Part shown: positions 1 to 64,000 of the stretch, in pieces | Numbering within the stretch: position 1 is the first letter of the stretch | Layout: every line of letters starts with the position of its first letter | DNA from: Candidatus Eiseniibacteriota bacterium | GTDB taxonomy: Bacteria; Eisenbacteria; RBG-16-71-46; CAIMUX01 | Direction: 5' to 3' | DNA length: 64,000 nucleotides | Assembly (NCBI GenBank): GCA_016712505.1 | Contig: JADJQY010000002.1 | Coordinates: 254,203-318,202, forward strand | The notes under the pieces: model-generated | The model's input: the letters and a program-made list of their open reading frames with translations, nothing else | Databases searched by the model: none | Told to the model about the DNA's origin: nothing | Made by a program: the position numbers and the translations under genes

Positions 1-1
1 T

Positions 2-637
2 GTTGTGTCGAAGGGAATCGCAATCTGGGACGGCGTTGCCTGGCGCGCGTTCGCCCAAGGTGAGCCTGACGGGGTACGGCCGCAGCGGATCGATATGCTT
101 GCTGCCACCGGCGCGCGGCTTTGGGCCTTCGGCCTTTTCCTCGTTGGCCGCGAGGACGCGAGGACGTGTCTCTGTTCCTGGGACGGCAGATCCTGGCGCC
201 TCTCTTCCTACGTTCCCAGGATCGCGGACATCTGCGCAACCGCGGACGGCAGTCTCTGGATCGCGGCGAGTCGTCCCGAGGCGCTACTGCCCGGTGCGAT
301 GCGCTACGACCTCCTCCGCCTCGCCCCCGAAGACGCCCCACGCCTGATCGGTCGGCCGTCGATTCTCTCGATCGACGCCCTTGGCCCGATCCCCGCCCGC
401 GGCTCGCTCGATGTGCGCTATTCGCTGACCCGGAACGCGCCGCTGCGCTATGGGCTCTACAACGTGGGCGGACGGCGGATCGTGGAGATCGATGGGGGAG
501 TGCAGGCGGCGGGGCCGCACGCGATCCACATCGATGCCGAGAGCTTGTCGCTGCCGCTCATCCTCTCAGGCGTCTACTTCCTGCGGATCGAGGCGGGGGA
601 CGACGTGGTGTCGCGGCGGATCGTGGTGGTCAGGTGA
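2..637 (+). CDS. secreted beta-propeller-repeat protein, C-terminal part (5' end outside window), with FlgD-Ig/T9SS-like C-terminal domain
   Basis: The ORF is open to the window edge. It has W-D-G-x-x-W type repeats (IAIWDGVAW, CSWDGRSW). The C-terminal domain ends GVYFLRIEAGDDVVSRRIVVVR. Stop TGA 635-637 overlaps the next ATG. Confidence 0.6.
   Translation, partial: VVSKGIAIWDGVAWRAFAQGEPDGVRPQRIDMLAATGARLWAFGLFLVGREDARTCLCSWDGRSWRLSSYVPRIADICATADGSLWIAASRPEALLPGAMRYDLLRLAPEDAPRLIGRPSILSIDALGPIPARGSLDVRYSLTRNAPLRYGLYNVGGRRIVEIDGGVQAAGPHAIHIDAESLSLPLILSGVYFLRIEAGDDVVSRRIVVVR
298..637. repeat. near-identical copy of the 3' end of the third paralog (partner 5114..5453)
   Basis: Aligned by eye, there are only scattered mismatches over about 340 nt. 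The last ~170 nt are essentially identical, except for the final codons before the stop. Confidence 0.8.
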
Positions 638-3077
638 TGGGTGCGGCTGTGAACGTGGCGATGAGAAGATTCGCTGCTTCGATTGGCGTCGGACGCAGTT
701 TAGGAAGTTTCGGCGGCCTTGGGAGATGCGCCGACCTGCTGATTCTTGCGATTTTGTGGAACTTTCTGCCTTCGCGCTCAGCCGGCGCCGCCGAGGAAGT
801 CGGCTGGACCGACCGGTTCCGCCTTCCGGGTCCACAGGGAGGCGTGGAGCAACTACTGGTAGTTGGTGACCGGCTGATCGCTCGCGGCCGCTTCCGCCTC
901 GAGGACCGCGACGCCTCGTTGCTCTCGTGGACGGGCGCTGACTGGGTCGAACTCGAGGGGGCGGAGGAGCTAGTCGCCACATCCGCGTTTGCCGACGGCT
1001 CCAAGCTGTTGGTCGGTGGGACGCGGCGAGTGAACGAGAGCGACACTTCCGTAGTGGAATGGTGGGATGGTGTCGATTGGCACCAATGGACGCCGCCCGA
1101 TGAAGCGAGGGACTGCAAGCCCCTGGCGCTGATTCACGGGGCGTTCTACATAGCGTGCCGGTGGTCGGACGCGTCGATCCAGAGCAGCAGCCTGCTGAGA
1201 GCTGAGGATGGTGGCCTGACGCGCTATCGCCTTCCCGAGGAGACAGCCCTCTACGCGGGGTTGGAGCTGGACGGGCAGTTCCTTGGAGTCTTACAAAACC
1301 TGCACTCGAGCCAGGATGGCTGGGCGACCCGTCTCGTGCGACCCTCGGGTGACTCGCTGGTCGTCGTCTCGCCCGCGCTCCCGATCTACCCGAGTGATGC
1401 CCGTGTCGCCGGGAGCACCGTTGTACTGACGCGGGACGGCAAGTTCAGCTCGCTAGAGATGCATCGATGGGATGGCGCGGAGTGGATGCCGTATCCCACA
1501 CCTGGCGCGCGGGAAGCCCGCTACCTTCCAGTGTCCGACCGCGACGTTCTTTACGCGCAATTCGAGGACAGCATCGGAGGTTCGTTCGGACTTTGGGCGG
1601 ACGACGGCGGCAGAGGTGAATGGCGCCGAGTTCCACTCGATCTCCAGCCCTCGTACGGCGCGGTCCGGTCGATCGTGACGTTGAAGAGTGCGCTCGTGCT
1701 GGGCGGCAGCTTTCGCTCCGTCGACCATCAAGGAGCGGCCGGAGTCGCGGTGGAAACCCCGGACGGCTGGAGATCGACGGCTCCGGGCCTCGGCCCGGAC
1801 AACACGGTCTCCGACCTGGTGCCGGGACACGACGGATTCTGGTGTCTGGGCTCGTTCCAGAGCTTGGGCGATCTGTGGTCGCCCGGCGCGGCCTTCTGGA
1901 ACGGCGGAGCCTGGAGTCACGTCCTCGCCCCACCATTCAATGGCCCGATCGTCGGTAGCGTCATCGAGGACGAACTCTGGGTACTCCGCTCGAACGCATA
2001 CTGGCGTGCTGAAGGTGACGTGGCGGCCGCGCGACTTCAGGAGGGCGCCTGGGTCGTGCAACCGTCCGATGACCGGATTGCCCGTTGGCAGTTGAGCCGA
2101 CTGCTGCGGTATGCAGGCAGAGCTATCGCTGTCGGGGAGATCTCGATGACCGACGGAAGCAGACGGCCGCTGGTGGAGTGGAGCATGGGCGCCTGGCGCC
2201 CCGTGGAGTCCATCCCGGCGGGCTCGGCAGTCGCGGCCGAAGCGTGGCGCGGGAAGCTGATCGTGGCCGGACGGTTTCGCCCCGACGCGCAACCCTACGG
2301 TTCGCTCGGTGACCTGCTGGCCTGGGACGGTTCGACCTCGGAGTTGCTCTCACCCCGACCGGCCATCGCCGGAAGTAGGACCCTCGGGAGCATCCACGAT
2401 CTGGCCGCGCACGCGGATCTGCTCCTCATTGCTGGAGACTTCGACTACCTCGGGGAGGTCTACACCCCCGGACTCGCGGCCTGGGACGGGGAGCGTATTC
2501 GTCCCTACGCACAGCCGAGTCCGATGTCCCCGCGCCCGCGGTCGATACGCCGACTGCTGGTCGACCAAGGGGAGGTGTTTGCCGCCGGCGAGTTCGTGGA
2601 TGCGGAGAACCGCTCCGTCCAGGGGTCTACCAGTGGCGTGGCGAACGCTGGGCTCCGGTGGGGAGCATCGACGGCATCGTAGAAGACATGGCGGTGGATC
2701 ACGGGCGCCTGTACGTTGCGGGTTCCTTCGGGGACCTTCTCAGGTGGGATTCTCACTTGCTCGAGTCGCGTGACATCCTATTGGGATCACACCCGGGAGG
2801 GGCATCGCGGGCATTGTCGCTGGAGCCCAACCCGGCGGTCGACCACCTACGTGTTCTGTTCAGTGGTTCCCTGCCCCGCGGGGGGCGTTGGTTCATTCAC
2901 GATGTGAGCGGACGCACGCTCGCGCAGGGTCTTCTGACTCCCTCCCCGCATGGTCCGCGCCTGATCTCGCTTGGTCCCGAGGAACTGGACGCGACGCGCC
3001 TGCGGTCCGGGGTCTACTTCGTCGAGCTCCGAGATGGCGCGACACGCCACCGCGAGCGTCTGGTGGTGGTGCGATGA
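637..3077 (+). CDS. paralogous secreted beta-propeller-repeat protein with C-terminal sorting-type domain; apparent single-base frame break
   Basis: ATG 637 overlaps the upstream TGA (TGATG). Many xxWxGxxW repeats are present. The 121..2682 frame and the 2658..3077 frame join sensibly only if G4 run 2622-2625 were G5 (..ENRSVQG|VYQWRGERWAPVGSIDG..). The C-terminus is GVYFVELRDGATRHRERLVVVR. Confidence 0.6.
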
Positions 3078-5453
3078 GAAGCGGTCGGGTCTCAGACACC
3101 GCCCTGGGCCTCCTCGTGTCACTTGGCGCGGTGTGTAGCTTGTCCTGGGCGCAGCCCGAGGTCGCGGGCGAGTTCTCGTTCGCAGGTCGTACCCCTCCCG
3201 GCGCCCCGGTCCCGCTGAACAATCTCTTCGTCGTCGGTGATCTCCTCGTGGTGCAGCCGCAATCCTCCGAGGTGGCCCGTTGGGGGCTGGGCTCCCTCGT
3301 GGTCTGGGACGGATCGCGTTGGTCCGGCATCGCCAGCACACCCACCAGCGGCGTTTCCTCAATGGTGAGCGATGGCGAGCGGTTGTACCTGCTCGTCCGG
3401 GGCAGCACGGAAGAGGCGCCGCGCATTGACACCTGGGACGGTGACGGCTGGACTCGCGGGGCACTGCCGGTGCCCGAGGATGCGCGACAACTCGCGTACT
3501 GCGACGAAGCGCTGGTGGCGATCGGTTGGGTCGTCGACAGTCACCTGGAAGCGGACTCGTGGATTCAGCGCTGGGATGGTGCAGCGTGGACCGACCTGTT
3601 CCGTGACGACGATCCGGAGGTGTTCTCCTCCGTCGAGGCCGCCGGGCCGGGACCTGAGATCTTGGTTCGCATTCGCCAGCGCGCGACCGGGGCGGAGTCG
3701 TTCGAACGCTGGCGGGATGGAGTCTGGCACCCGGTCCAGGTTCCAGACTCGGTGAGCCTGGACTCGTTCGCATGGTCGTCGGCCGGGTGGATAGGGGTCG
3801 GACGCGAGTGGAGTCCCGGCGCTGACCAGGCGACGCTCTACCGTCTCCAGAAAGACTCCTGGAAGCCCTTCGGGCCCTCGTTCCCGGCGCATTCGCTCAA
3901 CCTCCTCTCGACCGGTGGGGTAGCTCTGCTTGGAACCTTGATCGGGGAGGGGCGGGAGCTGACGAGTGCACTGTGGAGCGTGGAAGGGGACACCCTGCGC
4001 TCACTCGGTACCCTGACGGATGCCGGGGGTGACTTCGGGGGGATCGCGGCTGCCGCTTCGTGGCAGGGAGGAATCGTCTGTGGTGGGAGCTTCGTCTCGA
4101 TCGGCGGGGTGGGCGCGTGGAACGTAGCTTTGCTCCGTGAATCCGGGGCGGAGCGAATTCGCGATGGCGATGCGATCGATGGGCAGATCGAGCAGATCGT
4201 GCCGTTTCGTGACGGCATCGCGGTCGCCGGCGATTTCGCATACGCCGGAACTTTGCCTTGTTCCGGCCTCGCGATTCGCGACGCGGCTGGATGGGTCGAG
4301 GCCCCCGCCCCACGGCCTGGGCGCTCGTGGGTGATGCAGGAGTACCGCGGCACCCTGTCGATCGCAGCGGGAGATACCGTCTCGTTCTGGACCGGGGCGC
4401 GATGGGAAGCACTGGGCGGCGTGGGACACGACAGGACGGTTTCGGCCCTGGGGCTGCACGAAGGAGACCTGATCGCCGCGGGGATGTTCTTGCGTAGCGG
4501 CTCCAGCATCACCCGCGGTGTTGCTCGTTGGGATGGTGCACACTGGTCCAGACTTGGAGGGGGTATCCGGGGCCTTCCAAACTGCCTTGAGAGTTGGTCC
4601 GGGAATCTCGTGATCGGCGGCGATCTCAGGGAAGCGGAGTTCAACCCTGTTTCCGAACATCGCGCTGTGGGACGGAGCGGGTTGGTACCCGATAGGACCG
4701 GGACTGCAACGCGCCGTCCCGCCGTCGAACTTTCACCGCAGCGGCACCGGCGTGGTCGCTCTCGCTCGCTACGGCGACCTGCTCCTCGCGGCAGGAGACT
4801 TCGTCCGCGCGGGAAGCGAGGATCTCCCGGGAATTGCTCTCTGGGACGGCTCAGCCTGGCGACGACTGGGCGACGACGACCCGGAGGGCATCCGGCCGCG
4901 CGACGTGAGCTCCCTCGCGGTTTCGGGGAATCGCGTCTTCGCCTATGGCACGTTCGAGATTGGGCGCCGATCGGGTCGGTCGGCTCTCTGCGTCCTCGAG
5001 GGTGGCCGCTGGAGGGTGGTTTCGACCGATCCGGAAGTGCGGGCGATGCAGGCCTTGGCCGACGGAACAGTGTGGATCTCGGCGAGTCGCCCCGAGGCAC
5101 TCCTGCCTGGGGCGATGCGCTACGACCTCCTCCGCCTCGCTCCCGAAGACGCCCCGCACCTGATCGATCGCCCTTCGATTCTCTCGATCGACGCCCTCGG
5201 CCCGATCCCCGCCCGCGGCTCGCTCGATGTGCGCTACTCCCTGACCCGGAACGCGCCGCTGCGTTATGGGCTCTACAACGTGGGCGGACGGCGGATCGTC
5301 GAGATCGATGGGGGAGTGCAGGCGGCGGGGCCGCACGCGATCCACATCGATGCCGAGAGCTTGTCGCTGCCGCTCATCCTCTCAGGCGTCTACTTCCTGC
5401 GGATCGAGGCGGGGGACGACGTGGTGTCGCGGCGGATCGTGGTGGTGCGGTGA
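3074..5453 (+). CDS. paralogous secreted beta-propeller-repeat protein with C-terminal sorting-type domain; apparent single-base frame break
   Basis: ATG 3074 overlaps the upstream TGA. The signal peptide is MRSGRVSDTALGLLVSLGAVCSLSWAQP. It belongs to the same repeat family. A frame break at T3 run 4650-4652 (..REAEFNPV|PNIALWDGAGWYPIG..) continues into the frame of ORF 4752..5453. Confidence 0.6.
5114..5453. repeat. near-identical copy of the 3' end of the first paralog (partner 298..637)
   Basis: Same by-eye alignment as the 298..637 repeat. The encoded C-terminal domains differ at only a few residues (RLIG vs HLID). Confidence 0.8.
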
Positions 5454-5544
5454 GCGGTTGCCCCACGCCCCAGCACTTTCTATCATCACGGGCGTAGGGT
5501 CATCACCACCAGGGGCCGGCTGGATTGGACCGGGGGGAGCGCGC

Positions 5545-5739
5545 ATGAGCGATCGGAAGAGTGCGGGAGAACCGACCGACGGGCCGCGGTCGGCGGGAGT
5601 TGCGGGCCGCGCCGACGATGGGGTCGACGTGACCCTGATCCGCTGGATGCTCACCCTCTCCCCACTCGAGCGTCTGCAGGTGTTGCAACGGACCATTCGC
5701 TCGTTGGAGAGATTGCGCAGTGGCCGCACCGGTCGGTGA
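5545..5739 (+). CDS. small hypothetical protein (possible partner of the downstream nucleotidyltransferase-like protein)
   Basis: ATG 5545 is preceded by GGGGGGAG. The product is 64 aa and contains DVTLIRWMLTLSPLERLQVLQ. It overlaps the next ORF by 20 nt. Confidence 0.4.
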   Translation: MSDRKSAGEPTDGPRSAGVAGRADDGVDVTLIRWMLTLSPLERLQVLQRTIRSLERLRSGRTGR

Positions 5740-6226
5740 TCTGCTCTCGATGCTTCGGCGACTGGCGGCGGAGCAGGTGGAATTCATCGTCGTGGGCGGG
5801 GTTGGGGCAGTCCTGCAGGGGGCGCCGATCGCCACCTTCGACTTGGATGTCGTCCATGCCCGGAATCCGCAGAACGTGGAGCGACTCGCCCATGTACTGA
5901 CCGCACTGGGCGCGCGGTACCGGGGGCAGGGGGATCGAGTAGTGGCGCCGCTGGCAGCGCACCTGGCAGGCCCGGGGCACCACCTCCTGATCACTACGGA
6001 AGGGCCTCTCGATCTCCTGGGTGCGCTGATCGGGGGGCGGGATCATGAGGCGTTGGCGGCGCACACCATCGACTTCGAATTGGAGCCAGGCCTGGTCGTT
6101 CGAGTGCTTGCCCTCGAGATGATCATCGCGCTCAAGGAAGAGCTGGGCGGGGAGAAGGATCTAGCGGTCTTACCGGTGCTACGTCGCACCCTTGCCGAAC
6201 TGCGAAAGCCGCGCACCGACCTCTGA
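5720..6226 (+). CDS. nucleotidyltransferase-fold-like protein (putative)
   Basis: The motif FIVVGGVGAVLQGAPIATFDLDVV resembles the GG..A...G..R.T.DlD pattern of minimal nucleotidyltransferase / AbiEii-like families. No search was run. Confidence 0.4.
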   Translation: MAAPVGDLLSMLRRLAAEQVEFIVVGGVGAVLQGAPIATFDLDVVHARNPQNVERLAHVLTALGARYRGQGDRVVAPLAAHLAGPGHHLLITTEGPLDLLGALIGGRDHEALAAHTIDFELEPGLVVRVLALEMIIALKEELGGEKDLAVLPVLRRTLAELRKPRTDL

Positions 6227-6331
6227 GTTCCTCCGGCTCTCCGTCCCGGAACCTGGCAGTCACCCCGGGTGGCGGCCACCCAGGGGTGGCCGCGCCCCCC
6301 AGCGCCGCGGTGATCCTGCCCCTACCGCCCG

Positions 6332-7396
6332 CTACTCCCCCCGCACCGCCTCGAGCTTGCGCACGTCCTTCACGATCCGTTCGAGTTCGCTCGGAGTGAT
6401 GCACTGCTGGCCGTCGCTCCAGGCCTTCTGGGGGTCGGAGTGAGTTTCCAGCAGGAGTCCGTCGGCACCGGCGGCGACGGCCGCGAGGGCGAGGGGGCGC
6501 ACGAGGTGGCGATCGCCGGTGGCGTGCGAGGGATCGAAGAAGACGGGCAGGTTCGACTGCCGCTTCAGAATCGGGATCGCGGCGATGTCGGAGCTGTAGC
6601 GCTGGTAGTCCTTGCTCTCGAAGGTGCGGACCCCGCGCAGGCAGAGGATGATCTCCTCGTTGCCGTAGGCGGCAAGGTACTCGGCGGCGAGGAGGAACTC
6701 CTCGATGGTGGCCGACTCGCCGCGCTTCAGCAGGACCGGCTTCCCGAGCGGACCGGAGAGGCGGGCGCACTCCTCGAGCAGGCCGTACGATTTCATGTTG
6801 CGCGCCCCGATCTGGATGACGTCGGACTGGGCGACGACCTGATCGAGGATCCGTTCGTCCTCGATGCTGCCATCCTCACGCGGGTGCCGGTTGGTGCCGG
6901 TGGCCTCGGTGACCACCGGGAGCCCGGTCCGTTGGCGCGCCTCGGCGAGATAGCGGAGGCCTTCACCGCCGAGCCCCTGGAAGGCGTAGGGCGAGGTGCG
7001 TGGCTTGTAGGCGCCGCCGCGCAGCGCCTGGGCGCCGGCGGCCTTGACCTCGTCGGCCAGGGTCAGGATCATGTCGCGACCTTCGACCGAGCAGGGACCG
7101 GCGACGATCGCCACCGAGCCGTCCCCGAGGGTAAGATCGCCGAGCTTCACGCGGCGGGTGGCGCTGCGGAATTCACGGCTGACCAACTTGTAGGGACGGG
7201 TGATGCGATGGACCGATTCGACCGCTTCGAGCTCGAGAAAGAGATCCTCGCCCACCTTGCGGGTGTCGCCGATCACGCCGATCACCAGCCGATCCACCCC
7301 CTGGCTGGCGTCCGGCTTGAGGCCGTTGGCCTCGATCCGACGCACCACCTCGGCGATCTCGGCCTCGGTCGCCCCTTTCTTCACACGGATGATCAT
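6332..7396 (-). CDS. aroF: 3-deoxy-7-phosphoheptulonate (DAHP) synthase, type I-beta with N-terminal regulatory domain
   Basis: A 354-aa protein with an N-terminal ferredoxin-like domain (MIIRVKKGATEAEI..). The core has GPCSVE..., RGGAYKPRTSPYAFQGLG and DPSHATG motifs. Confidence 0.9.
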   Translation of the reverse strand: MIIRVKKGATEAEIAEVVRRIEANGLKPDASQGVDRLVIGVIGDTRKVGEDLFLELEAVESVHRITRPYKLVSREFRSATRRVKLGDLTLGDGSVAIVAGPCSVEGRDMILTLADEVKAAGAQALRGGAYKPRTSPYAFQGLGGEGLRYLAEARQRTGLPVVTEATGTNRHPREDGSIEDERILDQVVAQSDVIQIGARNMKSYGLLEECARLSGPLGKPVLLKRGESATIEEFLLAAEYLAAYGNEEIILCLRGVRTFESKDYQRYSSDIAAIPILKRQSNLPVFFDPSHATGDRHLVRPLALAAVAAGADGLLLETHSDPQKAWSDGQQCITPSELERIVKDVRKLEAVRGE

Positions 7397-7494
7397 CGCG
7401 AGTCCTTCCTTGAGCGTTCTGGGTCTGGGTCCTTGCGCGGCAGGCTAGCGCCGCATTCCCCGGAGGTAAAGCGCGGATCGACGGGGGCGCGGGA

Positions 7495-8343
7495 GTGAAT
7501 TCGCAGATCGTGGAGTGCGAGGGGATGGTGCTGCGCTCGCTGCGCTACGGTGAGACGAGCCGGATCGTCACCCTCTTCACCCGGGCGCATGGAAAGGTGA
7601 GCGCGATGGCCAAGGGGGCACGCGAAACCAAGAGCCCCTTCGGCTCGAGCCTGGAGCCGTTCTGTGTCGCGAGCTACGTCTTCTACCACCGGACGGGGCG
7701 CGACCTGCAATTCCTGAAGAGCGGCTGGACCGAGCGCGAATACAGCGCGCTCTGGGAGGACGCGGAACGGTTTCTCCACGGCGCGGCGCTGCTCGAGTTC
7801 CTCGACCGCATCCTGCTCGAGGAGGAACCGGTACCGGAGATCTACGACCTGGCGCAGCGCGCGCTGGCCGTCCTGACCCGAGCCCCCCGCGAACGACTGC
7901 GGGAGCTGTTCCGGGCATTTCAGCTTCGCGCCGCGGCCCACCTGGGGTACGCCCCGATGCTCGATCGCTGCCTGCACTGCGCCCGCGGCCTGCCCGAGGG
8001 AGAAGCGGAGATGACCGAGGTGTGGGTCTTCCGCGCCACTGAAGGAGGAGCGCTCTGCCCCAACTGCGCCTCCGGGGGGGAAGGTGGGGTCCGGATCCGT
8101 CCGCGGGCGCTGCGGCGCATCCGCACCATGGCACTCGGTCGGGGCGAGGGGTTCGGCGAGGCCGATCTGGTCGGGGACCGGGGGGGCGCTTCGCTGGTCC
8201 GGGACTCCGCCGCGCCGTCCCCGCTCTGGATCGCCGCCCTGGAGCGAATCGTGGAGGAGTACCTGCACTTCCACATCGAGCGGTACCACGGCCTCCGCAG
8301 CCTCCGCATACGAATGGACGAGATGGGCGCGGCAACGGCTTGA
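7495..8343 (+). CDS. recO: DNA repair protein RecO
   Basis: The N-terminal OB-fold region is GMVLRSLRYGETSRIVTLFTRAHGKVSAMAKGAR. A CxxC...CxxC zinc motif is present (CLHCARG...CPNCAS). Confidence 0.9.
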   Translation: MNSQIVECEGMVLRSLRYGETSRIVTLFTRAHGKVSAMAKGARETKSPFGSSLEPFCVASYVFYHRTGRDLQFLKSGWTEREYSALWEDAERFLHGAALLEFLDRILLEEEPVPEIYDLAQRALAVLTRAPRERLRELFRAFQLRAAAHLGYAPMLDRCLHCARGLPEGEAEMTEVWVFRATEGGALCPNCASGGEGGVRIRPRALRRIRTMALGRGEGFGEADLVGDRGGASLVRDSAAPSPLWIAALERIVEEYLHFHIERYHGLRSLRIRMDEMGAATA

Positions 8344-8401
8344 CCGCGTGTCAGGCGCTCGCTAGCGTCCCGACGACGACAGCAGAGGGGGAGAATCTCG
8401 G

Positions 8402-9191
8402 ATGAACCTTTGGGGTGGATCGGCCGGCCTGGCGGGGGATGTGATGGGGAACCGGCAGGTCGCGCGGAGGATTGAAGCGGCGCACTGGCTCGGCGCCGAG
8501 CACTGGCCTGGAGCCGCGCGGTGGCTCGGAGGGGCGCTCGGGGCGCTGGCCCTGCTGGCGAGCACGCTTTCGGGCTGTCAGCGCGAGTCGGGACCGCGTG
8601 AGATGTCGTTCCAGGTCGATGCCGGACTGCTCGGTAACCCGGTGGCCGATCCGACGCTCGAGGTCACCTTCCGCGCGCCGCGCGAACTGCTGCCCGCCCC
8701 GCCGGAGTTCGTCCAGGCAGCGCAGCGCGAGATGGAGGCAAAGCCCCCCTCCGATCCCTACTCTGATCTGATCCCCGCTCAGATCTACGCTGATCCTTCA
8801 GGGGAGATGCGGATCTTCGTCTCGCGGTTCCGTACGCTGCCGGCCACGGTCGCCGGGGGAGGCGGTTCGGGTGGTGGCCTGAGCGAGGCGTGGCGGAAGA
8901 GCTATCAGGAGAAGGCGACGGCCAAGGTCCATGCCACCGACCCCACCGCGGCCATCGAGTCCGACTACTACCGCCTGGGCCCGGTGCCGGTCCTGCAGCT
9001 GGTGATACGCGGCAAGGGCTACGTGAACTTCCGGCTGGTTTGTGCGGCCGAGCACAGTCCGACGTTCCAGGTCGACTACGTCGTCCCGACCGCGCGCTGG
9101 AAGGACATGGCGCGCGCGGTCGAGTCGTCGATCGGATCACTCGCCTTTCATCACCCCGAGGGGGAGCGCCCGCACGACCTCCTCGGGGTGA
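8402..9191 (+). CDS. lipoprotein of unknown function (3' end uncertain)
   Basis: The signal peptide has a lipobox (ALALLASTLSGC). The ORF formally stays open to 9913, but that tail is antisense to bcp. Removing one G from G5 run 9160-9164 gives a stop at 9189-9191. That end is a hypothesis. Confidence 0.4.
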
Positions 9192-9756
9192 ATCAACGGA
9201 TCGCTCACCACCCAGCTTCGCGCGATCGTCCCTTTGGCGTCGATCAGGTAGGTGACGCGACGGGCCACCGTCCGGCTCCGACCGTCCCGGTTCAATTCGA
9301 ACGCTGCGCCGTAGGCGCGCGCCACCGCGGCGGTGGTGTCGGCCAGGAGCGGAAACGCCGCGCCGCAGTGCTCGGCGAAACGGGCGTGACTCTCGACCGG
9401 ATCGACGCTCACCCCGACCAGGTTTGCCCCGCGGGCCCGGATCAGGGAGTCGACCTCCGCGAAGGCGTGCGCTTCCTTCGTGCATCCCGGGGTGAAGTCG
9501 GCAGGGTAGAAGTAGAGCACCAGCGGGGAGGACTTCCAGATCTCGCTGGCTCGCCGGATCGCGCCGGTCTGATCCTTCAAGGCGAAGTCGGGTGCCGGGT
9601 CTCCGATCGCGAGGAGTGCCGGCGCGACGGGGGCGTGGGTTGGGCCGGTGCCCCTTGCTGGGCGGCGGCCGTGCCCCAGAGGCCGGCGGTCCATAGACTC
9701 AGGATGAGACCCAGGATCGAAAGGATCGCCGGGCGATGCAGACGTTTCTGCGACAT
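9137..9756 (-). CDS. bcp: thioredoxin-dependent peroxiredoxin Bcp, probably with signal peptide; apparent single-base frame break
   Basis: The PDFAL...YFYPADFTPGCT peroxidatic Cys motif is present. An ATG at 9756 with an AAGGGAG RBS encodes the signal-like MSQKRLHRPAILSILGLILSLWTAGLWGTAAAQQ in another frame. The two frames join at C5 (plus-strand G5 9629-9633). Confidence 0.75.
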
Positions 9757-9971
9757 GGGGTTCGGTGCTCCCTTTGCGAGATTGGTTGCAGTCTCCCGCC
9801 CGCCGCGGCGCTGCGGGGGAAGCTCCTTCGCGCTGTCCTTCTCCGTGCGCGGCGTGCTAAGCTCCCGACCGGCCCGGACGCCGTGTGCAGCATCGCACAA
9901 CAACTCGCGGTGAGCGAGTGCTCTTGGCACAGGCTCCGGATCACCAGATCATCCGGACTGGTACGTTCGAG

Positions 9972-10007
9972 TCTTCTTTAAGCCGATCCTGCGAGGTCGG
10001 AAAGGAG
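9972..10007 (+). promoter_or_regulatory. PyrR-binding-type leader RNA hairpin upstream of pyrR
   Basis: CUUCUUUAAGCCGAUCCUGCGAGGUCGGAAAGGAG has a CCGA/UCGG stem and a UCCUGCGAGG loop. This resembles the PyrR binding loop consensus (UCCAGAGAGG flanked by UUUAA and AAGG), recalled from the Bacillus pyr leaders. Confidence 0.5.
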
Positions 10008-10162
10008 TCGTACATGCACCTGCTCCCGCCCGCGAGCGGCCGCCTCCCGGCTGCGCTTCGGCTTCGCGTACGCCGCGATCTCTTCCTGCCGCCACTTCGG
10101 CCCGCACCCGCCGGGCGCGACTTCCGTTCTTCGTTCACCGTCCTCTCACGCATGGGGGAATC

Positions 10163-10762
10163 ATGAGCCTCAAGCACAAGGCCAACATCGTCAACGATGA
10201 GGAAATGCGGCGCGCGATCGTGCGCATCTCGCACGAGATCGTGGAGCGTAACCGCGGAGTCAAGGATGTCGGCCTGATCGGAATTCGCCGCCGCGGCGTG
10301 CCGCTGGCGGAGCGGATCCGCGATCACATCCAGAGCTTCGAGGGGCTGGAGGTGCCGGTCGGCACGCTCGACATCTCCCTCTATCGCGACGACCTCCAGA
10401 TGCTGGCCGCCCATCCGCTGGTGCGGCCGACCGAGATCCCCTTTGCCATCGACGACCGCATCATCGTGCTGGTCGACGACGTCCTCTACACCGGACGGAC
10501 GGTGCGCGCCGCTCTCGACGCGGTGATGGACTTCGGTCGTCCGCGGGTGATCCAGCTCGCGGTGCTGGTCGATCGCGGCCACCGCGAACTGCCGATCCGG
10601 GCCGACTACGTGGGAAAGAACGTCCCAACCTCGCGGCGGGAGGTGGTCAAGGTCAAGCTCAAGGAGACCGACGAGCACGACGGCGTGGATATCGAGGAGA
10701 TGGCCGACGAGGATCCGCACGGTCGCGGCGATATCTCGCAGATCGGGGGAGGTGCGGCATGA
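10163..10762 (+). CDS. pyrR: bifunctional pyrimidine operon regulator / uracil phosphoribosyltransferase PyrR
   Basis: [22 protein letters not shown].., a [23 protein letters not shown]-binding motif, and its position upstream of pyrB. Confidence 0.9.
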
Positions 10763-11721
10763 CCTTCCGACGGCAACATCTGCTCGGCCTGGAGGATCTC
10801 TCCCGCAATGAGATCCTGCACATCCTCGACACGGCGCGGAGCTTCCGTCAGGTGCTGGAGCGGCCGGTCAAGAAGGTGCCGAGCCTGCGTGGGGTCACCG
10901 TCTGTCTCGCCTTCTACGAGGCCTCGACCCGCACGCGCCTCTCCTTCGAGCTGGCGGCGAAGCGGCTCTCGGCCGACACGATGAACTTTTCCTCCAGCGG
11001 GTCGTCGGTGCAGAAGGGCGAGACCCTGCTCGACACGATCAAGAACATCCAGGCGATGAAGGTCGACATGGTGGTGATCCGGCACAGCTCGAGCGGCGCC
11101 GCCCACTACCTCTCGCGCAACGTCGATGCGCATGTGATCAACGCCGGCGACGGCTTTCACGAGCATCCGACCCAGGGGTTGCTCGACCTCTACACCATGC
11201 GCGATCGCTTCGGAAACCTCGACGGGGTGCGGGTGGCGATCGTGGGTGACATCGCGCACAGCCGCGTGGCCCGGTCGAACATCTGGGGGCTGGTCAAACT
11301 CGGGGCGGAGGTGACACTCGTCGGTCCCCAGACCCTGATGCCGGCGGAGATCGCGAAGACCGGGGTCAAGCGGGTGACCAACTGCCTGGAGGAGGCGCTC
11401 GAAACCTGCCAGGTGGTGAACGTCCTCCGGCTGCAGCTCGAGCGAATGACCAGCGGCTACCTGCCCTCGCTGCGCGAGTACGCGCGGATCTTCGGGGTCG
11501 ACACTCGCCGGATGGAGAAGGCCGCGGACAAGATCATGGTGATGCACCCCGGACCGATGAACCGCGGGGTCGAGATCGATCCGGCGGTGGCCGACGGGCC
11601 GAACTCGGTGATCCTCGACCAGGTGACCAATGGCGTCGCGGTCCGTATGGCGGTGCTGTTCCTCGTCTGGGGCGGGGCTCCGGCGAGTGAAATGGGTTCG
11701 GAGATCGCGCTCCATAAATAG
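10759..11721 (+). CDS. pyrB: aspartate carbamoyltransferase catalytic subunit
   Basis: STRTRLSFE and HPTQGLLD motifs; 320 aa; ATGA overlap with the pyrR stop. Confidence 0.92.
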
Positions 11722-11820
11722 CCGGGCGAGCGTGCGACGCGAGCCATCGGGGGACGGGCGAACGATCCAGGTCAGAGCGGCGCAGGGACGAGAGACCCTC
11801 GGCGCCCAGGGGAGGAAACG

Positions 11821-13233
11821 ATGAACCAGCATGGAACCAACGGCAGGCATGGCGGCACGTCCGAACTCGACCTCCGCCCGACGATGCTCCTGCGCAACGT
11901 CCGGGTGGTCGATCCCGATGGATCGGAGAATGGGAATCGCGATCTCCTCTTGCGCGACGGCGTGATCGAGGCGATCGGAGTCCGGCTGGACGCCGGCGGC
12001 GCCCCGAGCATCGATCTGGAGGGGTGCGCGGTCCTGCCCGGTCTGTTCGACATGCATGTCCACCTGCGCGAGCCGGGCGGCGAGGATGCGGAAACGATCG
12101 GCAGCGGGGCGCTCGCCGCGGCGCGGGGCGGGTTCACCGGCCTGGCCTGCATGCCGAACAGCAAGGTTCGCATCGACCAGCGGGCGGTGATCGACCTGGT
12201 ACTCAATCGCGCGCGCGAGGGGTGCGGTACCGCGGTCCACCCGATCGCCGGAGTGACGGTCAACCTCGACGGACAGCAGCTCACCGAGATGATGGAGCTC
12301 AAGGAGGCGGGGGCGGTCGCAGTCTCCGACGACGGGTTCCCGGTCGACTCGAGCGAGGTGATGCGGCGCGGCATGGAGTACGCCCGGATGTGCGGCCTCC
12401 CGGTGCTCGGACATTGCGAGGACCGGGCGCTCAAGGGGAAGGGAGTGATGCACGAGGGGTACTGGTCGACGGTGCTCGGACTGCGCGGAATTCCCGCCGC
12501 CTGTGAGGAGATCGGGATCGCGCGCGACCTGGCCCTGGCTGCCCTGACCGGAGTTCGGTTCCATGTCTGCCATGTCAGTACGCGTCGCGGGGTGGACCTG
12601 GTACGCCAGGCGAAGCAGCGCGGTCTGGCCGTCACCGCGGAGACCGCGCCGCACTACCTGACACTGACCGACGAGTGTCTACGGACCTACGACAGTTCGT
12701 TCAAGATGAACCCCCCGCTCCGGACCTGGGAAGACGTGCAAGCGCTGCGGGCGGCGGTCCTCGACGGGACGATCGACGCCATCGCCACCGACCACGCCCC
12801 CCACACCCCGCTGGCCAAGGATGGAGAACTCGATCTGGCCCCGTTCGGGGTCATCGGGCTCGAGACCTCGCTCGGGGTATCACTCAAGGCGCTGGTGCAC
12901 GAAGAGGGGATGTCGCTCGAGGATCTGGTCCGCCGGATGGCGGTCGCCCCGCGGCGGATTCTCGGCCTGCCCGGGGGATCGCTCCGGATCGGGGAACCGG
13001 CCGACCTTTGCGTCGTAAGCCTGGATGAGGAATGGACGGTCGATCCCTCCCACTTCGCCTCGCTTTCCCGCAACTGCCCGTTCGCGGGATGGAAACTCCG
13101 GGGTAAGGTACTTCTGACCGTGGCCAACGGACGGACCACGCACGCGACGGGGGAACTCGCGTCCTCGGCCGATTCGGATCGGGCGGGTCGCGGATCATTG
13201 CAGGGAGACGTCAACATGGTGTCGAGGTCGTAG
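11821..13233 (+). CDS. pyrC: dihydroorotase
   Basis: DMHVHLREPG and ATDHAPH metal-binding motifs. GGGGAGGA RBS before ATG 11821. Confidence 0.88.
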   Translation: MNQHGTNGRHGGTSELDLRPTMLLRNVRVVDPDGSENGNRDLLLRDGVIEAIGVRLDAGGAPSIDLEGCAVLPGLFDMHVHLREPGGEDAETIGSGALAAARGGFTGLACMPNSKVRIDQRAVIDLVLNRAREGCGTAVHPIAGVTVNLDGQQLTEMMELKEAGAVAVSDDGFPVDSSEVMRRGMEYARMCGLPVLGHCEDRALKGKGVMHEGYWSTVLGLRGIPAACEEIGIARDLALAALTGVRFHVCHVSTRRGVDLVRQAKQRGLAVTAETAPHYLTLTDECLRTYDSSFKMNPPLRTWEDVQALRAAVLDGTIDAIATDHAPHTPLAKDGELDLAPFGVIGLETSLGVSLKALVHEEGMSLEDLVRRMAVAPRRILGLPGGSLRIGEPADLCVVSLDEEWTVDPSHFASLSRNCPFAGWKLRGKVLLTVANGRTTHATGELASSADSDRAGRGSLQGDVNMVSRS

Positions 13234-13235
13234 GT

Positions 13236-15030
13236 TTGAGCGGGTCGGAGTATCCGCGACAGGCCAGCCTGGTCGGGTGCGCGGTGGCATTGCTCCTGCT
13301 CGGTGCGACCGGCTGCGCTTACTTCAATACGTTCTACTTCGCCAAGAAGTACTACGCCGAAGCCGAGCGCAGCCGGAAGAAGACCGAGTCGGACAAACTC
13401 CCACCGGACGCGGAGAAGCGGTACGACGACACGATCAAACAGTGCCGAAAGGTGGTCAATGATCATCCCGGCAGCCGCTGGGCGGATGATGCGGTCTTTC
13501 TCATGGGGGCCTCGTTCTACGGCAAGCGGGACTACGACAAGGCGCTCGACACCTTCGACGATCTGCTCCGCGGATTCGGAACGATCCAAGTTCGCCGCCT
13601 CCGCGCACTACATGAAAGGGCTCTGCTACTTCGAACGACGCGAGTACGCCGAGATGCAACGCTCCTTCGACGAGGCGCTGCGGATCGAGCCGCGCTTCGA
13701 GCGGAAGGACGATATCCTCTTCACCTCGGCCATGGCCGCGGAGCGGGAGCGCAACCGGCCCGAGGCTGTCCGTCGCTATCGCGAGCTGGTGCAGGCCTAC
13801 CGGGGCAGCGAGCGCGGGGACGAGGGGCTGCTGCACATCGGCGATCTCTACTTCGAGGCCACCCGCTACGACAGCGCCGGGCTCGCTTACGAGGAACTCG
13901 GGCGGATGACCCGCAACGACACCTTCTTCCGCGAGTCGCAGATCAAACTCGCCGAAACCTGGGTGCGTCGCCAAAACTCCGAGACGGCAATCGAGCTGCT
14001 GAAACCGCTCCTGCCCAAGGACGAGAAGCAGAACCGGACGGCCGACGACTTTCCCGCGCGGGTGCGGCTGCTCTGGGCGCGAGCGGACAACGACATCGGT
14101 CGGCACGAGGAGGCGCTCGCGCGGCTGCGCGGCGCGGTGGAGCTCTACCCGGCGTCGAACTTCGCCACCGAGGCACAGTTCCAGGTCGGCTATACCTACG
14201 AGGTCTACCTCGATTCGCTCGAGTCGGCGCGTAAGGCGTACGACCAGGCGGCCAAGATGTCGGCCAAGAGCGTCTTCCGGGAGCAGGCGCAGATCCGGCT
14301 GAACAACCTCAACGCGCTCCAGGACCTGAGGTCGCGGATCAGCGAAACGGGCAACACCGACCGTGAGCAGCAGGCAACCGCGGCCCTCAAGATCGCCGAG
14401 CTGTTCCTCTTCGCCCAGGATGAGAACGACGAGGCGCTGGCCAAGTATCGCGAAGTGGTACGCGACTACGGTGACACCAAGGCGGCCCCCCGGGCGGCCT
14501 ACGGCGCGGCCTGGATGCGGCTCAAACGGTACGAGGGAGCACGGGATAGCGCGCTGAGTGAATTCGCCGGGGTGATCCGCACCTATCCCGCGAGCCAGCA
14601 AGCCCGATCCGCGCTGGAAATCCTGGCGGCCGAGGGGGCCGACACCGTCGGGCTTGGCGGCTTGCTGGAGGAAGTCCGTCCCGACACGCTGGCCGCCCTG
14701 CCCAGCCTGCCCGAGCCCCCGGACACCAGTCGCGCCGGGGTGTCTGCCTCGCCGCTCGAAGGCGATTCGCTCGCCACCGGCGACGAAGAACTGGACGACA
14801 TCCGGCGCCGTGGGGCACGCAGTCGCGATCCGCGCGCGACACAGCTTTCGCCGATCCTCGACCCGGCCAAGCACGACTCGATCGCCGCAGCGCGCGCCGC
14901 CCAGCGCCGCGGGGCGCGTCCGCCAGGGCCAGGGACCGTTGCTCCGGACAGTCTGGTCAATCCGGACAGGGTGGTTACTCCAGGGGAGGTGCCGCCCGAC
15001 TCTTCGAAGGTCCCGGGGGGGGAGCCGTGA
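13236..15030 (+). CDS. TPR-repeat lipoprotein (BamD/YbgF-like) embedded in the pyr operon; apparent single-base frame break
   Basis: Lipobox LLLLGATGC. TPR-like repeats run throughout. The ORF 13236.. frame is sensible to ..DTFDDLLRGF, and the ORF 13303..15030 frame is sensible from SKFAASAHYMKGLCYF. The break lies near 13578-13590. The stop overlaps the pyrK GTG (GTGA). Confidence 0.6.
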
Positions 15031-15863
15031 GTTCGACCGATCGCTGTCTGCCGAAGACTCCGAGCATTGCGCGGATCGTCTCCAACCAGCATCTGAGCGG
15101 CGGGATCTACCGCGCGCTCCTCCGCATGGCCGACGATTGGGGCCCCTCGCTGCCGGGGCAGTTCGTGCAGGTAGAGTGCCCGCCGCGCGAGGCCTTTGCC
15201 ATGTGGCGCCCGTTCAGCATCTCGCGTTTCCGGGCCGAGCGCCACGAACTCGAGCTGGTCTACGGCGTGGTTGGACTTCGCACCCTACGCCTGTCCGAAC
15301 TGACCGCAGGCGAGGAACTCTGCCTCATCGGTCCGCTCGGTCGCGGTTTCGAGGCGGTCAGCGGGAGACGACCGATCTTGATCGGCGGCGGACGCGGCAT
15401 CGCGCCGATGATCGGTCTGGCCGAGCGCTGGCGAGAGAGCCTGCCCGACGGCCGGATCCTGTACGGCGCCCGCAGTCGCGATCTCCTGATCCCGATCGAT
15501 GACCCGCCCTACGCGGTCTGGCTGGCCACTGAAGACGGGAGTGCGGGGTTCAAGGGCAATGTGATCGAACTCCTCGAGGCGGCGATCGCCCGCCGGGAGA
15601 TCGATCCGGCCACGATCGCGCTCTACGCCTGCGGGCCGAATCGAATGCTGGCCGCGCTCTCCGTCTGGGCCGAGTCGCGCGGAGTGCCTTGCCTGGTGTC
15701 GCTCGAGACCCACTTCGGCTGCGGCGTCGGGATCTGCGCCGGCTGCGCGGTGCCGGTGCGCCCGCGCGACGGGGAGGATGCCTTTGCCCGCTACCGCTTC
15801 GCCTGCGTCGAAGGTCCGGTGATGGACGGGACGCGGGTCGAGTGGGAAGGAGTGGCGGAATGA
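15027..15863 (+). CDS. pyrK: dihydroorotate dehydrogenase electron-transfer subunit
   Basis: An FAD/NAD-binding ferredoxin-reductase-like fold, a C-terminal 2Fe-2S cluster motif (CGVGICAGCAV...C), and its position before pyrD. Confidence 0.85.
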   Translation: MSSTDRCLPKTPSIARIVSNQHLSGGIYRALLRMADDWGPSLPGQFVQVECPPREAFAMWRPFSISRFRAERHELELVYGVVGLRTLRLSELTAGEELCLIGPLGRGFEAVSGRRPILIGGGRGIAPMIGLAERWRESLPDGRILYGARSRDLLIPIDDPPYAVWLATEDGSAGFKGNVIELLEAAIARREIDPATIALYACGPNRMLAALSVWAESRGVPCLVSLETHFGCGVGICAGCAVPVRPRDGEDAFARYRFACVEGPVMDGTRVEWEGVAE

Positions 15864-16810
15864 GCGCCGAGCGTCCCCCGGAGGAACGGGTGATCGACCT
15901 CGGAGTCGAGCTCGGCCCGGTCCGCCTGCCCAATCCGGTGCTGGTCGCGTCCGGCACCTTCGGCTACGGCAACGAGGCGGTCGACCTGACCCGCGTCCGT
16001 GCGTTGGGCGGGATCGTGACCAAGACGGTGACCCTCGAGCCGCGCTCCGGCAACGCCGCACCGCGCCTGCACGAGACTCCCTCGGGGATGATCAACTCGA
16101 TCGGGCTGCAAAACGTCGGCATCGAGCGGTTCATCGCGGTCAAGCTGCCCGAACTGCTCGCCCTCGGCGTGCCGATCATCGTCTCGATCGGCGGCCGCCG
16201 GGTGGAGGAGTTCCAGGAGGTAGCGCGGCGACTCGAGGAGACCAGCGGCATCGCCGCGCTGGAGATCAACGTCTCCTGCCCCAACGTGAAGGAGGGGGGA
16301 CTCGAGTTCTGTCAGAATCCCGCCTCGGCCGCCGCAGTGATCGAGGGGGTCCGTCAGGTCACGCGCCTCGCGCTGTGGGCCAAGCTGAGCCCGAACACCT
16401 CCTCGATCGGAACCTTGGCCCGGGCCTGCGAGGAGGCCGGGGCGGATGGCCTGACCGCGGTCAACACCTTCGTGGCCCTCGCGGTCGACATCCACAGCCG
16501 CGCTCCGATCATACCCAGCGGCACGGGCGGGCTCTCCGGGCCCGCGATCCGCCCGATCGCCCTGGCCAAGGCACGTGAGGTGGTACGCCACACGAAGTTG
16601 CCGGTCATCGGCGTGGGCGGAATCGCCTCGGCCGCCGACGCGCTGGAATTCCTGATCATCGGGGCGCGTGCGGTGCAGGTAGGCACGGCGAGCTTCCCCC
16701 GCCCCTGGCTGGCCGCCGAGGTGGTGGACGGGATCGGACGCTTCCTCCGCGAGGAGGGGGAGACCACCCTTGCCGAACTGATCGGTTCCTATCGCGACCC
16801 GCGCGCCTAG
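15860..16810 (+). CDS. pyrD: dihydroorotate dehydrogenase B catalytic subunit
   Basis: ATG 15860 overlaps the pyrK TGA. LPNPVLVASGTFGYG, EINVSCPN and GGLSGPAIRPIAL motifs are present. Confidence 0.9.
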   Translation: MSAERPPEERVIDLGVELGPVRLPNPVLVASGTFGYGNEAVDLTRVRALGGIVTKTVTLEPRSGNAAPRLHETPSGMINSIGLQNVGIERFIAVKLPELLALGVPIIVSIGGRRVEEFQEVARRLEETSGIAALEINVSCPNVKEGGLEFCQNPASAAAVIEGVRQVTRLALWAKLSPNTSSIGTLARACEEAGADGLTAVNTFVALAVDIHSRAPIIPSGTGGLSGPAIRPIALAKAREVVRHTKLPVIGVGGIASAADALEFLIIGARAVQVGTASFPRPWLAAEVVDGIGRFLREEGETTLAELIGSYRDPRA

Positions 16811-16855
16811 TGGCGCGGCGCGGGTTTCCTGACCCCCGAAGAGAAGGGAGACGCG

Positions 16856-17608
16856 TTGAATCTCGTATCTCAGACCCCCTCCGGAACGACCCCTCCCATG
16901 GCCCCCGCCGGACCTGAGCGTCCGCGCGAGGCGCGCGAGCGACTGATCGTCGCCCTCGACTACCCGTCGGGGGGCGAGGCGCTCGCGCTCGTCGATCGCT
17001 TGGGAGAGGAGGTGATCTGGTACAAGGTCGGGATGGAGCTGTTCTACGCCGAAGGCGCGCCGCTGGTGCACGCACTCACGGCGCGGGGCAAACGTCTCTT
17101 CCTCGATCTGAAGCTCCACGACATCCCCAACACCATGAGTTCCGCCCTGCGCAGCTTGTCACGGCTCAAGGTCGGGCTCACCACGGTGCACGTGCCGGCC
17201 GGTCGCGAAGCGTTGCTCGCGGTTGCCGCCGTGGCGCGCAGTCTCCCTCCGGGCGAGGCCCCGGGGCTCCTCGGGGTCACACGCCTCACCAGTCTGCCCG
17301 CACCGGATCCGGAGCGTCCGTGGGACGATGTGGTGAGCCTGGCCGGCCTGGCGGCGGCGTGCGGGCTGTACGGCTGGATCGCTCCGGCCCCGGCTGCACG
17401 GCCGCTTCGTGCCGCCCATGGGGCAGGCCCCGCCTTGATCTGTCCCGGGATCCGGCTTCCGGAGAACGACCGCGCCGATCAGGTGGCCGTCGGAACCCCG
17501 GAAGACGCCCGCGAGGGAGGGGCGGACTGGATCGTGGTCGGTCGCCCGATCACTCAGGCGGTCGATCCGACCGCGGCGGCCCGGGACGTGATCCGCAGAC
17601 TGGCCTGA
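16856..17608 (+). CDS. pyrF: orotidine 5'-phosphate decarboxylase
   Basis: LIVALDYPS..., WYKVGMELF and FLDLKLHDIPNT motifs. TTG start with a GAAGGGAG RBS; an alternative ATG lies at 16898. Confidence 0.88.
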   Translation: MNLVSQTPSGTTPPMAPAGPERPREARERLIVALDYPSGGEALALVDRLGEEVIWYKVGMELFYAEGAPLVHALTARGKRLFLDLKLHDIPNTMSSALRSLSRLKVGLTTVHVPAGREALLAVAAVARSLPPGEAPGLLGVTRLTSLPAPDPERPWDDVVSLAGLAAACGLYGWIAPAPAARPLRAAHGAGPALICPGIRLPENDRADQVAVGTPEDAREGGADWIVVGRPITQAVDPTAAARDVIRRLA

Positions 17609-17786
17609 CCTCGGGCCCTGGCCCCGCGAAGATGAAAGATGAACGCCGCGGCGGCCCAATGGTAGGTTTGCCGTCGGTTTGTCGCCGGGGAGGGCTCGCG
17701 GGAGCCCCGTTTCCCCGTGAACGAGAACAGAGCCCGATCGGGCGGCGCGGTCGCGCACGCCCCGGGTGAACGAAAGGCTTAGCGGA

Positions 17787-19286
17787 ATGCAAAAGATCGC
17801 GGTCATCGGGACCGGCTATGTCGGCCTCGTCACTGGCGCATGCCTGGCGGATTTCGGCAATCGGGTCATCTGCGTCGATCAGGTGGAGTCGAAGATCGCT
17901 GCCTTGAACGCGGGCAAGCTCCCGTTCTACGAGTTTTCCCTGGGCGAGATCGTCGAGCGGAACGTGCGCGAAGGGCGCCTCCTCTTCAGCTCCGATCTGG
18001 CGGAAGCGATCCGGAGCAGCAAGGTGATCTTCACCGCGGTCGGCACGCCGCCCGGGAAGGACGGCCAGGCCGACCTGTCGCAGGTCTGGACCGTCGCCCG
18101 CACCATCGCTCAGCACCTGAACGGCTACAAGGTGGTGGTGCAGAAGAGCACGGTCCCGGTCGGCACCGGGCAGCAGGTGCGTCGCATCATCATGGAGAGC
18201 CTGAAGAAGCGGATTCCCTTTGATGTCGCGAGCAATCCGGAGTTCCTGCGCGAGGGGAGCGCGGTCGAGGACTTCATGCGCCCCAACCGCGTGGTGATCG
18301 GCACCTGGAGCAAGCAGGCCGAGCAGACCCTGTCGGAGATCTACCGCCCGCTCTATCTCAACGAAACGCCGATGGTGAAGACCACGGTGGAGACCGCGGA
18401 GCTGATCAAGTACGCCTCGAACGCCTTCCTCGCGACCAAGATCTCCTTCATCAACGAGATGGCGAATCTCTGCGAGGTGGTGGGGGCCGACGTCAAGACG
18501 GTGTCGCGCGCGATGGGGCTCGATAACCGCATCGGCTCGAAGTTCCTCCACGCCGGTCCGGGCTACGGCGGGTCGTGCTTTCCCAAGGACACCCTCGCCC
18601 TGGCCAGCTTCAGCCGCGAGTTCGGCACGCCAAGCCGCATCGTCGAGGCCACGATCGAGGTGAACGAGCAGCAACGGGTGCGGATGCTGGAGAAGCTTCA
18701 GACCTTGCTCAAGAACTTCAAGGGGAAGGAGATCGCGGTCCTCGGGCTCTCCTTCAAGCCGCAGACCGACGACGTGCGCGATTCGGTCGCGCTCGATCTG
18801 ATCCGGATGCTGCAGAAGCGTGGGGCCAAGGTGCGGGCCTTCGATCCCGTCGCGATGGAGAAGGCCGCCGAGGAGCTGAAGCAGGTGAAGTTCTGCGACG
18901 ACTCCTACATCGCGGCCAAGGGGGCCGACGCCCTGGTCATCGCGACCGAGTGGAACGAGTTCCGCATGCTCGACCTGAACAAGATCAAACGCAGCATGCG
19001 CACCCCGGTGGTGCTCGACTGCCGCAACATCTACGACCCGGCGAAGCTGGAGTCGATGGGGTTCAAGTACTCCGGGGTCGGGCGTGGTCGGCACCAGGAG
19101 GACGCGAAGGGGAAGAGCCGGGCGCGGAAGCCGGCGACCCGGACCAGCGCCAAGTCCGCGCCGGCCCCGAAGCGGGCGGCGCGCGCGCCCAAGCAGGCGG
19201 CACGCGGGCCCAAGAAGGCCGCGCGACGCGCAGCGAGCCCCAACCCAACCCGCCGCAACTTCGGCCGACAGGAGGGTGGACGTTGA
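17787..19286 (+). CDS. ugd: UDP-glucose 6-dehydrogenase with unusual ~65-aa Lys/Ala/Arg/Pro-rich C-terminal tail
   Basis: MQKIAVIGTGYVGLVTGACLA Rossmann start and a GGSCFPKD catalytic Cys motif. The tail reads KGKSRARKPATRTSAKSAPAPKRAARAPKQAARGPKKAARR. Confidence 0.88.
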   Translation: MQKIAVIGTGYVGLVTGACLADFGNRVICVDQVESKIAALNAGKLPFYEFSLGEIVERNVREGRLLFSSDLAEAIRSSKVIFTAVGTPPGKDGQADLSQVWTVARTIAQHLNGYKVVVQKSTVPVGTGQQVRRIIMESLKKRIPFDVASNPEFLREGSAVEDFMRPNRVVIGTWSKQAEQTLSEIYRPLYLNETPMVKTTVETAELIKYASNAFLATKISFINEMANLCEVVGADVKTVSRAMGLDNRIGSKFLHAGPGYGGSCFPKDTLALASFSREFGTPSRIVEATIEVNEQQRVRMLEKLQTLLKNFKGKEIAVLGLSFKPQTDDVRDSVALDLIRMLQKRGAKVRAFDPVAMEKAAEELKQVKFCDDSYIAAKGADALVIATEWNEFRMLDLNKIKRSMRTPVVLDCRNIYDPAKLESMGFKYSGVGRGRHQEDAKGKSRARKPATRTSAKSAPAPKRAARAPKQAARGPKKAARRAASPNPTRRNFGRQEGGR

Positions 19287-19738
19287 TCGATGGCGTGGTG
19301 GTGAAGCCGCTCAAGGTGATCCCCGACGAGCGCGGCTACCTGATGGAGATCTTCCGCGACGACGATCCGTTCTTCCGGAAGTTCGGCCAAGCGTATCTGA
19401 CCGTCGTCTATCCCGGGGTGGTCAAGGGGTGGCACTACCACAAGGTCCAGGACGATCATTTCTGCGTGGTCAAGGGAATGTCGAAGGTCGTGCTCTACGA
19501 CCTGCGCGAAGGCTCCCCGACCAAGGGTGAAGTGAACGAGTTCTTCATGGGGGAGAAGAATCCGATCCTGCTGCTCATCCCCCACGGAGTCCTGCACGGG
19601 ATGAAGGGGGTCGGCGTGGAGCCGGCCCTCCTGCTCAACATTCCGACCGAGCACTACGACTACAAGGACCCCGACGAGTATCGGGTCCATCCGCACGACA
19701 ACGACATTCCCTACGACTGGGAACGAAAGGACGGATAG
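19283..19738 (+). CDS. RmlC-like cupin (dTDP-4-dehydrorhamnose 3,5-epimerase family)
   Basis: TTG 19283 follows a GGAGGG RBS and overlaps the ugd TGA. The sequence VIPDERGYLMEIFR...GWHYHKVQDDHFCVVKG is typical of short RmlC-type cupins. Confidence 0.7.
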   Translation: MIDGVVVKPLKVIPDERGYLMEIFRDDDPFFRKFGQAYLTVVYPGVVKGWHYHKVQDDHFCVVKGMSKVVLYDLREGSPTKGEVNEFFMGEKNPILLLIPHGVLHGMKGVGVEPALLLNIPTEHYDYKDPDEYRVHPHDNDIPYDWERKDG

Positions 19739-20764
19739 GTGAGACCGGTCGAAACGGGCCGCTACCTGGTGACCGGTGGGGCCGGTTTCATCGGGACCAA
19801 CTTCGTGCACGAGTGCCTGCGCCGCCATCCCCAGGCGCAGGTCACGGTGCTGGACAAGCTCACCTACGCCGGGAATCCGCGGAACCTCGATCCGGTGCGG
19901 AACGATCCCCGCTTCCGCTTCGTCCAGGGGGACATCGCCGATGCCGCGATCGTCGAGCCGTTGATCGCCGAGGGGTTCGACTTCGTCATCAACTTCGCCG
20001 CCGAGACCCACGTCGACCGTTCGATCGGCGACCCCGCCTCCTTCGTCAAGACCGACGTCTTCGGCGTCTATACCCTGCTCGAAGCGGTGCGCAAGCACCC
20101 CGTCTCGCTCTTCGTCCAGATCTCGACCGACGAGGTCTACGGTGAGATCCTCGACGGGGCGGCGACCGAGCAGTCGCCGCTCCTGCCCCGGAATCCCTAC
20201 TCCGCTTCGAAGGCGGGCGGGGATCGTCTGGCCTACTCCTACTGGGCCACCTACGACATCCCGGTGGCGATCACGCGGTGTTCGAACAACTACGGACCGT
20301 ACCAGTATCCGGAAAAGCTGGTCCCGCTCTTTGTCACCAATGCCCTGCAGGGGGAGAAACTGCCGGTCTACGGATCGGGGAAGAACACGCGGGATTGGAT
20401 CCACGCCCTCGACCACGTCAATGCCATCTTCCACATCCTGGCCGCGGACGGCGTCGAGGGGGAGGTCTGGAACATCGGGGCGGAGAACGAGCGGAGCGTG
20501 CTCGAGATCGGCGGGGAGCTGCTCCGGCTGCTGGGCAAGACGGATGCGCTCCTGGCCTCGGTGGTCGACCGTCCGGGCCACGATCGGCGGTACGCCGTCG
20601 ACTCGTCGAAGCTGCGGGCCAAGACCGGCTGGAAGTGCGAGGTTCCGTTCGAGCAGGGACTCGCCGAGACGGTTCGCTGGTACGAGGAGAATGCCGACTG
20701 GTGGCGCCCGCTCAAGAGCGGGGAGTTCCTCGACTACTACAAGCGCAACTACAAGTTCCTTTGA
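19739..20764 (+). CDS. rfbB: dTDP-glucose 4,6-dehydratase
   Basis: VTGGAGFIGTNFV, a YSASKAGGD catalytic YxxxK, and RCSNNYGPYQ. Confidence 0.9.
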   Translation: MRPVETGRYLVTGGAGFIGTNFVHECLRRHPQAQVTVLDKLTYAGNPRNLDPVRNDPRFRFVQGDIADAAIVEPLIAEGFDFVINFAAETHVDRSIGDPASFVKTDVFGVYTLLEAVRKHPVSLFVQISTDEVYGEILDGAATEQSPLLPRNPYSASKAGGDRLAYSYWATYDIPVAITRCSNNYGPYQYPEKLVPLFVTNALQGEKLPVYGSGKNTRDWIHALDHVNAIFHILAADGVEGEVWNIGAENERSVLEIGGELLRLLGKTDALLASVVDRPGHDRRYAVDSSKLRAKTGWKCEVPFEQGLAETVRWYEENADWWRPLKSGEFLDYYKRNYKFL

Positions 20765-20892
20765 CCGGGCGCTCCAGGCATGAGCCCGGGGGACGCGCCG
20801 AAGACGGCCCAGGGGGCGCCGCCATCGGAGGAGCCGACCCCCAAGTCAAGGCGGGCCCAGAAGCCCCGGGATTCCCGGATCCGAGATCGGCG

Positions 20893-22068
20893 TTGACGGA
20901 GCGAAGCCTGGACATTAGCGTTCCCTCGGGGGTAGAAGATGCCTCCAGGACCCGTGCCCCGTCTCCACCGCGGACGCGTCTTTCCAGTCCAGAAAGAGGA
21001 GAAGCGAAGCTGAAAGCGGATCCAACGGGGAAGCCCGTCCTCGTCACCGGCGGGGCAGGTTTCATTGGCTCCCATTTGGTGGAGGCGCTGGTCGCCCGCG
21101 GTCACGAGGTCCGAGTCCTCGACGACCTCTCGACCGGCCGCAGGGAGAATCTCGCATCCGTCCTGGCCTCTGGACGGGTCGAACTGATCGTCGCACAAGT
21201 CCAGGATCAAGAACGACTGCGCGCCGCGATCGAAGGCTGCCGCACGATCTACCACCTCGCCGCCTCGGTCGGCGTGGGTGCCGTGACCCAGCACCCTCTC
21301 GAGTGTCTGAAGAACAACGCCGACGGCTTCCAGTCGCTCTTCCACGCCATCGAGGCGGTGGGATCGCAGGGCGGCAGATCGGCCTCAGGCGGACCGGCTG
21401 CAGGCGGATCTGGAGCCTTCGACCGCGTCGTGGTCTTTTCCAGCAGCGAGGTCTACGGCAAGTCGACCGCACCTGCCCTGCGGGAGGACGACGACCTCCA
21501 CCTCGGCCCGACCCACGTGCCGCGCTGGTCGTACGCCGCGGCCAAGGCGTTCGGGGAGTTCCTCGCCCTGACCACCCACCGCGAGCAGGGGCTGCCGGTC
21601 ACGATCATCCGCTGCTTCAATACCGTCGGCCCGCGCCAGCTTCCGACCTACGGCATGGTCCTCCCGCGTTTCGTGGCCCAGGCTCGTCGCGGCGAGCCCC
21701 TGACCGTCTACGGCGACGGCGCGCAGACCCGCTGCTTCTCCTTCGTGGAGGACGTGGTGAACGGTGTGCTCGACCTTGCCGCCCATCCAGGCGCTGACGG
21801 GCAGGTGTTCAACATCGGATCCGACGAGGAGACCTCGGTTCTCTCCCTGGCCGAGCGGGTCATCGCGTTGACCGGGAGCAGCTCCGACATCCGCTTCATT
21901 CCGTACAGCGATGTCTACGGAGGAGACGTGGCCGACATCCAACGTCGCGTGCCCGACCTCTCGCGCATCCGCGGCTTGATCGGGTATGCGCCGCGCACCC
22001 GCCTCGACGGGATCCTGCGCGCCACGCTCGAAACCCAGATCGCGGCCGATCTCCCGGTGGGGCGCTAG
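20893..22068 (+). CDS. NAD-dependent epimerase/dehydratase (UDP-sugar 4-epimerase / decarboxylase-like); start uncertain
   Basis: VLVTGGAGFIGSHLVEAL and YAAAKAFGE (YxxxK). The only in-frame canonical start upstream of the Rossmann motif is TTG 20893. Confidence 0.75.
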   Translation: MTERSLDISVPSGVEDASRTRAPSPPRTRLSSPERGEAKLKADPTGKPVLVTGGAGFIGSHLVEALVARGHEVRVLDDLSTGRRENLASVLASGRVELIVAQVQDQERLRAAIEGCRTIYHLAASVGVGAVTQHPLECLKNNADGFQSLFHAIEAVGSQGGRSASGGPAAGGSGAFDRVVVFSSSEVYGKSTAPALREDDDLHLGPTHVPRWSYAAAKAFGEFLALTTHREQGLPVTIIRCFNTVGPRQLPTYGMVLPRFVAQARRGEPLTVYGDGAQTRCFSFVEDVVNGVLDLAAHPGADGQVFNIGSDEETSVLSLAERVIALTGSSSDIRFIPYSDVYGGDVADIQRRVPDLSRIRGLIGYAPRTRLDGILRATLETQIAADLPVGR

Positions 22069-22109
22069 CGCGGCCCGTTGCGGCTCGCTGCGCGGACCGA
22101 TCCGGTGCG

Positions 22110-23051
22110 ATGAATCCCTATCTCCCCGGGGCGGTCGGCTTTGTCGTCGCCGCCCTGGTCTCCGCAGTTTCCGTCCGCTTCTGGCGCGGCCGCCTGAGCG
22201 GCGACGGCTGGGTCGACCGACCCCGTCCCGATCGCCACAGCCTGCGCGCCGTTCCGCGGATCGGCGGGCCTGCCTGGCTCTCCGGCATGGTCGTCGGCCT
22301 ACTGATCCTCTCGCTGCTCGAGGCGCGCGGCTTCGGCTACGCCCAGGCCCATGTCGCTAGTGCGTCGCTCCTCGCCGTGGCCATGCTCCTGGCCTTCACT
22401 CTCGGCCGCTGGGAGGAGAGAGGAGAGTTCCGCGCCGGCTTCAAGTGGCGTTTGCAACTCCTGCTCCTCCTGCTCACGGTGCTCGGATTGATGCTCGCGC
22501 AAGGAAGCCAGGCTGATCCCATCAACGTGCCCAAGCTCCGTCTCCTGGTCGCCCTCGGCGTGGCCACCCTGCTCCAGCTCGCGCTCAACATCGCCGACAA
22601 CCTCGATGGTGCCCTTGGCGCTGCCTCGCTCTTCGGGCTGCTCGGGCTGGCGCTGGCCGGGCACGGGTTCATTCCTGCCGCCGACGCCGCCTGGGCGGGT
22701 GCAGGTGCGACGCTCGGCTTTCTCTGCTGGAACCTTCCCCCCGCGCGGATCTTTCTCGGAAACGGCGGAAGCGAGATGCTCTCCCTCCTCGCCGCCGCGT
22801 TGCTCGCGGTGGCCTGGGCGCGCCCCACCGCCGAGCCGCGCTGGACGCTGCTCCTCCCCTTCGCCTGGCCGCTGTTCGATTTCGTCTTCGTGGTGCTCCG
22901 CCGCCTCCGGGAAGGCCGGAAGCCCTGGCAGGGGGGCCGGGACCACACCACCCATCTACTCGCGCGCCGGTTCGGATCCGATCGACCGGTGACCGCACTG
23001 TTGTTGCTCGTGGCGGCGATCGGGCTCGCGGTCGCGTTTCTCTCGATCTAG
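22110..23051 (+). CDS. glycosyltransferase family 4 (MraY/WecA-like polyprenyl-phosphate sugar-1-phosphate transferase)
   Basis: Polytopic membrane protein with a NIADNLDGALG (NxxDxxDG) motif. Confidence 0.7.
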   Translation: MNPYLPGAVGFVVAALVSAVSVRFWRGRLSGDGWVDRPRPDRHSLRAVPRIGGPAWLSGMVVGLLILSLLEARGFGYAQAHVASASLLAVAMLLAFTLGRWEERGEFRAGFKWRLQLLLLLLTVLGLMLAQGSQADPINVPKLRLLVALGVATLLQLALNIADNLDGALGAASLFGLLGLALAGHGFIPAADAAWAGAGATLGFLCWNLPPARIFLGNGGSEMLSLLAAALLAVAWARPTAEPRWTLLLPFAWPLFDFVFVVLRRLREGRKPWQGGRDHTTHLLARRFGSDRPVTALLLLVAAIGLAVAFLSI

Positions 23052-23233
23052 CCTGGTTTCCCCCGTTCGGCCCGCCTCGACGAGCGACATGGAGTGCCGC
23101 CCTTTGGCGTCACGTTGCCACGAAAGCCGCGGATGGAACCGTCGAACTCCCGAAGAGAGACGAAGCGGCGGGCGATCGTCCCCGAGCGGACGAACTTTCC
23201 AATCGTCTGTACGACGCCCTGGGTGAGGAGGGC

Positions 23234-23599
23234 GTGGAGGCAAGCTCCCAACGCAGGGCGCGGCTCGTAGAGGACGGCGTGAGTTTCGATGCGGCAGTCC
23301 AGAAGGGTAAGCAGCTCTTCGCCACCTACCGCGGGCGACAGAAGTTAGCCCAGGCGCGGGAGAAAGCCGACCGGATCCGGACCGCCGCCGAGGCGATCCT
23401 GCGTGGCGCCCACGGGTCGTTCGAGGCGACGCGGGAAGCCGTGGCCCAGATGCTCACGGGCGAGGCGAGCGGCACTCACTTCCAGACGGTGCACCGAAAG
23501 CTCCAGTCCGTTGAACCGGCGGACTTCGAGAGCGTTCAGGACCATGCGGCCCTCGCGGAGTACCTGGCGACCCCCGCGGAGGAAGCGGACGGAGAGTGA
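23234..23599 (+). CDS. hypothetical helical protein, coupled to the downstream ImmA/IrrE peptidase
   Basis: A 121-aa ORF. Its stop overlaps the next start (GTGA). No HTH signature was recognised. Confidence 0.4.
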   Translation: MEASSQRRARLVEDGVSFDAAVQKGKQLFATYRGRQKLAQAREKADRIRTAAEAILRGAHGSFEATREAVAQMLTGEASGTHFQTVHRKLQSVEPADFESVQDHAALAEYLATPAEEADGE

Positions 23600-24399
23600 G
23601 TCTGGAGCATCCGAGGGCTCGCGGAAGGGCGCGCCAGCGCATCGCGGAGTTCGGCATTCAAAGCCCGGAGGAGATCGACCTCGAGGCCCTCGCCGCCGCG
23701 CGCAACGTTCTCGTTCGAGAAGCCGCCCTGGCGGGGGCACAGGCCCGATTGGTGCGGAGGAAGAGGGGAGGGGTGATCCGGGTCCACGCTGGCCTCGGTT
23801 CGCTGGGCCAGAAGCGGTTCTGCGTGGCACACGAACTCGGTCACCTCCTGCTGCACGAAGGGGTGGATCAGTTGGCGTTCTGCTCCTCGACCGACATGCT
23901 CCCGGGTTACCGTGCGCGGCCTGAGGAGCCGGAGGCGAACGCCTTCGCCGCAGACCTCCTGATGCCAGAGCGGATGTTCCTCGACGCCTGCCGAGGCGAA
24001 CGGCCGACCTTCGGCCTCTTGGCCGGCGTCGCGGAGTCGTTTCGGGTGACGCTCTCGGCGATGGCCTTTCGGTACGTGGAACTCGGCGTTCGGGTCTGTG
24101 CTGTGGCTCACTCTGAAGAGGGCCACATCCGTTGGTCGAAGGCGGCGGGGGATTTCCGGATTCGGCTTCGTGAGTGGGGAAGCCGGCTCGATGGTCGGAC
24201 CCGTGCTTCCGACTTCTTTGGAGGCAGAACCCGGAGAACGAACGAGGAGGACGTGCCGGCGGAGGCCTGGCTGGATGACCACCGCGTGGAGGCGCGCTGG
24301 ACGATCCGTGGAATCATGATCCCGATGCCGACCTACGACAGCACCCTGAGCCTCCTTTGGGTCGTGGATGGGTCGGAGCTGGATGCATGTGGGGCATGA
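23596..24399 (+). CDS. ImmA/IrrE family metallo-endopeptidase (COG2856-type)
   Basis: HEXXH in FCVAHELGHLLLHEG, followed by EEPEANAFAADLLMPERMF, the typical third-ligand and family motif. Confidence 0.8.
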   Translation: MSLEHPRARGRARQRIAEFGIQSPEEIDLEALAAARNVLVREAALAGAQARLVRRKRGGVIRVHAGLGSLGQKRFCVAHELGHLLLHEGVDQLAFCSSTDMLPGYRARPEEPEANAFAADLLMPERMFLDACRGERPTFGLLAGVAESFRVTLSAMAFRYVELGVRVCAVAHSEEGHIRWSKAAGDFRIRLREWGSRLDGRTRASDFFGGRTRRTNEEDVPAEAWLDDHRVEARWTIRGIMIPMPTYDSTLSLLWVVDGSELDACGA

Positions 24400-24638
24400 C
24401 ACGGACCGGTGTCGCGGGTGGGTGCGGCGGCGCGGCACGTCCTCTGAGCTGCTGGGCAATTGAAGTGGGTACTCTTTTTCTTGGGAGATTCACTTGACAA
24501 CCGAACCGCGCGGGAGGAGCGTATTGCACGCGACCCCAAGCGTCGTCGCGGCCACACCGGGTACCCGCCCGATGCCTTCGTGAACGTGGGCGCGCCGCGG
24601 CGCTGACGCCGCGCACCGAAGAGCGGAGGCATGGCACC

Positions 24639-24749
24639 ATGCCAGGCAAGTTCGAGCTCAAGAGGAGTTCCTCTGGCCAATTCATGTTCAACATCAAAGC
24701 AACCAATGGTGCCTCTTCCGGCTCCCGTGTGGGTGGATTTGCTGACTGA
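24639..24749 (+). pseudogene. YegP/DUF1508-like gene truncated by the ISL3 insertion
   Basis: GGAGG RBS, then MPGKFELKRSSSGQFMFNIKATNG, which matches the start of the YegP-type repeat (kFEl.k...GqfrFnLkA.NG). After about 24710 the reading runs into the ISL3 inverted repeat and stops. Confidence 0.5.
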
Positions 24750-26076
24750 TCTGAAGGGGTGATACGGTCCCGATCGGGCAAGCACCCGAGGGAGGGACCG
24801 AAGATGGACGACAAGACTCTGTACGCCACGTTGTTGGGCCTGACTGAGCCGTGGGGAGTCGAGAAGGTGGAGCTGAAGCTGGCTGCCGGAGAGGTCCACA
24901 TCTACGTTGCCCTTCCCCCGAAGGAGCTCTGGGTTTGTCCGGAGTGTCTGGAACGAGCTCCGATCCATGACCATCGGGAGCGCACCTGGCGCCACCTCGA
25001 CACCTTTCAGTATCGGACGATTCTTCACGCCCGAGTGCCCCGCCTGAGCTGCCCCAACCACGGGGTGAAGCAGATCCGCGTGCCCTGGGCCGAGGACGGC
25101 TCGAGATTCACCTCGCTCTTCGAGGCTTTGGCCATCGACTGGATGAAGCAAGCTTCCATCTCCGCCGTGGCCACGCGCCTGCATCTGACCTGGGATGAGG
25201 CCGCTGGCATCCAGGACCGTGCGGTCCGTCGAGGCTTGGCCCGACGCAAGGCAGAACCGGTGCGCTACATCGGTATCGATGAAACGTCTTTCCAGCGCGG
25301 GCACAAGTACGTCACCGTTGTCTCCGACCTCGCGAAGCCACGAGCGCTCTACGTGGCCGACGATCGAAGGCGGGAGAGCCTGGACGGCTTCTGGGAGAGC
25401 ATGACTCCCGAGCAACTGCGCGCCATCGAGGGCGTTGCGATGGACATGTGGGAACCGTTCGTCGGTGCGGTCCGAGAGAGCATTCCGCGAGGCGCTGAAA
25501 AGATCGTCTTCGACAAGTTCCACATCGCCAAACACCTGAACGACGGCGTCGACCAGGTGCGCCGCCGAGAGCACCGCGCCCTCCTTGCGCAAGGCAACGG
25601 CTGGCTCAAGGGCACGAAGTACGACTGGCTCCGCAACCCAGCCCGGTTCAGCCTGTCGGAATGGCGAAAGTTCCTTCCCAGGGCTCGCCGCGGCCGCCTG
25701 AAGACGGGGCGTGCCTGGAGCCTCAAAGAGGAATTCATGCGGTTCTGGGACTACCGGTACCGTGGCGCCGCCGACCGCCACTTCAAGAGCTGGTATGCCT
25801 GGGCCGTCCGCAGCCGACTCGAGCCCATGAAGAAGGTCGCCAACATGATCAAGCGGTACTACGACAACATCGCGACCTACTTCACACTTCCGATCACCAA
25901 TGCTGCCGCCGAGGGCTTGAATGCAGCCATCCAGCGGGTCAAAGGCATGGCGCGTGGCTTCCGTAACCCCGAGCGCTTCCGGATGGCTATCTACTTCCAC
26001 TGCGGTGCCCTCGACCTGTACCCACGCTCATGCATGTTCACCCAATGAACTTAGCCACACGAAACCCGGAAGACCC
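24711..26076 (+). mobile_element. ISL3-family insertion sequence
   Basis: The terminal inverted repeat GCCTCTTCCGGCTCCCGTGTGG (24711..) matches the reverse complement of CCACACGAAACCCGGAAGACCC (..26076). It contains a single transposase ORF. No matching 8-bp flanks are present (CCAATGGT vs CGGATATG). Confidence 0.8.
24804..26048 (+). CDS. ISL3 family transposase
   Basis: An N-terminal zinc-finger region (CPECLERAPIHDHRERTWRHLDTFQY...CPNHG), then a DDE domain (IGIDETSFQRGHKYVTVVSDL...). ATG 24804 follows a GGAGGG RBS. Confidence 0.9.
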   Translation: MDDKTLYATLLGLTEPWGVEKVELKLAAGEVHIYVALPPKELWVCPECLERAPIHDHRERTWRHLDTFQYRTILHARVPRLSCPNHGVKQIRVPWAEDGSRFTSLFEALAIDWMKQASISAVATRLHLTWDEAAGIQDRAVRRGLARRKAEPVRYIGIDETSFQRGHKYVTVVSDLAKPRALYVADDRRRESLDGFWESMTPEQLRAIEGVAMDMWEPFVGAVRESIPRGAEKIVFDKFHIAKHLNDGVDQVRRREHRALLAQGNGWLKGTKYDWLRNPARFSLSEWRKFLPRARRGRLKTGRAWSLKEEFMRFWDYRYRGAADRHFKSWYAWAVRSRLEPMKKVANMIKRYYDNIATYFTLPITNAAAEGLNAAIQRVKGMARGFRNPERFRMAIYFHCGALDLYPRSCMFTQ

Positions 26077-26325
26077 CGGATATGTTGCCCTCGCCTCAGC
26101 CGCTATCTGTGTTTCTGATGCGGATTTGGTTCACCTCGCCCAGCCACCGGGGATGGCTCTACAGCGAATCACTCCAGAGGGGTCACCTGCCGGCAGCGAT
26201 GCAAGGTCAAACGGGACAGGCCGCCCGAACAACACGCACCCAGCCTCACGGCGCATACCTGCCCGGCCAACCGCGCCATTCACCCAGCCACACGACGTTT
26301 CACGCGAGTCAGCGAAAGGGAGAGT

Positions 26326-27298
26326 GTGGGATGTGACGCCTGCAAATCCGGTGGCGATTTGACGCCCCAGCCGCTTGTGCAGATATCTACTTCTCGCCCG
26401 GGTGGGCGCGTTTTCGTGCCGTCACGGTACAACATCATCATATCCGGAACTGCTTCGACCCCGACTTTGATTCTCAACACCTACACAAGTGCTCTGATCG
26501 CGCTGGACGATGAAACAGACGAAGAAACAGTGCGGAGTATTCTAGCCCGCCCGCTCACGCGGGAGACGGACACTCCGGCCAGTGCAAAGACGATTGCGAC
26601 GCTATCTCGCAATGGCTTTCTCGTCGAGTCGGAGAGAGACGAGCGCGCGGAGATCAACCTGCGCGGGGAGCTCGGCAGGTATCGCTCTCGTCAAGTGATG
26701 CTGACGATCCTACCCACACTGCGGTGCAATTTTTCCTGCGACTACTGCTTCGAAGCCCATCCTGATGAGAACATGACTCCGGAGGTGGAAGACGGCATAG
26801 TCCGGTATGTCCAGAGCGTGCGCCGCGATTACGATTCTCTTTTCGTAACTTGGTTCGGTGGCGAGCCGCTCTTGCGCTTGAGCGTGATTCGGTCACTCGC
26901 GCCCAAGTTGCAAGCGGTGTTTTCGCACTACAGTTCGACAATTATCACGAATGGGTTCCTCATGCGCCGCCAAGCCTCACGGCACCTGCTAGACGCAGGC
27001 GTGTCCTCGGCCCAGATCACCATGGATGGGCCTGAATTGTTCCACGAGGCCAGGCGACCGCACGTTGATGGAGTGCCGACCTACGCTCGCATTCTCGAAA
27101 ACATCCACGATGCGTGCGAATTGGACCTGGCCGTATCGGTGCGTGTAAACATGGATCGGAAGATGGCGAAAGCACCTGAATCCATGGCTAGGCTCATCGC
27201 GGATGTTTATGACGCCAGCGGGGGCAGGGCAGTACCATACTTCTCTCCCGTATTCGGATACGAGAACGCACCCGACTTTTCTACGGGAAACAGGACTA
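26326..27298 (+). pseudogene. radical SAM peptide-maturase gene, 5' part (interrupted by IS630)
   Basis: CX3CX2C cluster motif LRCNFSCDYC and WFGGEPLL. The N-terminal ~100 aa precede the rSAM core, as in peptide-modifying rSAM enzymes. The reading is cut at the TA target 27297-27298. The true start may be GTG ~26377. Confidence 0.85.
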
Positions 27299-28360
27299 AA
27301 TCGCTTTGCATGATTCCGCAACACCACCTCGGCAGCCCAGCGGTTCGCGCTGCGTGTTCAACCGCCTGCTGAGGTACTGGAAGATCGCTTCGAGCAGGTC
27401 GATCATCGTCTTCTTGTCGTGGTTGCGGGTGACGTTGTCGTGCACGTCTTTCCAGAGCCGCTCGATCCGGTTCTCCTGGGGACAGTAAGGAGGCAGGAAG
27501 TGCAACTCGATCCGCCCGCCGAGCTCCCGCAGCGCCTTCTCGACCCAGCGGCTCTTGTGGATCACGTAGTTGTCGAGGATGAGGTGGATTGTCCTGGTTC
27601 GGTGATAGATCGAGGCCAGAAGATGAAGCAGACGGACGAAGAGCCAGCTCGCTTTCCGGTCGCCTTCGACGTAGATCAGTCGACCCTGGGCATGGTCATA
27701 TGCGCCAGCCAGGTAGCGCTTCTCGTTCCGACCCGGAGTCTCGACGTAACGCTGCTGCCCCCGCAGCGTCCAGTCCGGTCCGATCCGCGGGTTCTTATGG
27801 ATGTCGATCTCGTCGACGAAGAGCACGACCTCGCGGCGGGCACGGTGGGCGGCCAAGGCGCGCAGCTCGGCGATCCGATCCTCGCGCCGACGGCGGCTCC
27901 AGGGGCATCGGACGAACGGTCGCGCCCGCTTGAGCACCACACCGAGAGAGCGCATCACCTTGCTCAGGTGCCCAAGCGAGAGCCGAACGTTCAGTTCTTT
28001 CGCAATCACCTGAGCCAAGACCTCGAGCGACCAAGTGGATCGTTGAAAGCCATGATCAGCCGGTCGGCCGACCACGATCTGGAGGATTCCGCCGCGAACG
28101 TCTTCGTCGACCTTGAGCGACCCGTTCTCCGTCCGCCGATCCAGCAGGCCCTGCTCCCCTTCGGCGCGGAAGCGAAGGGCGACTCTCCAAGCGGTCGATG
28201 GGGCGCAACCCAGGGCCATCGCGGCGGCGTGTGCGCTCAACCCTTCCGCCATCTTCAAAACCAAGCGGCAGCGGATCCGAAAATCGGCATTGCGGGTCTT
28301 CTGACTGGCTCGGATAATGCGGCGTCGGATCGGACGGGAAAGACGTCCGAGATCGAACAT
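27296..28360 (-). CDS. IS630 family transposase
   Basis: An HTH N-terminus, a DDE domain, and the family-typical LPPYCPQENRIERLWKDVH. The ORF reads through the inverted repeat. Its TAG stop is built from the TA duplication plus one host base. Confidence 0.9.
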   Translation of the reverse strand: MFDLGRLSRPIRRRIIRASQKTRNADFRIRCRLVLKMAEGLSAHAAAMALGCAPSTAWRVALRFRAEGEQGLLDRRTENGSLKVDEDVRGGILQIVVGRPADHGFQRSTWSLEVLAQVIAKELNVRLSLGHLSKVMRSLGVVLKRARPFVRCPWSRRRREDRIAELRALAAHRARREVVLFVDEIDIHKNPRIGPDWTLRGQQRYVETPGRNEKRYLAGAYDHAQGRLIYVEGDRKASWLFVRLLHLLASIYHRTRTIHLILDNYVIHKSRWVEKALRELGGRIELHFLPPYCPQENRIERLWKDVHDNVTRNHDKKTMIDLLEAIFQYLSRRLNTQREPLGCRGGVAESCKAI

Positions 28361-28495
28361 CGTGAGACCTCCTTGTCGTCGGTTGGGACCAACAACAGAC
28401 TGGCAGGTGAGGTCTTACGGCTTCTAGGCTTGATCTTCATCCCCGCACCCGGGCATCCTCAGGGGAATCGCTATTTTGAATCATGCAAAGCGATT
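27299..28495 (-). mobile_element. IS630-family insertion sequence with TA target-site duplication
   Basis: Perfect 18-bp terminal inverted repeats: AATCGCTTTGCATGATTC (27299-27316) and GAATCATGCAAAGCGATT (28478-28495). TA flanks both ends, at 27297-98 and 28496-97. Confidence 0.9.
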
Positions 28496-28988
28496 TAGCA
28501 ACCGCGAGTTTTCGGCTGCCGTAGAATCAATCTACAAGATTGCGCTACGAGACCGAGGGCGTCAGATTCGCTTGCCCAACCTCAAGAGCGATTCGTGCGG
28601 CGTCTGCATCGCCGTCAAGCCTGACTCATTCACGATCGCTCCTGACGGTACTCTTTACAAATGCTGGGAAGAACCCGGGGGCGCTGTCGATAAGCCATGC
28701 GGCCACATTCTTCGCGACATGCGATCTCCTGCAGAACTGTCCCGGGATCTTGCGTGGGTCAATTGGAAAGAATGGCAAAGTGACGAGTGCCAATCTTGTT
28801 CCTACTTGCCAATGTGTATGGGTGGTTGCACGCGCGTCGTGCAATCCACAAACAGAATTGGGGACAAGTACAGCGAGACGTGCGAGCATTGGTTCAGCTG
28901 GGTTCCGATGGTCGCACGCCTTCGGTATCACCATCAGTCAGCAAAGAGCGAGCCACTAGAGGAGGAGGTGTTGCTTGAAGATCATTGA
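28496..28988 (+). pseudogene. radical SAM maturase gene, 3' part encoding the SPASM domain
   Basis: CGVC...PDGTLYKC, plus the exact SPASM signature CX2CX5CX3C in CQSCSYLPMCMGGC. The reading frame is continuous with 26326..27298 after IS removal. Confidence 0.85.
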
Positions 28989-29221
28989 TGGCACTGATCT
29001 CGACCGAACGGACAAAGTACTGCCTGGACATATGTCGTTACTGGGTGGCGCTGGGAACATGGCGTGGCAACATAGTTGCTGCACATCGATGCACAGTTGC
29101 GGGGTGGACCTACCAAGAAGGGACTAGTCAGTGTCCGGGCTCACTGTGTATCTCGGAACACTGTACAGATATGTCTTGTACGGGGCATAGCTGCCTCAAT
29201 TTGAGCTGTCCACTACACTGA
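28985..29221 (+). CDS. 78-aa Cys-rich peptide, candidate RiPP precursor
   Basis: The start (TTG 28985 / ATG 28988) overlaps the maturase stop (TGATG). There are nine Cys, and six sit at residues 50, 55, 60, 65, 70 and 75 (QC PGSLC ISEHC TDMSC TGHSC LNLSC PLH). The stop overlaps the next ATG. Confidence 0.5.
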   Translation: MMALISTERTKYCLDICRYWVALGTWRGNIVAAHRCTVAGWTYQEGTSQCPGSLCISEHCTDMSCTGHSCLNLSCPLH

Positions 29222-29238
29222 TGCTTTTAGGAGGAAGC

Positions 29239-29745
29239 ATGACTCATCCAGTGTCTCGACGTGCATTCCTGCGCGTACTTCCTATGGGTTTGCTAGGTCT
29301 ATCAGCCTGTGCCTCGGATGGGAGCCGGAGGATCAGCGGACCTGGTGAGTTCACGCCCGCGACGTCTAGTTCTCCGGTGGATGTGCTGCAGCACTTGGCT
29401 AGTGCTACGACGGCAGTAGACGTTGATGTGTTTTCGACGCTTCTCGCGCACGACTATAGGCAATCGTGCTCCCTCGGTGTTGAGCCATGGTCGAGGGACA
29501 CTGCGCTTGAATTGTTCCGAAAATATGCCGAGAACTCGCCGGGCGTGGTGCGACAGATGACGTTCGAACTACTCGGCCAGGCACGTGTCACGGAAGTTGC
29601 TGATGGATGGGTGATCGATGGACTGGAGCAGGTGGTGCATATCGAGATGCCCCTCGACGTCATCGATAGTCGCGTGCCTGTGCAGGCATGGGTGCGACGC
29701 GAGCAAGGCGTGTATGTGATCTACCGGTATGATTACACCAGCTAG
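29239..29745 (+). CDS. secreted lipoprotein, NTF2/SnoaL-like (putative)
   Basis: Strong RBS TAGGAGGAAGC before ATG 29239. A Tat-like signal with lipobox follows (SRRAFLRVLPMGLLGLSAC). It is a paralog of the next gene. Confidence 0.55.
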   Translation: MTHPVSRRAFLRVLPMGLLGLSACASDGSRRISGPGEFTPATSSSPVDVLQHLASATTAVDVDVFSTLLAHDYRQSCSLGVEPWSRDTALELFRKYAENSPGVVRQMTFELLGQARVTEVADGWVIDGLEQVVHIEMPLDVIDSRVPVQAWVRREQGVYVIYRYDYTS

Positions 29746-29747
29746 AA

Positions 29748-30274
29748 ATGAGGTGCGCAATGCAAGCATGGGTGTCTGCGATCGTTGGGTGCGTGCTCGT
29801 GGTGACTGCTGTAAACGCGGAGCCAGCCGAGCAGTTCTGCGCTGTGAATGCGCCTGAGGCGGTCCTGCAGTGTTTCGCAAGCGCCGTCACCAACCGGGAC
29901 TTCGTCCGAGCCGGAGAGCTATTCGCTGCAGAGTTTGTACGCGAGTACCTGCCGAACGAGAAGGGCACGGCCCCTATTCCACTTGGGAAGTCAGAATTTT
30001 TGGCTGCCGCGGAGTGGTTCATGGCTTCTGGCAATATCCAGAACCCGAGATACGAAGTGGCGTTTGGCGGTGTCGTGGTGCCTAACGCTCAGACGGGGGA
30101 TGGACGCTTCCGAATGTGACCTATACTGTACTAGGGCGCGGGAGAGACCAGTCTGGAAAGATGGTCGACATTAATGCGTCGAACGGAACGGTGACGGTGG
30201 AGGTTGTTCGTCTGGATCAGCCGGTGCCGCATTTCGTCATGACCCGATGGACGGAGTCTCAGACGGGCAAGTGA
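29748..30274 (+). CDS. secreted NTF2/SnoaL-like protein, paralog of 29239..29745; apparent single-base frame break
   Basis: Signal peptide MRCAMQAWVSAIVGCVLVVTAVNA. The shared motif is PEAVLQCFASAVT vs PVDVLQHLASATT. ORF 29748..30119 continues sensibly (GGWTLPNVTYTVLGRG...FVMTRWTESQTGK) if G5 run 30095-30099 were G6. Confidence 0.5.
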
Positions 30275-30540
30275 CAACGTCGAAGGGTTCCGCTGTGGCG
30301 GCTTCCGCGATCCTGCGCCAGACGCATTCTCGCCCCCCCCGGGGTACCCGGAGATCGCATTGGAAAATTCCAGGCCCCGATGTCGGTGGTTGGCGCGATG
30401 TCTCGGCCGTCTGACGGTACCTCGACGCGATTTGTTTCAGGCCACATCACGGGGCGGTGGACAGCAGGGGTTAGCTGCCGGTCGCGGCGGAATCGCGGAT
30501 CATAGACTGGCAGGGTAGGTTATCGTCACAGGTGGAAGAC

Positions 30541-30671
30541 TCAGAACGGGACCTTGTGACTCGCACTCTCCGACGTCCTCCGCACCCGCTTGTCGTAGAT
30601 CTGCGTTGTTTGCGGATTCTTGTGCCCCAAGAGGAGCTGCACCTCCTCGAGGGGCACACCGCCTTTGAGGA
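30541..30671 (-). pseudogene. tyrosine recombinase fragment, C-terminal end
   Basis: LLKGGVPLEEVQLLLGHKNPQTTQIYDKR carries the LLGH....TT..Y box with the catalytic Tyr. It abuts the IS66 left end. Confidence 0.7.
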
Positions 30672-30710
30672 GTATGCGCCAAGTGAACCACACCCCCCTC
30701 CCGACACCGA

Positions 30711-32375
30711 TCAGGAAGTGCGTGACTCCACTTCCGGTCGCCAGCGGGTTGGCAGGAGCCGCTCGTAGTCCTCGACTGTTGTCGCCTTCGGCAGTTCCGT
30801 GAACAGGTGGCTGAGATAGCCGTAGGGCTCGAGGTTGTTCGCCCGCGCCGTCTGGATCAGGCCGTAGAGGTTGGCGCTCGCCTCGGCGCCGTGCACCGTG
30901 TCCGAGAACAGCCAGTTCTTCCGGCCGATCGCGAACGGACGGATCGCGTTCTCCATCAGGTTGTTGTCGATCTCGAGTCGGCCGTCGTCGAGGTAACGGA
31001 GCAAGGAGTTCCACTGCTCCGAGGCGTACGAGATCGCCCGGCCGACCAAGCTCGTCGGCGGTACGTCTCCCTTGCTCGCATCCAACCACGCTTTCATCTC
31101 GGTCAAGATCGGGCCGGCCAGCACTTCGCGCGCCGCCTTCCGTGCGGGCGGATCCTGACCTCGGATGTCCCGCTCGATCCGGTACAGCTTCTGGATGTAG
31201 GCCATCCCCTGGTGAGCCTTCGACCGCCCCTTGATTGCCTGCTTCGCGCCAGCCTGCGCCTTCAACGCCTCATCGAACTTCCGCCGCACGTGGGCCATGC
31301 AGCCGACGCGGACCACCTTCGGGTTCGCGAAGCACCCGTTGTAGCCGGAGTACCCGTCGACCTGCACGAACCCCTCGAACCCCTGGAGGAGGCGCTCGGC
31401 TACCTCGCCGCCCCGCGTGGGGTCGTAGTCGAACAGCAGGATCGGTCGCTCCCGCGGACCACCCAGCCGACCCCAGAGGAAGGACTGGCTCTGGGCCGTC
31501 TTGCCGCTCTCCTTCAGCACCTGCACCCGCGTCTCGTCACAGTGGACGATGTCGTAGGCGAGCAGGTCGTCGTTCAGCAGGTTGATCACTGGCCGGACCA
31601 GCCGCCCGACGGCGATCATCCAGTTCGCCATGGTGGTGCGGGAGAGCTCGACCTCGACCCGCTCCCAGATCGCTTCCTGGCGATAGAGCGGGAGGGCGTC
31701 GCAGTACTTGGCCACCGCGATCTGGGCCAGGAGCGAAGGCGAGGCCATGCTCTTCGGGATCGGCTGCGGTGGAAGCGGCGCGATCCGTACGCCGTTCTCG
31801 CACCGCGGACAAGCGTACTTCGGTCGGACATTCTGGATCACCCGGACGGTGGCCGGGATGAACTCCAGTTGCTCGCTCGACTCCTCACCGATCTGCTCGA
31901 GCGGAGTCCCGTCCTGCGGGCAGATCTTCTCGTGCTCCCGTAGGTCGTGAACCACCCGTCGGCGCTCCATCCAGGCAGGAAGCGGGCGTCGTCCCCGCCG
32001 ATGACGCGGCTTGGCGCTCTCGGGACTCGCCGCGTCGCTGTCGCCCGCCTCGGGATCTGCGTCGAGGGTCGCGGGATGCGCCGCATCCTCCGTCTCGCCA
32101 TTGGCCAGGATCTCCGGCTCGTTGAAGAGCTGGAGCTGATCCTGGCTCGAACGTTCACTGCTCGGCCCGAAGCGCTTCCAGAGGTAGAGGCGAAGACGTT
32201 CGCGCAGCCGCTCGATCTCTGCCTGCTCGGCGATCAGCGCCGCCGTTTTCGCGTCCAGAGCGGCATTCGTGGCATGAAGCGTCGAGTGCAGGACGGCGCA
32301 CTCCGCCCGCGCTTGCAGGAGTAGTTGTTGCAGTACCGCGACGTCGTTGGGTAGGGGTTGGAGGTCCGTCTCCAT
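30711..32375 (-). CDS. tnpC: IS66 family transposase TnpC
   Basis: Leucine-zipper N-terminus, a zinc-finger YACPRCENG, and a DDE core (DETRVQV... DGYSGY...). Confidence 0.92.
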   Translation of the reverse strand: METDLQPLPNDVAVLQQLLLQARAECAVLHSTLHATNAALDAKTAALIAEQAEIERLRERLRLYLWKRFGPSSERSSQDQLQLFNEPEILANGETEDAAHPATLDADPEAGDSDAASPESAKPRHRRGRRPLPAWMERRRVVHDLREHEKICPQDGTPLEQIGEESSEQLEFIPATVRVIQNVRPKYACPRCENGVRIAPLPPQPIPKSMASPSLLAQIAVAKYCDALPLYRQEAIWERVEVELSRTTMANWMIAVGRLVRPVINLLNDDLLAYDIVHCDETRVQVLKESGKTAQSQSFLWGRLGGPRERPILLFDYDPTRGGEVAERLLQGFEGFVQVDGYSGYNGCFANPKVVRVGCMAHVRRKFDEALKAQAGAKQAIKGRSKAHQGMAYIQKLYRIERDIRGQDPPARKAAREVLAGPILTEMKAWLDASKGDVPPTSLVGRAISYASEQWNSLLRYLDDGRLEIDNNLMENAIRPFAIGRKNWLFSDTVHGAEASANLYGLIQTARANNLEPYGYLSHLFTELPKATTVEDYERLLPTRWRPEVESRTS

Positions 32376-32410
32376 GCCGCGGACTTTAACAGATGTCGCG
32401 CGTCATCGCA

Positions 32411-32767
32411 TCACAGAACAGTTGCGTAGGAGAGTTTCCTGTGAGGTCGGAGCTTCGAGAGATCGTAGCCATCGAGCAGCCAGTTCAGCTCGCGCCCGGT
32501 AATCGCGGTGACTCCGTCGCTGCTCTGCTCCGGCCAGTAGACCCGCTGCTTCTCGTAGCGCTTGTACCAGACGACGAAGCCGTTGCCTTCCCAGTAGAGG
32601 ACCTTCACCTTGTCCCGGTGGCGATTGCGGAACACGTAGAGCGCCGGCTCGAACGGGCTGAGGCCCAGCGTGCCTTCGACCAGCAGGCTGAGTCCGTTGA
32701 TCGACTTCCTCAAGTCGACGGCGGTTTGGCAGAGGTAGACCCGAACGCCCTCGGCCGGGCGCATCAT
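32411..32767 (-). CDS. tnpB: IS66 accessory protein TnpB
   Basis: 118 aa. The sequence VYLCQTAVDLRKSINGLSLLV...LYVFRNRHRDKVKVLYW is typical of IS66 Orf2. ATGA overlap with tnpA. Confidence 0.9.
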   Translation of the reverse strand: MMRPAEGVRVYLCQTAVDLRKSINGLSLLVEGTLGLSPFEPALYVFRNRHRDKVKVLYWEGNGFVVWYKRYEKQRVYWPEQSSDGVTAITGRELNWLLDGYDLSKLRPHRKLSYATVL

Positions 32768-33198
32768 CGAACCGGCTCCGGCGCCGCCGGCCGGAGAGAG
32801 GCGAGCAGAGAGAGCAAGTCGGCATCCGGGGTCCAGAAGGATGGATTCTCGATCTCCACAATCACGCCGTTGGCAAAGCGGAGGCGAAGATCGGTGCGTG
32901 GAACCGGGGCGTCTTCCGCCAGGCGAACCTCCGAGAACATGGGCACGGAGGGATTCCTGGAAGCCGGACTCGCCACCACCCGCAGTGGTCGGCGATGCAC
33001 CGCTGCGGCTGGGGTCGTCGCGGTCAACGCGCCGAGCTGGGTCAGCCGATTGCGCCAGGTGTAGAGTTGTCGGCAGTCGAGGCCGTGGCGCGCGGCGTAC
33101 GCGGCGGTGGTGGTGCCGCTCCTGCGACAGGCTTCCAGGTGCTTGCGCCAGTGTTCTTGCTTCGCGGTCAGCCGGGCGGCGAGGACTCCTCGGGGCAT
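32764..33198 (-). CDS. tnpA: IS66 accessory protein TnpA
   Basis: An HTH-like region (GTTTAAYAARHGLDCRQLYTWRNRL) and its first position in the IS66 operon. Confidence 0.8.
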   Translation of the reverse strand: MPRGVLAARLTAKQEHWRKHLEACRRSGTTTAAYAARHGLDCRQLYTWRNRLTQLGALTATTPAAAVHRRPLRVVASPASRNPSVPMFSEVRLAEDAPVPRTDLRLRFANGVIVEIENPSFWTPDADLLSLLASLRPAAPEPVR

Positions 33199-33274
33199 GT
33201 TGCCCTCCTTTCCTGGAGGGCAATCTCGCGGATCGCGGGGGGCTATGGGAAGATGGGTTTCAGTTGGCGGTTAC

Positions 33275-33781
33275 GCCGATACATCGCCGAGAGCCTAATT
33301 CTCCGCACCCCCAGCTTTCTCGACCGCGAGTTGGGCCGCGCCCGAAAGAGCGGCCCGCTGGTGAGCCCCGCGTGCGCCACATACTCCCGGATCGCCTCCG
33401 CCGCCTCCACGTGGATTCCAATGGTGCGCTTTGACTTCCCCCGGCCCTTCTCCTGGACCTTGACCGTCGGGTCGTCCTCCTCGAAATGAAAGTCCGCCAC
33501 ATCGAGCAAACACCCCGTCCGGATGCGGGACCCCGTGAACAGGTAGAACTTGAGGATTGCCCGGTCCCGGTAGTGGAGGATGTCGCCGTCCGCCGGCGGG
33601 AGCTCCATCAGTTTTCGTGCGTTCCGTGCGCTGAGAGCTACGGTCTCATCAATCGGATCCGTTGAGGGCCGCTTCACGAAATCCTTGTGCGCCGGATTGT
33701 GGATCAGGATCGGGAGCTTGGACCCGGCTGCGGCCTCCCGGATGAACTCAAAGAGGCCAGAGACCGCCGAGATGCGGTGAT
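33275..33781 (-). pseudogene. tyrosine recombinase fragment, central part
   Basis: RISAVSGLFEF..., RDRAILKFYLFTGSRIRTGCLLDVADF (Arg-I region) and VKVQEKGRGKSKRTIGIH (beta-hairpin Lys region). It lies between the IS21-like and IS66 ends. Confidence 0.75.
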
Positions 33782-33866
33782 CCCCCGGCGGCCACCTCAA
33801 CTTCCTCCACTTGTGGCCGGGTCAACTTCCTCCACTTGAGCTCACGACGGGACGGCGGGGAGGATC

Positions 33867-34639
33867 CTATTCGCCCGAGCGCTTGCGCACAACCCGGGCC
33901 GCAGCTTCCTTCAGGCGCCAGCTCTTCCCCTCGAACTTGAGCAGGTGGCCGTGGTGCATCAGGCGATCGAGGAGGGGGGTGACGATGACCACATTGCCGA
34001 GCAGCTTCGCCCAGTCTTCGATCACGCGATTCGAGGTGATCAGGGTGGAGCCCTTCTCGTATCGCCCCATGAGGAGATCGGCTAGCTCGTCGCCGGCGTT
34101 CGCAGGCAGCTTTCGGAGGAAGAGATCGTCGATGATCAGCAACTCGATGCCCCGTAGCTGCGTCCGGAGCTTCCGGATCGTCCGAGTTCGCGGGCCTCGG
34201 TGACGTCCTCGATCAGTTCATGGGCCTCGCGGTAGAGCACGCGGTGACCACGCTCCACCGCGAGCAGGGCGATCGCCTTGGCCACGTGGCTCTTGGCCGT
34301 GCCGGGCGGCCCCAGGAGAATGGCATCTTCCCGATCCTCGATGAACTTACAAGTCGCGAGTTCGAGGATGTCGCGTCGCGGCAGACGAGGATTGTAGCTC
34401 CAGTCCAACTCGGCCAGGGTGCGGCGTTCGGTTAGCCCGGACAGGGCGTACTTACGATCCTGCAGTCGCGTGGATCGACGATCCAGCTCGTCCTGAACCA
34501 ACCGGGAGAACGCTTCCAGGAACGACATCTCGTGGCTCGCCACGTGGAGCGCTCGCGCTTCGATCGCTGCGCTCATTCCCGACAACCGCAGAGTGCGGAG
34601 CGCACTCTCCAGCTCAGTACGTGACATGGGCATCGGCAT
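33867..34639 (-). pseudogene. istB: IS21 helper ATPase IstB, frameshifted
   Basis: Walker A is LLGPPGTAKSH (ORF 34136..34639) and Walker B is LLIIDDL (ORF 33867..34142), and they lie in different frames. The break is near 34190-34215. Confidence 0.85.
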
Positions 34640-35479
34640 CCTCCGTCGAAGTGTGGCTTTGGGCGTGGTCCTCCCAGAACGATTGGTACTCCGCGATCGA
34701 GCGGATGGCCGCGCCTTCCTGGATCAGAGCGGGAACCGGGGTTGGGGTTCGGGCTGCTTGGCGTTCCAAGGCGTGCCGCACGGCCTTGTAGGATCCGCAT
34801 CCCGCTTCGAGGAACCGAGCACAGATCTCCTCGATCGCCGCACAGGAGCAGGTGCGAGGCAGGTTGGTCAGCCCATAGAGCGCTCGCTGGCCGGGACGGC
34901 CGAGGCGGGCGAACAAGGCGAGCGCCATCTCCTCTGTTCTCGGCCCGATCAGCGCGGCTTTGATCAGCGACAATTAGAACTCCCGGGAAAAATAGTTGTC
35001 GCTGATCACCCCTCCCCGTAGTCGACTTGGCACTCTTCTCCCGGGAGGAACTCCAAGACGTCGAACCGCTCCGGATCCCGACGCTTCAGCCGGGAGACGA
35101 TCCGCTTGACCGAGTTGTAGCCGTGCCCGAACTCGTGGATCCCGACCAGATCCTGATAGATCGACTGGGCGTTGCGGCCGAGTTGGACCTGCGCTTCGAT
35201 CCGCGTTCGGTGGCGTTCGCACGCCGAGACGATGGCCGAGGCGCCAGCCTGCGGCGAACCGGGAGCCGGTGGCCAGGGTGGAGGAAGTTGCTCCGAGCCG
35301 GTGGCCACCCCGGGGGAGTTTGGATCGCGGACGTAGCGCTGGATGGTCTTGCGATCCACACCCGTGCGGCGATCAATCTCCCGCTGACTGACCCCGCAAC
35401 CGGCCAGGGTCTCGATGGTTATCCGCAGGTGACTCTTCAAGACGTTCACTCCGATCCCCCTCTGGTTGGTGAGGGGCAA
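34614..35479 (-). pseudogene. istA: IS21 transposase IstA with internal deletion of the catalytic core
   Basis: The N-terminal HTH part ends at ..GEECQVDYGEG (35006..35479). The C-terminal part is 34614..~34960. Together they give about 270 aa, shorter than I recall intact IstA proteins to be, and I could not find the catalytic core between the two parts. The two parts are joined by a 48-bp palindrome. Confidence 0.75.
34961..35008. repeat. 48-bp palindromic sequence at the istA deletion junction
   Basis: TGATCAGCGACAA-ttagaactcccgggaaaaatag-TTGTCGCTGATCA, with perfect 13-bp arms and a partly self-complementary AT-richer centre around CCCGGG. Confidence 0.85.
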
Positions 35480-35588
35480 GGGGAACGTCCCGTCGTCGAT
35501 GCCCGGGAGTCGGGTCGATCTAGTTCAGCTCAGGTGGAGGAGTTTGACCCGGCCACGGATGGGGGAGTTTGGGTGGCCGCCAGGTGAT

Positions 35589-35868
35589 TGAGGGTTTTGG
35601 GCGCCTGGTCAAGCTCCTGGTCCAGAAACTCCCGCCAGGCCCGGACGTCGACCACCGTGGCGCCGAGAAGCCGGAACGACTCCTCGGGCCAGCGGATGCC
35701 AAGAAAGTCGACAAAGCCCATCACGGCGCGGCGGTACGAGCGCCGGGTGTTGAGTGCGTCGCTTCGGTTGACCCAGGCCTCGAACATGCCGGCGACGGAG
35801 CCGTAGAAGGTCTTGACCCGTTCACGGACGGCTGCCTTCGGGGTCGACGCGAGGCGTCGCGCTGTCAT
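35589..35868 (-). pseudogene. tyrosine recombinase fragment, N-terminal SAM-like domain
   Basis: TRRSYRRAVMGFVDFL...VVDVRAWREFL...APKTLNH. The reading is cut at the GTGAT duplication of the IS21-like element. Confidence 0.7.
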
Positions 35869-36056
35869 GCCCCATCAACCGCCCAGCTCGGGACGATCGG
35901 CGCTGCTCTGGACCTCCGCACGGGCCCCGAACCCCGCGTTGACCGCCCCGGGGGGCTGTGCTAGCGTCCCCAATCGCAAGCGTTTGCGGGGCCTGAAGTT
36001 GGTCCGGCGAGGGGGCCGGGACGGGGCGACCTGCGGACGGACGATGGAGGGATGGG

Positions 36057-37344
<1,288 letters not shown>

Positions 37345-37365
37345 GGGAACGCGGGCACCACCACG

Positions 37366-38652
37366 ATGGGCGCGTCCCGATCGAATCTGCCCTTCCTGCT
37401 CAAGGCCTACCTGTTCCTCGGAACGGTCGCCCTGATCATCGTGGGCGTGGTCTATTCGTACAGTCGGGTCTCGCAGCTCAACAAGCAGTCGGAGGCGGTG
37501 GCAACCCTGTTCGCCCGCTTCTGCGCCCTGGCCACCTTCACCGCGCTCGACAATCCGGACGTGCGGAACATCTTCGATGAGGTGGTCAAGCCGGCCGACT
37601 TCCCGATGATCCTCACCGACACCGAAGGCCGTCCCTTCGTCTGGAAGCTGCCCGGTGTGCAGATCGATTCGGTCGATGTCAACGCCATCGCGGCGATCGA
37701 CCCGAAGAACCCGCCACCCGGGCCGATCCGCCAGCTGGTCGACATCGTGGCCCGCTTCGACCGGCGGCATCGACCGATTCCGATGAAGAACCCGGGCACC
37801 GATCAGGTCTTCGGCTACGTCCACTACGGCGAACCGGGTCTGGTGCGCGAGCTCAAGTGGATTCCGTTCGTGCAGATCGCGGCGATCTTCCTCTTCATCG
37901 GCCTGGGCTACGTCGGATACCGCTCGATCAAGACGAGCGAGCAGCGGGCAATCTGGATCGGATTGGCCAAGGAGACGGCGCACCAGCTCGGCACTCCCAT
38001 CTCGTCGCTCCTCGGCTGGGTGGAACTGCTGCGCGAGCGGCAGCTCGAGGCGGTGACCGAGCGCGAGCAGAAGGGGGGAGATCGGATCGAGATTGATTCG
38101 GCCTTCCTGGGCGAAGTGCTCGACGAGATGGAGAACGACGCAGAGCGGCTGCAAAAGGTCGCGATGCGCTTCGGCCAGGTCGGGAGTCTGCCCAAGCTCG
38201 AGGTGGAGGACGTGGCGCCGATCGTGAGCGAGGCGGTGCGCTACTTCCGCCGGCGGATCCCGCATCTGGGCAAGGACGTGGAGATCCGGGAACGGTACGA
38301 GCTGGTCCCCCCGGTCAGCATCAACAAGGAGCTGATCGAGTGGGTGGTGGAGAATGTCCTGAAGAACGCCGTCGATGCCACCGACGGTGGGAAGGGGCAG
38401 ATCGAGGTCGACGTCGTCCGCCGCAAGGAAACCGAATCGGTCGAGGTGCGTATCTCCGACTCCGGCCGCGGAATGACCCCGAGCGAAGCGAAGATGGTCT
38501 TCGAGCCGGGATACACGACCAAGCAGCGTGGCTGGGGGCTCGGGCTCACCCTGGCCAAGCGGATCGTCGAGGACTACCACGGCGGTCGGATCTATGTGGA
38601 GAAGTCGGCCCCGGGCAAGGGCTCGACGATCGTGGTCTCGTTTCCGACCTGA
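37366..38652 (+). CDS. sensor histidine kinase
   Basis: TM segments, an H-box ETAHQLGTPISSLLGWVELL, and the HATPase motifs NAVDAT, DSGRGM and GWGLGL. Confidence 0.85.
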   Translation: MGASRSNLPFLLKAYLFLGTVALIIVGVVYSYSRVSQLNKQSEAVATLFARFCALATFTALDNPDVRNIFDEVVKPADFPMILTDTEGRPFVWKLPGVQIDSVDVNAIAAIDPKNPPPGPIRQLVDIVARFDRRHRPIPMKNPGTDQVFGYVHYGEPGLVRELKWIPFVQIAAIFLFIGLGYVGYRSIKTSEQRAIWIGLAKETAHQLGTPISSLLGWVELLRERQLEAVTEREQKGGDRIEIDSAFLGEVLDEMENDAERLQKVAMRFGQVGSLPKLEVEDVAPIVSEAVRYFRRRIPHLGKDVEIRERYELVPPVSINKELIEWVVENVLKNAVDATDGGKGQIEVDVVRRKETESVEVRISDSGRGMTPSEAKMVFEPGYTTKQRGWGLGLTLAKRIVEDYHGGRIYVEKSAPGKGSTIVVSFPT

Positions 38653-38809
38653 TCCGGCCAAAATTTTTCCGCTTTCGCGCGAACTGCTCGTCAGGGTGGA
38701 CCATCCCTCGCGAAACCAAGTACGATTGTCCGATTCCGTCTGACCGGCCTCCGCGGCGCGTTCGCCCGGCCAGGCCCGACACCGAACGACATCAACGGAT
38801 GGGAGTGCT

Positions 38810-41413
38810 GTGAAGGACGTTTCCCCTACGCCCTCGGATCGGCCGAACTCTGAATCTGGACCGAAAGCGAGTGCGACCGGCGGTGGTGCCGCCGCCACCC
38901 TCCGGATCCCGAAGGGGGCAGAGGGGCAGGACGTGCGGAGTTTCCTCCTCCTCCTGGCCCAGCTCCTGGTAGTGCTGCTGGTCATCGACCGATTCCGGAT
39001 CGAAAGCGCGTCGTTCCTGCACCTCTCGGTGCTCACCGTGGCCGGCTTCGCCATCCACTATTTCCTCCCCTTCCGCCACCGGCTGCCGTTCTTCGCCCTC
39101 CTTTCGGGCGCGGCGATCGCTCACATCCTCGGGCCGGTCGGGGGGGCCTGGACACTCGGTCTGGGCCTGGGGTTGATCGGGATCGCGCACCTGCCGATTC
39201 CGATGCCGGTGCGGATCGCGATCCTGCTCGCCATCGGCGCCGCGGCCGCGGTCTTCCGCTTCGGCATCGGAGAGGTGCCCTGGTCACCGGCCATCTGGCC
39301 GATCCTCGGCTCGCTCTTCGTCTTCCGGATGATCAACTATCTCTAGGATCTGAGTCACAAGTCCGGACCGAAGCGGATCTCAGAGACGCTGGCCTATTTC
39401 TTCATGCTCCCGAACATCTGCTTCCCGCTCTTTCCGGTGGTCGACTTCACCAAGTTCACCCGGAACTACTACGACGAGGAGAGGCACAAGATCTACGGCA
39501 CCGGAGTGCAGTGGATCTGGCGCGGCGTGCTGCAGTTGATCCTCTACCGCCTGGTTTACTATCACCTGACGATCGATTCGCTCGCGGTGCACAATCTGGC
39601 CGATCTGGTCGTCTACATGTTCTCGACCTTCATGCTCTACGTCCGGATCTCGGGCCACTTCCACATCATCATTGGAATTCTGCATCTCTTCGGGCTCAAC
39701 CTGCCCGAATCGCATCACCGGTACTTCTTCGCGGCGAGCTACACCGACTTCTGGCGGCGGATCAATATCTACTGGAAGGACTTCATGATGAAGATCTTCT
39801 ACTACCCCGCCTACTTCAAGCTGCGCCGCTTCGGGGAGACCACCTCGTTGATCGGGGCGACCCTCTGGACGTTTCTCCTCACCTGGATCCTGCACACCGT
39901 GCAGTGGTTCTGGATCCGGGGCTCGCTCTTCATCGAGGCGAACGACATCGCCTTCTGGTCGATCTTCGCCCTCCTGGTGCTGGGCAACGCGCTCTACGAG
40001 ACGCGCAAGGGACGCAAGCGTACGCTGACCAAGCGCGCCCGCACCTTCGGCGAGGGACTCGGGCTGGCGCTGCGCACCCTCGGGGTCTTTGCTTCGATCT
40101 GCGCTCTCTGGTCGCTCTGGACGGCGGAATCGATCCCCGACTGGGGCCTGCTCTGTACGGCTGCCACGGTGATGCCGCCGTGGGAAGCGAGCCGCTGGGT
40201 CCTGGTGCTGAGCGGCCTCGCGCTGGCGGCCGGGGTCGCGCTCTACGGCGTCTGGAAAGGCTGGGGCACCGGGATCGAGGTCTTCTCTCCGAAGCGCGCC
40301 GCGACCTCCATCCTGGTCGGGGGAACGGCGCTGGTCCTGCTCACCACCACGCCGGTGATCGGCGCGCTGGGCAAGGGAGGCGAGCTGGTCGAGTCGCTCC
40401 GTTCGACCCACCTGAGCCGGCGCGACGCCGAGCAGTTCCAGCGCGGCTACTACGAGAACCTGCTCGCGGTGAGCAAGTTCAACTCCGAGCTGAACCGGAT
40501 CTACGAGAAGATGCCGAGCAACTTCGTCCGCTCCCTCGACGTCCTCGGCCTCAGCCGGGCGACCGGCGACTACCAGGACTACGAGATGGTGCCGCAGAAG
40601 GAGGGGCGCTTCTACGGCGCGATGGTGACGACCAACCAGTGGGGGATGCGCGATCGCGATTACTCCCTGGAGCGGCCGGACGACGTCGTGCGGGTGGCGT
40701 TGATCGGCGCGTCGTTCGCCATGGGCTCGGGCGTGGAAGCCGATTCGGTCTTCGAGGCGCTGATCGAGGAGCGCCTCAACCGGGAGAACGACCGCACGCG
40801 CCACCAGCGCTACGAGGTGTTGAACTTCGCCGTCGCCGGCTACTCGCCGCTGCACAGCCTGATGCAGCTGGAGAAGAACGTCTTCAAGTTCCAGCCCGAT
40901 GTGGTGGTCTTCGTCGCCCACTCGAACGATCTCGAGCGCTCCGCCAGGCAGTGCGCCCGGCTGGCGCTCAAAGGGGTGACGCCGCCCGATCCGTTCCTGA
41001 GCGATCTGGCCGAGCGGGCCAAGGTCCGTCCCCCGATGGGACCGAACGAGTCGATGCGACGGATGCGACCGCATGACGCGGAACTCCTCTCCTGGATCTA
41101 CCGTCGGATCGCCGGCCAGTGCCGGGCGCGGGAGATCGTGCCGGTGTTCGTCTATCTTCCCGGCGTCACCGCGGCAGCCGAGACCTGGCGGGCGCCCGAC
41201 CGGGCCCGCGTGCTCGAACTGGGACGGTCCGCCGGTTTCGAGTTCATCGATCTCACCGGGGTGTTCGACGGCCGCCCGCCCGAGTCGCTCTGGATCCTGG
41301 AGAACGATCCCCATCCGAACGGCAAGGGGAACGTGCTCACGGCCGACCGGCTCTACCCCCAGTTGCGCGAGGTGATCCTGCGCACGGTCGGTCCGCGGCC
41401 CCGGATCGACTGA
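38810..41413 (+). CDS. MBOAT-family O-acyltransferase fused to an SGNH/GDSL-like domain (AlgI/AlgJ-like); in-frame TAG at 39344-39346
   Basis: ORFs 38810..39346 and 39404..41413 share one frame. The stop interrupts the MBOAT-typical FRMINYL[*]DLSHK..AYFFMLPNICFPLFP region. The C-terminal part has VALIGASFAMGSG and ENDPHPNGKGN (SGNH-like blocks). Confidence 0.7.
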
Positions 41414-41515
41414 CGGCCGAGCCGCGCCGCCGCGCGCGGTTGCGCTATACTGCGAACGATCGCGGAGGGATCCGCGAACGGGGCTGCGCGTTCCATTTTC
41501 AATCCCGGGAGACGG

Positions 41516-43081
41516 ATGACCACTCGCAAGATCCTCTGGGCCGACGACGAGATCGACATGCTGCGCCCGCACATCCTGTACCTCCAATTGAAGGGGTTCA
41601 GCGTCGCGGCGGTCTCGAACGGGGAGGATGCGCTCGCCTCGCTGGCGCGCGAGCCGTACGACATCGTGCTGCTCGACGAGATGATGCCCGGGATGGGCGG
41701 CCTCGCGACCCTGGAGCAACTCCACGAGAAGCATCCGGCGGTGCCGGTGATCATGATCACCAAGAGCGAGGAAGAGAATCTGATGAACCTCGCCATCGGA
41801 CGGCAGATCGAGGACTACCTGACCAAGCCGGTCAACCCCAGCCAGATCTTCCTCGCGATCAAGAAGGTGTTCGAATCGGAACTGCTCCAGCGGCGACAGA
41901 AGACGCGCGACTACGTGGCCGAGTTTCGTGAGATCGTCTCCATGCGGCACGGAGATCTCAACTGGCAGGACTGGCTCGATCTCTTCGGGCGGGCCACCGC
42001 CTGGGACCTGGAACTGCGCGGCATCGAGGACCAGAGCCTCGCCATGGCCCACCAGGATCAGCGAGCGCAGCTCAACCGCGAGTTCGGTCGCTACATCGAG
42101 CAGCAGTATCCCCGCTGGGTCAAGGCGCCGCGGGCCGATCGTCCGCCGCTCTCGATCGACATCCTACCGGAGTGGGTGATCCCGCATGCCAAGCAGGGGC
42201 GCCGGGTGGCGGTGGTGGTGATCGACTGCATGCGGCTCGATCAGTGGCTGGTGCTCGTGCCGCTGCTCAAGCCGTACTTCGACATCAAGACCGACCTCTA
42301 CTACTCGATCCTGCCCACCGCGACGCCGTACAGCCGGAACGCGATCTGGAGCGGCCTCTATCCGCTGGAGATCCAGACCCGCCATCCGCAATGGTGGTTG
42401 CCCGCGGACGAGAAGGAATCGGGACGCAATCGGCACGAGAAGGACCTGATGGAGGAGCTGCTCCGTCGCCATGGGGTGGAGGCCGAGAGCAGCCGCTTCA
42501 CCAAGGTCTACACCGCGATGGAAGGGAACAACCTGCGGAAGCGGATCGGAACTTTGGGTGAGATCCGGTTCCTCGGATTCGTCTTCAACTTCCTCGACAT
42601 GCTGGCCCACGGCCGGGCGGAGTCGGAGATCCTGCAGGAACTCGCCCCCGACGAGGAGGCGCTGCGCGGGCTGCTCTCCTCCTGGTTCCAGCACTCGGTG
42701 CTCTTCGAGGTCTTGCGCGTACTTTCCCGGCAGGACACCGTGGTGGTGGTAACCACCGACCACGGCGCGGTGATGGCGAAGCGCTCTTCGACCGTCCTGG
42801 CCAATCGCGAGACCTCGACCAGCGTGCGCTACAAGTTCGGCGACAACCTGGTCTGCGACGAGAAGGAAGCGTTCCACATCAAGGATCCCGAGGCGATGAT
42901 GTTGCCGCGGGACCGGTTGCTCACCCACTACATCCTGGCCAAGGAAAACTACTACTTCGTCTACCCGACCAACTTCCACAAGTACGAGCGGCAGTATCGC
43001 GGCAGCTTCCAGCACGGGGGCGTCTCGCTCGAAGAGATGGTGCTGCCGGTGGCCACCCTGATGCCCCGCGGCGTGTCGTAG
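41516..43081 (+). CDS. PorX-like response regulator (CheY receiver + PglZ/alkaline-phosphatase-superfamily domain)
   Basis: ILWADDEIDMLRPHILYLQLKGF...DIVLLDEMMPGMGG receiver domain. PglZ-type region with VVVIDCMRLDQW, TATPYSRNAIWSG and VVTTDHG. Confidence 0.85.
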   Translation: MTTRKILWADDEIDMLRPHILYLQLKGFSVAAVSNGEDALASLAREPYDIVLLDEMMPGMGGLATLEQLHEKHPAVPVIMITKSEEENLMNLAIGRQIEDYLTKPVNPSQIFLAIKKVFESELLQRRQKTRDYVAEFREIVSMRHGDLNWQDWLDLFGRATAWDLELRGIEDQSLAMAHQDQRAQLNREFGRYIEQQYPRWVKAPRADRPPLSIDILPEWVIPHAKQGRRVAVVVIDCMRLDQWLVLVPLLKPYFDIKTDLYYSILPTATPYSRNAIWSGLYPLEIQTRHPQWWLPADEKESGRNRHEKDLMEELLRRHGVEAESSRFTKVYTAMEGNNLRKRIGTLGEIRFLGFVFNFLDMLAHGRAESEILQELAPDEEALRGLLSSWFQHSVLFEVLRVLSRQDTVVVVTTDHGAVMAKRSSTVLANRETSTSVRYKFGDNLVCDEKEAFHIKDPEAMMLPRDRLLTHYILAKENYYFVYPTNFHKYERQYRGSFQHGGVSLEEMVLPVATLMPRGVS

Positions 43082-43094
43082 CGGGATTCCGGAG

Positions 43095-43661
43095 GTGATT
43101 CGCCTGACCTGGCAGAGCGGCTCCGAGGAGGAGACCGCGCGGTTGGGAGCGGCGCTCGGGGCCGCCCTGGTGCCGCCGCTCTGGATCGGGCTCGAGGGGC
43201 CGCTCGGCGCGGGAAAGACGCGCTTCGCCGCCGGCCTGGCCCAGGGGCTCGGCTATCGCGGCCGGGTGCGGAGCCCGACCTTCGTGCTCGAGAATCGCTA
43301 CTCGGGCCGGACCTCGATCCGTCATCTCGACCTCTACCGTCTCGAAGCGCCGGACGAGGAGATGGTCGCTTCCTGGGACGAGGACCCACGGTCGGTGATC
43401 GTGGTCGAGTGGGCCGAGCGCGCGGCGGAGCGCCCGGAGCGCGCGCTGCGAGTCGTGATCGACCCGCTCGGCCCTGACGAATCCGGTGATCCCGACCGCC
43501 GCGGGGGCGCGAGTGGGCCGAACGGAGACTCCCTCCGGTGGGTCACGATTGAATGGGAAGGCAGGGATCTGCTGTTGCACGACCTGAGGCTCGAGGGAAT
43601 CTCTCGCCCTGCGGAAACGACCGACGCCGATCCGAGGTCACCGGCGGAGCGAGCGCAATGA
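43095..43661 (+). CDS. tsaE: tRNA t6A37 biosynthesis ATPase TsaE
   Basis: GLEGPLGAGKTRFAAGLAQGLG, SPTFVLENRY and HLDLYRL motifs. Confidence 0.85.
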   Translation: MIRLTWQSGSEEETARLGAALGAALVPPLWIGLEGPLGAGKTRFAAGLAQGLGYRGRVRSPTFVLENRYSGRTSIRHLDLYRLEAPDEEMVASWDEDPRSVIVVEWAERAAERPERALRVVIDPLGPDESGDPDRRGGASGPNGDSLRWVTIEWEGRDLLLHDLRLEGISRPAETTDADPRSPAERAQ

Positions 43662-44482
43662 GCGGTGCCTCGGGTCGAATCGAGGAGGGCTTTGCCGCCG
43701 GGCTGGTGCTCGGGATCGAAACCTCGGGCGGCTTGACCGGCACGGCGCTCGCGCAGGATGGCCGCCTCATCGCGGAGTCCGCGCTCGACATCTGGGCGCG
43801 CAGCCAGGAAATGCTGATGGCGCAGGTCGAGCGGGTACTGGGTGACCATGGCCGGAGGCCGAGCGACCTGGCGCGGATCGGTGTGGCGGTCGGTCCGGGG
43901 TCGTTCACCGGGCTCCGGGTCGGGATCGCTGCGGCCCAGGGCCTGGCCCTCGGTCTGGGCATTCCCTGCGTCGCCGTCTCGAGCCACCAGGCCCTCGGGC
44001 TACCGTACCGCGGGCTCGACTGCGACCTGGTGTTCCTCACCGGCGAACGCCGGGGCACGGTGATGCTGGAGGCCGGCCGATGGGTCGGCGCGGACTGGCA
44101 GGCGTGGCTCCCAGCAGAGGCGGTGGCGATTGACACGGTCGAGGCGCGACTCCGGGCCGGTCCGGCCAGCCGGACGTTGCTTTTCATCGGTGAGGCGGTA
44201 GATTCGATCCGCCGGGCGCAGGCGCGGCTGGCGGACCTGGGTTCCGCGATCGACGACCCGTTCCACGCCGTGCGGCGACCCGGGGCGGTGGCGCGGCTGG
44301 CGGCCTCGGCCGGTGCGCGGCTGATTCCGCCCACCGAGTTGGAGCGGCTGGCCCCGGTCTACCTTCGAGGAGCGGACGCGCGCCGACCGGAGAGGAGGCC
44401 GGCGGCGGAGGGACCAACCCGGCCGAGCGGCCCGGCTGGACCGGAAGCGACCGGACGGGAGACCGACGCGAAGCGGGAGTGA
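43658..44482 (+). CDS. tsaB: tRNA t6A37 biosynthesis protein TsaB
   Basis: ATGA overlap with tsaE. LGIETSG... and GVAVGPGSFTGLRVGIAAAQGLALGLGIP motifs. Confidence 0.85.
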   Translation: MSGASGRIEEGFAAGLVLGIETSGGLTGTALAQDGRLIAESALDIWARSQEMLMAQVERVLGDHGRRPSDLARIGVAVGPGSFTGLRVGIAAAQGLALGLGIPCVAVSSHQALGLPYRGLDCDLVFLTGERRGTVMLEAGRWVGADWQAWLPAEAVAIDTVEARLRAGPASRTLLFIGEAVDSIRRAQARLADLGSAIDDPFHAVRRPGAVARLAASAGARLIPPTELERLAPVYLRGADARRPERRPAAEGPTRPSGPAGPEATGRETDAKRE

Positions 44483-44498
44483 AAGGTGTGACCGAGCC

Positions 44499-44960
44499 GT
44501 GGTGATCGAGGAACAGGCCCTGGCCGAGTCGGACCTCGACGAGGTGGTCGATCTGGAACGGACCTGCTTCTCCGACGCCTGGTCGCGCGAAGCGTTCGAG
44601 GACGAAGTCGACCGCGCCGCGCACGGGGGCTACTCCCGGGTGGCTCGGATCGGGGGAGAACTGGCTGGGTATCTGATCAGCTGGTTCATCTACGATGAGG
44701 CCCATCTGGCCAACCTCGCGGTCGATCCGCGGTGGAGGCGTCAGGGGGTGGGGAGAACAATGCTGCAGGACTTCCTGCGCGAGGCGCGACTGCGCGGATG
44801 CAGCGTCGCGCACCTGGAGGTCCGGGCCACGAACGACGGGGCGATCGATCTGTATCGCGCCCATGGCTTCCAGCCGGTGTCGGTGCGGAAGAACTACTAT
44901 CAACGCGAGCACGAGGACGCACTGGTCATGGCCTGCTTCCTCCGCCGCGAGGAGGAGTGA
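44499..44960 (+). CDS. rimI: ribosomal-protein-alanine N-acetyltransferase
   Basis: A GNAT fold (LANLAVDPRWRRQGVGRTML... HLEVRATNDGAIDLYRAHGF) and its conserved tsaE-tsaB-rimI context. Confidence 0.8.
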   Translation: MVIEEQALAESDLDEVVDLERTCFSDAWSREAFEDEVDRAAHGGYSRVARIGGELAGYLISWFIYDEAHLANLAVDPRWRRQGVGRTMLQDFLREARLRGCSVAHLEVRATNDGAIDLYRAHGFQPVSVRKNYYQREHEDALVMACFLRREEE

Positions 44961-44965
44961 TCTCG

Positions 44966-45871
44966 ATGGCGTCGCCCTTCAATCTCAAGAAGGAGGGGAG
45001 CAAGTCCCCGGCGGGAAAGTCCGCGACCGGCAAGTCGGGCGGCGGCTCTTCGTCGGGCAAGAACAGTCCGGACGGGATCTGGGTGAAGTGCCCGGACTGT
45101 TCGGAGATCCTCTTCCGCAAGGAGGTGGAGCGGAATCAGTGGGTCTGCGTGAAGTGCAGCCACCATTTCCGCATCTCGGCCGACGACTACCTCGCCCTGA
45201 TGGTCGATGAAGGAACCTTCGACGAGCGCTTCACCAATCTCTCCTCGCTCGACCCGCTCAAGTTCAAGGACTCGAAGCGGTATCCCGACCGTCTGAGGGA
45301 CGCGGAGGCGGGGGGCCGCAAGGACGCGGTGGTCACCGGCATCGGACGAGTCGCCGGGGAGCCGGCCTGCGTGGCCGTGATGGACTTCAACTTCATGGGC
45401 GGAAGCATGGGTTCGGTCGTGGGCGAGAAGCTCGCCCGCCTCACCGAGGTCGCGATCCAGGAGGAGCTGCCGCTGATCATCGTCTCCTGCTCGGGCGGCG
45501 CGCGCATGCAGGAGGGAATCCTCTCCCTGATGCAGCTGGCCAAGACCAGCGTGCAGCTCGCGCGTCTGGGGGAACGTGGCCTCCCGTTCATCTCGGTCAT
45601 GACCCACCCCACCACCGGGGGAGTGACGGCCAGCTTCGCCATGCTTGGCGACGTGATCCTGGCCGAGCCGAAGGCCCTGATCGGATTCGCCGGTCCGCGG
45701 GTGATCGAGCAGACGATCCAGCAGGAACTGCCCAAGGGGTTCCAGCGCTCGGAGTTCCTGCTCGAGCACGGCATGGTCGATCAGATCGTCTCGCGCAAGG
45801 ATCTGAAGAGCTCACTGGCCCAGTTCATCCGTTTCTTCCGGGACGCTCGCGCTGCGCGTCCGGCCCTCTGA
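44966..45871 (+). CDS. accD: acetyl-CoA carboxylase carboxyltransferase subunit beta
   Basis: Zinc ribbon WVKCPDCSEILFRKE...VCVKCSHHFR, followed by the carboxyltransferase domain (MDFNFMGGSMGSVVGEK). Confidence 0.92.
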   Translation: MASPFNLKKEGSKSPAGKSATGKSGGGSSSGKNSPDGIWVKCPDCSEILFRKEVERNQWVCVKCSHHFRISADDYLALMVDEGTFDERFTNLSSLDPLKFKDSKRYPDRLRDAEAGGRKDAVVTGIGRVAGEPACVAVMDFNFMGGSMGSVVGEKLARLTEVAIQEELPLIIVSCSGGARMQEGILSLMQLAKTSVQLARLGERGLPFISVMTHPTTGGVTASFAMLGDVILAEPKALIGFAGPRVIEQTIQQELPKGFQRSEFLLEHGMVDQIVSRKDLKSSLAQFIRFFRDARAARPAL

Positions 45872-45898
45872 GCCCCGGACCCGACTCGGATCTCGCGC

Positions 45899-47221
45899 GT
45901 GAGCTACGCCGCGACGACTGCCTATCTCTTCGGGCTCGAGAGCCGCGGGATCAAGCTCGACCTCGATCGGATGCGCGCCGCCGAGCAGGCGCTCGGTCAT
46001 CCCGAGCAGGCCTTCCCGTCGATTCTCGTCGCGGGCACCAACGGCAAGGGATCCACCTCGACGCTTCTGGCCTCGGTCCTGGAACTGGGAGGGCGTCGCG
46101 TGGGTCTCTACACCTCGCCGCATCTGCTCGATTTCCGGGAGCGGATCCGGGTCGACGGCCGCATGATCGAGCCCGAGGCGGTAGTGGCGCGGGTTGCGGC
46201 CGATCGCGAGGTCTGGGAGCGGTACGAGCTCTCGTTCTTCGAGGCGACCACGCTGCTCGCGCTCTCGTACTTTCGAGATCGCGCGGTCGATCTCGCGGTG
46301 CTCGAGGTGGGGATGGGAGGACGTCTGGACGCAACCAACACGGCGGAGCCGATCCTCTCGGTGGTGACCGCCCTCGGCATGGACCATGCCCAGGTGCTGG
46401 GCGACACGCCGGCCAAGATCGCGCGCGAGAAGGCGGGGATCTTCCGCTCTGGAGTCCCGGCCGTGGCGGCCGGCGGCCCCCTGACCGCGACCGCGGCGTT
46501 GCGCCAGGTCGCCGCGGAGATGCGGACCCCGCTCCGTCTCCGCCGCGAATGGGTGGCAGTGAACGAGCTGCGGCGCGACTCCGAGGGGACGGTCTTCGCG
46601 GTGCGAGCCCGAGGCGCGCGCGGACTGAAGGCCGCTCCGCTCCGGCTCCGCACCCCCCTGCGAGGCGGTCATCAGGTCGGGAACGCAGCGCTGGCCACCT
46701 TGGCCCTCTGGACGCTGCGCGAGCAGGGACTGGAGATCTCCGATCCGGCGATCGCCTCCGGATTCAGCCGGGCCCGCTGGCCTGGCCGGTTGGAGCGTCC
46801 CCGACCCGATCTCGAGCTGTTGGCCGACGCGGCGCACAACCGGGAAGGGGCTCGCGTGGTGGCCGAGAGCCTGGCCTCCGAGGCGCGGAGACGCGAGATC
46901 CGCCTGGTCGCCGGCATGGTCGAAGGGAAGGACCATCTCGGCTTCTTTCGCGAGATGCGGCGCCTCTCCACGCGCGTCTGGATCGGCGCCCCGCGCACGC
47001 CCCGCGCGATGCCTCCGGAGGCCCTGGCCGCGGCGGCCCGCTCGGCCGGATTCGAGACCACGACCTTCGGATCGGTGCGCGCCGCGCTCGAGGGGGCGCT
47101 CGCGGGTACCGGGACTCCCGATGGGCCGCTCGTCCTCCTCGCCGGATCGTTCTTCACCCTCGAGGAGGGGTATCGATCGCTCGACATCGGGCCGATGGAG
47201 TCCCTGTGGCACTCATCGTGA
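45899..47221 (+). CDS. folC: bifunctional folylpolyglutamate synthase / dihydrofolate synthase
   Basis: VAGTNGKGSTSTLLASVL P-loop with a Mur-ligase-like middle and C-terminal domain. Confidence 0.88.
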   Translation: MSYAATTAYLFGLESRGIKLDLDRMRAAEQALGHPEQAFPSILVAGTNGKGSTSTLLASVLELGGRRVGLYTSPHLLDFRERIRVDGRMIEPEAVVARVAADREVWERYELSFFEATTLLALSYFRDRAVDLAVLEVGMGGRLDATNTAEPILSVVTALGMDHAQVLGDTPAKIAREKAGIFRSGVPAVAAGGPLTATAALRQVAAEMRTPLRLRREWVAVNELRRDSEGTVFAVRARGARGLKAAPLRLRTPLRGGHQVGNAALATLALWTLREQGLEISDPAIASGFSRARWPGRLERPRPDLELLADAAHNREGARVVAESLASEARRREIRLVAGMVEGKDHLGFFREMRRLSTRVWIGAPRTPRAMPPEALAAAARSAGFETTTFGSVRAALEGALAGTGTPDGPLVLLAGSFFTLEEGYRSLDIGPMESLWHSS

Positions 47222-47246
47222 CGAACCTCGAGGCGGGCGCCGGGAG

Positions 47247-48191
47247 ATGCGGATGAGCGCGCCGGCCGGACCTGGGCGCGGGACCGCGCTCGGCGCCGAT
47301 ATCGGCGGAACCGCGATCAAGCTCGGCCGCCTCGACGGCGCGTCGCGCGCGGAGCGGGAGATTCCGACCGATCCCGACTCCGGCTCCGGCTCGCTTGCGG
47401 AGCGGCTCTCCGCCGCCTGGCGCGAGCTGCTGCTCCCCGGGGAGGCGGTTCCCCCACTCGGGATCGGCTGCGCCGGGCTCATCGATGCCGGAAGCGGTGA
47501 GGTCGTCACCTCGGCCAATCTCCCCGGCTGGTCCCGGGAACCGCTGGCCGATCGTGTCGCCTCCCTGATGGGACGCCGCCCGGTGTTGCTCAACGATGCC
47601 AGCGCCTTCGTCCTGGCCGAGAGCCGCCTCGGGGCCGGTCGCGCCCACGGCGCTGGCACGATCGTCGGCCTGGCGATCGGCACCGGGGTCGGGGGCGGGC
47701 TGGTGATCGACGGTCGCCTGTACGAAGGGCCCCGCGGCTTCGCCGGCGAGCCGGGCCACATGCCGATCGACCTCGATGGGCCGGTCTGTGCCTGCGGGGC
47801 GCGCGGGTGCCTCGAGGCGATGATCGGGACGCGCGCGATTCAGGCGGCGTACGCCCGTCGTCGAAGGGAGGCCACGGTTCACACTCCGCGGGAGATCTTC
47901 GAGCGGGCGGAGGCGGGAGACGCGGCCGCGGCCGAGGTCTGGGAGGAGATCGGCGCCATCCTGGGGCGCGCCTTGACTGGACTGACCCACCTCCTCGATC
48001 CGGACCTGATCGTGGTTGGCGGCGGGATCGCTCGGGCGGGAGAACGACTCCTCGCCCCTGCGCGCCGGAGTTTCGCCCAGACCGTGATGGCGCCGGAGGG
48101 GCTCCGGCCCACCATCGTGCCGGCCGCGCTCGCGAACGCCGCCGGATGGATCGGCGCTGCCCTGCGTGCACGCGACGAGGAGACTCCATGA
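47247..48191 (+). CDS. ROK-family glucokinase
   Basis: LGADIGGTAIKLG ATP-binding start and the ROK zinc motif GEPGHMPIDLDGPVCACGARGCLE. Confidence 0.8.
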   Translation: MRMSAPAGPGRGTALGADIGGTAIKLGRLDGASRAEREIPTDPDSGSGSLAERLSAAWRELLLPGEAVPPLGIGCAGLIDAGSGEVVTSANLPGWSREPLADRVASLMGRRPVLLNDASAFVLAESRLGAGRAHGAGTIVGLAIGTGVGGGLVIDGRLYEGPRGFAGEPGHMPIDLDGPVCACGARGCLEAMIGTRAIQAAYARRRREATVHTPREIFERAEAGDAAAAEVWEEIGAILGRALTGLTHLLDPDLIVVGGGIARAGERLLAPARRSFAQTVMAPEGLRPTIVPAALANAAGWIGAALRARDEETP

Positions 48192-51100
48192 CCCGCGTGG
48201 CGCTTGGTCTCCGGATCGATCGGATGTTTCTGCTGCTCGCGCTCCTCGTGGTCGCGCTCGGCGCGCTGCGGGTCGATGCCCAGGACGACGCATGGGTCAT
48301 CGAGGGGGAGAACCTGACCGGCAGCAAGGCGGGGGGGACGGAGATCCTCCAGCCGCGGATCCTGCACGGGGCGGTGCGGATCACGGCCCAGAACGGCCGG
48401 ATCGACTCCGACCGGGACGTGGTGTTCCTCTACGGAAACCTGCACATCGTCGACACCACCCGCACTCTTCGGGCGGAGCAGGGCACCTACCGTCGGTCCA
48501 CGCGCGTGCTCGATCTGGTCGGACAGGTGGTGGGCGACGGACCGGAAGGGCAAATCGAGGCCGGGCAGCTCAACTACGACCGGCTGAGCGGCGTGATGAA
48601 GCTGCGTGATCATCCGGTGCTCTCCGACAGCGCCAGCGTGATCCGCGCCGAGCGCATCGACTACTGGCGCGATTCGTTGCTCGCCCTGGCCAGCGGCAAC
48701 GTGCAGATCCTGCTGCGCGAAGACTCGACCTGGGTGTACGGCCGCGAGGCGCGGTACAACGATCGCACCGGAGAGGTGATCGTGACCGGCGATCCGTGGG
48801 TGCGGAGCCCGGGAGAGGGGGCCGATTCCGCCCTGGTGGTGCACGCCGACACCCTGGTGCTCTTCCAGGGAGAATCACGCGGCGAGGCGCTGGGATCGGT
48901 TCGGATCGATCGCGGGTCGGTCCGCGCGGAGGCCGGACGGGCCGACTTCCGTCTCGATCAGCACCGGATCGTGCTCACCCGGGAACCGGTCGCCTGGGAG
49001 ACCGACGGAGAAATCGCGGCCGACACCATGACCATCACCGTGCGCTCGGGACGGGCCGACCTGTTGCGCGCCCTGGGCAATGTGCGGGTTCGCTACCAGC
49101 CGGCAAGCAAGTCGGGGGAGCTGAACGTCGTCTTGGGCGATACCTTGAGCGCCCGTCTCGACGGCGAGCGACTGGGCGGGCTCGAGGTGATGGGAAGCGC
49201 GCACAGCCTCTATGTTCCGACCGAGGAGGACGCGCGCGGCGGATCGGGCCGCAACGTCTCCTCCGCCCGCAAGATCAACGTCTTCCTGCGGGGAGGGGAG
49301 GCACGGGCGGTGGAACTGGTCGAAGACGCGGTCGGGGTCTACTGGTATCCGGGCGATCGCGCGCTCGAGACCCTGCGTTCCCGCGACGCGCTCGATTCGC
49401 TGCGGGCGATCGACCCCGAGGTCGACCCCGAGGTCGACCCGGAGAGCGACCCAGAGACCGTCCCAGGGATCGGTTCCGGGGCGATCGACGTCGGCTGGCC
49501 GCGACCACTCTCCCGCCTGGAGGAGATGTTCATCGCCACCCGGACGCTGGAGTTCGGAGACAGCACCACCTCTCCGTACGACGCCCTGTTCGACCAGCGG
49601 GTCGACTACTCCGGCGATACCATCCGCTTCTACGCCAGCGAGGAGAAGATCCGCCTCCTGGGCAACGCCAAGATCGCCTATCAGGAGAGTTCGCTCGACG
49701 CCGGCGACATCGAGTACCTGGCCGATCGGCGGCTGGTGATCGCCCAGTCCTCGCCCACCATTCGCGACGGCGAGAGCGAGGTGAAGGGGGGGCGGATGAC
49801 CTACCGCACCGACCTGAAGGAGGGGTTCGTCTACCAGGGGCGGACCGAGTTCGACGGCGGGTTCTACTCCGGCAAGGAAGTGAAGAAGCTTCCCGACAAC
49901 TCGCTGCTGGTCCGAAACGGCACCTACACCACCTGCGACCACGAACCACCCCACTACGAGTTCCGCTCCAGCCGGATGAAGCTGAAGCAGGACGACAAGG
50001 TCGTGGCGCGGCCGGTCATCATGCGGATCCTCGACATCCCGGTCATGGCGCTGCCCTACTACTTCTTTCCGATCAAGAAGGGGCGCCACTCCGGCATGCT
50101 CGCCCCCACGCTCGAGTTCGGATTCAATCAGTACCGCGGTCGCTTCGTTCGTGGCTTCGGCTACTACTGGGCGATCAACGACTACATGGATACCCAGGTC
50201 ACGACCGACTACGAAGAGAACGGCAACCGGCTCTACCTGAACGGGGAGTATCGCTACCGGATGCGCTACCTGCTGGACGGGCAGGTCAAGGCCTCGTACT
50301 CCCGCCAAGGGGGCGAAGGGGCGAGCGGTCGTCGCGGCTACAGCGTGCAGGGAGAGCACCGTCAGGACCTGGGGGAGAAGACGCGGCTGACCGCGAACGC
50401 GAACTTCACCAGTTCGCTCTCCTACCGCGGGGATCGCGACTTCGGCGCGGGGGTGGACGAACTGCTGAACCGACAGCTCCGCTCCAGCCTCGGCCTCTCG
50501 CGTAGCTGGTCGGGGGCCAGTCTCACCGTGAACGTGGCCCGCAACGAGTACCTCGACTCTCTCACCGCCTCCGGCGAGAAGGTACGGCTCGAGCCGCGGG
50601 TCGATCTGAGTCTGAATCAGCGCAGCCTCGGTCGCGCGGCCGATGCCCGGGGCCGGGGAGGGCGGCTTCCGCTTCTCTCCAGCACCTACGTCAACACCTC
50701 CTTCGGCTTCCGGGCCACCGACGTGGAGCGTTGGAGCGGCAAGCGGGAGGAGAACCAGGCGGTCGAGCAACGGTTCGGGTTGAGCGACTCGCGGAGCGTC
50801 GGTCACTATCTGCGGATCAATCCGTCGATCTCGGGCAACGCCGCCTGGTTCGCAGAGGACGCGCGTGGGGAGCGCAATCGGGCCGGGGCGTCCTGGTCGG
50901 CCCGGGTCGGGGCGAAGAACGACCTCTACGGTACCTGGCTTTCCGAGTCGGGTCGGCTGGCCGGCGTACGCCATGTGCTGACCCCCAGCGCGAGCTGGAA
51001 CTACGCCCCGGAGATCCGTTCCCTGACCTACGCCGATTCGAGCGGCGTGCGTCGGTCGCGCTTCCCCAGCGTCGGCGGGATCGGCCTCGGCGGGACGAAG

Positions 51101-51793
51101 GCATCCTCGATGTCGCTCAGCCTGAGCCAGCGGCTGCACTTCAAGTTCCGCGACGGCACGAAGGTGATCAAGAAGGACAACCTCCTCTCCTGGGACATGA
51201 GCAGCAGCTACAACTTCCTCGCCCAGGGGAAGACTCGCCCCATGTCCTCGATCCGCAGTAGCGTCCAGGTCCGCCCGTTCTCGCTGCTCGACGTTCGCTC
51301 CGATTGGAGCCACAACCCCTACACCCGCGCCCCCGAGCGTTTCAGCCTCGACACCACCCTCAGGCTCTCGGCCCAGCTCTTCGCCGGAGCCGCGTCCGAC
51401 AGCGGGGGGGCTGGACCTGAACTCAACTACGGCGATTTCGGCGGCGCGGCCGCCGGAACCGGGTCTTCGGCGCGCAGCCCGAACGCCGGGGGCGGAAGCT
51501 GGAACCTGAGCGCCTCGCACTCCTACTCGACCCAGCGGGGGGTCGACGATGCCCGGAACAATCTGAATCTTGGCTGCCGGTTCAACGCCACGCGGAACTG
51601 GAAGGTCGATGGTTCGGTTTACCTGGATCTGGAGGCGAAGGAGGTCAACTCCCACCGCTTCACTCTGTCGCGGGATCTGCACTGCTGGGAGCTGTACTTC
51701 TCCCACATCAGCCGCGGGGCGAACTCCGAGTACCAGTTCCGGATCAACCTGAAGGACATCGAAGAGGTCAAGTACGTGCGGGAGAAGCGGTAG
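48188..51793 (+). CDS. lptD: large LptD/OstA-family outer-membrane LPS-assembly protein
   Basis: ATGA overlap with the upstream stop. A signal peptide, N-terminal OstA/LptA-like beta-jellyroll repeats, then a long beta-barrel-like C-terminal half rich in alternating aromatic strands. About 1201 aa. Confidence 0.65.
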   Translation: MTRVALGLRIDRMFLLLALLVVALGALRVDAQDDAWVIEGENLTGSKAGGTEILQPRILHGAVRITAQNGRIDSDRDVVFLYGNLHIVDTTRTLRAEQGTYRRSTRVLDLVGQVVGDGPEGQIEAGQLNYDRLSGVMKLRDHPVLSDSASVIRAERIDYWRDSLLALASGNVQILLREDSTWVYGREARYNDRTGEVIVTGDPWVRSPGEGADSALVVHADTLVLFQGESRGEALGSVRIDRGSVRAEAGRADFRLDQHRIVLTREPVAWETDGEIAADTMTITVRSGRADLLRALGNVRVRYQPASKSGELNVVLGDTLSARLDGERLGGLEVMGSAHSLYVPTEEDARGGSGRNVSSARKINVFLRGGEARAVELVEDAVGVYWYPGDRALETLRSRDALDSLRAIDPEVDPEVDPESDPETVPGIGSGAIDVGWPRPLSRLEEMFIATRTLEFGDSTTSPYDALFDQRVDYSGDTIRFYASEEKIRLLGNAKIAYQESSLDAGDIEYLADRRLVIAQSSPTIRDGESEVKGGRMTYRTDLKEGFVYQGRTEFDGGFYSGKEVKKLPDNSLLVRNGTYTTCDHEPPHYEFRSSRMKLKQDDKVVARPVIMRILDIPVMALPYYFFPIKKGRHSGMLAPTLEFGFNQYRGRFVRGFGYYWAINDYMDTQVTTDYEENGNRLYLNGEYRYRMRYLLDGQVKASYSRQGGEGASGRRGYSVQGEHRQDLGEKTRLTANANFTSSLSYRGDRDFGAGVDELLNRQLRSSLGLSRSWSGASLTVNVARNEYLDSLTASGEKVRLEPRVDLSLNQRSLGRAADARGRGGRLPLLSSTYVNTSFGFRATDVERWSGKREENQAVEQRFGLSDSRSVGHYLRINPSISGNAAWFAEDARGERNRAGASWSARVGAKNDLYGTWLSESGRLAGVRHVLTPSASWNYAPEIRSLTYADSSGVRRSRFPSVGGIGLGGTKASSMSLSLSQRLHFKFRDGTKVIKKDNLLSWDMSSSYNFLAQGKTRPMSSIRSSVQVRPFSLLDVRSDWSHNPYTRAPERFSLDTTLRLSAQLFAGAASDSGGAGPELNYGDFGGAAAGTGSSARSPNAGGGSWNLSASHSYSTQRGVDDARNNLNLGCRFNATRNWKVDGSVYLDLEAKEVNSHRFTLSRDLHCWELYFSHISRGANSEYQFRINLKDIEEVKYVREKR

Positions 51794-51984
51794 CGTCCCC
51801 GCAGACCGGTTCTGTGCGGGAAGAGTGTGGCGTTGAGCAGTTCCCATGCCGATGCTAGACTCCGACATCCACGCCCGGCTACGGGCACTCCCGGCGACGG
51901 TCACATCCGACGACGGGCGCGCCTGGGGCGGGCATACACGCCAAACCGACCTCCCGGTCACGGGAGGTTTCCACACGGGGAACG

Positions 51985-53345
51985 ATGCAAATGTCGATGG
52001 CACGCATTCGCTTGTGCTTCGCCTTCCTCCTGACCGCCATGGTGGCGCTGCTTCAGGCATGCGCCGGCGGGTATCAGGCAGGGAAGCGACCGCTGAACGC
52101 CGAGCTGGTTCTGTTGTCCTACGGCTCGGTGAACGGCGAACTCGCCCCCTGTGGGTGACACAGCGGCCAAAAGGGCGGGCTGGCCCGGCGGGCCGGCGAT
52201 ATCGATTCGTTAGTTGCCAAGGGCGTTCCGTTCCTCCATGTGGACCTGGGAAACTTTGCCTCCACCGAGGATGCGGTCGCTGATTACAAGACGCGTTTCA
52301 TCTGGCAGGTGATGGCGGACGCCGCGTGCGCCGCGACCACCCCCGGATCGCGCGAGTTGACCCTCTGGTCGACCTACAAGGACCTGATGGCTTCGAACAC
52401 CATCCCGGTCGTCTCGTCCAACCTCAAGTTGGTCGATGCCGGGGCGGAGAAGCCGGTCGGCGTTCCGTATCTGGTCGTTCCGGTCAATGGGCTCAAGGTG
52501 GCCCTCTTTGCCCTGATGGGCGGAGACGAGTACGCCGCGGCCCGGCCACCGGAGGGGGTCGAGTTCAAGTTCGAAGATCCGTTCCAGGTAGCGGCCGAGA
52601 TGGTGCCGGTCCTGCGCAAGCAGGCCGACGTCGTCGTGCTGATGTCGGAGATGCAGACCGGGGACACCGATCGCCTGATTCAGACCGTGCCCGGGATCGA
52701 CGTTGCGCTCTACGGAAATCGCGCGCCGTGGGTCGAGGATGCGGTGAAGAACGGGACCACGATCGTGCAGCAGACCGGCATCCGGGGTCAGTACAAGGGC
52801 GAGCTGGTGCTGATCGTCGATCCAGATGGGAAGATCCTGGACTTCGGTGCGCGCAATGCGGCCATGGACAAGGCGTTCCCCGAGAGCGACGAAGTAGCCA
52901 AGGCGGTCGCCGCGACAGACGAGAAGGTGAAGCAGATCCAGGCCGAGTCGCGCGAGAAGCGCCAGGGAGAGTTCGAGAACAAGATCTCGGGCGAGCGCTT
53001 CCTTGGTCCGGAAACTGCAAGCGGTGTCACGAGGAGCAGTACAAGACCTGGTCTCTGACCCCGCACGCCCACGCCTTCGCCACTCTGGAGAAGGACAAGA
53101 AGCATGACGACCCGAACTGTGTGAAGTGTCACGTGACCGGCGGAGAGGATCCGGATGGGTATGCGGCCAACCGCACCACCCCGGATCTTCGGAACGTCGG
53201 CTGCGAGGTCTGCCACGGGAAGGGAACCGAGCACGATCGCACGACGCCACTCGCCATCACCGAGGCGATGTGTCGGAACTGCCATCAGGGGGAGTTCGAG
53301 AAGGGGTTCAACTTCGCGGCCGCTCTCCCGCTCGTGAGTCACTGA
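51985..53345 (+). CDS. lipoprotein with 5'-nucleotidase/metallophosphoesterase-like N-terminal region and C-terminal tetraheme cytochrome c domain; in-frame TGA and one frame break
   Basis: Lipobox LLQAC. An in-frame TGA sits at 52156-52158 (..NGELAPCG[*]HSGQKGGLARR..). A frame break at A3 53012-53014 (..ERFLGPE|NCKRCH..) follows. There are four CXXCH motifs: CKRCH, CVKCH, CEVCH and CRNCH. Confidence 0.65.
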
Positions 53346-53429
53346 TCGCGGGGCCGGGTCGGACCGCCGCGCCGCGGAGGAAATCCTCCCGGTTCGGGTC
53401 GGTTCGCTGAGACCGGTTGGGGAAAGAAA

Positions 53430-53466
53430 GCCGGATCCGACCTGAGGTCGGGTCCGGCACTTTTTT
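53430..53466 (+). terminator. Rho-independent terminator
   Basis: A 13-bp stem, GCCGGATCCGACC / GGTCGGGTCCGGC (one G-U pair), a TGAG loop, then A + TTTTTT. It lies 85 nt after the cytochrome gene stop. Confidence 0.8.
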
Positions 53467-53642
53467 CCCGCCTACCTCCCCTTCGAAGTCGGAATTGTCC
53501 CACCCGGAGCCGCCTGTTAGGCTGCCCACAGTCCACGGCCCGTGTTCGACTGCCAGGGGGGATGGAGATGACCTCGCCGCCGGTCGATGGGAGAAGGTGC
53601 GCTGGCGCTTCCGCGACACGCGGAGGCAGAGAGGGGAGATCC

Positions 53643-55049
53643 ATGAATCCCGGAGCGGAGACCCGAACCGGTTCTGGCATGCGCTATTACGAGAATATCC
53701 TCGCCGTGGTTGGGAACACCCCGCTGGTCCGGCTGAACCAGACCGCGACCGGGGTGAAGCCGCTGATCCTGGCCAAGCTCGAGTCGTTCAATCCCGGGCG
53801 GAGCAACAAGGATCGGGTGGGGATGTTCCTGGTCGAGATGGCCGAACGAGACGGCTCGCTGAAACCGGGGGGGACGATCGTCGAAGCGACCTCGGGGAAC
53901 ACTGGCCTCGGTCTGGCCATGGCCGCGTTGGTCAAGGGGTATAAGTGCATCTGCGTCATGCCGGACAAGATCGGTTCTGAGAAGCGCGACTTGCTCAAGG
54001 CCCACGGCGCCAAGGTGGTGATCACGCCGACCAGCGCCCCGCCCGGTTCCCCCGATCGCTATACCGAGGTCGCCAAGCGCCTCGCGTCGGAGATCCCCGG
54101 CGGATTCCTTGCCAACCAGTACTTCAATCCAAACAACCCTGAGATCCACTACCGCACCACCGGGCCGGAGATCTGGCGCGACACCGCGGGACGGGTCACC
54201 TGCTACGTGGCCGGCGTCGGCACCGGCGGTTCGCTGAGCGGAGTCGGTCGGTATCTCAAGGAGCAGAACCCGAACATCCGGATCGTCGGAGCAGAGCCCC
54301 AGGGGTCGATCCTCGGGGAGTACCAGAAGACCGGTCAGCTGGCCGAGTCGCAGTCGTACCTGGTCGAGGGGATCGGTCAGGAGATCATTCCGGGCAATGT
54401 GCAGTTCGAGTACATCGACGAGATCCTTACGGTCACCGATCGCGACTCGTTCCGCTACATGCGGCAGCTCTCGCGTGAGGAGGCGATCTTTGTCGGCGGG
54501 TCGTCCGGTACGGCGGTCGCGGCCGCGGTCCAGGCTGCCGGCAGCCTCACCGAGGAGGATGTCGTGGTGGTCATGCTGCCCGACACCGGTGAACGGTACC
54601 TCAGCAAGTTCCATAGCGACGCCTGGCTGGCCGACCACGGCATGCTGGCCGCCGATGATCTGAAGGTGGGGGATCTGGTTCGCCAGAAGGCGGCCGCGTC
54701 CGAACTGCCGAATCTGCTCTCGGTCCGCCCGGCGGACCCGGTCCGGCTCGCCCTCGGTCTGATCCGCCGGCACAACGTCTCCCAGCTTCCGGTCGTGGCC
54801 GACAACGGCGCGGTGGTCGGTACCGTGATGGAGTCGAGCCTGATGACGGCGATGCTCGATGGGCGGGCGATGCTCGAGAGCCCTGCCTCGAGTGTCATGG
54901 AGGCGAAGCTTCCGAGCATCGCCGCGGACGAGAGCATCTCGGCGGCAGCGAGGGCCCTGGCGCACGGGCATGCCCTCCTGGTAGAAGATCGCGGTCGGAC
55001 CGTGGGAATTCTCTCCCGCATCGACCTGATCGGATACGTCGCGAAATAG
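53643..55049 (+). CDS. cystathionine beta-synthase (PLP domain + tandem CBS domains)
   Basis: Cysteine-synthase-like PLP fold (NPGRSNKDR, EATSGNTGLGLA) plus a C-terminal CBS pair. Confidence 0.88.
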   Translation: MNPGAETRTGSGMRYYENILAVVGNTPLVRLNQTATGVKPLILAKLESFNPGRSNKDRVGMFLVEMAERDGSLKPGGTIVEATSGNTGLGLAMAALVKGYKCICVMPDKIGSEKRDLLKAHGAKVVITPTSAPPGSPDRYTEVAKRLASEIPGGFLANQYFNPNNPEIHYRTTGPEIWRDTAGRVTCYVAGVGTGGSLSGVGRYLKEQNPNIRIVGAEPQGSILGEYQKTGQLAESQSYLVEGIGQEIIPGNVQFEYIDEILTVTDRDSFRYMRQLSREEAIFVGGSSGTAVAAAVQAAGSLTEEDVVVVMLPDTGERYLSKFHSDAWLADHGMLAADDLKVGDLVRQKAAASELPNLLSVRPADPVRLALGLIRRHNVSQLPVVADNGAVVGTVMESSLMTAMLDGRAMLESPASSVMEAKLPSIAADESISAAARALAHGHALLVEDRGRTVGILSRIDLIGYVAK

Positions 55050-55233
55050 CGGTGCCGTGCTGACCGCGGCACGGCGCCGGGGCGTTGCGTCCCGGAGACA
55101 CGGGATCCGTTGGGGACAGGCTTCCTCGGGGGACACGCTCCCTGGAGGAAGAGGTCACGGTGGGCACTGGGGCTCCGCGAGCAACAGGAACTCTCGGGCA
55201 AACGGCCGCAGTCGGCCGGTGGAAGGAACAGGG

Positions 55234-56370
55234 ATGGGAATCGCGACCGATTCGATTCACGCGGGGCAGCAGCCGGACCCGACGACCGGCGCGATCATGA
55301 CCCCGATCTATCAGACCTCCACCTACGTGCAGGAGGAACTCGGGGTCCACAAGGGGTATGAGTATGCCCGTACCCACAACCTCACCCGGGCGGCCTGGGA
55401 GCAGTGCGTGGCCAAGCTGGAGGGGGCGACGACCGGAATCGCCTTCGGTTCGGGCCTGGCCGCGATCGGCACCCTGATCCAGGCACTGGAGCCCGGAGAC
55501 CACGTTGTTTCCTCGAATGACATGTACGGCGGCACCTACCGGCTGTATGAGCGGGTCTACCGCCGGTACGGAATCGAATTCGAGTACGTCGACACTTCCG
55601 ACCTGGACGCGGTCCGGGCCGCGATTCGCCCGACCACTCGATTGCTCTATGTCGAGACCCCATCGAATCCGCTCATGAAGGTCTCCGACCTGGCTGCCCT
55701 GGCCGAGATGGCCCGGGCCCGCGGGATCGCCCTCGCGGTGGACAACACCTTTCTCACCCCGTTCTTTCAGCGTCCCCTCGAACTCGGCGCCCATCTGGTG
55801 GTGCACTCGGTCACGAAGTATCTGAATGGCCACTCCGACATGGTGGGGGGGATGCTCCTGACCTCGGAGCCGGCCTGGATCGAGAAGCTGCGATTCCTGC
55901 AGAACGCGGCCGGAGCCGTGCCCGGGCCGATGGACTGCTGGCTCGCGCTACGCGGGGTGAAGACGCTCGCCGTCCGGATGCCGCGCCACGAAGCGAATGC
56001 GATGCTCGTGGCTCAGCACTTGGTGCGTCATCCGCGAGTCGAGCGCGTACTCTATCCGGGGCTCCCCGAGCACCCCGCGCACGCGCTCTCCACGCGCCAG
56101 ACGAGCGGGTTCGGCGGGATGGTCTCGTTTCTCCTGCGCGACCTCGAGGAGGCCCGGCAGGTGGCGGGCAGGACCCGCCTCTTCGCGCTGGCCGAGAGTC
56201 TCGGTGGGGTCGAGAGTCTGCTTTGCCACCCGGCCAGCATGACCCACGCCTCCGTCCCCCGCGCGGAGCGGGAGCGGATGGGTTTCACCGACGGGTTGCT
56301 GCGCCTTTCCGTGGGGATCGAAGATGTCGAGGATCTCCTTCAGGACCTGGACCACGCGCTCGCTGTCTAG
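55234..56370 (+). CDS. cystathionine gamma-lyase / gamma-synthase family PLP enzyme
   Basis: TDSIHAGQ...TPIYQTSTY and the HSVTKYLNGHSD PLP-lysine motif. Confidence 0.88.
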   Translation: MGIATDSIHAGQQPDPTTGAIMTPIYQTSTYVQEELGVHKGYEYARTHNLTRAAWEQCVAKLEGATTGIAFGSGLAAIGTLIQALEPGDHVVSSNDMYGGTYRLYERVYRRYGIEFEYVDTSDLDAVRAAIRPTTRLLYVETPSNPLMKVSDLAALAEMARARGIALAVDNTFLTPFFQRPLELGAHLVVHSVTKYLNGHSDMVGGMLLTSEPAWIEKLRFLQNAAGAVPGPMDCWLALRGVKTLAVRMPRHEANAMLVAQHLVRHPRVERVLYPGLPEHPAHALSTRQTSGFGGMVSFLLRDLEEARQVAGRTRLFALAESLGGVESLLCHPASMTHASVPRAERERMGFTDGLLRLSVGIEDVEDLLQDLDHALAV

Positions 56371-56477
56371 AAGCGGGGCTCGCCCCGAGGTCCGAGCCAC
56401 GCACGGTCGGGCGCCGAGCGGGCCGCGCCTACGTCTGATCGCATCCGCATGGAGATCCGACTTGCACGAGTTCTACC

Positions 56478-56942
56478 TTGGACGCATTTGACAACTGCCT
56501 CCGGAACGGGCGCCTCCAGGCTCGGGAACCGGACGCCGACCTGATCCAACGAGAGGTGGAGACGGCCATGTCGGAACTGGTCCGGGCTCGCACCTGCTTC
56601 ACCGATGGCCGACTCGAGGAGTGCGTGGTCCAGGGCTATTTCGCCATGTACCGGCTGCTGCGCGCACTGTTGCTCCAGGCGGGGTATCGGGACACCAACC
56701 TGTTCAGCCTCTCGACCGGGATCGAACGCCTGTTCGCCGGGACGGACGGAATGGCGGGACTGGTCGCGGTCCTGCGCGAGGCGAAGGATCGAAAGGACCT
56801 GGTCCAGCAGGGAGGGCGCACCTCGCGAAAGGACGCCAAGACGATCCTCGACGGCGCGGAGGTAACCTACCGCCTCACCAGGGGGTTGATCCCGCTGGCC
56901 CGTTTTCCGGAGATCCGGGAGAGCGAGGCGCCGCCGGAATGA
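56478..56942 (+). CDS. HEPN-domain-like protein (putative)
   Basis: A 154-aa helical protein. The pattern A....L...GY....H/L..L...F ... R..R.......S..DA......A resembles HEPN. No adjacent nucleotidyltransferase partner is present. TTG start. Confidence 0.4.
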   Translation: MDAFDNCLRNGRLQAREPDADLIQREVETAMSELVRARTCFTDGRLEECVVQGYFAMYRLLRALLLQAGYRDTNLFSLSTGIERLFAGTDGMAGLVAVLREAKDRKDLVQQGGRTSRKDAKTILDGAEVTYRLTRGLIPLARFPEIRESEAPPE

Positions 56943-57076
56943 GCGGGGGGCGATGCCGGTCGGCGGAGCGGATCGCCGCCGCGTGCAGCCAACGGGTACA
57001 CCGAAGCGGCGTTTCCCGTGTACTCTTCCGGGGGAGACGCCCCGCACGGACGTCGATCGAAGGAGGAAGGTTCCGA

Positions 57077-60000
57077 ATGTTCCGCCTGGTCCTCTGCCTC
57101 GGCATCCTCGCCTGCCTTCTCGGCTGCGTGCTGCTCCTCATTCCGGGTGCCTCCTGGGCCATCGATCCTGCAGTGCGCAACATCCTGATCAGCGACCGGA
57201 CGGCGGACCCGCTCGGCTACGGCGACGCCCGCGGCGGCGTCTTTCTGCTCCGCTATCAGTCCGGGCAACCGACCCGGGTCGCGGCGTTTCCCGCCGGCCC
57301 GGTCGATCCCACCGCAGTGCTGTCGCTGCCCGACCGGTCGTTCCTGGTCGCCGACTCCGGTGCCGATCCCTTTGGACTCGGACAGGGCGGAGGCGCCCTG
57401 TGGCGGATTGATCCTCGCGGTGAATTGACCGCGGTGACGGCGGAGCTGGTCGTCGCCTCGCCGAGCTTCGTCGATCCGATCGACATTCTGATCGAGCCGG
57501 AGGGGACCTATCTGGTTCTCGACTCCAACGCCGATCCGTTCGAGACCAATCGACTCCCCGGGGCAGTGTTCCGCGTCGACCCCCGCACCCGCGACGTCGA
57601 TCTCCTCGCCGCTTCACCCGATTTCGTGCAGCCCCGCTCGATGGCCTGGGACACCGACGGCAGCGTGCTCATCGTCGATCAGGCCGCCGACCCGCTCCGC
57701 CTCGGCACTCCCTACGGTGCGCTCTTCCGTCTGAATCGCATCACCGGGGTGGTCAGTGTCGCATACGTGTTCTCCCGGCCGCGGTTTCCTGGCCCGGCTG
57801 CGGTCGTTGCCCTGCCCAACGGGGACTATCTGATCGCCGATCGCGACGCCGACCCCAGTAACCGCGGCACTCCCAAGGGGGCGATCTTCCGCTTGCCTCG
57901 CGGCGGAACACCGGTCGTCTTCTCCGCCGACCCTCTGTTCGAGGAGCCGGTGGATCTGATGCTCGGTGTCGAAGGCGACCTCTGGGTGATGGACGCCGCG
58001 GCCAACCCGGATCTCTACCCAACGTCACGCGGGGCGGTGTTTCGCTACGACCTCGAGACCGGGCGGCGGCGGCAGACGATCTCCTCGTCGCTGTTCAAGG
58101 CCGTTTCGGGCATGGGACAGGTCACCGGGGCCGAGTTCGACTCGTCACGGGTAACCTGGACGGATGACAATGCCTCGGTACTGCGGCCGGGGGACGTCTT
58201 CACCGTGCGGGCGCAGCTCCGCAACACCGGCACCGACGACGCGGCAGGCGTGGTGCTGGCCGACACCTTGGCCGGCGACTGGATCTTCCTCGCCGGGACC
58301 GACTCGGTCAGCCAGGGCGCGCTCAGCTACGATCCGGAGAGGCGGCTGGTGCGGTGGGTCGGAGATGTGGCGCAGGGGGAGTCCGCCACAGTGCGCTTCC
58401 AGTTGCGGCTCTGGGACGGTGTCGCGGTCGATCGTGAGATCCGACAGGAGCTGCGCATCGTCGCTTCCGGTGCCACCAACACCTTCAGCTATCGTGGTAC
58501 TCCACGGCGCGAGTTCGAAGAGGGCACGATCGTCTACTGCGACTATCTGTCGATCGGAGGTCGCGAGGTCGGGGCGCTCTACACCGTCGACCCCGACTCC
58601 ACCGCACCGCAGATCTTCTGGAGCGGTGCGCCGCTGGTTCGCCCGCTCGATCTGGTGCAGCTCGAGGACGACCGGATCGCCATCCTGGATACGCGTGCGT
58701 TCGAGACCTCGGCTGCGGGGCCGGAGGCGGTCTTTCTCTTCAGCCCGGCCACGGGCGACTTCGACACCTTGCTCACCCGCCTCGAGGGGGACGGACTGAA
58801 GTCGCTGCAGGGGATCGCCAGCGATCGCAACGGCGACTTGCTCCTGATCGACAAGGACGCGAACCCAAATGGATGCGGAACCGGGGCCGTCGGGGCGATC
58901 TACCATCTCGATGTCGATACCGGGGGGCTGACCCTGGTGCTGAGCGACTGCAACATGAAGGAGCCGCTCGACGCCACGGTCGACCGGAACGGGAAGATCT
59001 ACATCACCGACGTCGGTGTCTCCGGCCCGTTCGGACCGAACGAACCCGGACAGTTCTTCGAGTACAACCCGACCACCCGGGTCGTCTACCGCTTCCCCCA
59101 GAACGATCGCTGGTTCGTCGATCCCACCGGAATCTACTCCCGTGATCCCGGTCGCTTCTATGTCGCGGAGCAGACCGGCAATCCTCGAAACCTCAGCGGG
59201 AACTCGGGCGCGCTGTTCCAGATCACGCGAAACCCGCTCGACTTCCGCCTGGTAGTCCAGGATGAGCGGTTCGTCGACCCCGATGATGTCTACGCCGCCC
59301 CGGACGGCACGATCTACCTGTGCGATCGTGAGGCCGATCCGCTCGAGCTGGATCTGAACGATCCGGGAGCCCTGTTCAAGATCGACCCCGTCACCTCCGC
59401 GGTCGAGGTCGCGGCGGCCGGTGCGGTCGTGCATCGCCCGGACGGGCTGATCGGCTACTACCATGCCGACCTCCTGGCGAGTCGCCTCAACATCCTCCTC
59501 CCGAGCGGGAGCAGCCGGGCGGAGCCGGGCGACACCTTGACCCTGCGCCTCCTGGTGACCAATCCTACCGATCGCAGCGCGCCGCAGGCGATGGCCCGTT
59601 TCACCGCGTATCCCTCGCTCGAGTTGCTCTCGGGCACGGCAGAAATCGGAAGCGTGACGGTCTCCGGGGACGTGGGGGAGGCGATCTGGTCCTCCCGCAT
59701 CCCGGCCTACGACTCGGTCCTGGTCAACGTGCGAGCGCGGGTGAAGGACCTGGCATCCTTCGGGTCGCGAGCCGGGGCGGAGGTCCTGGTCATGGGGGGC
59801 GGAGCACCCCTCACCATCGAGCAGTCGATCCTGGTCCGGGCGTCGTTCACTCCGGGCGAGTTGATCATGGCGGACGAGGCGGCCGATCCCCAGAATCCGC
59901 CGGCGCGTCGCGGGGCGCTCTTCCGGCTCGGCGGTCAGGGCGATCCCGCCGAGTACCTCCCTCTGACCAGCACCTCGATCAAGGAGCCGACCTGCGTCGA

Positions 60001-62710
60001 CTGGGATTCCGACGGGCGACTGGTTATCGGGGCGAAGCGCGGGGCGGACTCCGGCTCGATCTATCGGGTGAACACCCAGACCAACGCTCTCGAGGCGCTG
60101 ATCAATGCCGACCCGAACCTGAAAACGCCGACCGATCTGCTCTACCTCTCGAACGGCGACCTGCTGGTGGTCGATGCCGACGCCGAGGGGGCGACGATTC
60201 CAGGGAAGGGAGCGCTCTGGCGGCTCCCGTCCGGCGGGACTGCGCTCGAGCTGTTCTCGGCCGACGCACGTTTCCGCTCCCCGCAACAGGTGGCGATCGA
60301 CGGTCGCGGTCGGATGTGGGTCTGCGATCGCGAGGCGAATCCGGATCAGCTCCCGTTGCCGAACACCGGCGCGCTCTTCCAGATCTCACCCACCAGCGGC
60401 TCGGTGATCAACTACTACCAGTCGACCGATCTGCCCGAACCGACCGGCATCCAGCCGTATCGCGTGGGCTCGCTGCTGATCACCGACCAGGTGTCGAATC
60501 CGAACAACTACCCGCAGACCACCGGGACGCTGTGGGAATTCAATCCGGACTCCCGTCTGCTCTCGATCGCCCTTTCGACCCAGGTGCTCAAGTCACCACG
60601 TCGGAGCTTCGTGCTCCCGAACGGCAACATCCTGATCGCCGACCGCGGTCAGCGTCGACCGGACGCGGTCTCGGGGCAAGGGGCGATTCTGGTCCTCGAT
60701 CGCACTGCCGGGTCGCTTCGGTTCCACACCTACTGCGACTCGTTCGTCGGCCTGAGCGACTTCGCCTATCTCCCGAGTTCGTATCTGCAGTTCGTCGACT
60801 ACACGGTGACCGACCCGAACGGCCCTCCGGTCTATCCCTCGGATCGCGTCAAGGTGCGGGCGGAGCTCAAGAACTTCGGCGTGGCCACGGCGGAAGAGGT
60901 GGTCTTTGCCGACTCCCTGCCCGCCGGCACGGTACTCGACATCACCTCCCTCACGGCAGACGGGGGAGAGGTGAGCGGCACCGATCGCGTGGCGCGCTGG
61001 ACCGGCTCCCTCGCGCCCGGGGAGACGGTGATGATCCAGTACGACGTGCAGCTCAACCCGTTCGAGACCGAGGGGAAGATTCTCGCCTTCACCCCGGCGG
61101 CGACGGAGCGGGTGGTGGGTACGATCCGCGACGAGGTGCGCCTGCCGGTTCTGGTGCCGCTTGAATCAGGGTATGCCTACGTGGCCGACGGCGACGCCGA
61201 TCCCTACGCCCTGGGCGGGAGTCCCGGGGCGATTCTCAAGGTCGACCTGATCACCGGCTCGACCCGCGCGTTCTACAGCTCCACGCAGCTCAAGCAGCCC
61301 CGCGACGTGGCGCTGGTGGGGCGTCAGAACACCAGCATCCTGATCCTGGACAACCAGGCGCGACCGGGCGCGGGAGCGGGGGCGCTCCTGGCCCTCGACC
61401 CGATCACCCAGCAGCTCCACACCGTGGCCACTGACTCGACCTGGATCAATCTGCAGCAGATCCTGGTCGAATCGGACGACTCGGTGCTGCTGCTCGACTC
61501 GAGCGCCGATCCGTTCGACCTGCGCGACGGCATCGGCCCCGGTGCGATCTACCGGGTCGACCTCGACACCGGAGCAACCGAAGTGGCGTACTCGGACACC
61601 ACACTCCGCTTGCCCACCTCGATGGCCTTCCTGCCCGACGGCCGGTTGGTCGTGGCCGATGCGGAAATGGATCCGGGCAACTTCGGCAATCGCAACGGCG
61701 CGCTCTTCGCCATCGATCTCTCGACGCGCGAGACGACGGTCTTCGCCACCTCACCACAGTTCGAGACCCCGATCTCCATCACCCCCCGACCCGAGGGGGG
61801 CTTCTATCTCGCGGATCAATCGGCCTCTCCCTTCGGCGGAAGCGGTCGCGCCGGAGCGGTGTTCAGCATCGGGGCCGACGGGGTGGCGGCGCTCCTCTCC
61901 GACTCGAAGTTCTTCCGACGGCTCTCGACCATCGGGCTGCGCGCCGATGGTCACCCGATCATGACCGACTTCGACGCCGACCCCTTCGGTCTGGGGCAGG
62001 CCTATGGCGCGATCCACGCCTGGAACTCGAGCGTGATCGGACGGTTCTCGCCCCTCGCCTCCTCCACCATGATGCGGCGCCCGGCCGGGTTCTTCGTCTT
62101 CAACGACCTCGTGCCGGTCGATTTGAGTCTGACCGCCGAGCCGGCCGCGGAAGGGGTCGCGCTGCGCTGGGAGGTGCCGCTCGACGCGCCGGGAGTGCGG
62201 GTCCTGGTGTTCCGCCGGGCCCTGAGCGACCCGGACGAGGCGCTCGGCGAGGTGCCCGACGGTTTCGCGCTGATCGCCTCCGGTCCGGCATTGGACGGAG
62301 TGGGAAGTCACGAGTACGTCGACCGGGACGTCGAGCCGGGCCGGTGGTATGCCTACGCGCTGGCCCTCGCGGGTGACGACGGCTCGGTGGAGTACACCCT
62401 TCCGACCCTGGTTCAGGCGCCGACCACCGCGCTGCGCCTCACGCTCTACCCGCCCTCGCCGCGCCCCTTCCGCGATCTCTGCACCCTGCGCTTCGCGCTC
62501 CCCAGGGCAGGTTCGGTGCGGGTCGAGCTGTTCGACGTCGGAGGACGACGGGTTCGCGCCCTGGCGCGCGGCAGCTATGCGGCCGGCGTGCATGCCTTGT
62601 CCTGGGACGGCCGCGATGATGAGGGACGGCGTCTCGGTTCGGGAGTCTACTTTGCCCGGCTTTCCGCGCCGGGCGGGGAGCGGAACGCGCGCCTGGTGAT
62701 GATCCACTGA
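57077..62710 (+). CDS. 1877-aa secreted protein: four six-bladed propeller-like modules separated by DUF11-like Ig-type domains, with a FlgD-Ig/T9SS-like C-terminal domain
   Basis: AGGAGG RBS and signal peptide MFRLVLCLGILACLLGCVLLLIPGASWA. There are 24 repeats of the form hhhhD..ADP...G...GAhFRh, in four blocks of six. Three domains of the type VLRPGDVFTVRAQLRNTGTDDAAGVVLADTL separate the blocks. The C-terminus is VRVELFDVGGRRVR...GVYFARLSAPGGERNARLVMIH. Confidence 0.8.
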   Translation: MFRLVLCLGILACLLGCVLLLIPGASWAIDPAVRNILISDRTADPLGYGDARGGVFLLRYQSGQPTRVAAFPAGPVDPTAVLSLPDRSFLVADSGADPFGLGQGGGALWRIDPRGELTAVTAELVVASPSFVDPIDILIEPEGTYLVLDSNADPFETNRLPGAVFRVDPRTRDVDLLAASPDFVQPRSMAWDTDGSVLIVDQAADPLRLGTPYGALFRLNRITGVVSVAYVFSRPRFPGPAAVVALPNGDYLIADRDADPSNRGTPKGAIFRLPRGGTPVVFSADPLFEEPVDLMLGVEGDLWVMDAAANPDLYPTSRGAVFRYDLETGRRRQTISSSLFKAVSGMGQVTGAEFDSSRVTWTDDNASVLRPGDVFTVRAQLRNTGTDDAAGVVLADTLAGDWIFLAGTDSVSQGALSYDPERRLVRWVGDVAQGESATVRFQLRLWDGVAVDREIRQELRIVASGATNTFSYRGTPRREFEEGTIVYCDYLSIGGREVGALYTVDPDSTAPQIFWSGAPLVRPLDLVQLEDDRIAILDTRAFETSAAGPEAVFLFSPATGDFDTLLTRLEGDGLKSLQGIASDRNGDLLLIDKDANPNGCGTGAVGAIYHLDVDTGGLTLVLSDCNMKEPLDATVDRNGKIYITDVGVSGPFGPNEPGQFFEYNPTTRVVYRFPQNDRWFVDPTGIYSRDPGRFYVAEQTGNPRNLSGNSGALFQITRNPLDFRLVVQDERFVDPDDVYAAPDGTIYLCDREADPLELDLNDPGALFKIDPVTSAVEVAAAGAVVHRPDGLIGYYHADLLASRLNILLPSGSSRAEPGDTLTLRLLVTNPTDRSAPQAMARFTAYPSLELLSGTAEIGSVTVSGDVGEAIWSSRIPAYDSVLVNVRARVKDLASFGSRAGAEVLVMGGGAPLTIEQSILVRASFTPGELIMADEAADPQNPPARRGALFRLGGQGDPAEYLPLTSTSIKEPTCVDWDSDGRLVIGAKRGADSGSIYRVNTQTNALEALINADPNLKTPTDLLYLSNGDLLVVDADAEGATIPGKGALWRLPSGGTALELFSADARFRSPQQVAIDGRGRMWVCDREANPDQLPLPNTGALFQISPTSGSVINYYQSTDLPEPTGIQPYRVGSLLITDQVSNPNNYPQTTGTLWEFNPDSRLLSIALSTQVLKSPRRSFVLPNGNILIADRGQRRPDAVSGQGAILVLDRTAGSLRFHTYCDSFVGLSDFAYLPSSYLQFVDYTVTDPNGPPVYPSDRVKVRAELKNFGVATAEEVVFADSLPAGTVLDITSLTADGGEVSGTDRVARWTGSLAPGETVMIQYDVQLNPFETEGKILAFTPAATERVVGTIRDEVRLPVLVPLESGYAYVADGDADPYALGGSPGAILKVDLITGSTRAFYSSTQLKQPRDVALVGRQNTSILILDNQARPGAGAGALLALDPITQQLHTVATDSTWINLQQILVESDDSVLLLDSSADPFDLRDGIGPGAIYRVDLDTGATEVAYSDTTLRLPTSMAFLPDGRLVVADAEMDPGNFGNRNGALFAIDLSTRETTVFATSPQFETPISITPRPEGGFYLADQSASPFGGSGRAGAVFSIGADGVAALLSDSKFFRRLSTIGLRADGHPIMTDFDADPFGLGQAYGAIHAWNSSVIGRFSPLASSTMMRRPAGFFVFNDLVPVDLSLTAEPAAEGVALRWEVPLDAPGVRVLVFRRALSDPDEALGEVPDGFALIASGPALDGVGSHEYVDRDVEPGRWYAYALALAGDDGSVEYTLPTLVQAPTTALRLTLYPPSPRPFRDLCTLRFALPRAGSVRVELFDVGGRRVRALARGSYAAGVHALSWDGRDDEGRRLGSGVYFARLSAPGGERNARLVMIH

Positions 62711-63019
62711 GAGCGCGCTCACCTGCGGGTGAGCGGCTCTCGTTCCAAGCTCGACGTCGCCCCGCGGCCTCCGCCATCCCGTCCGGGACAGTCGAACCGC
62801 CCACTGTCCCGCCAGGTACAGTTCGACCGCGTGCCGCTCCTCGGCCGGCGCGAAGTTCGGTCAAAAAACGCTGCATTCGTGCCCACCCGACCTCGAGGTC
62901 GCCGGCCTCGGCACTTGGCACGCCACCTGCATAGACCTTCCCATCACCTCGAGCGTTCCGCAGGGCGTCCGAAAACCAGTTCGTGGCGGGGGCGGCGGAC
63001 GGAGAAAAGGAGACTCACG

Positions 63020-64000
63020 ATGAAGTTCAACTCGATTCGGCGCTCCACGCGTTTCGTGCTCGGCACCGCCGCACTGGCGCTCTCGCTCGCCGGCTGCGGA
63101 GACGACGACGGCCAGACCAATGCTCCGCCCGTCGACCAACCGACCTACGACCTGAACGCCGCCTATGGTGGACTCACCGCCACCGATGAACAGCCGGCTT
63201 TCGGAGATCCGACCCTGGCCGCGATGGAAGAAGACGAGGCGCCGGTTTCCGATCCGATCAACGATCAGGTCGGGGAGATCGGCCGTGGGCGCGCCACCTA
63301 TGCGTTCACCGCGATCTGGGGCAAGCTCCAGGAACCGGAGCGGAACGACCGAGGGCAGTTGGGGATGAAGACGGCGACGCCACCGACTGGACCGGGAAGA
63401 TCGAGCTCTCCTCGGGCGCGGTCCACGTGCGGCGCACCATCGCCTTCGAGCGCCGTGACTTCCTCCGTCCGCGTCGCGATCGCAGCCTGCTCGAGTGGGT
63501 GAGCTTCACCGGAGAGCGCTACGACGGTCTTCGCCTCAGCATCATGGCCGCGGAAGGTGACTCTGCCGGGACCGGCACCCTGACCTTCGAGACCCCTGCT
63601 TTCTCCCGCACCTTCACCATGGCTGAACTCGCCGACCTCGATCTGCTGATCGACGTCGATCTGAACGGAAACCAGCTCCGGCTCCGCTCGGTGGCCACCC
63701 GCCCGAACGAGACGGTGCGCGGCTTGGTGATCGGTCGCTGGCACCAGTCCCCGGACAGCGAGGTGGGGAACTTCGGCGGCCGTTGGATCGCCCCCGACGG
63801 TGCGGCGCTCGGTCACGTCCAGGGGATCTTTGGCCTCAACGACGCGGGGGAGCGAGTGTTTCATGGCAAGTGGATCAACCGCGGTGGTCGTTTCGAAGGG
63901 TTCGTCAGCGGTACCTGGGCCGTGTCGGAAGGGCATGGGGTGGCCGGGGAATCCGGCACCCTCGACGGCAAGATCTTCGGCGGCCAGGAGCAGACCCCGA
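63020..64000 (+). CDS. lipoprotein of unknown function, 3' end outside window; apparent single-base frame break
   Basis: GGAGAAAAGGAG RBS and lipobox LALSLAGC. ORF 62729..63502 stops making sense after ..ERNDRGQLG. The adjacent frame (DEDGDATDWTGKIELSSG...GKIFGGQEQTP) stays open to the window end. The break is at G4 63361-63364. Confidence 0.55.

Follow-up and report, generated by a model that had tools for sequence, protein, structure and literature searches.

Organization of the locus and interruption of the maturase gene

The window analyzed here, a 64,000-nucleotide stretch of DNA from a Candidatus Eiseniibacteriota bacterium, contains a small gene cassette whose order is found in six loci: a maturase gene, a gene for a Cys-rich precursor peptide of ~80 aa, and genes for two exported NTF2-like proteins of ~165 aa. 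In the window, the first of these genes, which codes for a radical SAM/SPASM peptide maturase, is split by an insertion sequence (IS) of the IS630 family (Table 1).

Table 1. Features of the interrupted cassette, with positions counted along the window
Feature	Position	Strand	Description
Maturase 5′ fragment	26326..27298	+	residues 1-324; predicted N-terminal RRE-like domain and radical SAM core
Transposase ORF	27296..28360	-	354 aa; matches NCBIfam IS630 and Pfam DDE_3/HTH
Left TA of target-site duplication	27297..27298		makes CTA with C27296
IS630-family IS	27299..28495	-	1197 bp; transposase coded on the minus strand
Left terminal inverted repeat arm	27299..27316		18 bp, perfect
Right terminal inverted repeat arm	28478..28495		18 bp, perfect
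Right TA of target-site duplication	28496..28497		makes TAG with G28498
Maturase 3′ fragment	28498..28988	+	residues 325-487; bridging region and complete seven-Cys SPASM domain
Precursor-peptide gene, apparently frameshifted	28975..29221	+
G4 run in precursor gene	29101..29104	+	one G fewer would give a single 81-codon ORF (...MHSCGWTYQEGTSQC...)
First NTF2-like (DUF4440-related) gene	29239..29745	+	intact; ATG 29239 behind AGGAGGA
Second NTF2-like gene, apparently frameshifted	29748..30274	+	frame A to 30119; remainder in the next frame to 30274
G5 run in second NTF2-like gene	30095..30099	+	a sixth G would give a single ORF of ~175 codons

A preliminary description of this DNA had reported a CX3CX2C motif in the 5′ fragment, a CX2CX5CX3C motif in the 3′ fragment and, between them, a 1197-bp element with perfect 18-bp repeats and a TA duplication. 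We found the first motif as CNFSCDYC at residues 134-141 and the second at C422/C425/C431/C435 (CQSCSYLPMCMGGC, residues 422-435 of the restored protein), and the element proved exact to the base. As it stands, the 5′ ORF reads on into the IS to position 27372, which appends 24 foreign residues. Deletion of 27299..28497 joins the fragments in frame (...FSTGNRT/SNREFSAAVES...) and gives 487 codons from GTG 26326, just as had been claimed. An alternative gene call on record begins at GTG 26416, 30 codons later (P0001, 318 aa); the restored length would then be 457 codons.

The same description had proposed profile searches with the excised product. Its scores were 50.7 bits against Pfam Radical_SAM PF04055 (cut-off 29.5, residues 129-270) and 50.5 bits against the NCBIfam SPASM model TIGR04085 (cut-off 27, residues 361-453), and membership in the SPASM family was obtained solely after in-silico excision of the IS. 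Pfam's own SPASM model gave no match to the restored maturase at E <= 0.01. An upstream SPASM half-motif, C-x13-G-x4-C, occupies residues 361-380, and the seven SPASM cysteines (C361, C380, C422, C425, C431, C435, and C453) all lie in invariant columns of alignment A1. The nearest intact relatives share 36-41% identity with the restored maturase and have no gap at the junction, where ...GNRT/SNREFS matches ADLTWHEFS, ADLSWEDYS, and ANITQREFS gap-free in the same alignment. The restored length of 487 aa equals that of the nearest homologue, P0002, and the residue at every A1-invariant column is kept, all ten cluster cysteines included. The IS is the sole lesion in the maturase coding sequence, a state that fits a recent knockout. 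It lies at codon 324/325, between the final strand of the radical SAM barrel, which it directly follows, and the SPASM domain. When an uninterrupted allele was sought among 5.8 billion proteins, the best match, the window's own 5′ fragment aside, was 41% identical, and an exact 24-nt probe for the empty site had no match in metagenome contigs.

Anatomy, mobility and stop-loss variation of the insertion sequence

The terminal repeats of the IS (AATCGCTTTGCATGATTC) run for 18 bp without a mismatch and diverge directly beyond. Within the window, this 18-mer is present at the element ends only (0.01 matches are expected from shuffled sequences), and the IS occurs in a single copy. The element is preceded by GGAC-TA and followed by TA-GCAAC; the complementarity of its ends, counted with these flanks, amounts to 21 nt (CTA...TAG), from which we read the target before insertion as CTAG. 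The transposase scores 190.3 bits against NCBIfam IS630 NF033545 (cut-off 100) and 88.8 bits against Pfam DDE_3, with HTH_29 and HTH_23 also matched, and D183, D263, and E296 are its candidate DDE triad, judging from motif positions within the DDE_3 match. Several marks of the IS630 family, namely the family profile, a TA duplication in CTAG, short terminal inverted repeats, and a size of ~1.1-1.4 kb with one transposase gene, are present. Entry of IS630 elements into CTAG is textbook behavior, and accessory genes are often knocked out by insertion sequences. The literature likewise lists insertion at CTAG with duplication of TA for IS630 (PMC2577343, Table 1).

This anatomy also bears on whether a chimeric assembly join at a repeated element put the IS inside the gene. 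Among metagenome contigs with the IS, joins that look chimeric do occur, one flank being shared and the other different. In the window, however, the sequences on either side belong to a single gene, whose halves are collinear and in frame; between them lie just the IS and a 2-bp duplication of the CTAG target, an arrangement that a mis-join would not produce. Because of the TA duplication and the collinear, in-frame gene halves, we do not take the junctions for assembly chimeras and consider an artefact of this kind exceedingly improbable.

Six further complete copies of the IS were found, each of exactly 1197 bp, 99.3-99.4% identical, and flanked as CTA-IS-TAG. Near-identical copies occupy further CTAG sites, both in metagenomes and in one related Candidatus Eisenbacteria MAG, which carries MBK8229086.1. 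Flank pairs representing at least six distinct insertion sites, the window's own counted, imply past mobility. Outside this cluster, the nearest transposases in genome assemblies have only 53-58% identity, and the nearest otherwise, from one metagenome contig, has 77%. In every copy of the IS the repeats are perfect and the transposase ORF is open, so that both features, cited earlier in favor of a recent insertion, are weak signs of recency.

Among eight copies, the window's shows the greatest divergence, with five private substitutions, one of which, TGA to CGA, removes the transposase stop and adds 11 residues to the 343-aa form. Translation then ends at a TAG (27296-27298, minus strand) outside the IS, made up of the duplicated TA and the adjoining base of the target. 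An internal TGA stop, 11 codons earlier, is present in the seven other near-identical copies compared and in more distant relatives (~53-77% identity). The element resembles IS870 of Agrobacterium vitis and the IS630/Tc1/mariner group in having one DDE_3 transposase with an N-terminal HTH, a size of ~1.2 kb, short terminal repeats, and the TA of 5′-CTAG-3′ as a target, with TA duplication. According to a passage in a later paper, the CTAG target supplies the transposase stop codon of IS870 (Fournier 1993, as cited in PMC13630536). The window copy likewise takes its stop from CTAG, but as a private change and not as a design feature; we rejected an IS870-like, target-supplied stop as a property of this IS, since the other copies stop at the internal TGA. 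The transposase should be annotated as a stop-loss variant.

Probable frameshifts in the precursor and second NTF2-like genes

The precursor gene appears to be divided between two frames. A leader is read in the frame of TTG 28975 (MKIIDGTDLDRTDK...HSCG), with the Shine-Dalgarno sequence GGAGGAGG ahead of it, and the core is read in the frame of 28988 (..CPGSLCISEHCTDMSCTGHSCLNLSCPLH), hereafter frame 2. The core holds six Cys at an exact spacing of 5 (C-PGSL-C-ISEH-C-TDMS-C-TGHS-C-LNLS-C) and so conforms to the Cys-every-fifth pattern. Homologous precursors lie 3′ of the maturase in loci L001, L004, and L134, and among 1.84 billion cluster representatives, a search recovered no more than four members of this precursor family. 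Their Cys spacings are ~4-6; the most conserved unit is C-x-x-H-x-C, in which three of five precursors have Ser next to the His. With a profile built from P0123 and P0124, a leader-core chimera scored 20.3 bits, as against 12.2 for frame 2 alone and 16.7 for the core alone. Shuffled leaders equaled the chimera's score once in 300 trials (p about 0.003-0.01), while frame 2's own leader was no better than shuffles, 208 of 300 of which reached its score. Readings of the 50-aa ORF at 28975 as a rival precursor or as noise were rejected, since comparison with four outside precursors places the leader in it. Only two NCBIfam precursor models were touched by the peptide. The better scoring of these, CefA NF038108 (cut-off 30), gave 15.3 bits with frame 2 and 12.8 bits with the repaired precursor; the relatives' precursors gave 9.5-12.2 bits, with no match for P0121. 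The comparison with outside leaders suggests that the precursor gene probably carries a single-G indel (+1 G, 29101-29104).

The first NTF2-like gene occupies the same place in all six related loci, and a Tat-type SRRAFL motif and the lipobox LSAC suggest that its product is an exported lipoprotein. Its syntenic homologue L001_142 scores 27.6 bits against Pfam DUF4440 (cut-off 25.2), with other homologues weak. The window's two NTF2-like proteins have no Pfam match and are tied to the homologues by profile comparison (E 6.6e-9; 158 and 34.8 bits). In the second gene, frame A reaches just two-thirds of the family length, and its match covers only columns 26-111 of the 163 in the profile (hhalign E 6.6e-9). 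Over the C-terminal part, the codon-usage score is +1.9 for frame B, -11.2 for frame A, and -0.7 for frame C, where off-frame reference windows peak at -1.6. The repaired protein scores 38.6 versus 34.9 bits, and 15 of 500 shuffles reach the repaired score (p = 0.03). Matches of homologues by tblastn were weak, hhalign aligned only 10 columns of the frame-B peptide, and a homologue search with the repaired protein returned no matches; the case for a frameshift rests on profile truncation, codon usage, and the shuffle test. From these, the gene probably carries a single-G indel as well (-1 G, 30095-30099). Both frameshift assignments draw on a very small family, in which four precursors and five accessory proteins come from outside the window, and their statistics are modest.

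The preliminary description had held the cassette to be intact until a single, probably recent, insertion. The interruption by the IS and the restoration of the ORF by its excision stand; the remainder of the claim sits poorly with an apparently frameshifted precursor, an apparently frameshifted NTF2-like gene, and broken neighbors. A cassette functional until one recent IS630 insertion would require the frameshifts to be homopolymer errors or over-read weak homology. The flawless maturase ORF, apart from the IS, and the perfect duplication and repeats are consistent with such a history. Long-read assemblies err in G runs, and both apparent indels sit in such runs. Frame 2 of the precursor, moreover, is an unbroken 77-codon ORF of the expected length whose ATG overlaps the maturase stop, which leaves room for an intact, divergent precursor, and the C terminus of the second NTF2-like protein has its p value of 0.03 and 10 hhalign columns. 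Against this history stand the leader homology in the other frame and the codon usage of the second NTF2-like gene, where frame A looks noncoding past 30099 and frame B coding-like. In the 29.9 kb that long open ORFs occupy in the window, not one of 319 G/C runs of at least 4 bases breaks the frame, whereas two of the five such runs in the 1.3-kb cassette coincide with apparent shifts; because the 319 comparable runs are unbroken, homopolymer sequencing error is not favored. The surroundings hold an ISL3 element, an IS66 element (for which a target duplication was looked for and not found), IS21 remnants, an integrase gene split into two parts, and an IstB gene with a frameshift that falls outside any homopolymer. 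We therefore regard a single recent hit as unlikely, although it keeps some weight, and the probable single-G indels point to a cassette decaying among several insertion sequences and not freshly silenced by one event.

Could the two maturase halves work separately, or could precise excision of the IS serve as a reversible switch? Removal of the IS and one TA does restore the ORF exactly, and a possible TTG start for the 3′ fragment exists at 28476, within the IS end. However, the break parts two modules, the radical SAM core and the SPASM clusters, that all intact relatives have on one chain; a promoter-like site was not found in the region scanned (26000-30700); the transposase lies on the opposite strand; and the probable lesions in the precursor and second NTF2-like genes would leave the cassette dead regardless. 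Either arrangement seems very improbable to us.

What we consider likely, in sum, is a rare RiPP cassette whose maturase is dead through the IS630 insertion, whose precursor and second NTF2-like genes are probably also broken, and which is decaying among insertion sequences. The IS insertion leaves the cassette dead in this genome.

Relationship to known radical SAM peptide maturases and proposed chemistry

In an AlphaFold model (pLDDT 86), residues 29-120, ahead of the core barrel, form four short strands and three helices. Foldseek aligned ~290-310 of 324 residues to CteB, SuiB, and SkfB, the best PDB matches (~300 columns). CteB, a thioether-forming enzyme, was the best match both by sequence (E 3e-8) and by fold (E 4e-11, ~300 columns), and its fold match reaches over the N-terminal region of the model. 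CteB, SuiB, and SkfB all carry an N-terminal RRE-type domain, and the model predicts a leader-recognition (RRE-like) domain ahead of the radical SAM core of the maturase.

The maturase and precursor nevertheless fall below every curated NCBIfam subfamily cut-off. The restored maturase scores 213.6 bits against TIGR04463 (residues 35-453, cut-off 525), 146 bits against CefB NF038107 (residues 33-440, cut-off 600), 81.6 bits against PapB NF047865 (cut-off 340), and 54.6 bits against SCIFF TIGR03974 (cut-off 425). P0002 and P0003, at 215-219 bits, are likewise under the TIGR04463 cut-off of 525, and the intact relatives P0002-P0004 and P0121-P0124 are far below those of TIGR04463, CefB, and CefA. 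The window maturase aligns end to end with the CefB and TIGR04463 ("rSAM_vs_C_rich") models and the core peptide, with six Cys at spacing 5, follows the Cys-every-fifth pattern, but the scores are far under the curated cut-offs of 525, 600, and 30 bits. No mention of the Cef ("Cys-every-fifth") system was found in the literature library searched, and its chemistry is thus uncharacterized in that literature; a literature search for OhkG/FlmE found nothing. With the CteB/SCIFF and PapB-type systems, the cassette shares the domain order (RRE-like, radical SAM core, seven-Cys SPASM) and a Cys-rich precursor coded beside the enzyme. It differs from them in the leader and core of its precursor and in the two exported NTF2-like genes. 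Periodic Cys arrays mark thioether RiPPs such as those of the SCIFF family, for example freyrasin and thermocellin, with S-C beta and S-C gamma links (PMC10114670).

By analogy with these systems, the acidic leader of the ~80-aa precursor would, in the intact state, be bound by the N-terminal RRE-like domain of the maturase. The radical SAM core would split SAM to give a 5′-deoxyadenosyl radical, and the enzyme, with its two auxiliary SPASM clusters, would cross-link the six evenly spaced core Cys to residues close by. This would most likely yield small thioether rings arranged as a ladder, like those of the SCIFF and ranthipeptide systems. The two exported NTF2-like proteins would go with the peptide and might, at a guess, bind it or confer immunity. 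Both this chemistry and the NTF2-like role are inferred from family resemblance. In this genome, an IS630-family element was cut and pasted into the TA of CTAG at codon 324/325, and the catalytic core is thereby parted from the auxiliary clusters.

More tentatively, the cassette might represent a distinct, very rare RiPP class, defined by a radical SAM/SPASM maturase, a Cys-every-fifth-type precursor with C-x-x-H-x-C, and two exported NTF2-like proteins; we find this possible but doubtful. If true, it might depart from known sactipeptides and ranthipeptides in its cross-link chemistry or in being paired with NTF2-like proteins outside the cytoplasm, and characterization would call for the intact relatives at the P0002, L001, and L004 loci. 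For this genome, the finding amounts to a routine IS knockout of a rare, uncharacterized RiPP cassette. It is a clean worked example of an insertion proven by base-exact in-silico excision, with the caution that one recent hit should not be assumed where neighboring small genes seem decayed too. It also serves as a pointer, by way of a disrupted gene, to an uncurated and apparently very rare radical SAM/SPASM RiPP cassette with intact copies in metagenomes, whose expression could reveal the mature form of a Cys-every-fifth-type peptide. In annotation, the maturase, precursor, and second NTF2-like genes are to be marked as probable pseudogenes.

The GC content of the cassette is 57.6%, compared with 67.3% elsewhere, and this low-GC island in a high-GC genome was probably acquired horizontally. 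A tRNA gene was looked for, and none is present. A related genome is 93% identical over window positions 23515-24561, and homology is lost at 24561, where its contig ends.

An IS630-family element splits a radical SAM/SPASM maturase gene

Direct reading of the sequence bore out what the preliminary description had claimed of the element, namely its 1197-bp length, its perfect 18-bp inverted repeats, a TA at both ends (27297-98 and 28496-97) and all its coordinates. Divergence starts directly beyond the repeats (AATCGCTTTGCATGATTC). A search of the window with the terminal 18-mer, allowing up to three mismatches, returned only the two element ends (expectation in shuffled sequence, 0.01 matches) and no further IS630 copy. 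Because the end complementarity given by the repeat finder reaches 21 nt (CTA...TAG), we take the original target to be 5'-CTAG-3', with its central TA duplicated. The transposase scored 190 bits against the NCBIfam IS630 model (cut-off 100) and also gave Pfam matches to DDE_3 and to HTH domains at its N-terminus. In its size, repeats, TA duplication and choice of CTAG, the element conforms to the published IS630 pattern (PMC2577343, Table 1).

Features in and around the interrupted cassette
Feature	Coordinates	Strand	Remarks
ISL3-family element	about 24699-26088		intact; 429-aa transposase, imperfect 34-nt terminal repeats
IS630-family element	27299..28495		1197 bp; direct reading of 26100-29300
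IS630 transposase ORF	27296..28360	-	354 aa, AAGGAGG upstream; the element's only long ORF with coding-like composition
Tyrosine-recombinase (Phage_integrase) gene	30541-30700 and 33246-33821	-	two pieces around IS66
IS66 genes	30711-33223	-	tnpC intact, 554 aa
IS21 helper gene IstB	33870-34639	-	frameshifted: profile positions 3-147 in one frame, 143-235 in another

Excision of 27299..28497 fuses ...FSTGNRT in frame to SNREFSAAVES... and yields an ORF of 487 codons (GTG 26326 to stop 28986-88), the approximate length previously proposed. The restored product passes both profiles against which a search had been suggested, with 50.7 bits for Pfam Radical_SAM and 50.5 bits for NCBIfam SPASM. The CX3CX2C motif reported in the 5' half falls at residues 134-141, and the SPASM signature is complete, its seven Cys lying at residues 361, 380, 422, 425, 431, 435 and 453. 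In comparison with peptide-maturase subfamily models, the restored maturase reached the cut-off of none of the curated models (TIGR04463, 213.6 bits, cut-off 525; Clo7bot, 179, cut-off 600; geopeptide, 164, cut-off 400; FlmE/OhkG, 163, cut-off 500; CefB, 146, cut-off 600), and the intact relatives fail likewise.

A search of 5.8 billion proteins found the nearest intact relatives at 41%, 40% and 36% identity (487, 502 and 479 aa) and no near-identical maturase except the window's own 5' fragment. In the alignment with these relatives, the junction GNRT/SNREFS falls within a gap-free stretch, where they read ADLTWHEFS, ADLSWEDYS and ANITQREFS, and the restored protein shares every invariant column. 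The ancestral frame is thus recovered exactly by the excision, and the identities first given to the gene and the element stand.

AlphaFold models the 5' fragment (pLDDT 86) as an N-terminal strand/helix domain (residues 29-120) followed by the radical SAM barrel, and the element sits directly past the last barrel strand (303-308), ahead of the SPASM domain. By structure, thioether-forming CteB matched best, ahead of SuiB and SkfB, with alignments of about 300 columns that take in the N-terminal domain; CteB also led the PDB matches by sequence. A cut-and-paste-type insertion at CTAG has parted the catalytic core from the SPASM domain, with a predicted 5' product of 324 native and 24 IS-encoded residues. 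As an IS630 knockout, the event has little new in it.

The element is multi-copy and recently mobile

At 90% identity or more, the transposase cluster includes a 343-aa form on 19 contigs (NCBI, JGI, ENA and Logan assemblies) and MBK8229086.1, from a Candidatus Eisenbacteria MAG. All six complete outside copies are exactly 1197 bp long, 99.3-99.4% identical and flanked by CTA and TAG, and at least six distinct flank pairs were found, including the window's own. The element is thus multi-copy and recently mobile, with a strict CTAG preference. Five metagenome contigs (L052, L125, L130, L131 and L133) have one IS flank in common (CGACACGACGAC-TA) but differ in the opposite one, owing either to chimeric assembly across the repeat or to recombination of one IS copy with another; insertion-site counts from such contigs are lower bounds only.

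Among eight copies compared, that of the window is the outlier, with five private substitutions. One of these, at the minus-strand end of the ORF (27296-27330), changes TGA to CGA; the seven other near-identical copies keep the TGA. The internal stop being lost, the window transposase is 11 residues longer, and its extended ORF crosses the terminal repeat to terminate at a TAG that combines the duplicated TA with the target G. This target-built stop resembles that of IS870, but it is private to this one copy. Since the internal TGA serves as the stop in all relatives at about 53-77% identity, we regard it as an accident of a single copy.

The cassette's Cys-rich precursor belongs to an apparently very rare family

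At every related locus a Cys-rich ORF of 71-82 aa comes after the maturase and precedes two ORFs of about 140-170 aa; the order in the window is identical. Precursor leaders are acidic and start with MKLVE, MDFIE or MTLVE; common to the precursors are a [YH]-[SN]-C-x3-5-C unit and a C-terminal Cys array with a spacing of about five, whose best-conserved unit is C-x-x-H-x-C (Ser follows His in three of five precursors). The window core reads C-PGSL-C-ISEH-C-TDMS-C-TGHS-C-LNLS-C. It touches only two curated precursor models, the better being CefA (a Cys-every-fifth RiPP peptide) at 13-15 bits, below the cut-off of 30. When the precursor profile was run with HMMER against an entire library of 1.84 billion cluster representatives, it matched only four proteins there, which makes the family very rare in that collection. 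Both downstream proteins carry Tat/lipoprotein or Sec signals and probably belong to an NTF2-like group, one homologue passing Pfam DUF4440 and the others matching weakly.

In the intact system, an RRE-like domain would recognize the leader and a SAM-derived radical would abstract hydrogen; by analogy with CteB/SCIFF, QhpD and PapB (PMC10114670), Cys-to-carbon cross-links made with auxiliary-cluster help would then produce a ladder of small rings. As an uncurated and very rare relative of Cys-rich rSAM/SPASM RiPP systems, the cassette is moderately novel.

Two more distant maturase relatives showed other arrangements. The maturase ORF of P0006 (L122 811-2340) reads on without a change of frame into the enzyme's own Cys-rich precursor (...MDFIVENLPVYDFSVTSLGYCEGITCSAFGACKINCGKVNCAILSCGTMAFTPTGK), through either a natural fusion of enzyme and substrate or the loss of a stop codon. 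P0005 is followed by a 113-aa ORF (L121 3958-4299) with a similar leader start, MKVLDK, and Cys residues spaced 6-7 apart. The wider maturase clade may serve several precursor periodicities.

Two neighboring genes carry apparent frameshifts

The Cys-rich core reads in the frame of ATG 28988 (frame 2), and a family-leader-like sequence (MKIIDGTDLDRTDK...QHSCCTSMHSCG) reads in that of TTG 28975, which has a strong GGAGGAGG site upstream and terminates at 29127. One G fewer in the G4 run at 29101-29104 would join leader and core as ...MHSCGWTYQEGTSQC..., the equivalent in the outside precursor P0124 being ...DSCHGTTYTGGC.... Against a profile built from P0123 and P0124 only, both found after the hypothesis had been framed, the joined sequence scored 20.3 bits, frame 2 alone 12.2 and the core alone 16.7. 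Of 300 shuffled leaders, one equaled the joined score, and frame 2's own N-terminus scored no better than shuffles. The precursor gene is probably truly frameshifted.

For the second NTF2-like gene, the family profile has 163 columns, of which frame A (29748-30119) spans only 26-111. Past a G5 run (30095-30099) the next frame is open to 30274, and its reading, GWTLPNVTYTVL...HFVMTRWTE, matches DGVWVLNGIDLII...FRIFKWEE of the outside locus L001. By codon statistics trained on the maturase only, this C-terminal stretch scored +1.9 in frame B, -11.2 in frame A and -0.7 in frame C; control windows read in frame average +7.2, and those read off frame reach -1.6 at most. The repaired protein scored 38.6 bits, a value reached by 15 of 500 shuffles, versus 34.9. 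We consider a true frameshift likely here.

As both shifts fall in G runs, sequencing error must be considered for each of these single-G changes. However, long open ORFs of this window, 29.9 kb in all, contain 319 G/C runs of at least four bases and no frame break at any of them; the 1.3 kb of the cassette hold five such runs, two of which coincide with the shifts. The preliminary description had the cassette intact until a single, probably recent insertion, a history that the precursor and NTF2-like genes fail to support.

The cassette lies in a variable, IS-ridden island

Without the IS630 element (itself 61.8% GC), the cassette (26089-30540) has a GC content of 57.6% versus 67.3% in the rest of the window, consistent with a foreign origin. 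An intact ISL3 element and an IS66 element lie on either side of it. The ISL3 element, upstream, stops about 240 bp short of the maturase start and may have displaced the cassette's promoter region. The IS66 element appears to split a tyrosine-recombinase gene, whose Phage_integrase profile match falls into two parts flanking it, positions 4-121 and positions 139-166. The shift in IstB, being outside any homopolymer run, speaks for genuine gene decay in the island.

Metagenome contig L126 (1-3670; also L052, L125 and L129), from a related genome, is 93% identical to window positions 23515-24561, and homology is lost at 24561. Beyond this break, an IS256-type element interrupts a further copy of this IS630 within its final 15 bp; that copy adjoins an M78-peptidase gene, the same gene that precedes the island in the window; L126 has no RiPP cassette at that site. 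The island is variable and IS-ridden, and gene decay is normal there. Three short minus-strand ORFs (34617-35874), which gave no transposase-family match, could be broken IstA fragments.

Follow-up and report, generated by a model that had tools for sequence, protein, structure and literature searches.

The 78-aa open reading frame with regularly spaced cysteines that a sequence-only reading had singled out in this stretch of DNA (the window hereafter, that is, the whole 64-kb stretch that was analysed) is, to judge from its sequence and that of its relatives, a frameshift chimera, the product of a 1-nt insertion in a run of G residues. The genuine part of this ORF is the cysteine core only; its first 40 or so codons are out of frame, and it cannot be kept as a gene in the limits originally given to it. 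The surrounding region is probably what remains of a four-gene cassette, now a dead copy, that encoded a radical SAM (rSAM)/SPASM maturase, a precursor peptide of about 81 aa and two exported NTF2-like proteins. The features on which this view is based are collected in Table 1.

We think that this potentially tells us two things. The window itself is chiefly of cautionary value: a striking ORF proved to be a frameshift chimera within a dead cassette, and the pattern of a cysteine at every fifth position is not new in itself, a named NCBIfam family for it being in existence. The main value lies in the intact cassettes of two relatives (loci L001 and L084, see below) and in their NTF2-like partners. 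These cassettes define a rare clade of rSAM/SPASM peptide maturation outside all curated families (four loci in total from searches of billions of proteins), the hallmarks of which are a precursor with eight or nine cysteines and an unusual pair of exported NTF2-like proteins, in strict linkage. They provide a new substrate/enzyme pair for tests of thioether topology, and the clade raises the question of the role played by NTF2-like partners in such clusters.

Table 1. Features of the cassette region (positions in the window)
Feature	Position	Strand	Basis or remark
Maturase, N-terminal part (N-terminal domain and radical-SAM core, CNFSCDYC)	26326..27298	+	PF04055, 50.9 bits; alignments
IS630-like element splitting the maturase	27296..28498	-	21-nt inverted repeats, 27296-27316 / 28478-28498
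IS630-like transposase gene	27296..28360	-	Intact; DDE_3 and HTH domains
Maturase, C-terminal part (SPASM domain)	28498..28988	+	TIGR04085, 50.6 bits (cut-off 27)
Shine-Dalgarno-like sequence, AGGAGGAGG	28960..28968	+	Sequence; 6 nt upstream of TTG 28975
Predicted true leader and first Cys repeats (frame A), MKIIDGTDLDRTDKVLPGHMSLLGGAGNMAWQHSCCTSMHSCG	28975..29103	+	Alignments, shuffles, HMM
Reported ORF	28985 (TTG) / 28988 (ATG)..29221	+	ORF call and translation
GGGG run, likeliest site of the 1-nt insertion (frame A to frame B)	29101..29104	+	Junction scan
Cys-rich core (frame B), WTYQEGTSQCPGSLCISEHCTDMSCTGHSCLNLSCPLH and its stop codon	29105..29221	+	Homology, translation
NTF2-like (DUF4440-like) protein 1	29239..29745	+	Twin-arginine signal and lipobox (SRRAFL...LSAC)
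NTF2-like protein 2	29748..30274	+	Sec-type signal; frameshift at GGGGG 30095-30099

As a description of the letters, the earlier account is accurate. Our translation of the ORF is identical to the one that had been quoted, the ATG does overlap the TGA stop codon of the maturase in TGATG (28986-28990), and six cysteines do follow one another with an exact period of five residues (residues 50, 55, 60, 65, 70 and 75, with codons covering 29132-29209); three more lie at residues 13, 17 and 36. This period-5 run of six cysteines is unique within the window in all six frames, and the statement that it is hard to get by chance is borne out by block shuffling, in which runs of five or six cysteines never appeared (0 in 100 shuffles, with four-Cys runs at 0.05 per window). 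A DNA tandem repeat was considered as the source of the period and rejected, Tandem Repeats Finder having detected no array in 28800-29400; the periodicity is thus a property of the protein level, and its units are not recent DNA duplications. An RNA element at the locus was also considered and discarded, as the Rfam scan of 25500-31000 gave nothing at E values up to 0.1.

Relatives of the maturase were sought in 5.8 billion proteins, in metagenome contigs and in GTDB genome contigs. Three close ones only were found, with 38-41% identity, the next best being at 35% or less: P0002, on a 5,239-bp contig of JGI sample 3300075153 with genes at 1447-2910 and 3018-3233; P0003, carried by three mutually identical contigs from ENA and Logan, L001-L003; and the enzyme of L084, from a Candidatus Eisenbacteria MAG. 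A further search with a four-sequence maturase profile returned no additional close relative. In all three, a gene of 71-82 aa lies directly 3' of the maturase gene, with genes of about 165 aa after it, and the co-occurrence of the peptide with maturase orthologs, which had been put forward as something to check, is therefore seen in every close relative found. With the window included, the small downstream gene is present at 4/4 loci of the close clade, and the three peptides that are readable are homologous (the relatives' peptides were read from L001 and L084, that of P0002, 71 aa long, being known from gene coordinates only).

Both readable relatives, MKLVEGPRERDRNIKKSSKGGLFPASQVAGLRAPSHNCAVPHNCRWWGSCGVGETFCFVEGCTGEIGCTTHSCISVTGCSNL from L001 (P0121) and MQLVEGERWPRDDGRRKRRRPFLSARGVGAPGFACQYPWKCYYYSANCGTSFCEMEVCATSLTCGDHDCFEQSCSEY from L084, have a Cys-rich C-terminus that resembles the cysteine core of the window (BLASTP E 6e-4; tblastn E 2e-6 and 2e-5), and in all three peptides C-x3 forms the C-terminal end. 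This resemblance indicates that the core is real coding sequence, belonging to a conserved, maturase-linked gene. The strict register is another matter. Its conservation had been suggested as a check, and the relatives' cysteines are spaced by five to seven residues (6,6,7,5,6,5,6 in L001 and 6,7,5,5,6,5,5 in L084), hence the exact five-residue period is not conserved and is peculiar to the window. The family is small at the peptide level too: a word-index protein search with the peptide alignment, and a profile of the restored peptide (see below) and P0121 run against 1.84 billion representative proteins, each returned P0121 alone.

The leader is where the ORF as reported fails. Its 49 residues (frame B) resemble the leaders of the relatives no more than shuffled sequences do (z=0.34, with 710/2000 shuffles attaining the observed score), versus z=5.75 for the other frame (frame A), for which 0/2000 shuffles attain the observed score; the relatives' leaders, which begin MKLVEG... 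or MQLVEG..., align with frame A and not with the MMALISTERTKYCLDICRYW... of the earlier reading. Read from TTG 28975 without repair, frame A gives MKIIDGTDLDRTDKVLPGHMSLLGGAGNMAWQHSCCTSMHSCGVDLPRRD and then meets a stop codon. The 31-aa ORF at 29032..29127, named beforehand as a competing frame that might undermine the proposal, belongs to this same frame, and this is the real leader frame. The position of the putative ribosome-binding sequence points in the same direction: it lies 19 nt upstream of ATG 28988, and its spacing suits TTG 28975 and not that ATG. The peptide genes of the relatives have a similar arrangement (AGGAGG, a gap of 7 nt and ATG in L001; GAAGGAGG, a gap of 6 nt and ATG in L084). 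In the wider maturase clade, the adjoining Cys-rich precursors start with MKW[IV]VEP, MKIINPE or similar, which is consistent with frame A.

All possible 1-nt junctions between frames A and B were scored by alignment to the L001 and L084 peptides. The combined score, 76 for the unshifted ORF, peaks at 136 for a junction at 29100-29103, although this position is not unique, since junctions from about 29064 to 29103 are all high-scoring. If one G of GGGG 29101-29104 is deleted, the two frames join into a peptide of 81 aa, MKIIDGTDLDRTDKVLPGHMSLLGGAGNMAWQHSCCTSMHSCGWTYQEGTSQCPGSLCISEHCTDMSCTGHSCLNLSCPLH, which can be aligned with the two relatives from one end to the other. With an HMM whose only members are the L001 and L084 peptides, this restored peptide is matched over its full length (24.2 bits, E 5e-5 among 26,197 ORF segments), versus 15.3 bits for the 78-aa ORF as found, in which the core alone is matched. 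The restored precursor has the conserved short N-terminal motif MK[LI][VI][ED]G, and its C-terminal core contains nine cysteines; M1, G6, R11, G27, A30, C35, C42, C58, E61, C63, C68, H71, C73 and C78 are invariant in the alignment of the three peptides. The proposal of a RiPP precursor thus survives in its cysteine core, which is conserved beside maturases, and fails for the leader and for the fixed register.

The maturase gene, whose homology to its relatives begins near VFVPSRYN (about position 26413), is interrupted by an IS630-like element, the inverted repeats of which are 100% complementary over 21 nt, the duplicated TA included. The sequence-only reading had spoken of a restored maturase, and excision does restore it: once the element and one TA are removed, 26326..27298 and 28498..28988 join in frame. 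In the restored protein the CxxxCxxC motif of radical-SAM enzymes (CNFSCDYC) is invariant in 4/4 members of the clade, and the seven-cysteine SPASM motif (taken as C-x9-15-G-x4-C ... C-x2-C-x5-C-x3-C ... C) is present as C333...G347-x4-C352, C394-x2-C397-x5-C403-x3-C407 and C425, all of them invariant. With both motifs intact, the insertion looks recent. The N-terminal domain of about 95 aa can be aligned to the N-terminal ends of the TIGR04463, Clo7bot and CefB profiles; the Pfam scan of the maturase gave no match to PqqD, the type of domain (RRE) that binds leaders. The nearest solved structure is 5wgg/5why (E 3e-21), which is CteB, followed by an anaerobic sulfatase maturase; no alignment was obtained between the N-terminal domain of the maturase and that of 5wgg.

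The products of the two genes 3' of the peptide are paralogues of about 165-175 aa, assigned as NTF2-like on the basis of DUF4440/SnoaL-type matches, one of which is above threshold and the others weak (an AlphaFold model of the first protein from its single sequence was poor, with a pLDDT of 44). Paralogue a has a twin-arginine motif at the different loci (SRRAFL in the window, QRRTFF and KRRRFL elsewhere), and paralogue b a Sec-type signal. In the window, the second gene is broken by a 1-nt deletion in its G-run, and its restored product can be aligned with the L084 paralogue through the repaired site (E 2e-12). When an HMM of these proteins was run over 163 related loci, they were found in the window, L001-L003 and L084 only; being confined to the close clade, the pair is a clade-specific part of the system.

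The cassette of the window therefore carries three inactivating lesions: an IS630-like element interrupts the maturase, and the peptide gene and the second NTF2-like gene each have a frameshift. The idea that a repaired maturase and the reported peptide might be co-expressed as a working system has to be given up for this copy, a triple pseudogene, as repair of the maturase alone would not yield one. The cassette has 53-59% GC vs 66% for the window, and around it are an ISL3 element, an IS66 element, a truncated integrase and IstB (IS21) fragments. This AT-richer composition and these IS and integrase remnants point, as the most likely history, to an island that was acquired horizontally and is now decaying.

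What would an intact cassette do? The Cys-repeat peptide is probably the substrate of the adjoining radical-SAM enzyme. By analogy with related systems, the leader would be bound by the N-terminal domain of the maturase, and a 5'-deoxyadenosyl radical, together with two auxiliary Fe-S clusters, would serve to cross-link core cysteines to carbons of neighbouring residues; the cross-links would be thioethers of the sactipeptide or ranthipeptide type (for general background on both classes, see PMC10288494). Glu61 and His71 are the sole invariant non-Cys residues of the core, and are for this reason candidate cross-link partners or structural residues. The modified product may then be exported, and the two NTF2-like proteins, themselves extracytoplasmic, may act together with it or handle it; for these proteins, roles in immunity, binding or partnership could apply. 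In the conserved cassette, we identified no transporter gene and no gene for a leader peptidase or protease.

Several other explanations have to be weighed against the reading of the ORF as a frameshift chimera in a decayed cassette. Spurious ORFs are abundant in high-GC genomes, and the cysteine period could be seen as an accident of sequence that is non-coding or read in another frame; we give this practically no credence, because the window has no second run of this kind and the shuffles have none and, above all, because orthologous maturases of independent lineages are accompanied by a core with a conserved protein sequence, a conservation that refutes it. Taking the 78-aa ORF at face value, as a true precursor produced by translational coupling at TGATG and endowed with a lineage-specific leader of 49 residues, is somewhat less far-fetched: the frame is open, its ATG overlaps the maturase stop codon, fast divergence is possible for RiPP leaders, and the frame-B tblastn match reaches back to AHRC. 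Nevertheless, it seems to us very unlikely. Frame B fares no better than shuffled sequence in the comparison of leaders, in which frame A stands far above it; the relatives' HMM covers the core only in the ORF as found, versus the full length in the restored peptide; the Shine-Dalgarno sequence, a strong one, is placed for TTG 28975; and a MKxxxE/D-G/P leader motif is recurrent in the wider clade. A further possibility is that the genes are intact in the organism, and that homopolymer errors in the assembly account for both the G gained at 29101-29104 and the G lost at 30095-30099. If it were true, the precursor (81 aa) and NTF2-like gene 2 would be normal, and only the maturase would have been lost, to the IS. 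Both breaks do sit exactly in G-runs, as is typical of long-read consensus sequences, and the source contig is longer than 1 Mb. As the IS630-like element is present in a single copy within the window, we used the statistics of G/C runs in long ORFs to gauge the quality of the assembly: the long intact ORFs found elsewhere in the window contain about 190 runs of at least 4 nt, none of which has a frame break (64 of them in an unbroken ORF of 6.2 kb and 49 in one of 4.3 kb), whereas 2/4 runs in the two short genes are hit. This makes mutation the more likely origin of the two frameshifts; moreover, the IS inactivated the cassette independently, and decay is then to be expected. We thus consider assembly errors unlikely, without regarding them as negligible.

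A different kind of alternative concerns what the peptide is for. Rather than a free RiPP, it could be a cross-linked polypeptide that serves the exported NTF2-like proteins as a small subunit or ligand, following the logic of QhpC with unrelated partners; a polypeptide of about 80 aa would be stapled in the cytoplasm and possibly co-exported by the Tat route on the paralogue that carries the twin-arginine motif. In the QhpC/QhpD system, an rSAM/SPASM enzyme likewise introduces cross-links into a Cys-rich polypeptide, about 80 aa long, whose final location, together with partner proteins, is extracytoplasmic. The thioethers of QhpC are made to Asp or Glu, and the window family has its invariant core Glu. 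The NTF2-like pair is strictly linked to the maturase and the peptide at all readable loci and occurs nowhere else among the 163 loci; the motifs of paralogue a, the cassette without transporter or protease, a peptide that is long for a RiPP and the invariant Glu and His of its core would all fit. These are arguments from context, and there are points on the other side. The maturase scores 53.1 bits on the QhpD model (TIGR03906) vs a cut-off of 453; the locus lacks dehydrogenase subunits, QhpE/F/G and a Trp-quinone context, its partners being NTF2-like instead; we recognised no redox or cofactor motif; and unlinked exporters are common for small RiPP clusters. On balance, we hold the small-subunit idea to be rather improbable, and return to the peptide as a probable maturase substrate of the RiPP type.

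On its profile scores, the system is a rare, uncurated variant of the rSAM/SPASM Cys-rich RiPP systems. The RiPP-type context that had been recognised from the sequence is confirmed to the extent that the nearest curated families of the maturase in NCBIfam are all RiPP maturases: TIGR04463 (214 bits, cut-off 525), Clo7bot (TIGR04334; 179 bits, cut-off 600), geopeptide (165 bits, cut-off 400), FlmE/OhkG (163 bits, cut-off 500) and CefB (NF038107; 146 bits, cut-off 600). TIGR04463 and Clo7bot are the best curated families for the maturase of the window as well as for P0002 and P0003, with alignments over the full length, N-terminal domain included. However, the clade reaches 214-219 bits on the former and about 180-200 bits on the latter, far below the respective cut-offs, which speaks for a separate clade, one that also has a precursor and NTF2-like accessory genes of its own. 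Our literature search found no paper on CefA/CefB ('Cys-every-fifth') or on the FlmE radical SAM enzyme; for OhkG, FlmE, TIGR04463, Clo7bot and NF038107, there were unrelated papers only among the matches listed.

The case of CefA/CefB deserves a brief explanation. It had been stated that the cysteine spacing did not match any family that could be named, and NCBIfam does hold a 'Cys-every-fifth' pair, CefA/CefB, in which an rSAM/SPASM maturase is likewise accompanied by a short precursor with a cysteine at every fifth residue, though the system of the window is not a member of it. The 78-aa ORF gives a weak match to CefA (NF038108) over residues 40-76 (15.3 bits, cut-off 30), the restored peptide falls to 12.8 bits and the L001 and L084 peptides have no match at all. 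The maturase aligns over the full length of CefB, yet P0003 (148 bits) and P0002 (166 bits) are as remote from its cut-off as the window. Scores so far under the cut-offs place the system outside the CefA/CefB family, and the every-fifth spacing itself, seen for six cysteines in the peptide of the window, breaks down in the close relatives.

With SCIFF/CteB and PapB, the system shares the radical-SAM core, the seven-cysteine SPASM motif and a Cys-rich C-terminal core. CteB and PapB carry out ranthipeptide chemistry, in which a cysteine thioether is formed to a non-alpha carbon. The differences are nonetheless marked: the N-terminal domain of the window maturase has no detectable similarity to that of CteB; the precursor of the window clade is about twice as long as SCIFF, has eight or nine cysteines and is without the SCIFF motif; and the maturase scores 54.8 bits on the SCIFF model (TIGR03974) vs a cut-off of 425, and 82 bits on that of PapB vs a cut-off of 340.

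The cassette (26326-30274), which comprises the genes of the radical SAM/SPASM maturase, the Cys-rich precursor peptide and two exported NTF2-like proteins, has a GC content of 53-59%, as against 66% for the whole window, and this difference suggests that it was acquired horizontally. Genes of mobile elements are clustered around it, encoding an ISL3 transposase, the TnpC and TnpB of an IS66 element, a phage-type integrase truncated to 185 aa, and fragments of IstB (IS21); a gene for an M78/IrrE-like peptidase also lies in this part of the window. The IS630-like element that splits the maturase gene is complete and encodes an intact transposase (DDE_3, 354 aa), and only one copy of it is present within the window. 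Upstream of the island that holds the cassette, we observed a group of sugar-nucleotide/polysaccharide genes.

A 1-nt deletion within a stretch of G (GGGGG) also disrupts the second of the two NTF2-like genes; the two halves of this gene, aligned jointly, match the paralogue in L084, the locus of a close relative (a Candidatus Eisenbacteria MAG), with an E value of 2e-12. In L084, the Sec-type NTF2-like paralogue (2236-2817 of that locus) is located upstream, not downstream, of the maturase, so the cassette does not have a fixed gene order.

Features and their coordinates (window positions, or positions within the locus named)
Feature	Coordinates	Remarks
Second NTF2-like gene	29748-30274	halves 29748..30119 and 30116..30274; frame broken at G-run 30095-30099
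Mobile-element genes around the cassette	24750-26048; 30711-33223; 33243-33800; 33867-34639	
M78/IrrE-like peptidase gene	23596-24399	
IS630-like element	27296-28498	1,203 bp; perfect 21-nt inverted repeats, TA duplication
Sugar-nucleotide/polysaccharide group	17766-23051	UDP-glucose/GDP-mannose dehydrogenase, NAD-dependent epimerase/dehydratase, family-4 glycosyltransferase
Tandem Cys-rich precursors	L133 4253-4827; L098 4392-4822; L064 772-1269 and 4041-4427; L099 4512-5158	
Direct repeat	257-637; 5073-5453	381 bp
Long ORFs	56492-62710; 47501-51793	stop-to-stop lengths of ~2,072 and ~1,430 codons

Downstream of more distant relatives of the maturase (~30% identity) lie two to five Cys-rich precursor genes in tandem, whose leaders start with MKW[IVF]VEP, MEY[IL]N[EL]P or MQELHSSD; these four loci (L133, L098, L064 and L099) form a wider set of multi-precursor systems that are apparently uncharacterised.

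Elsewhere in the window, the two copies of a direct repeat, ~4.8 kb apart, are 95% identical with zero gaps. Two very long ORFs, which served as controls of assembly quality, both have a coding-like GC3 pattern.
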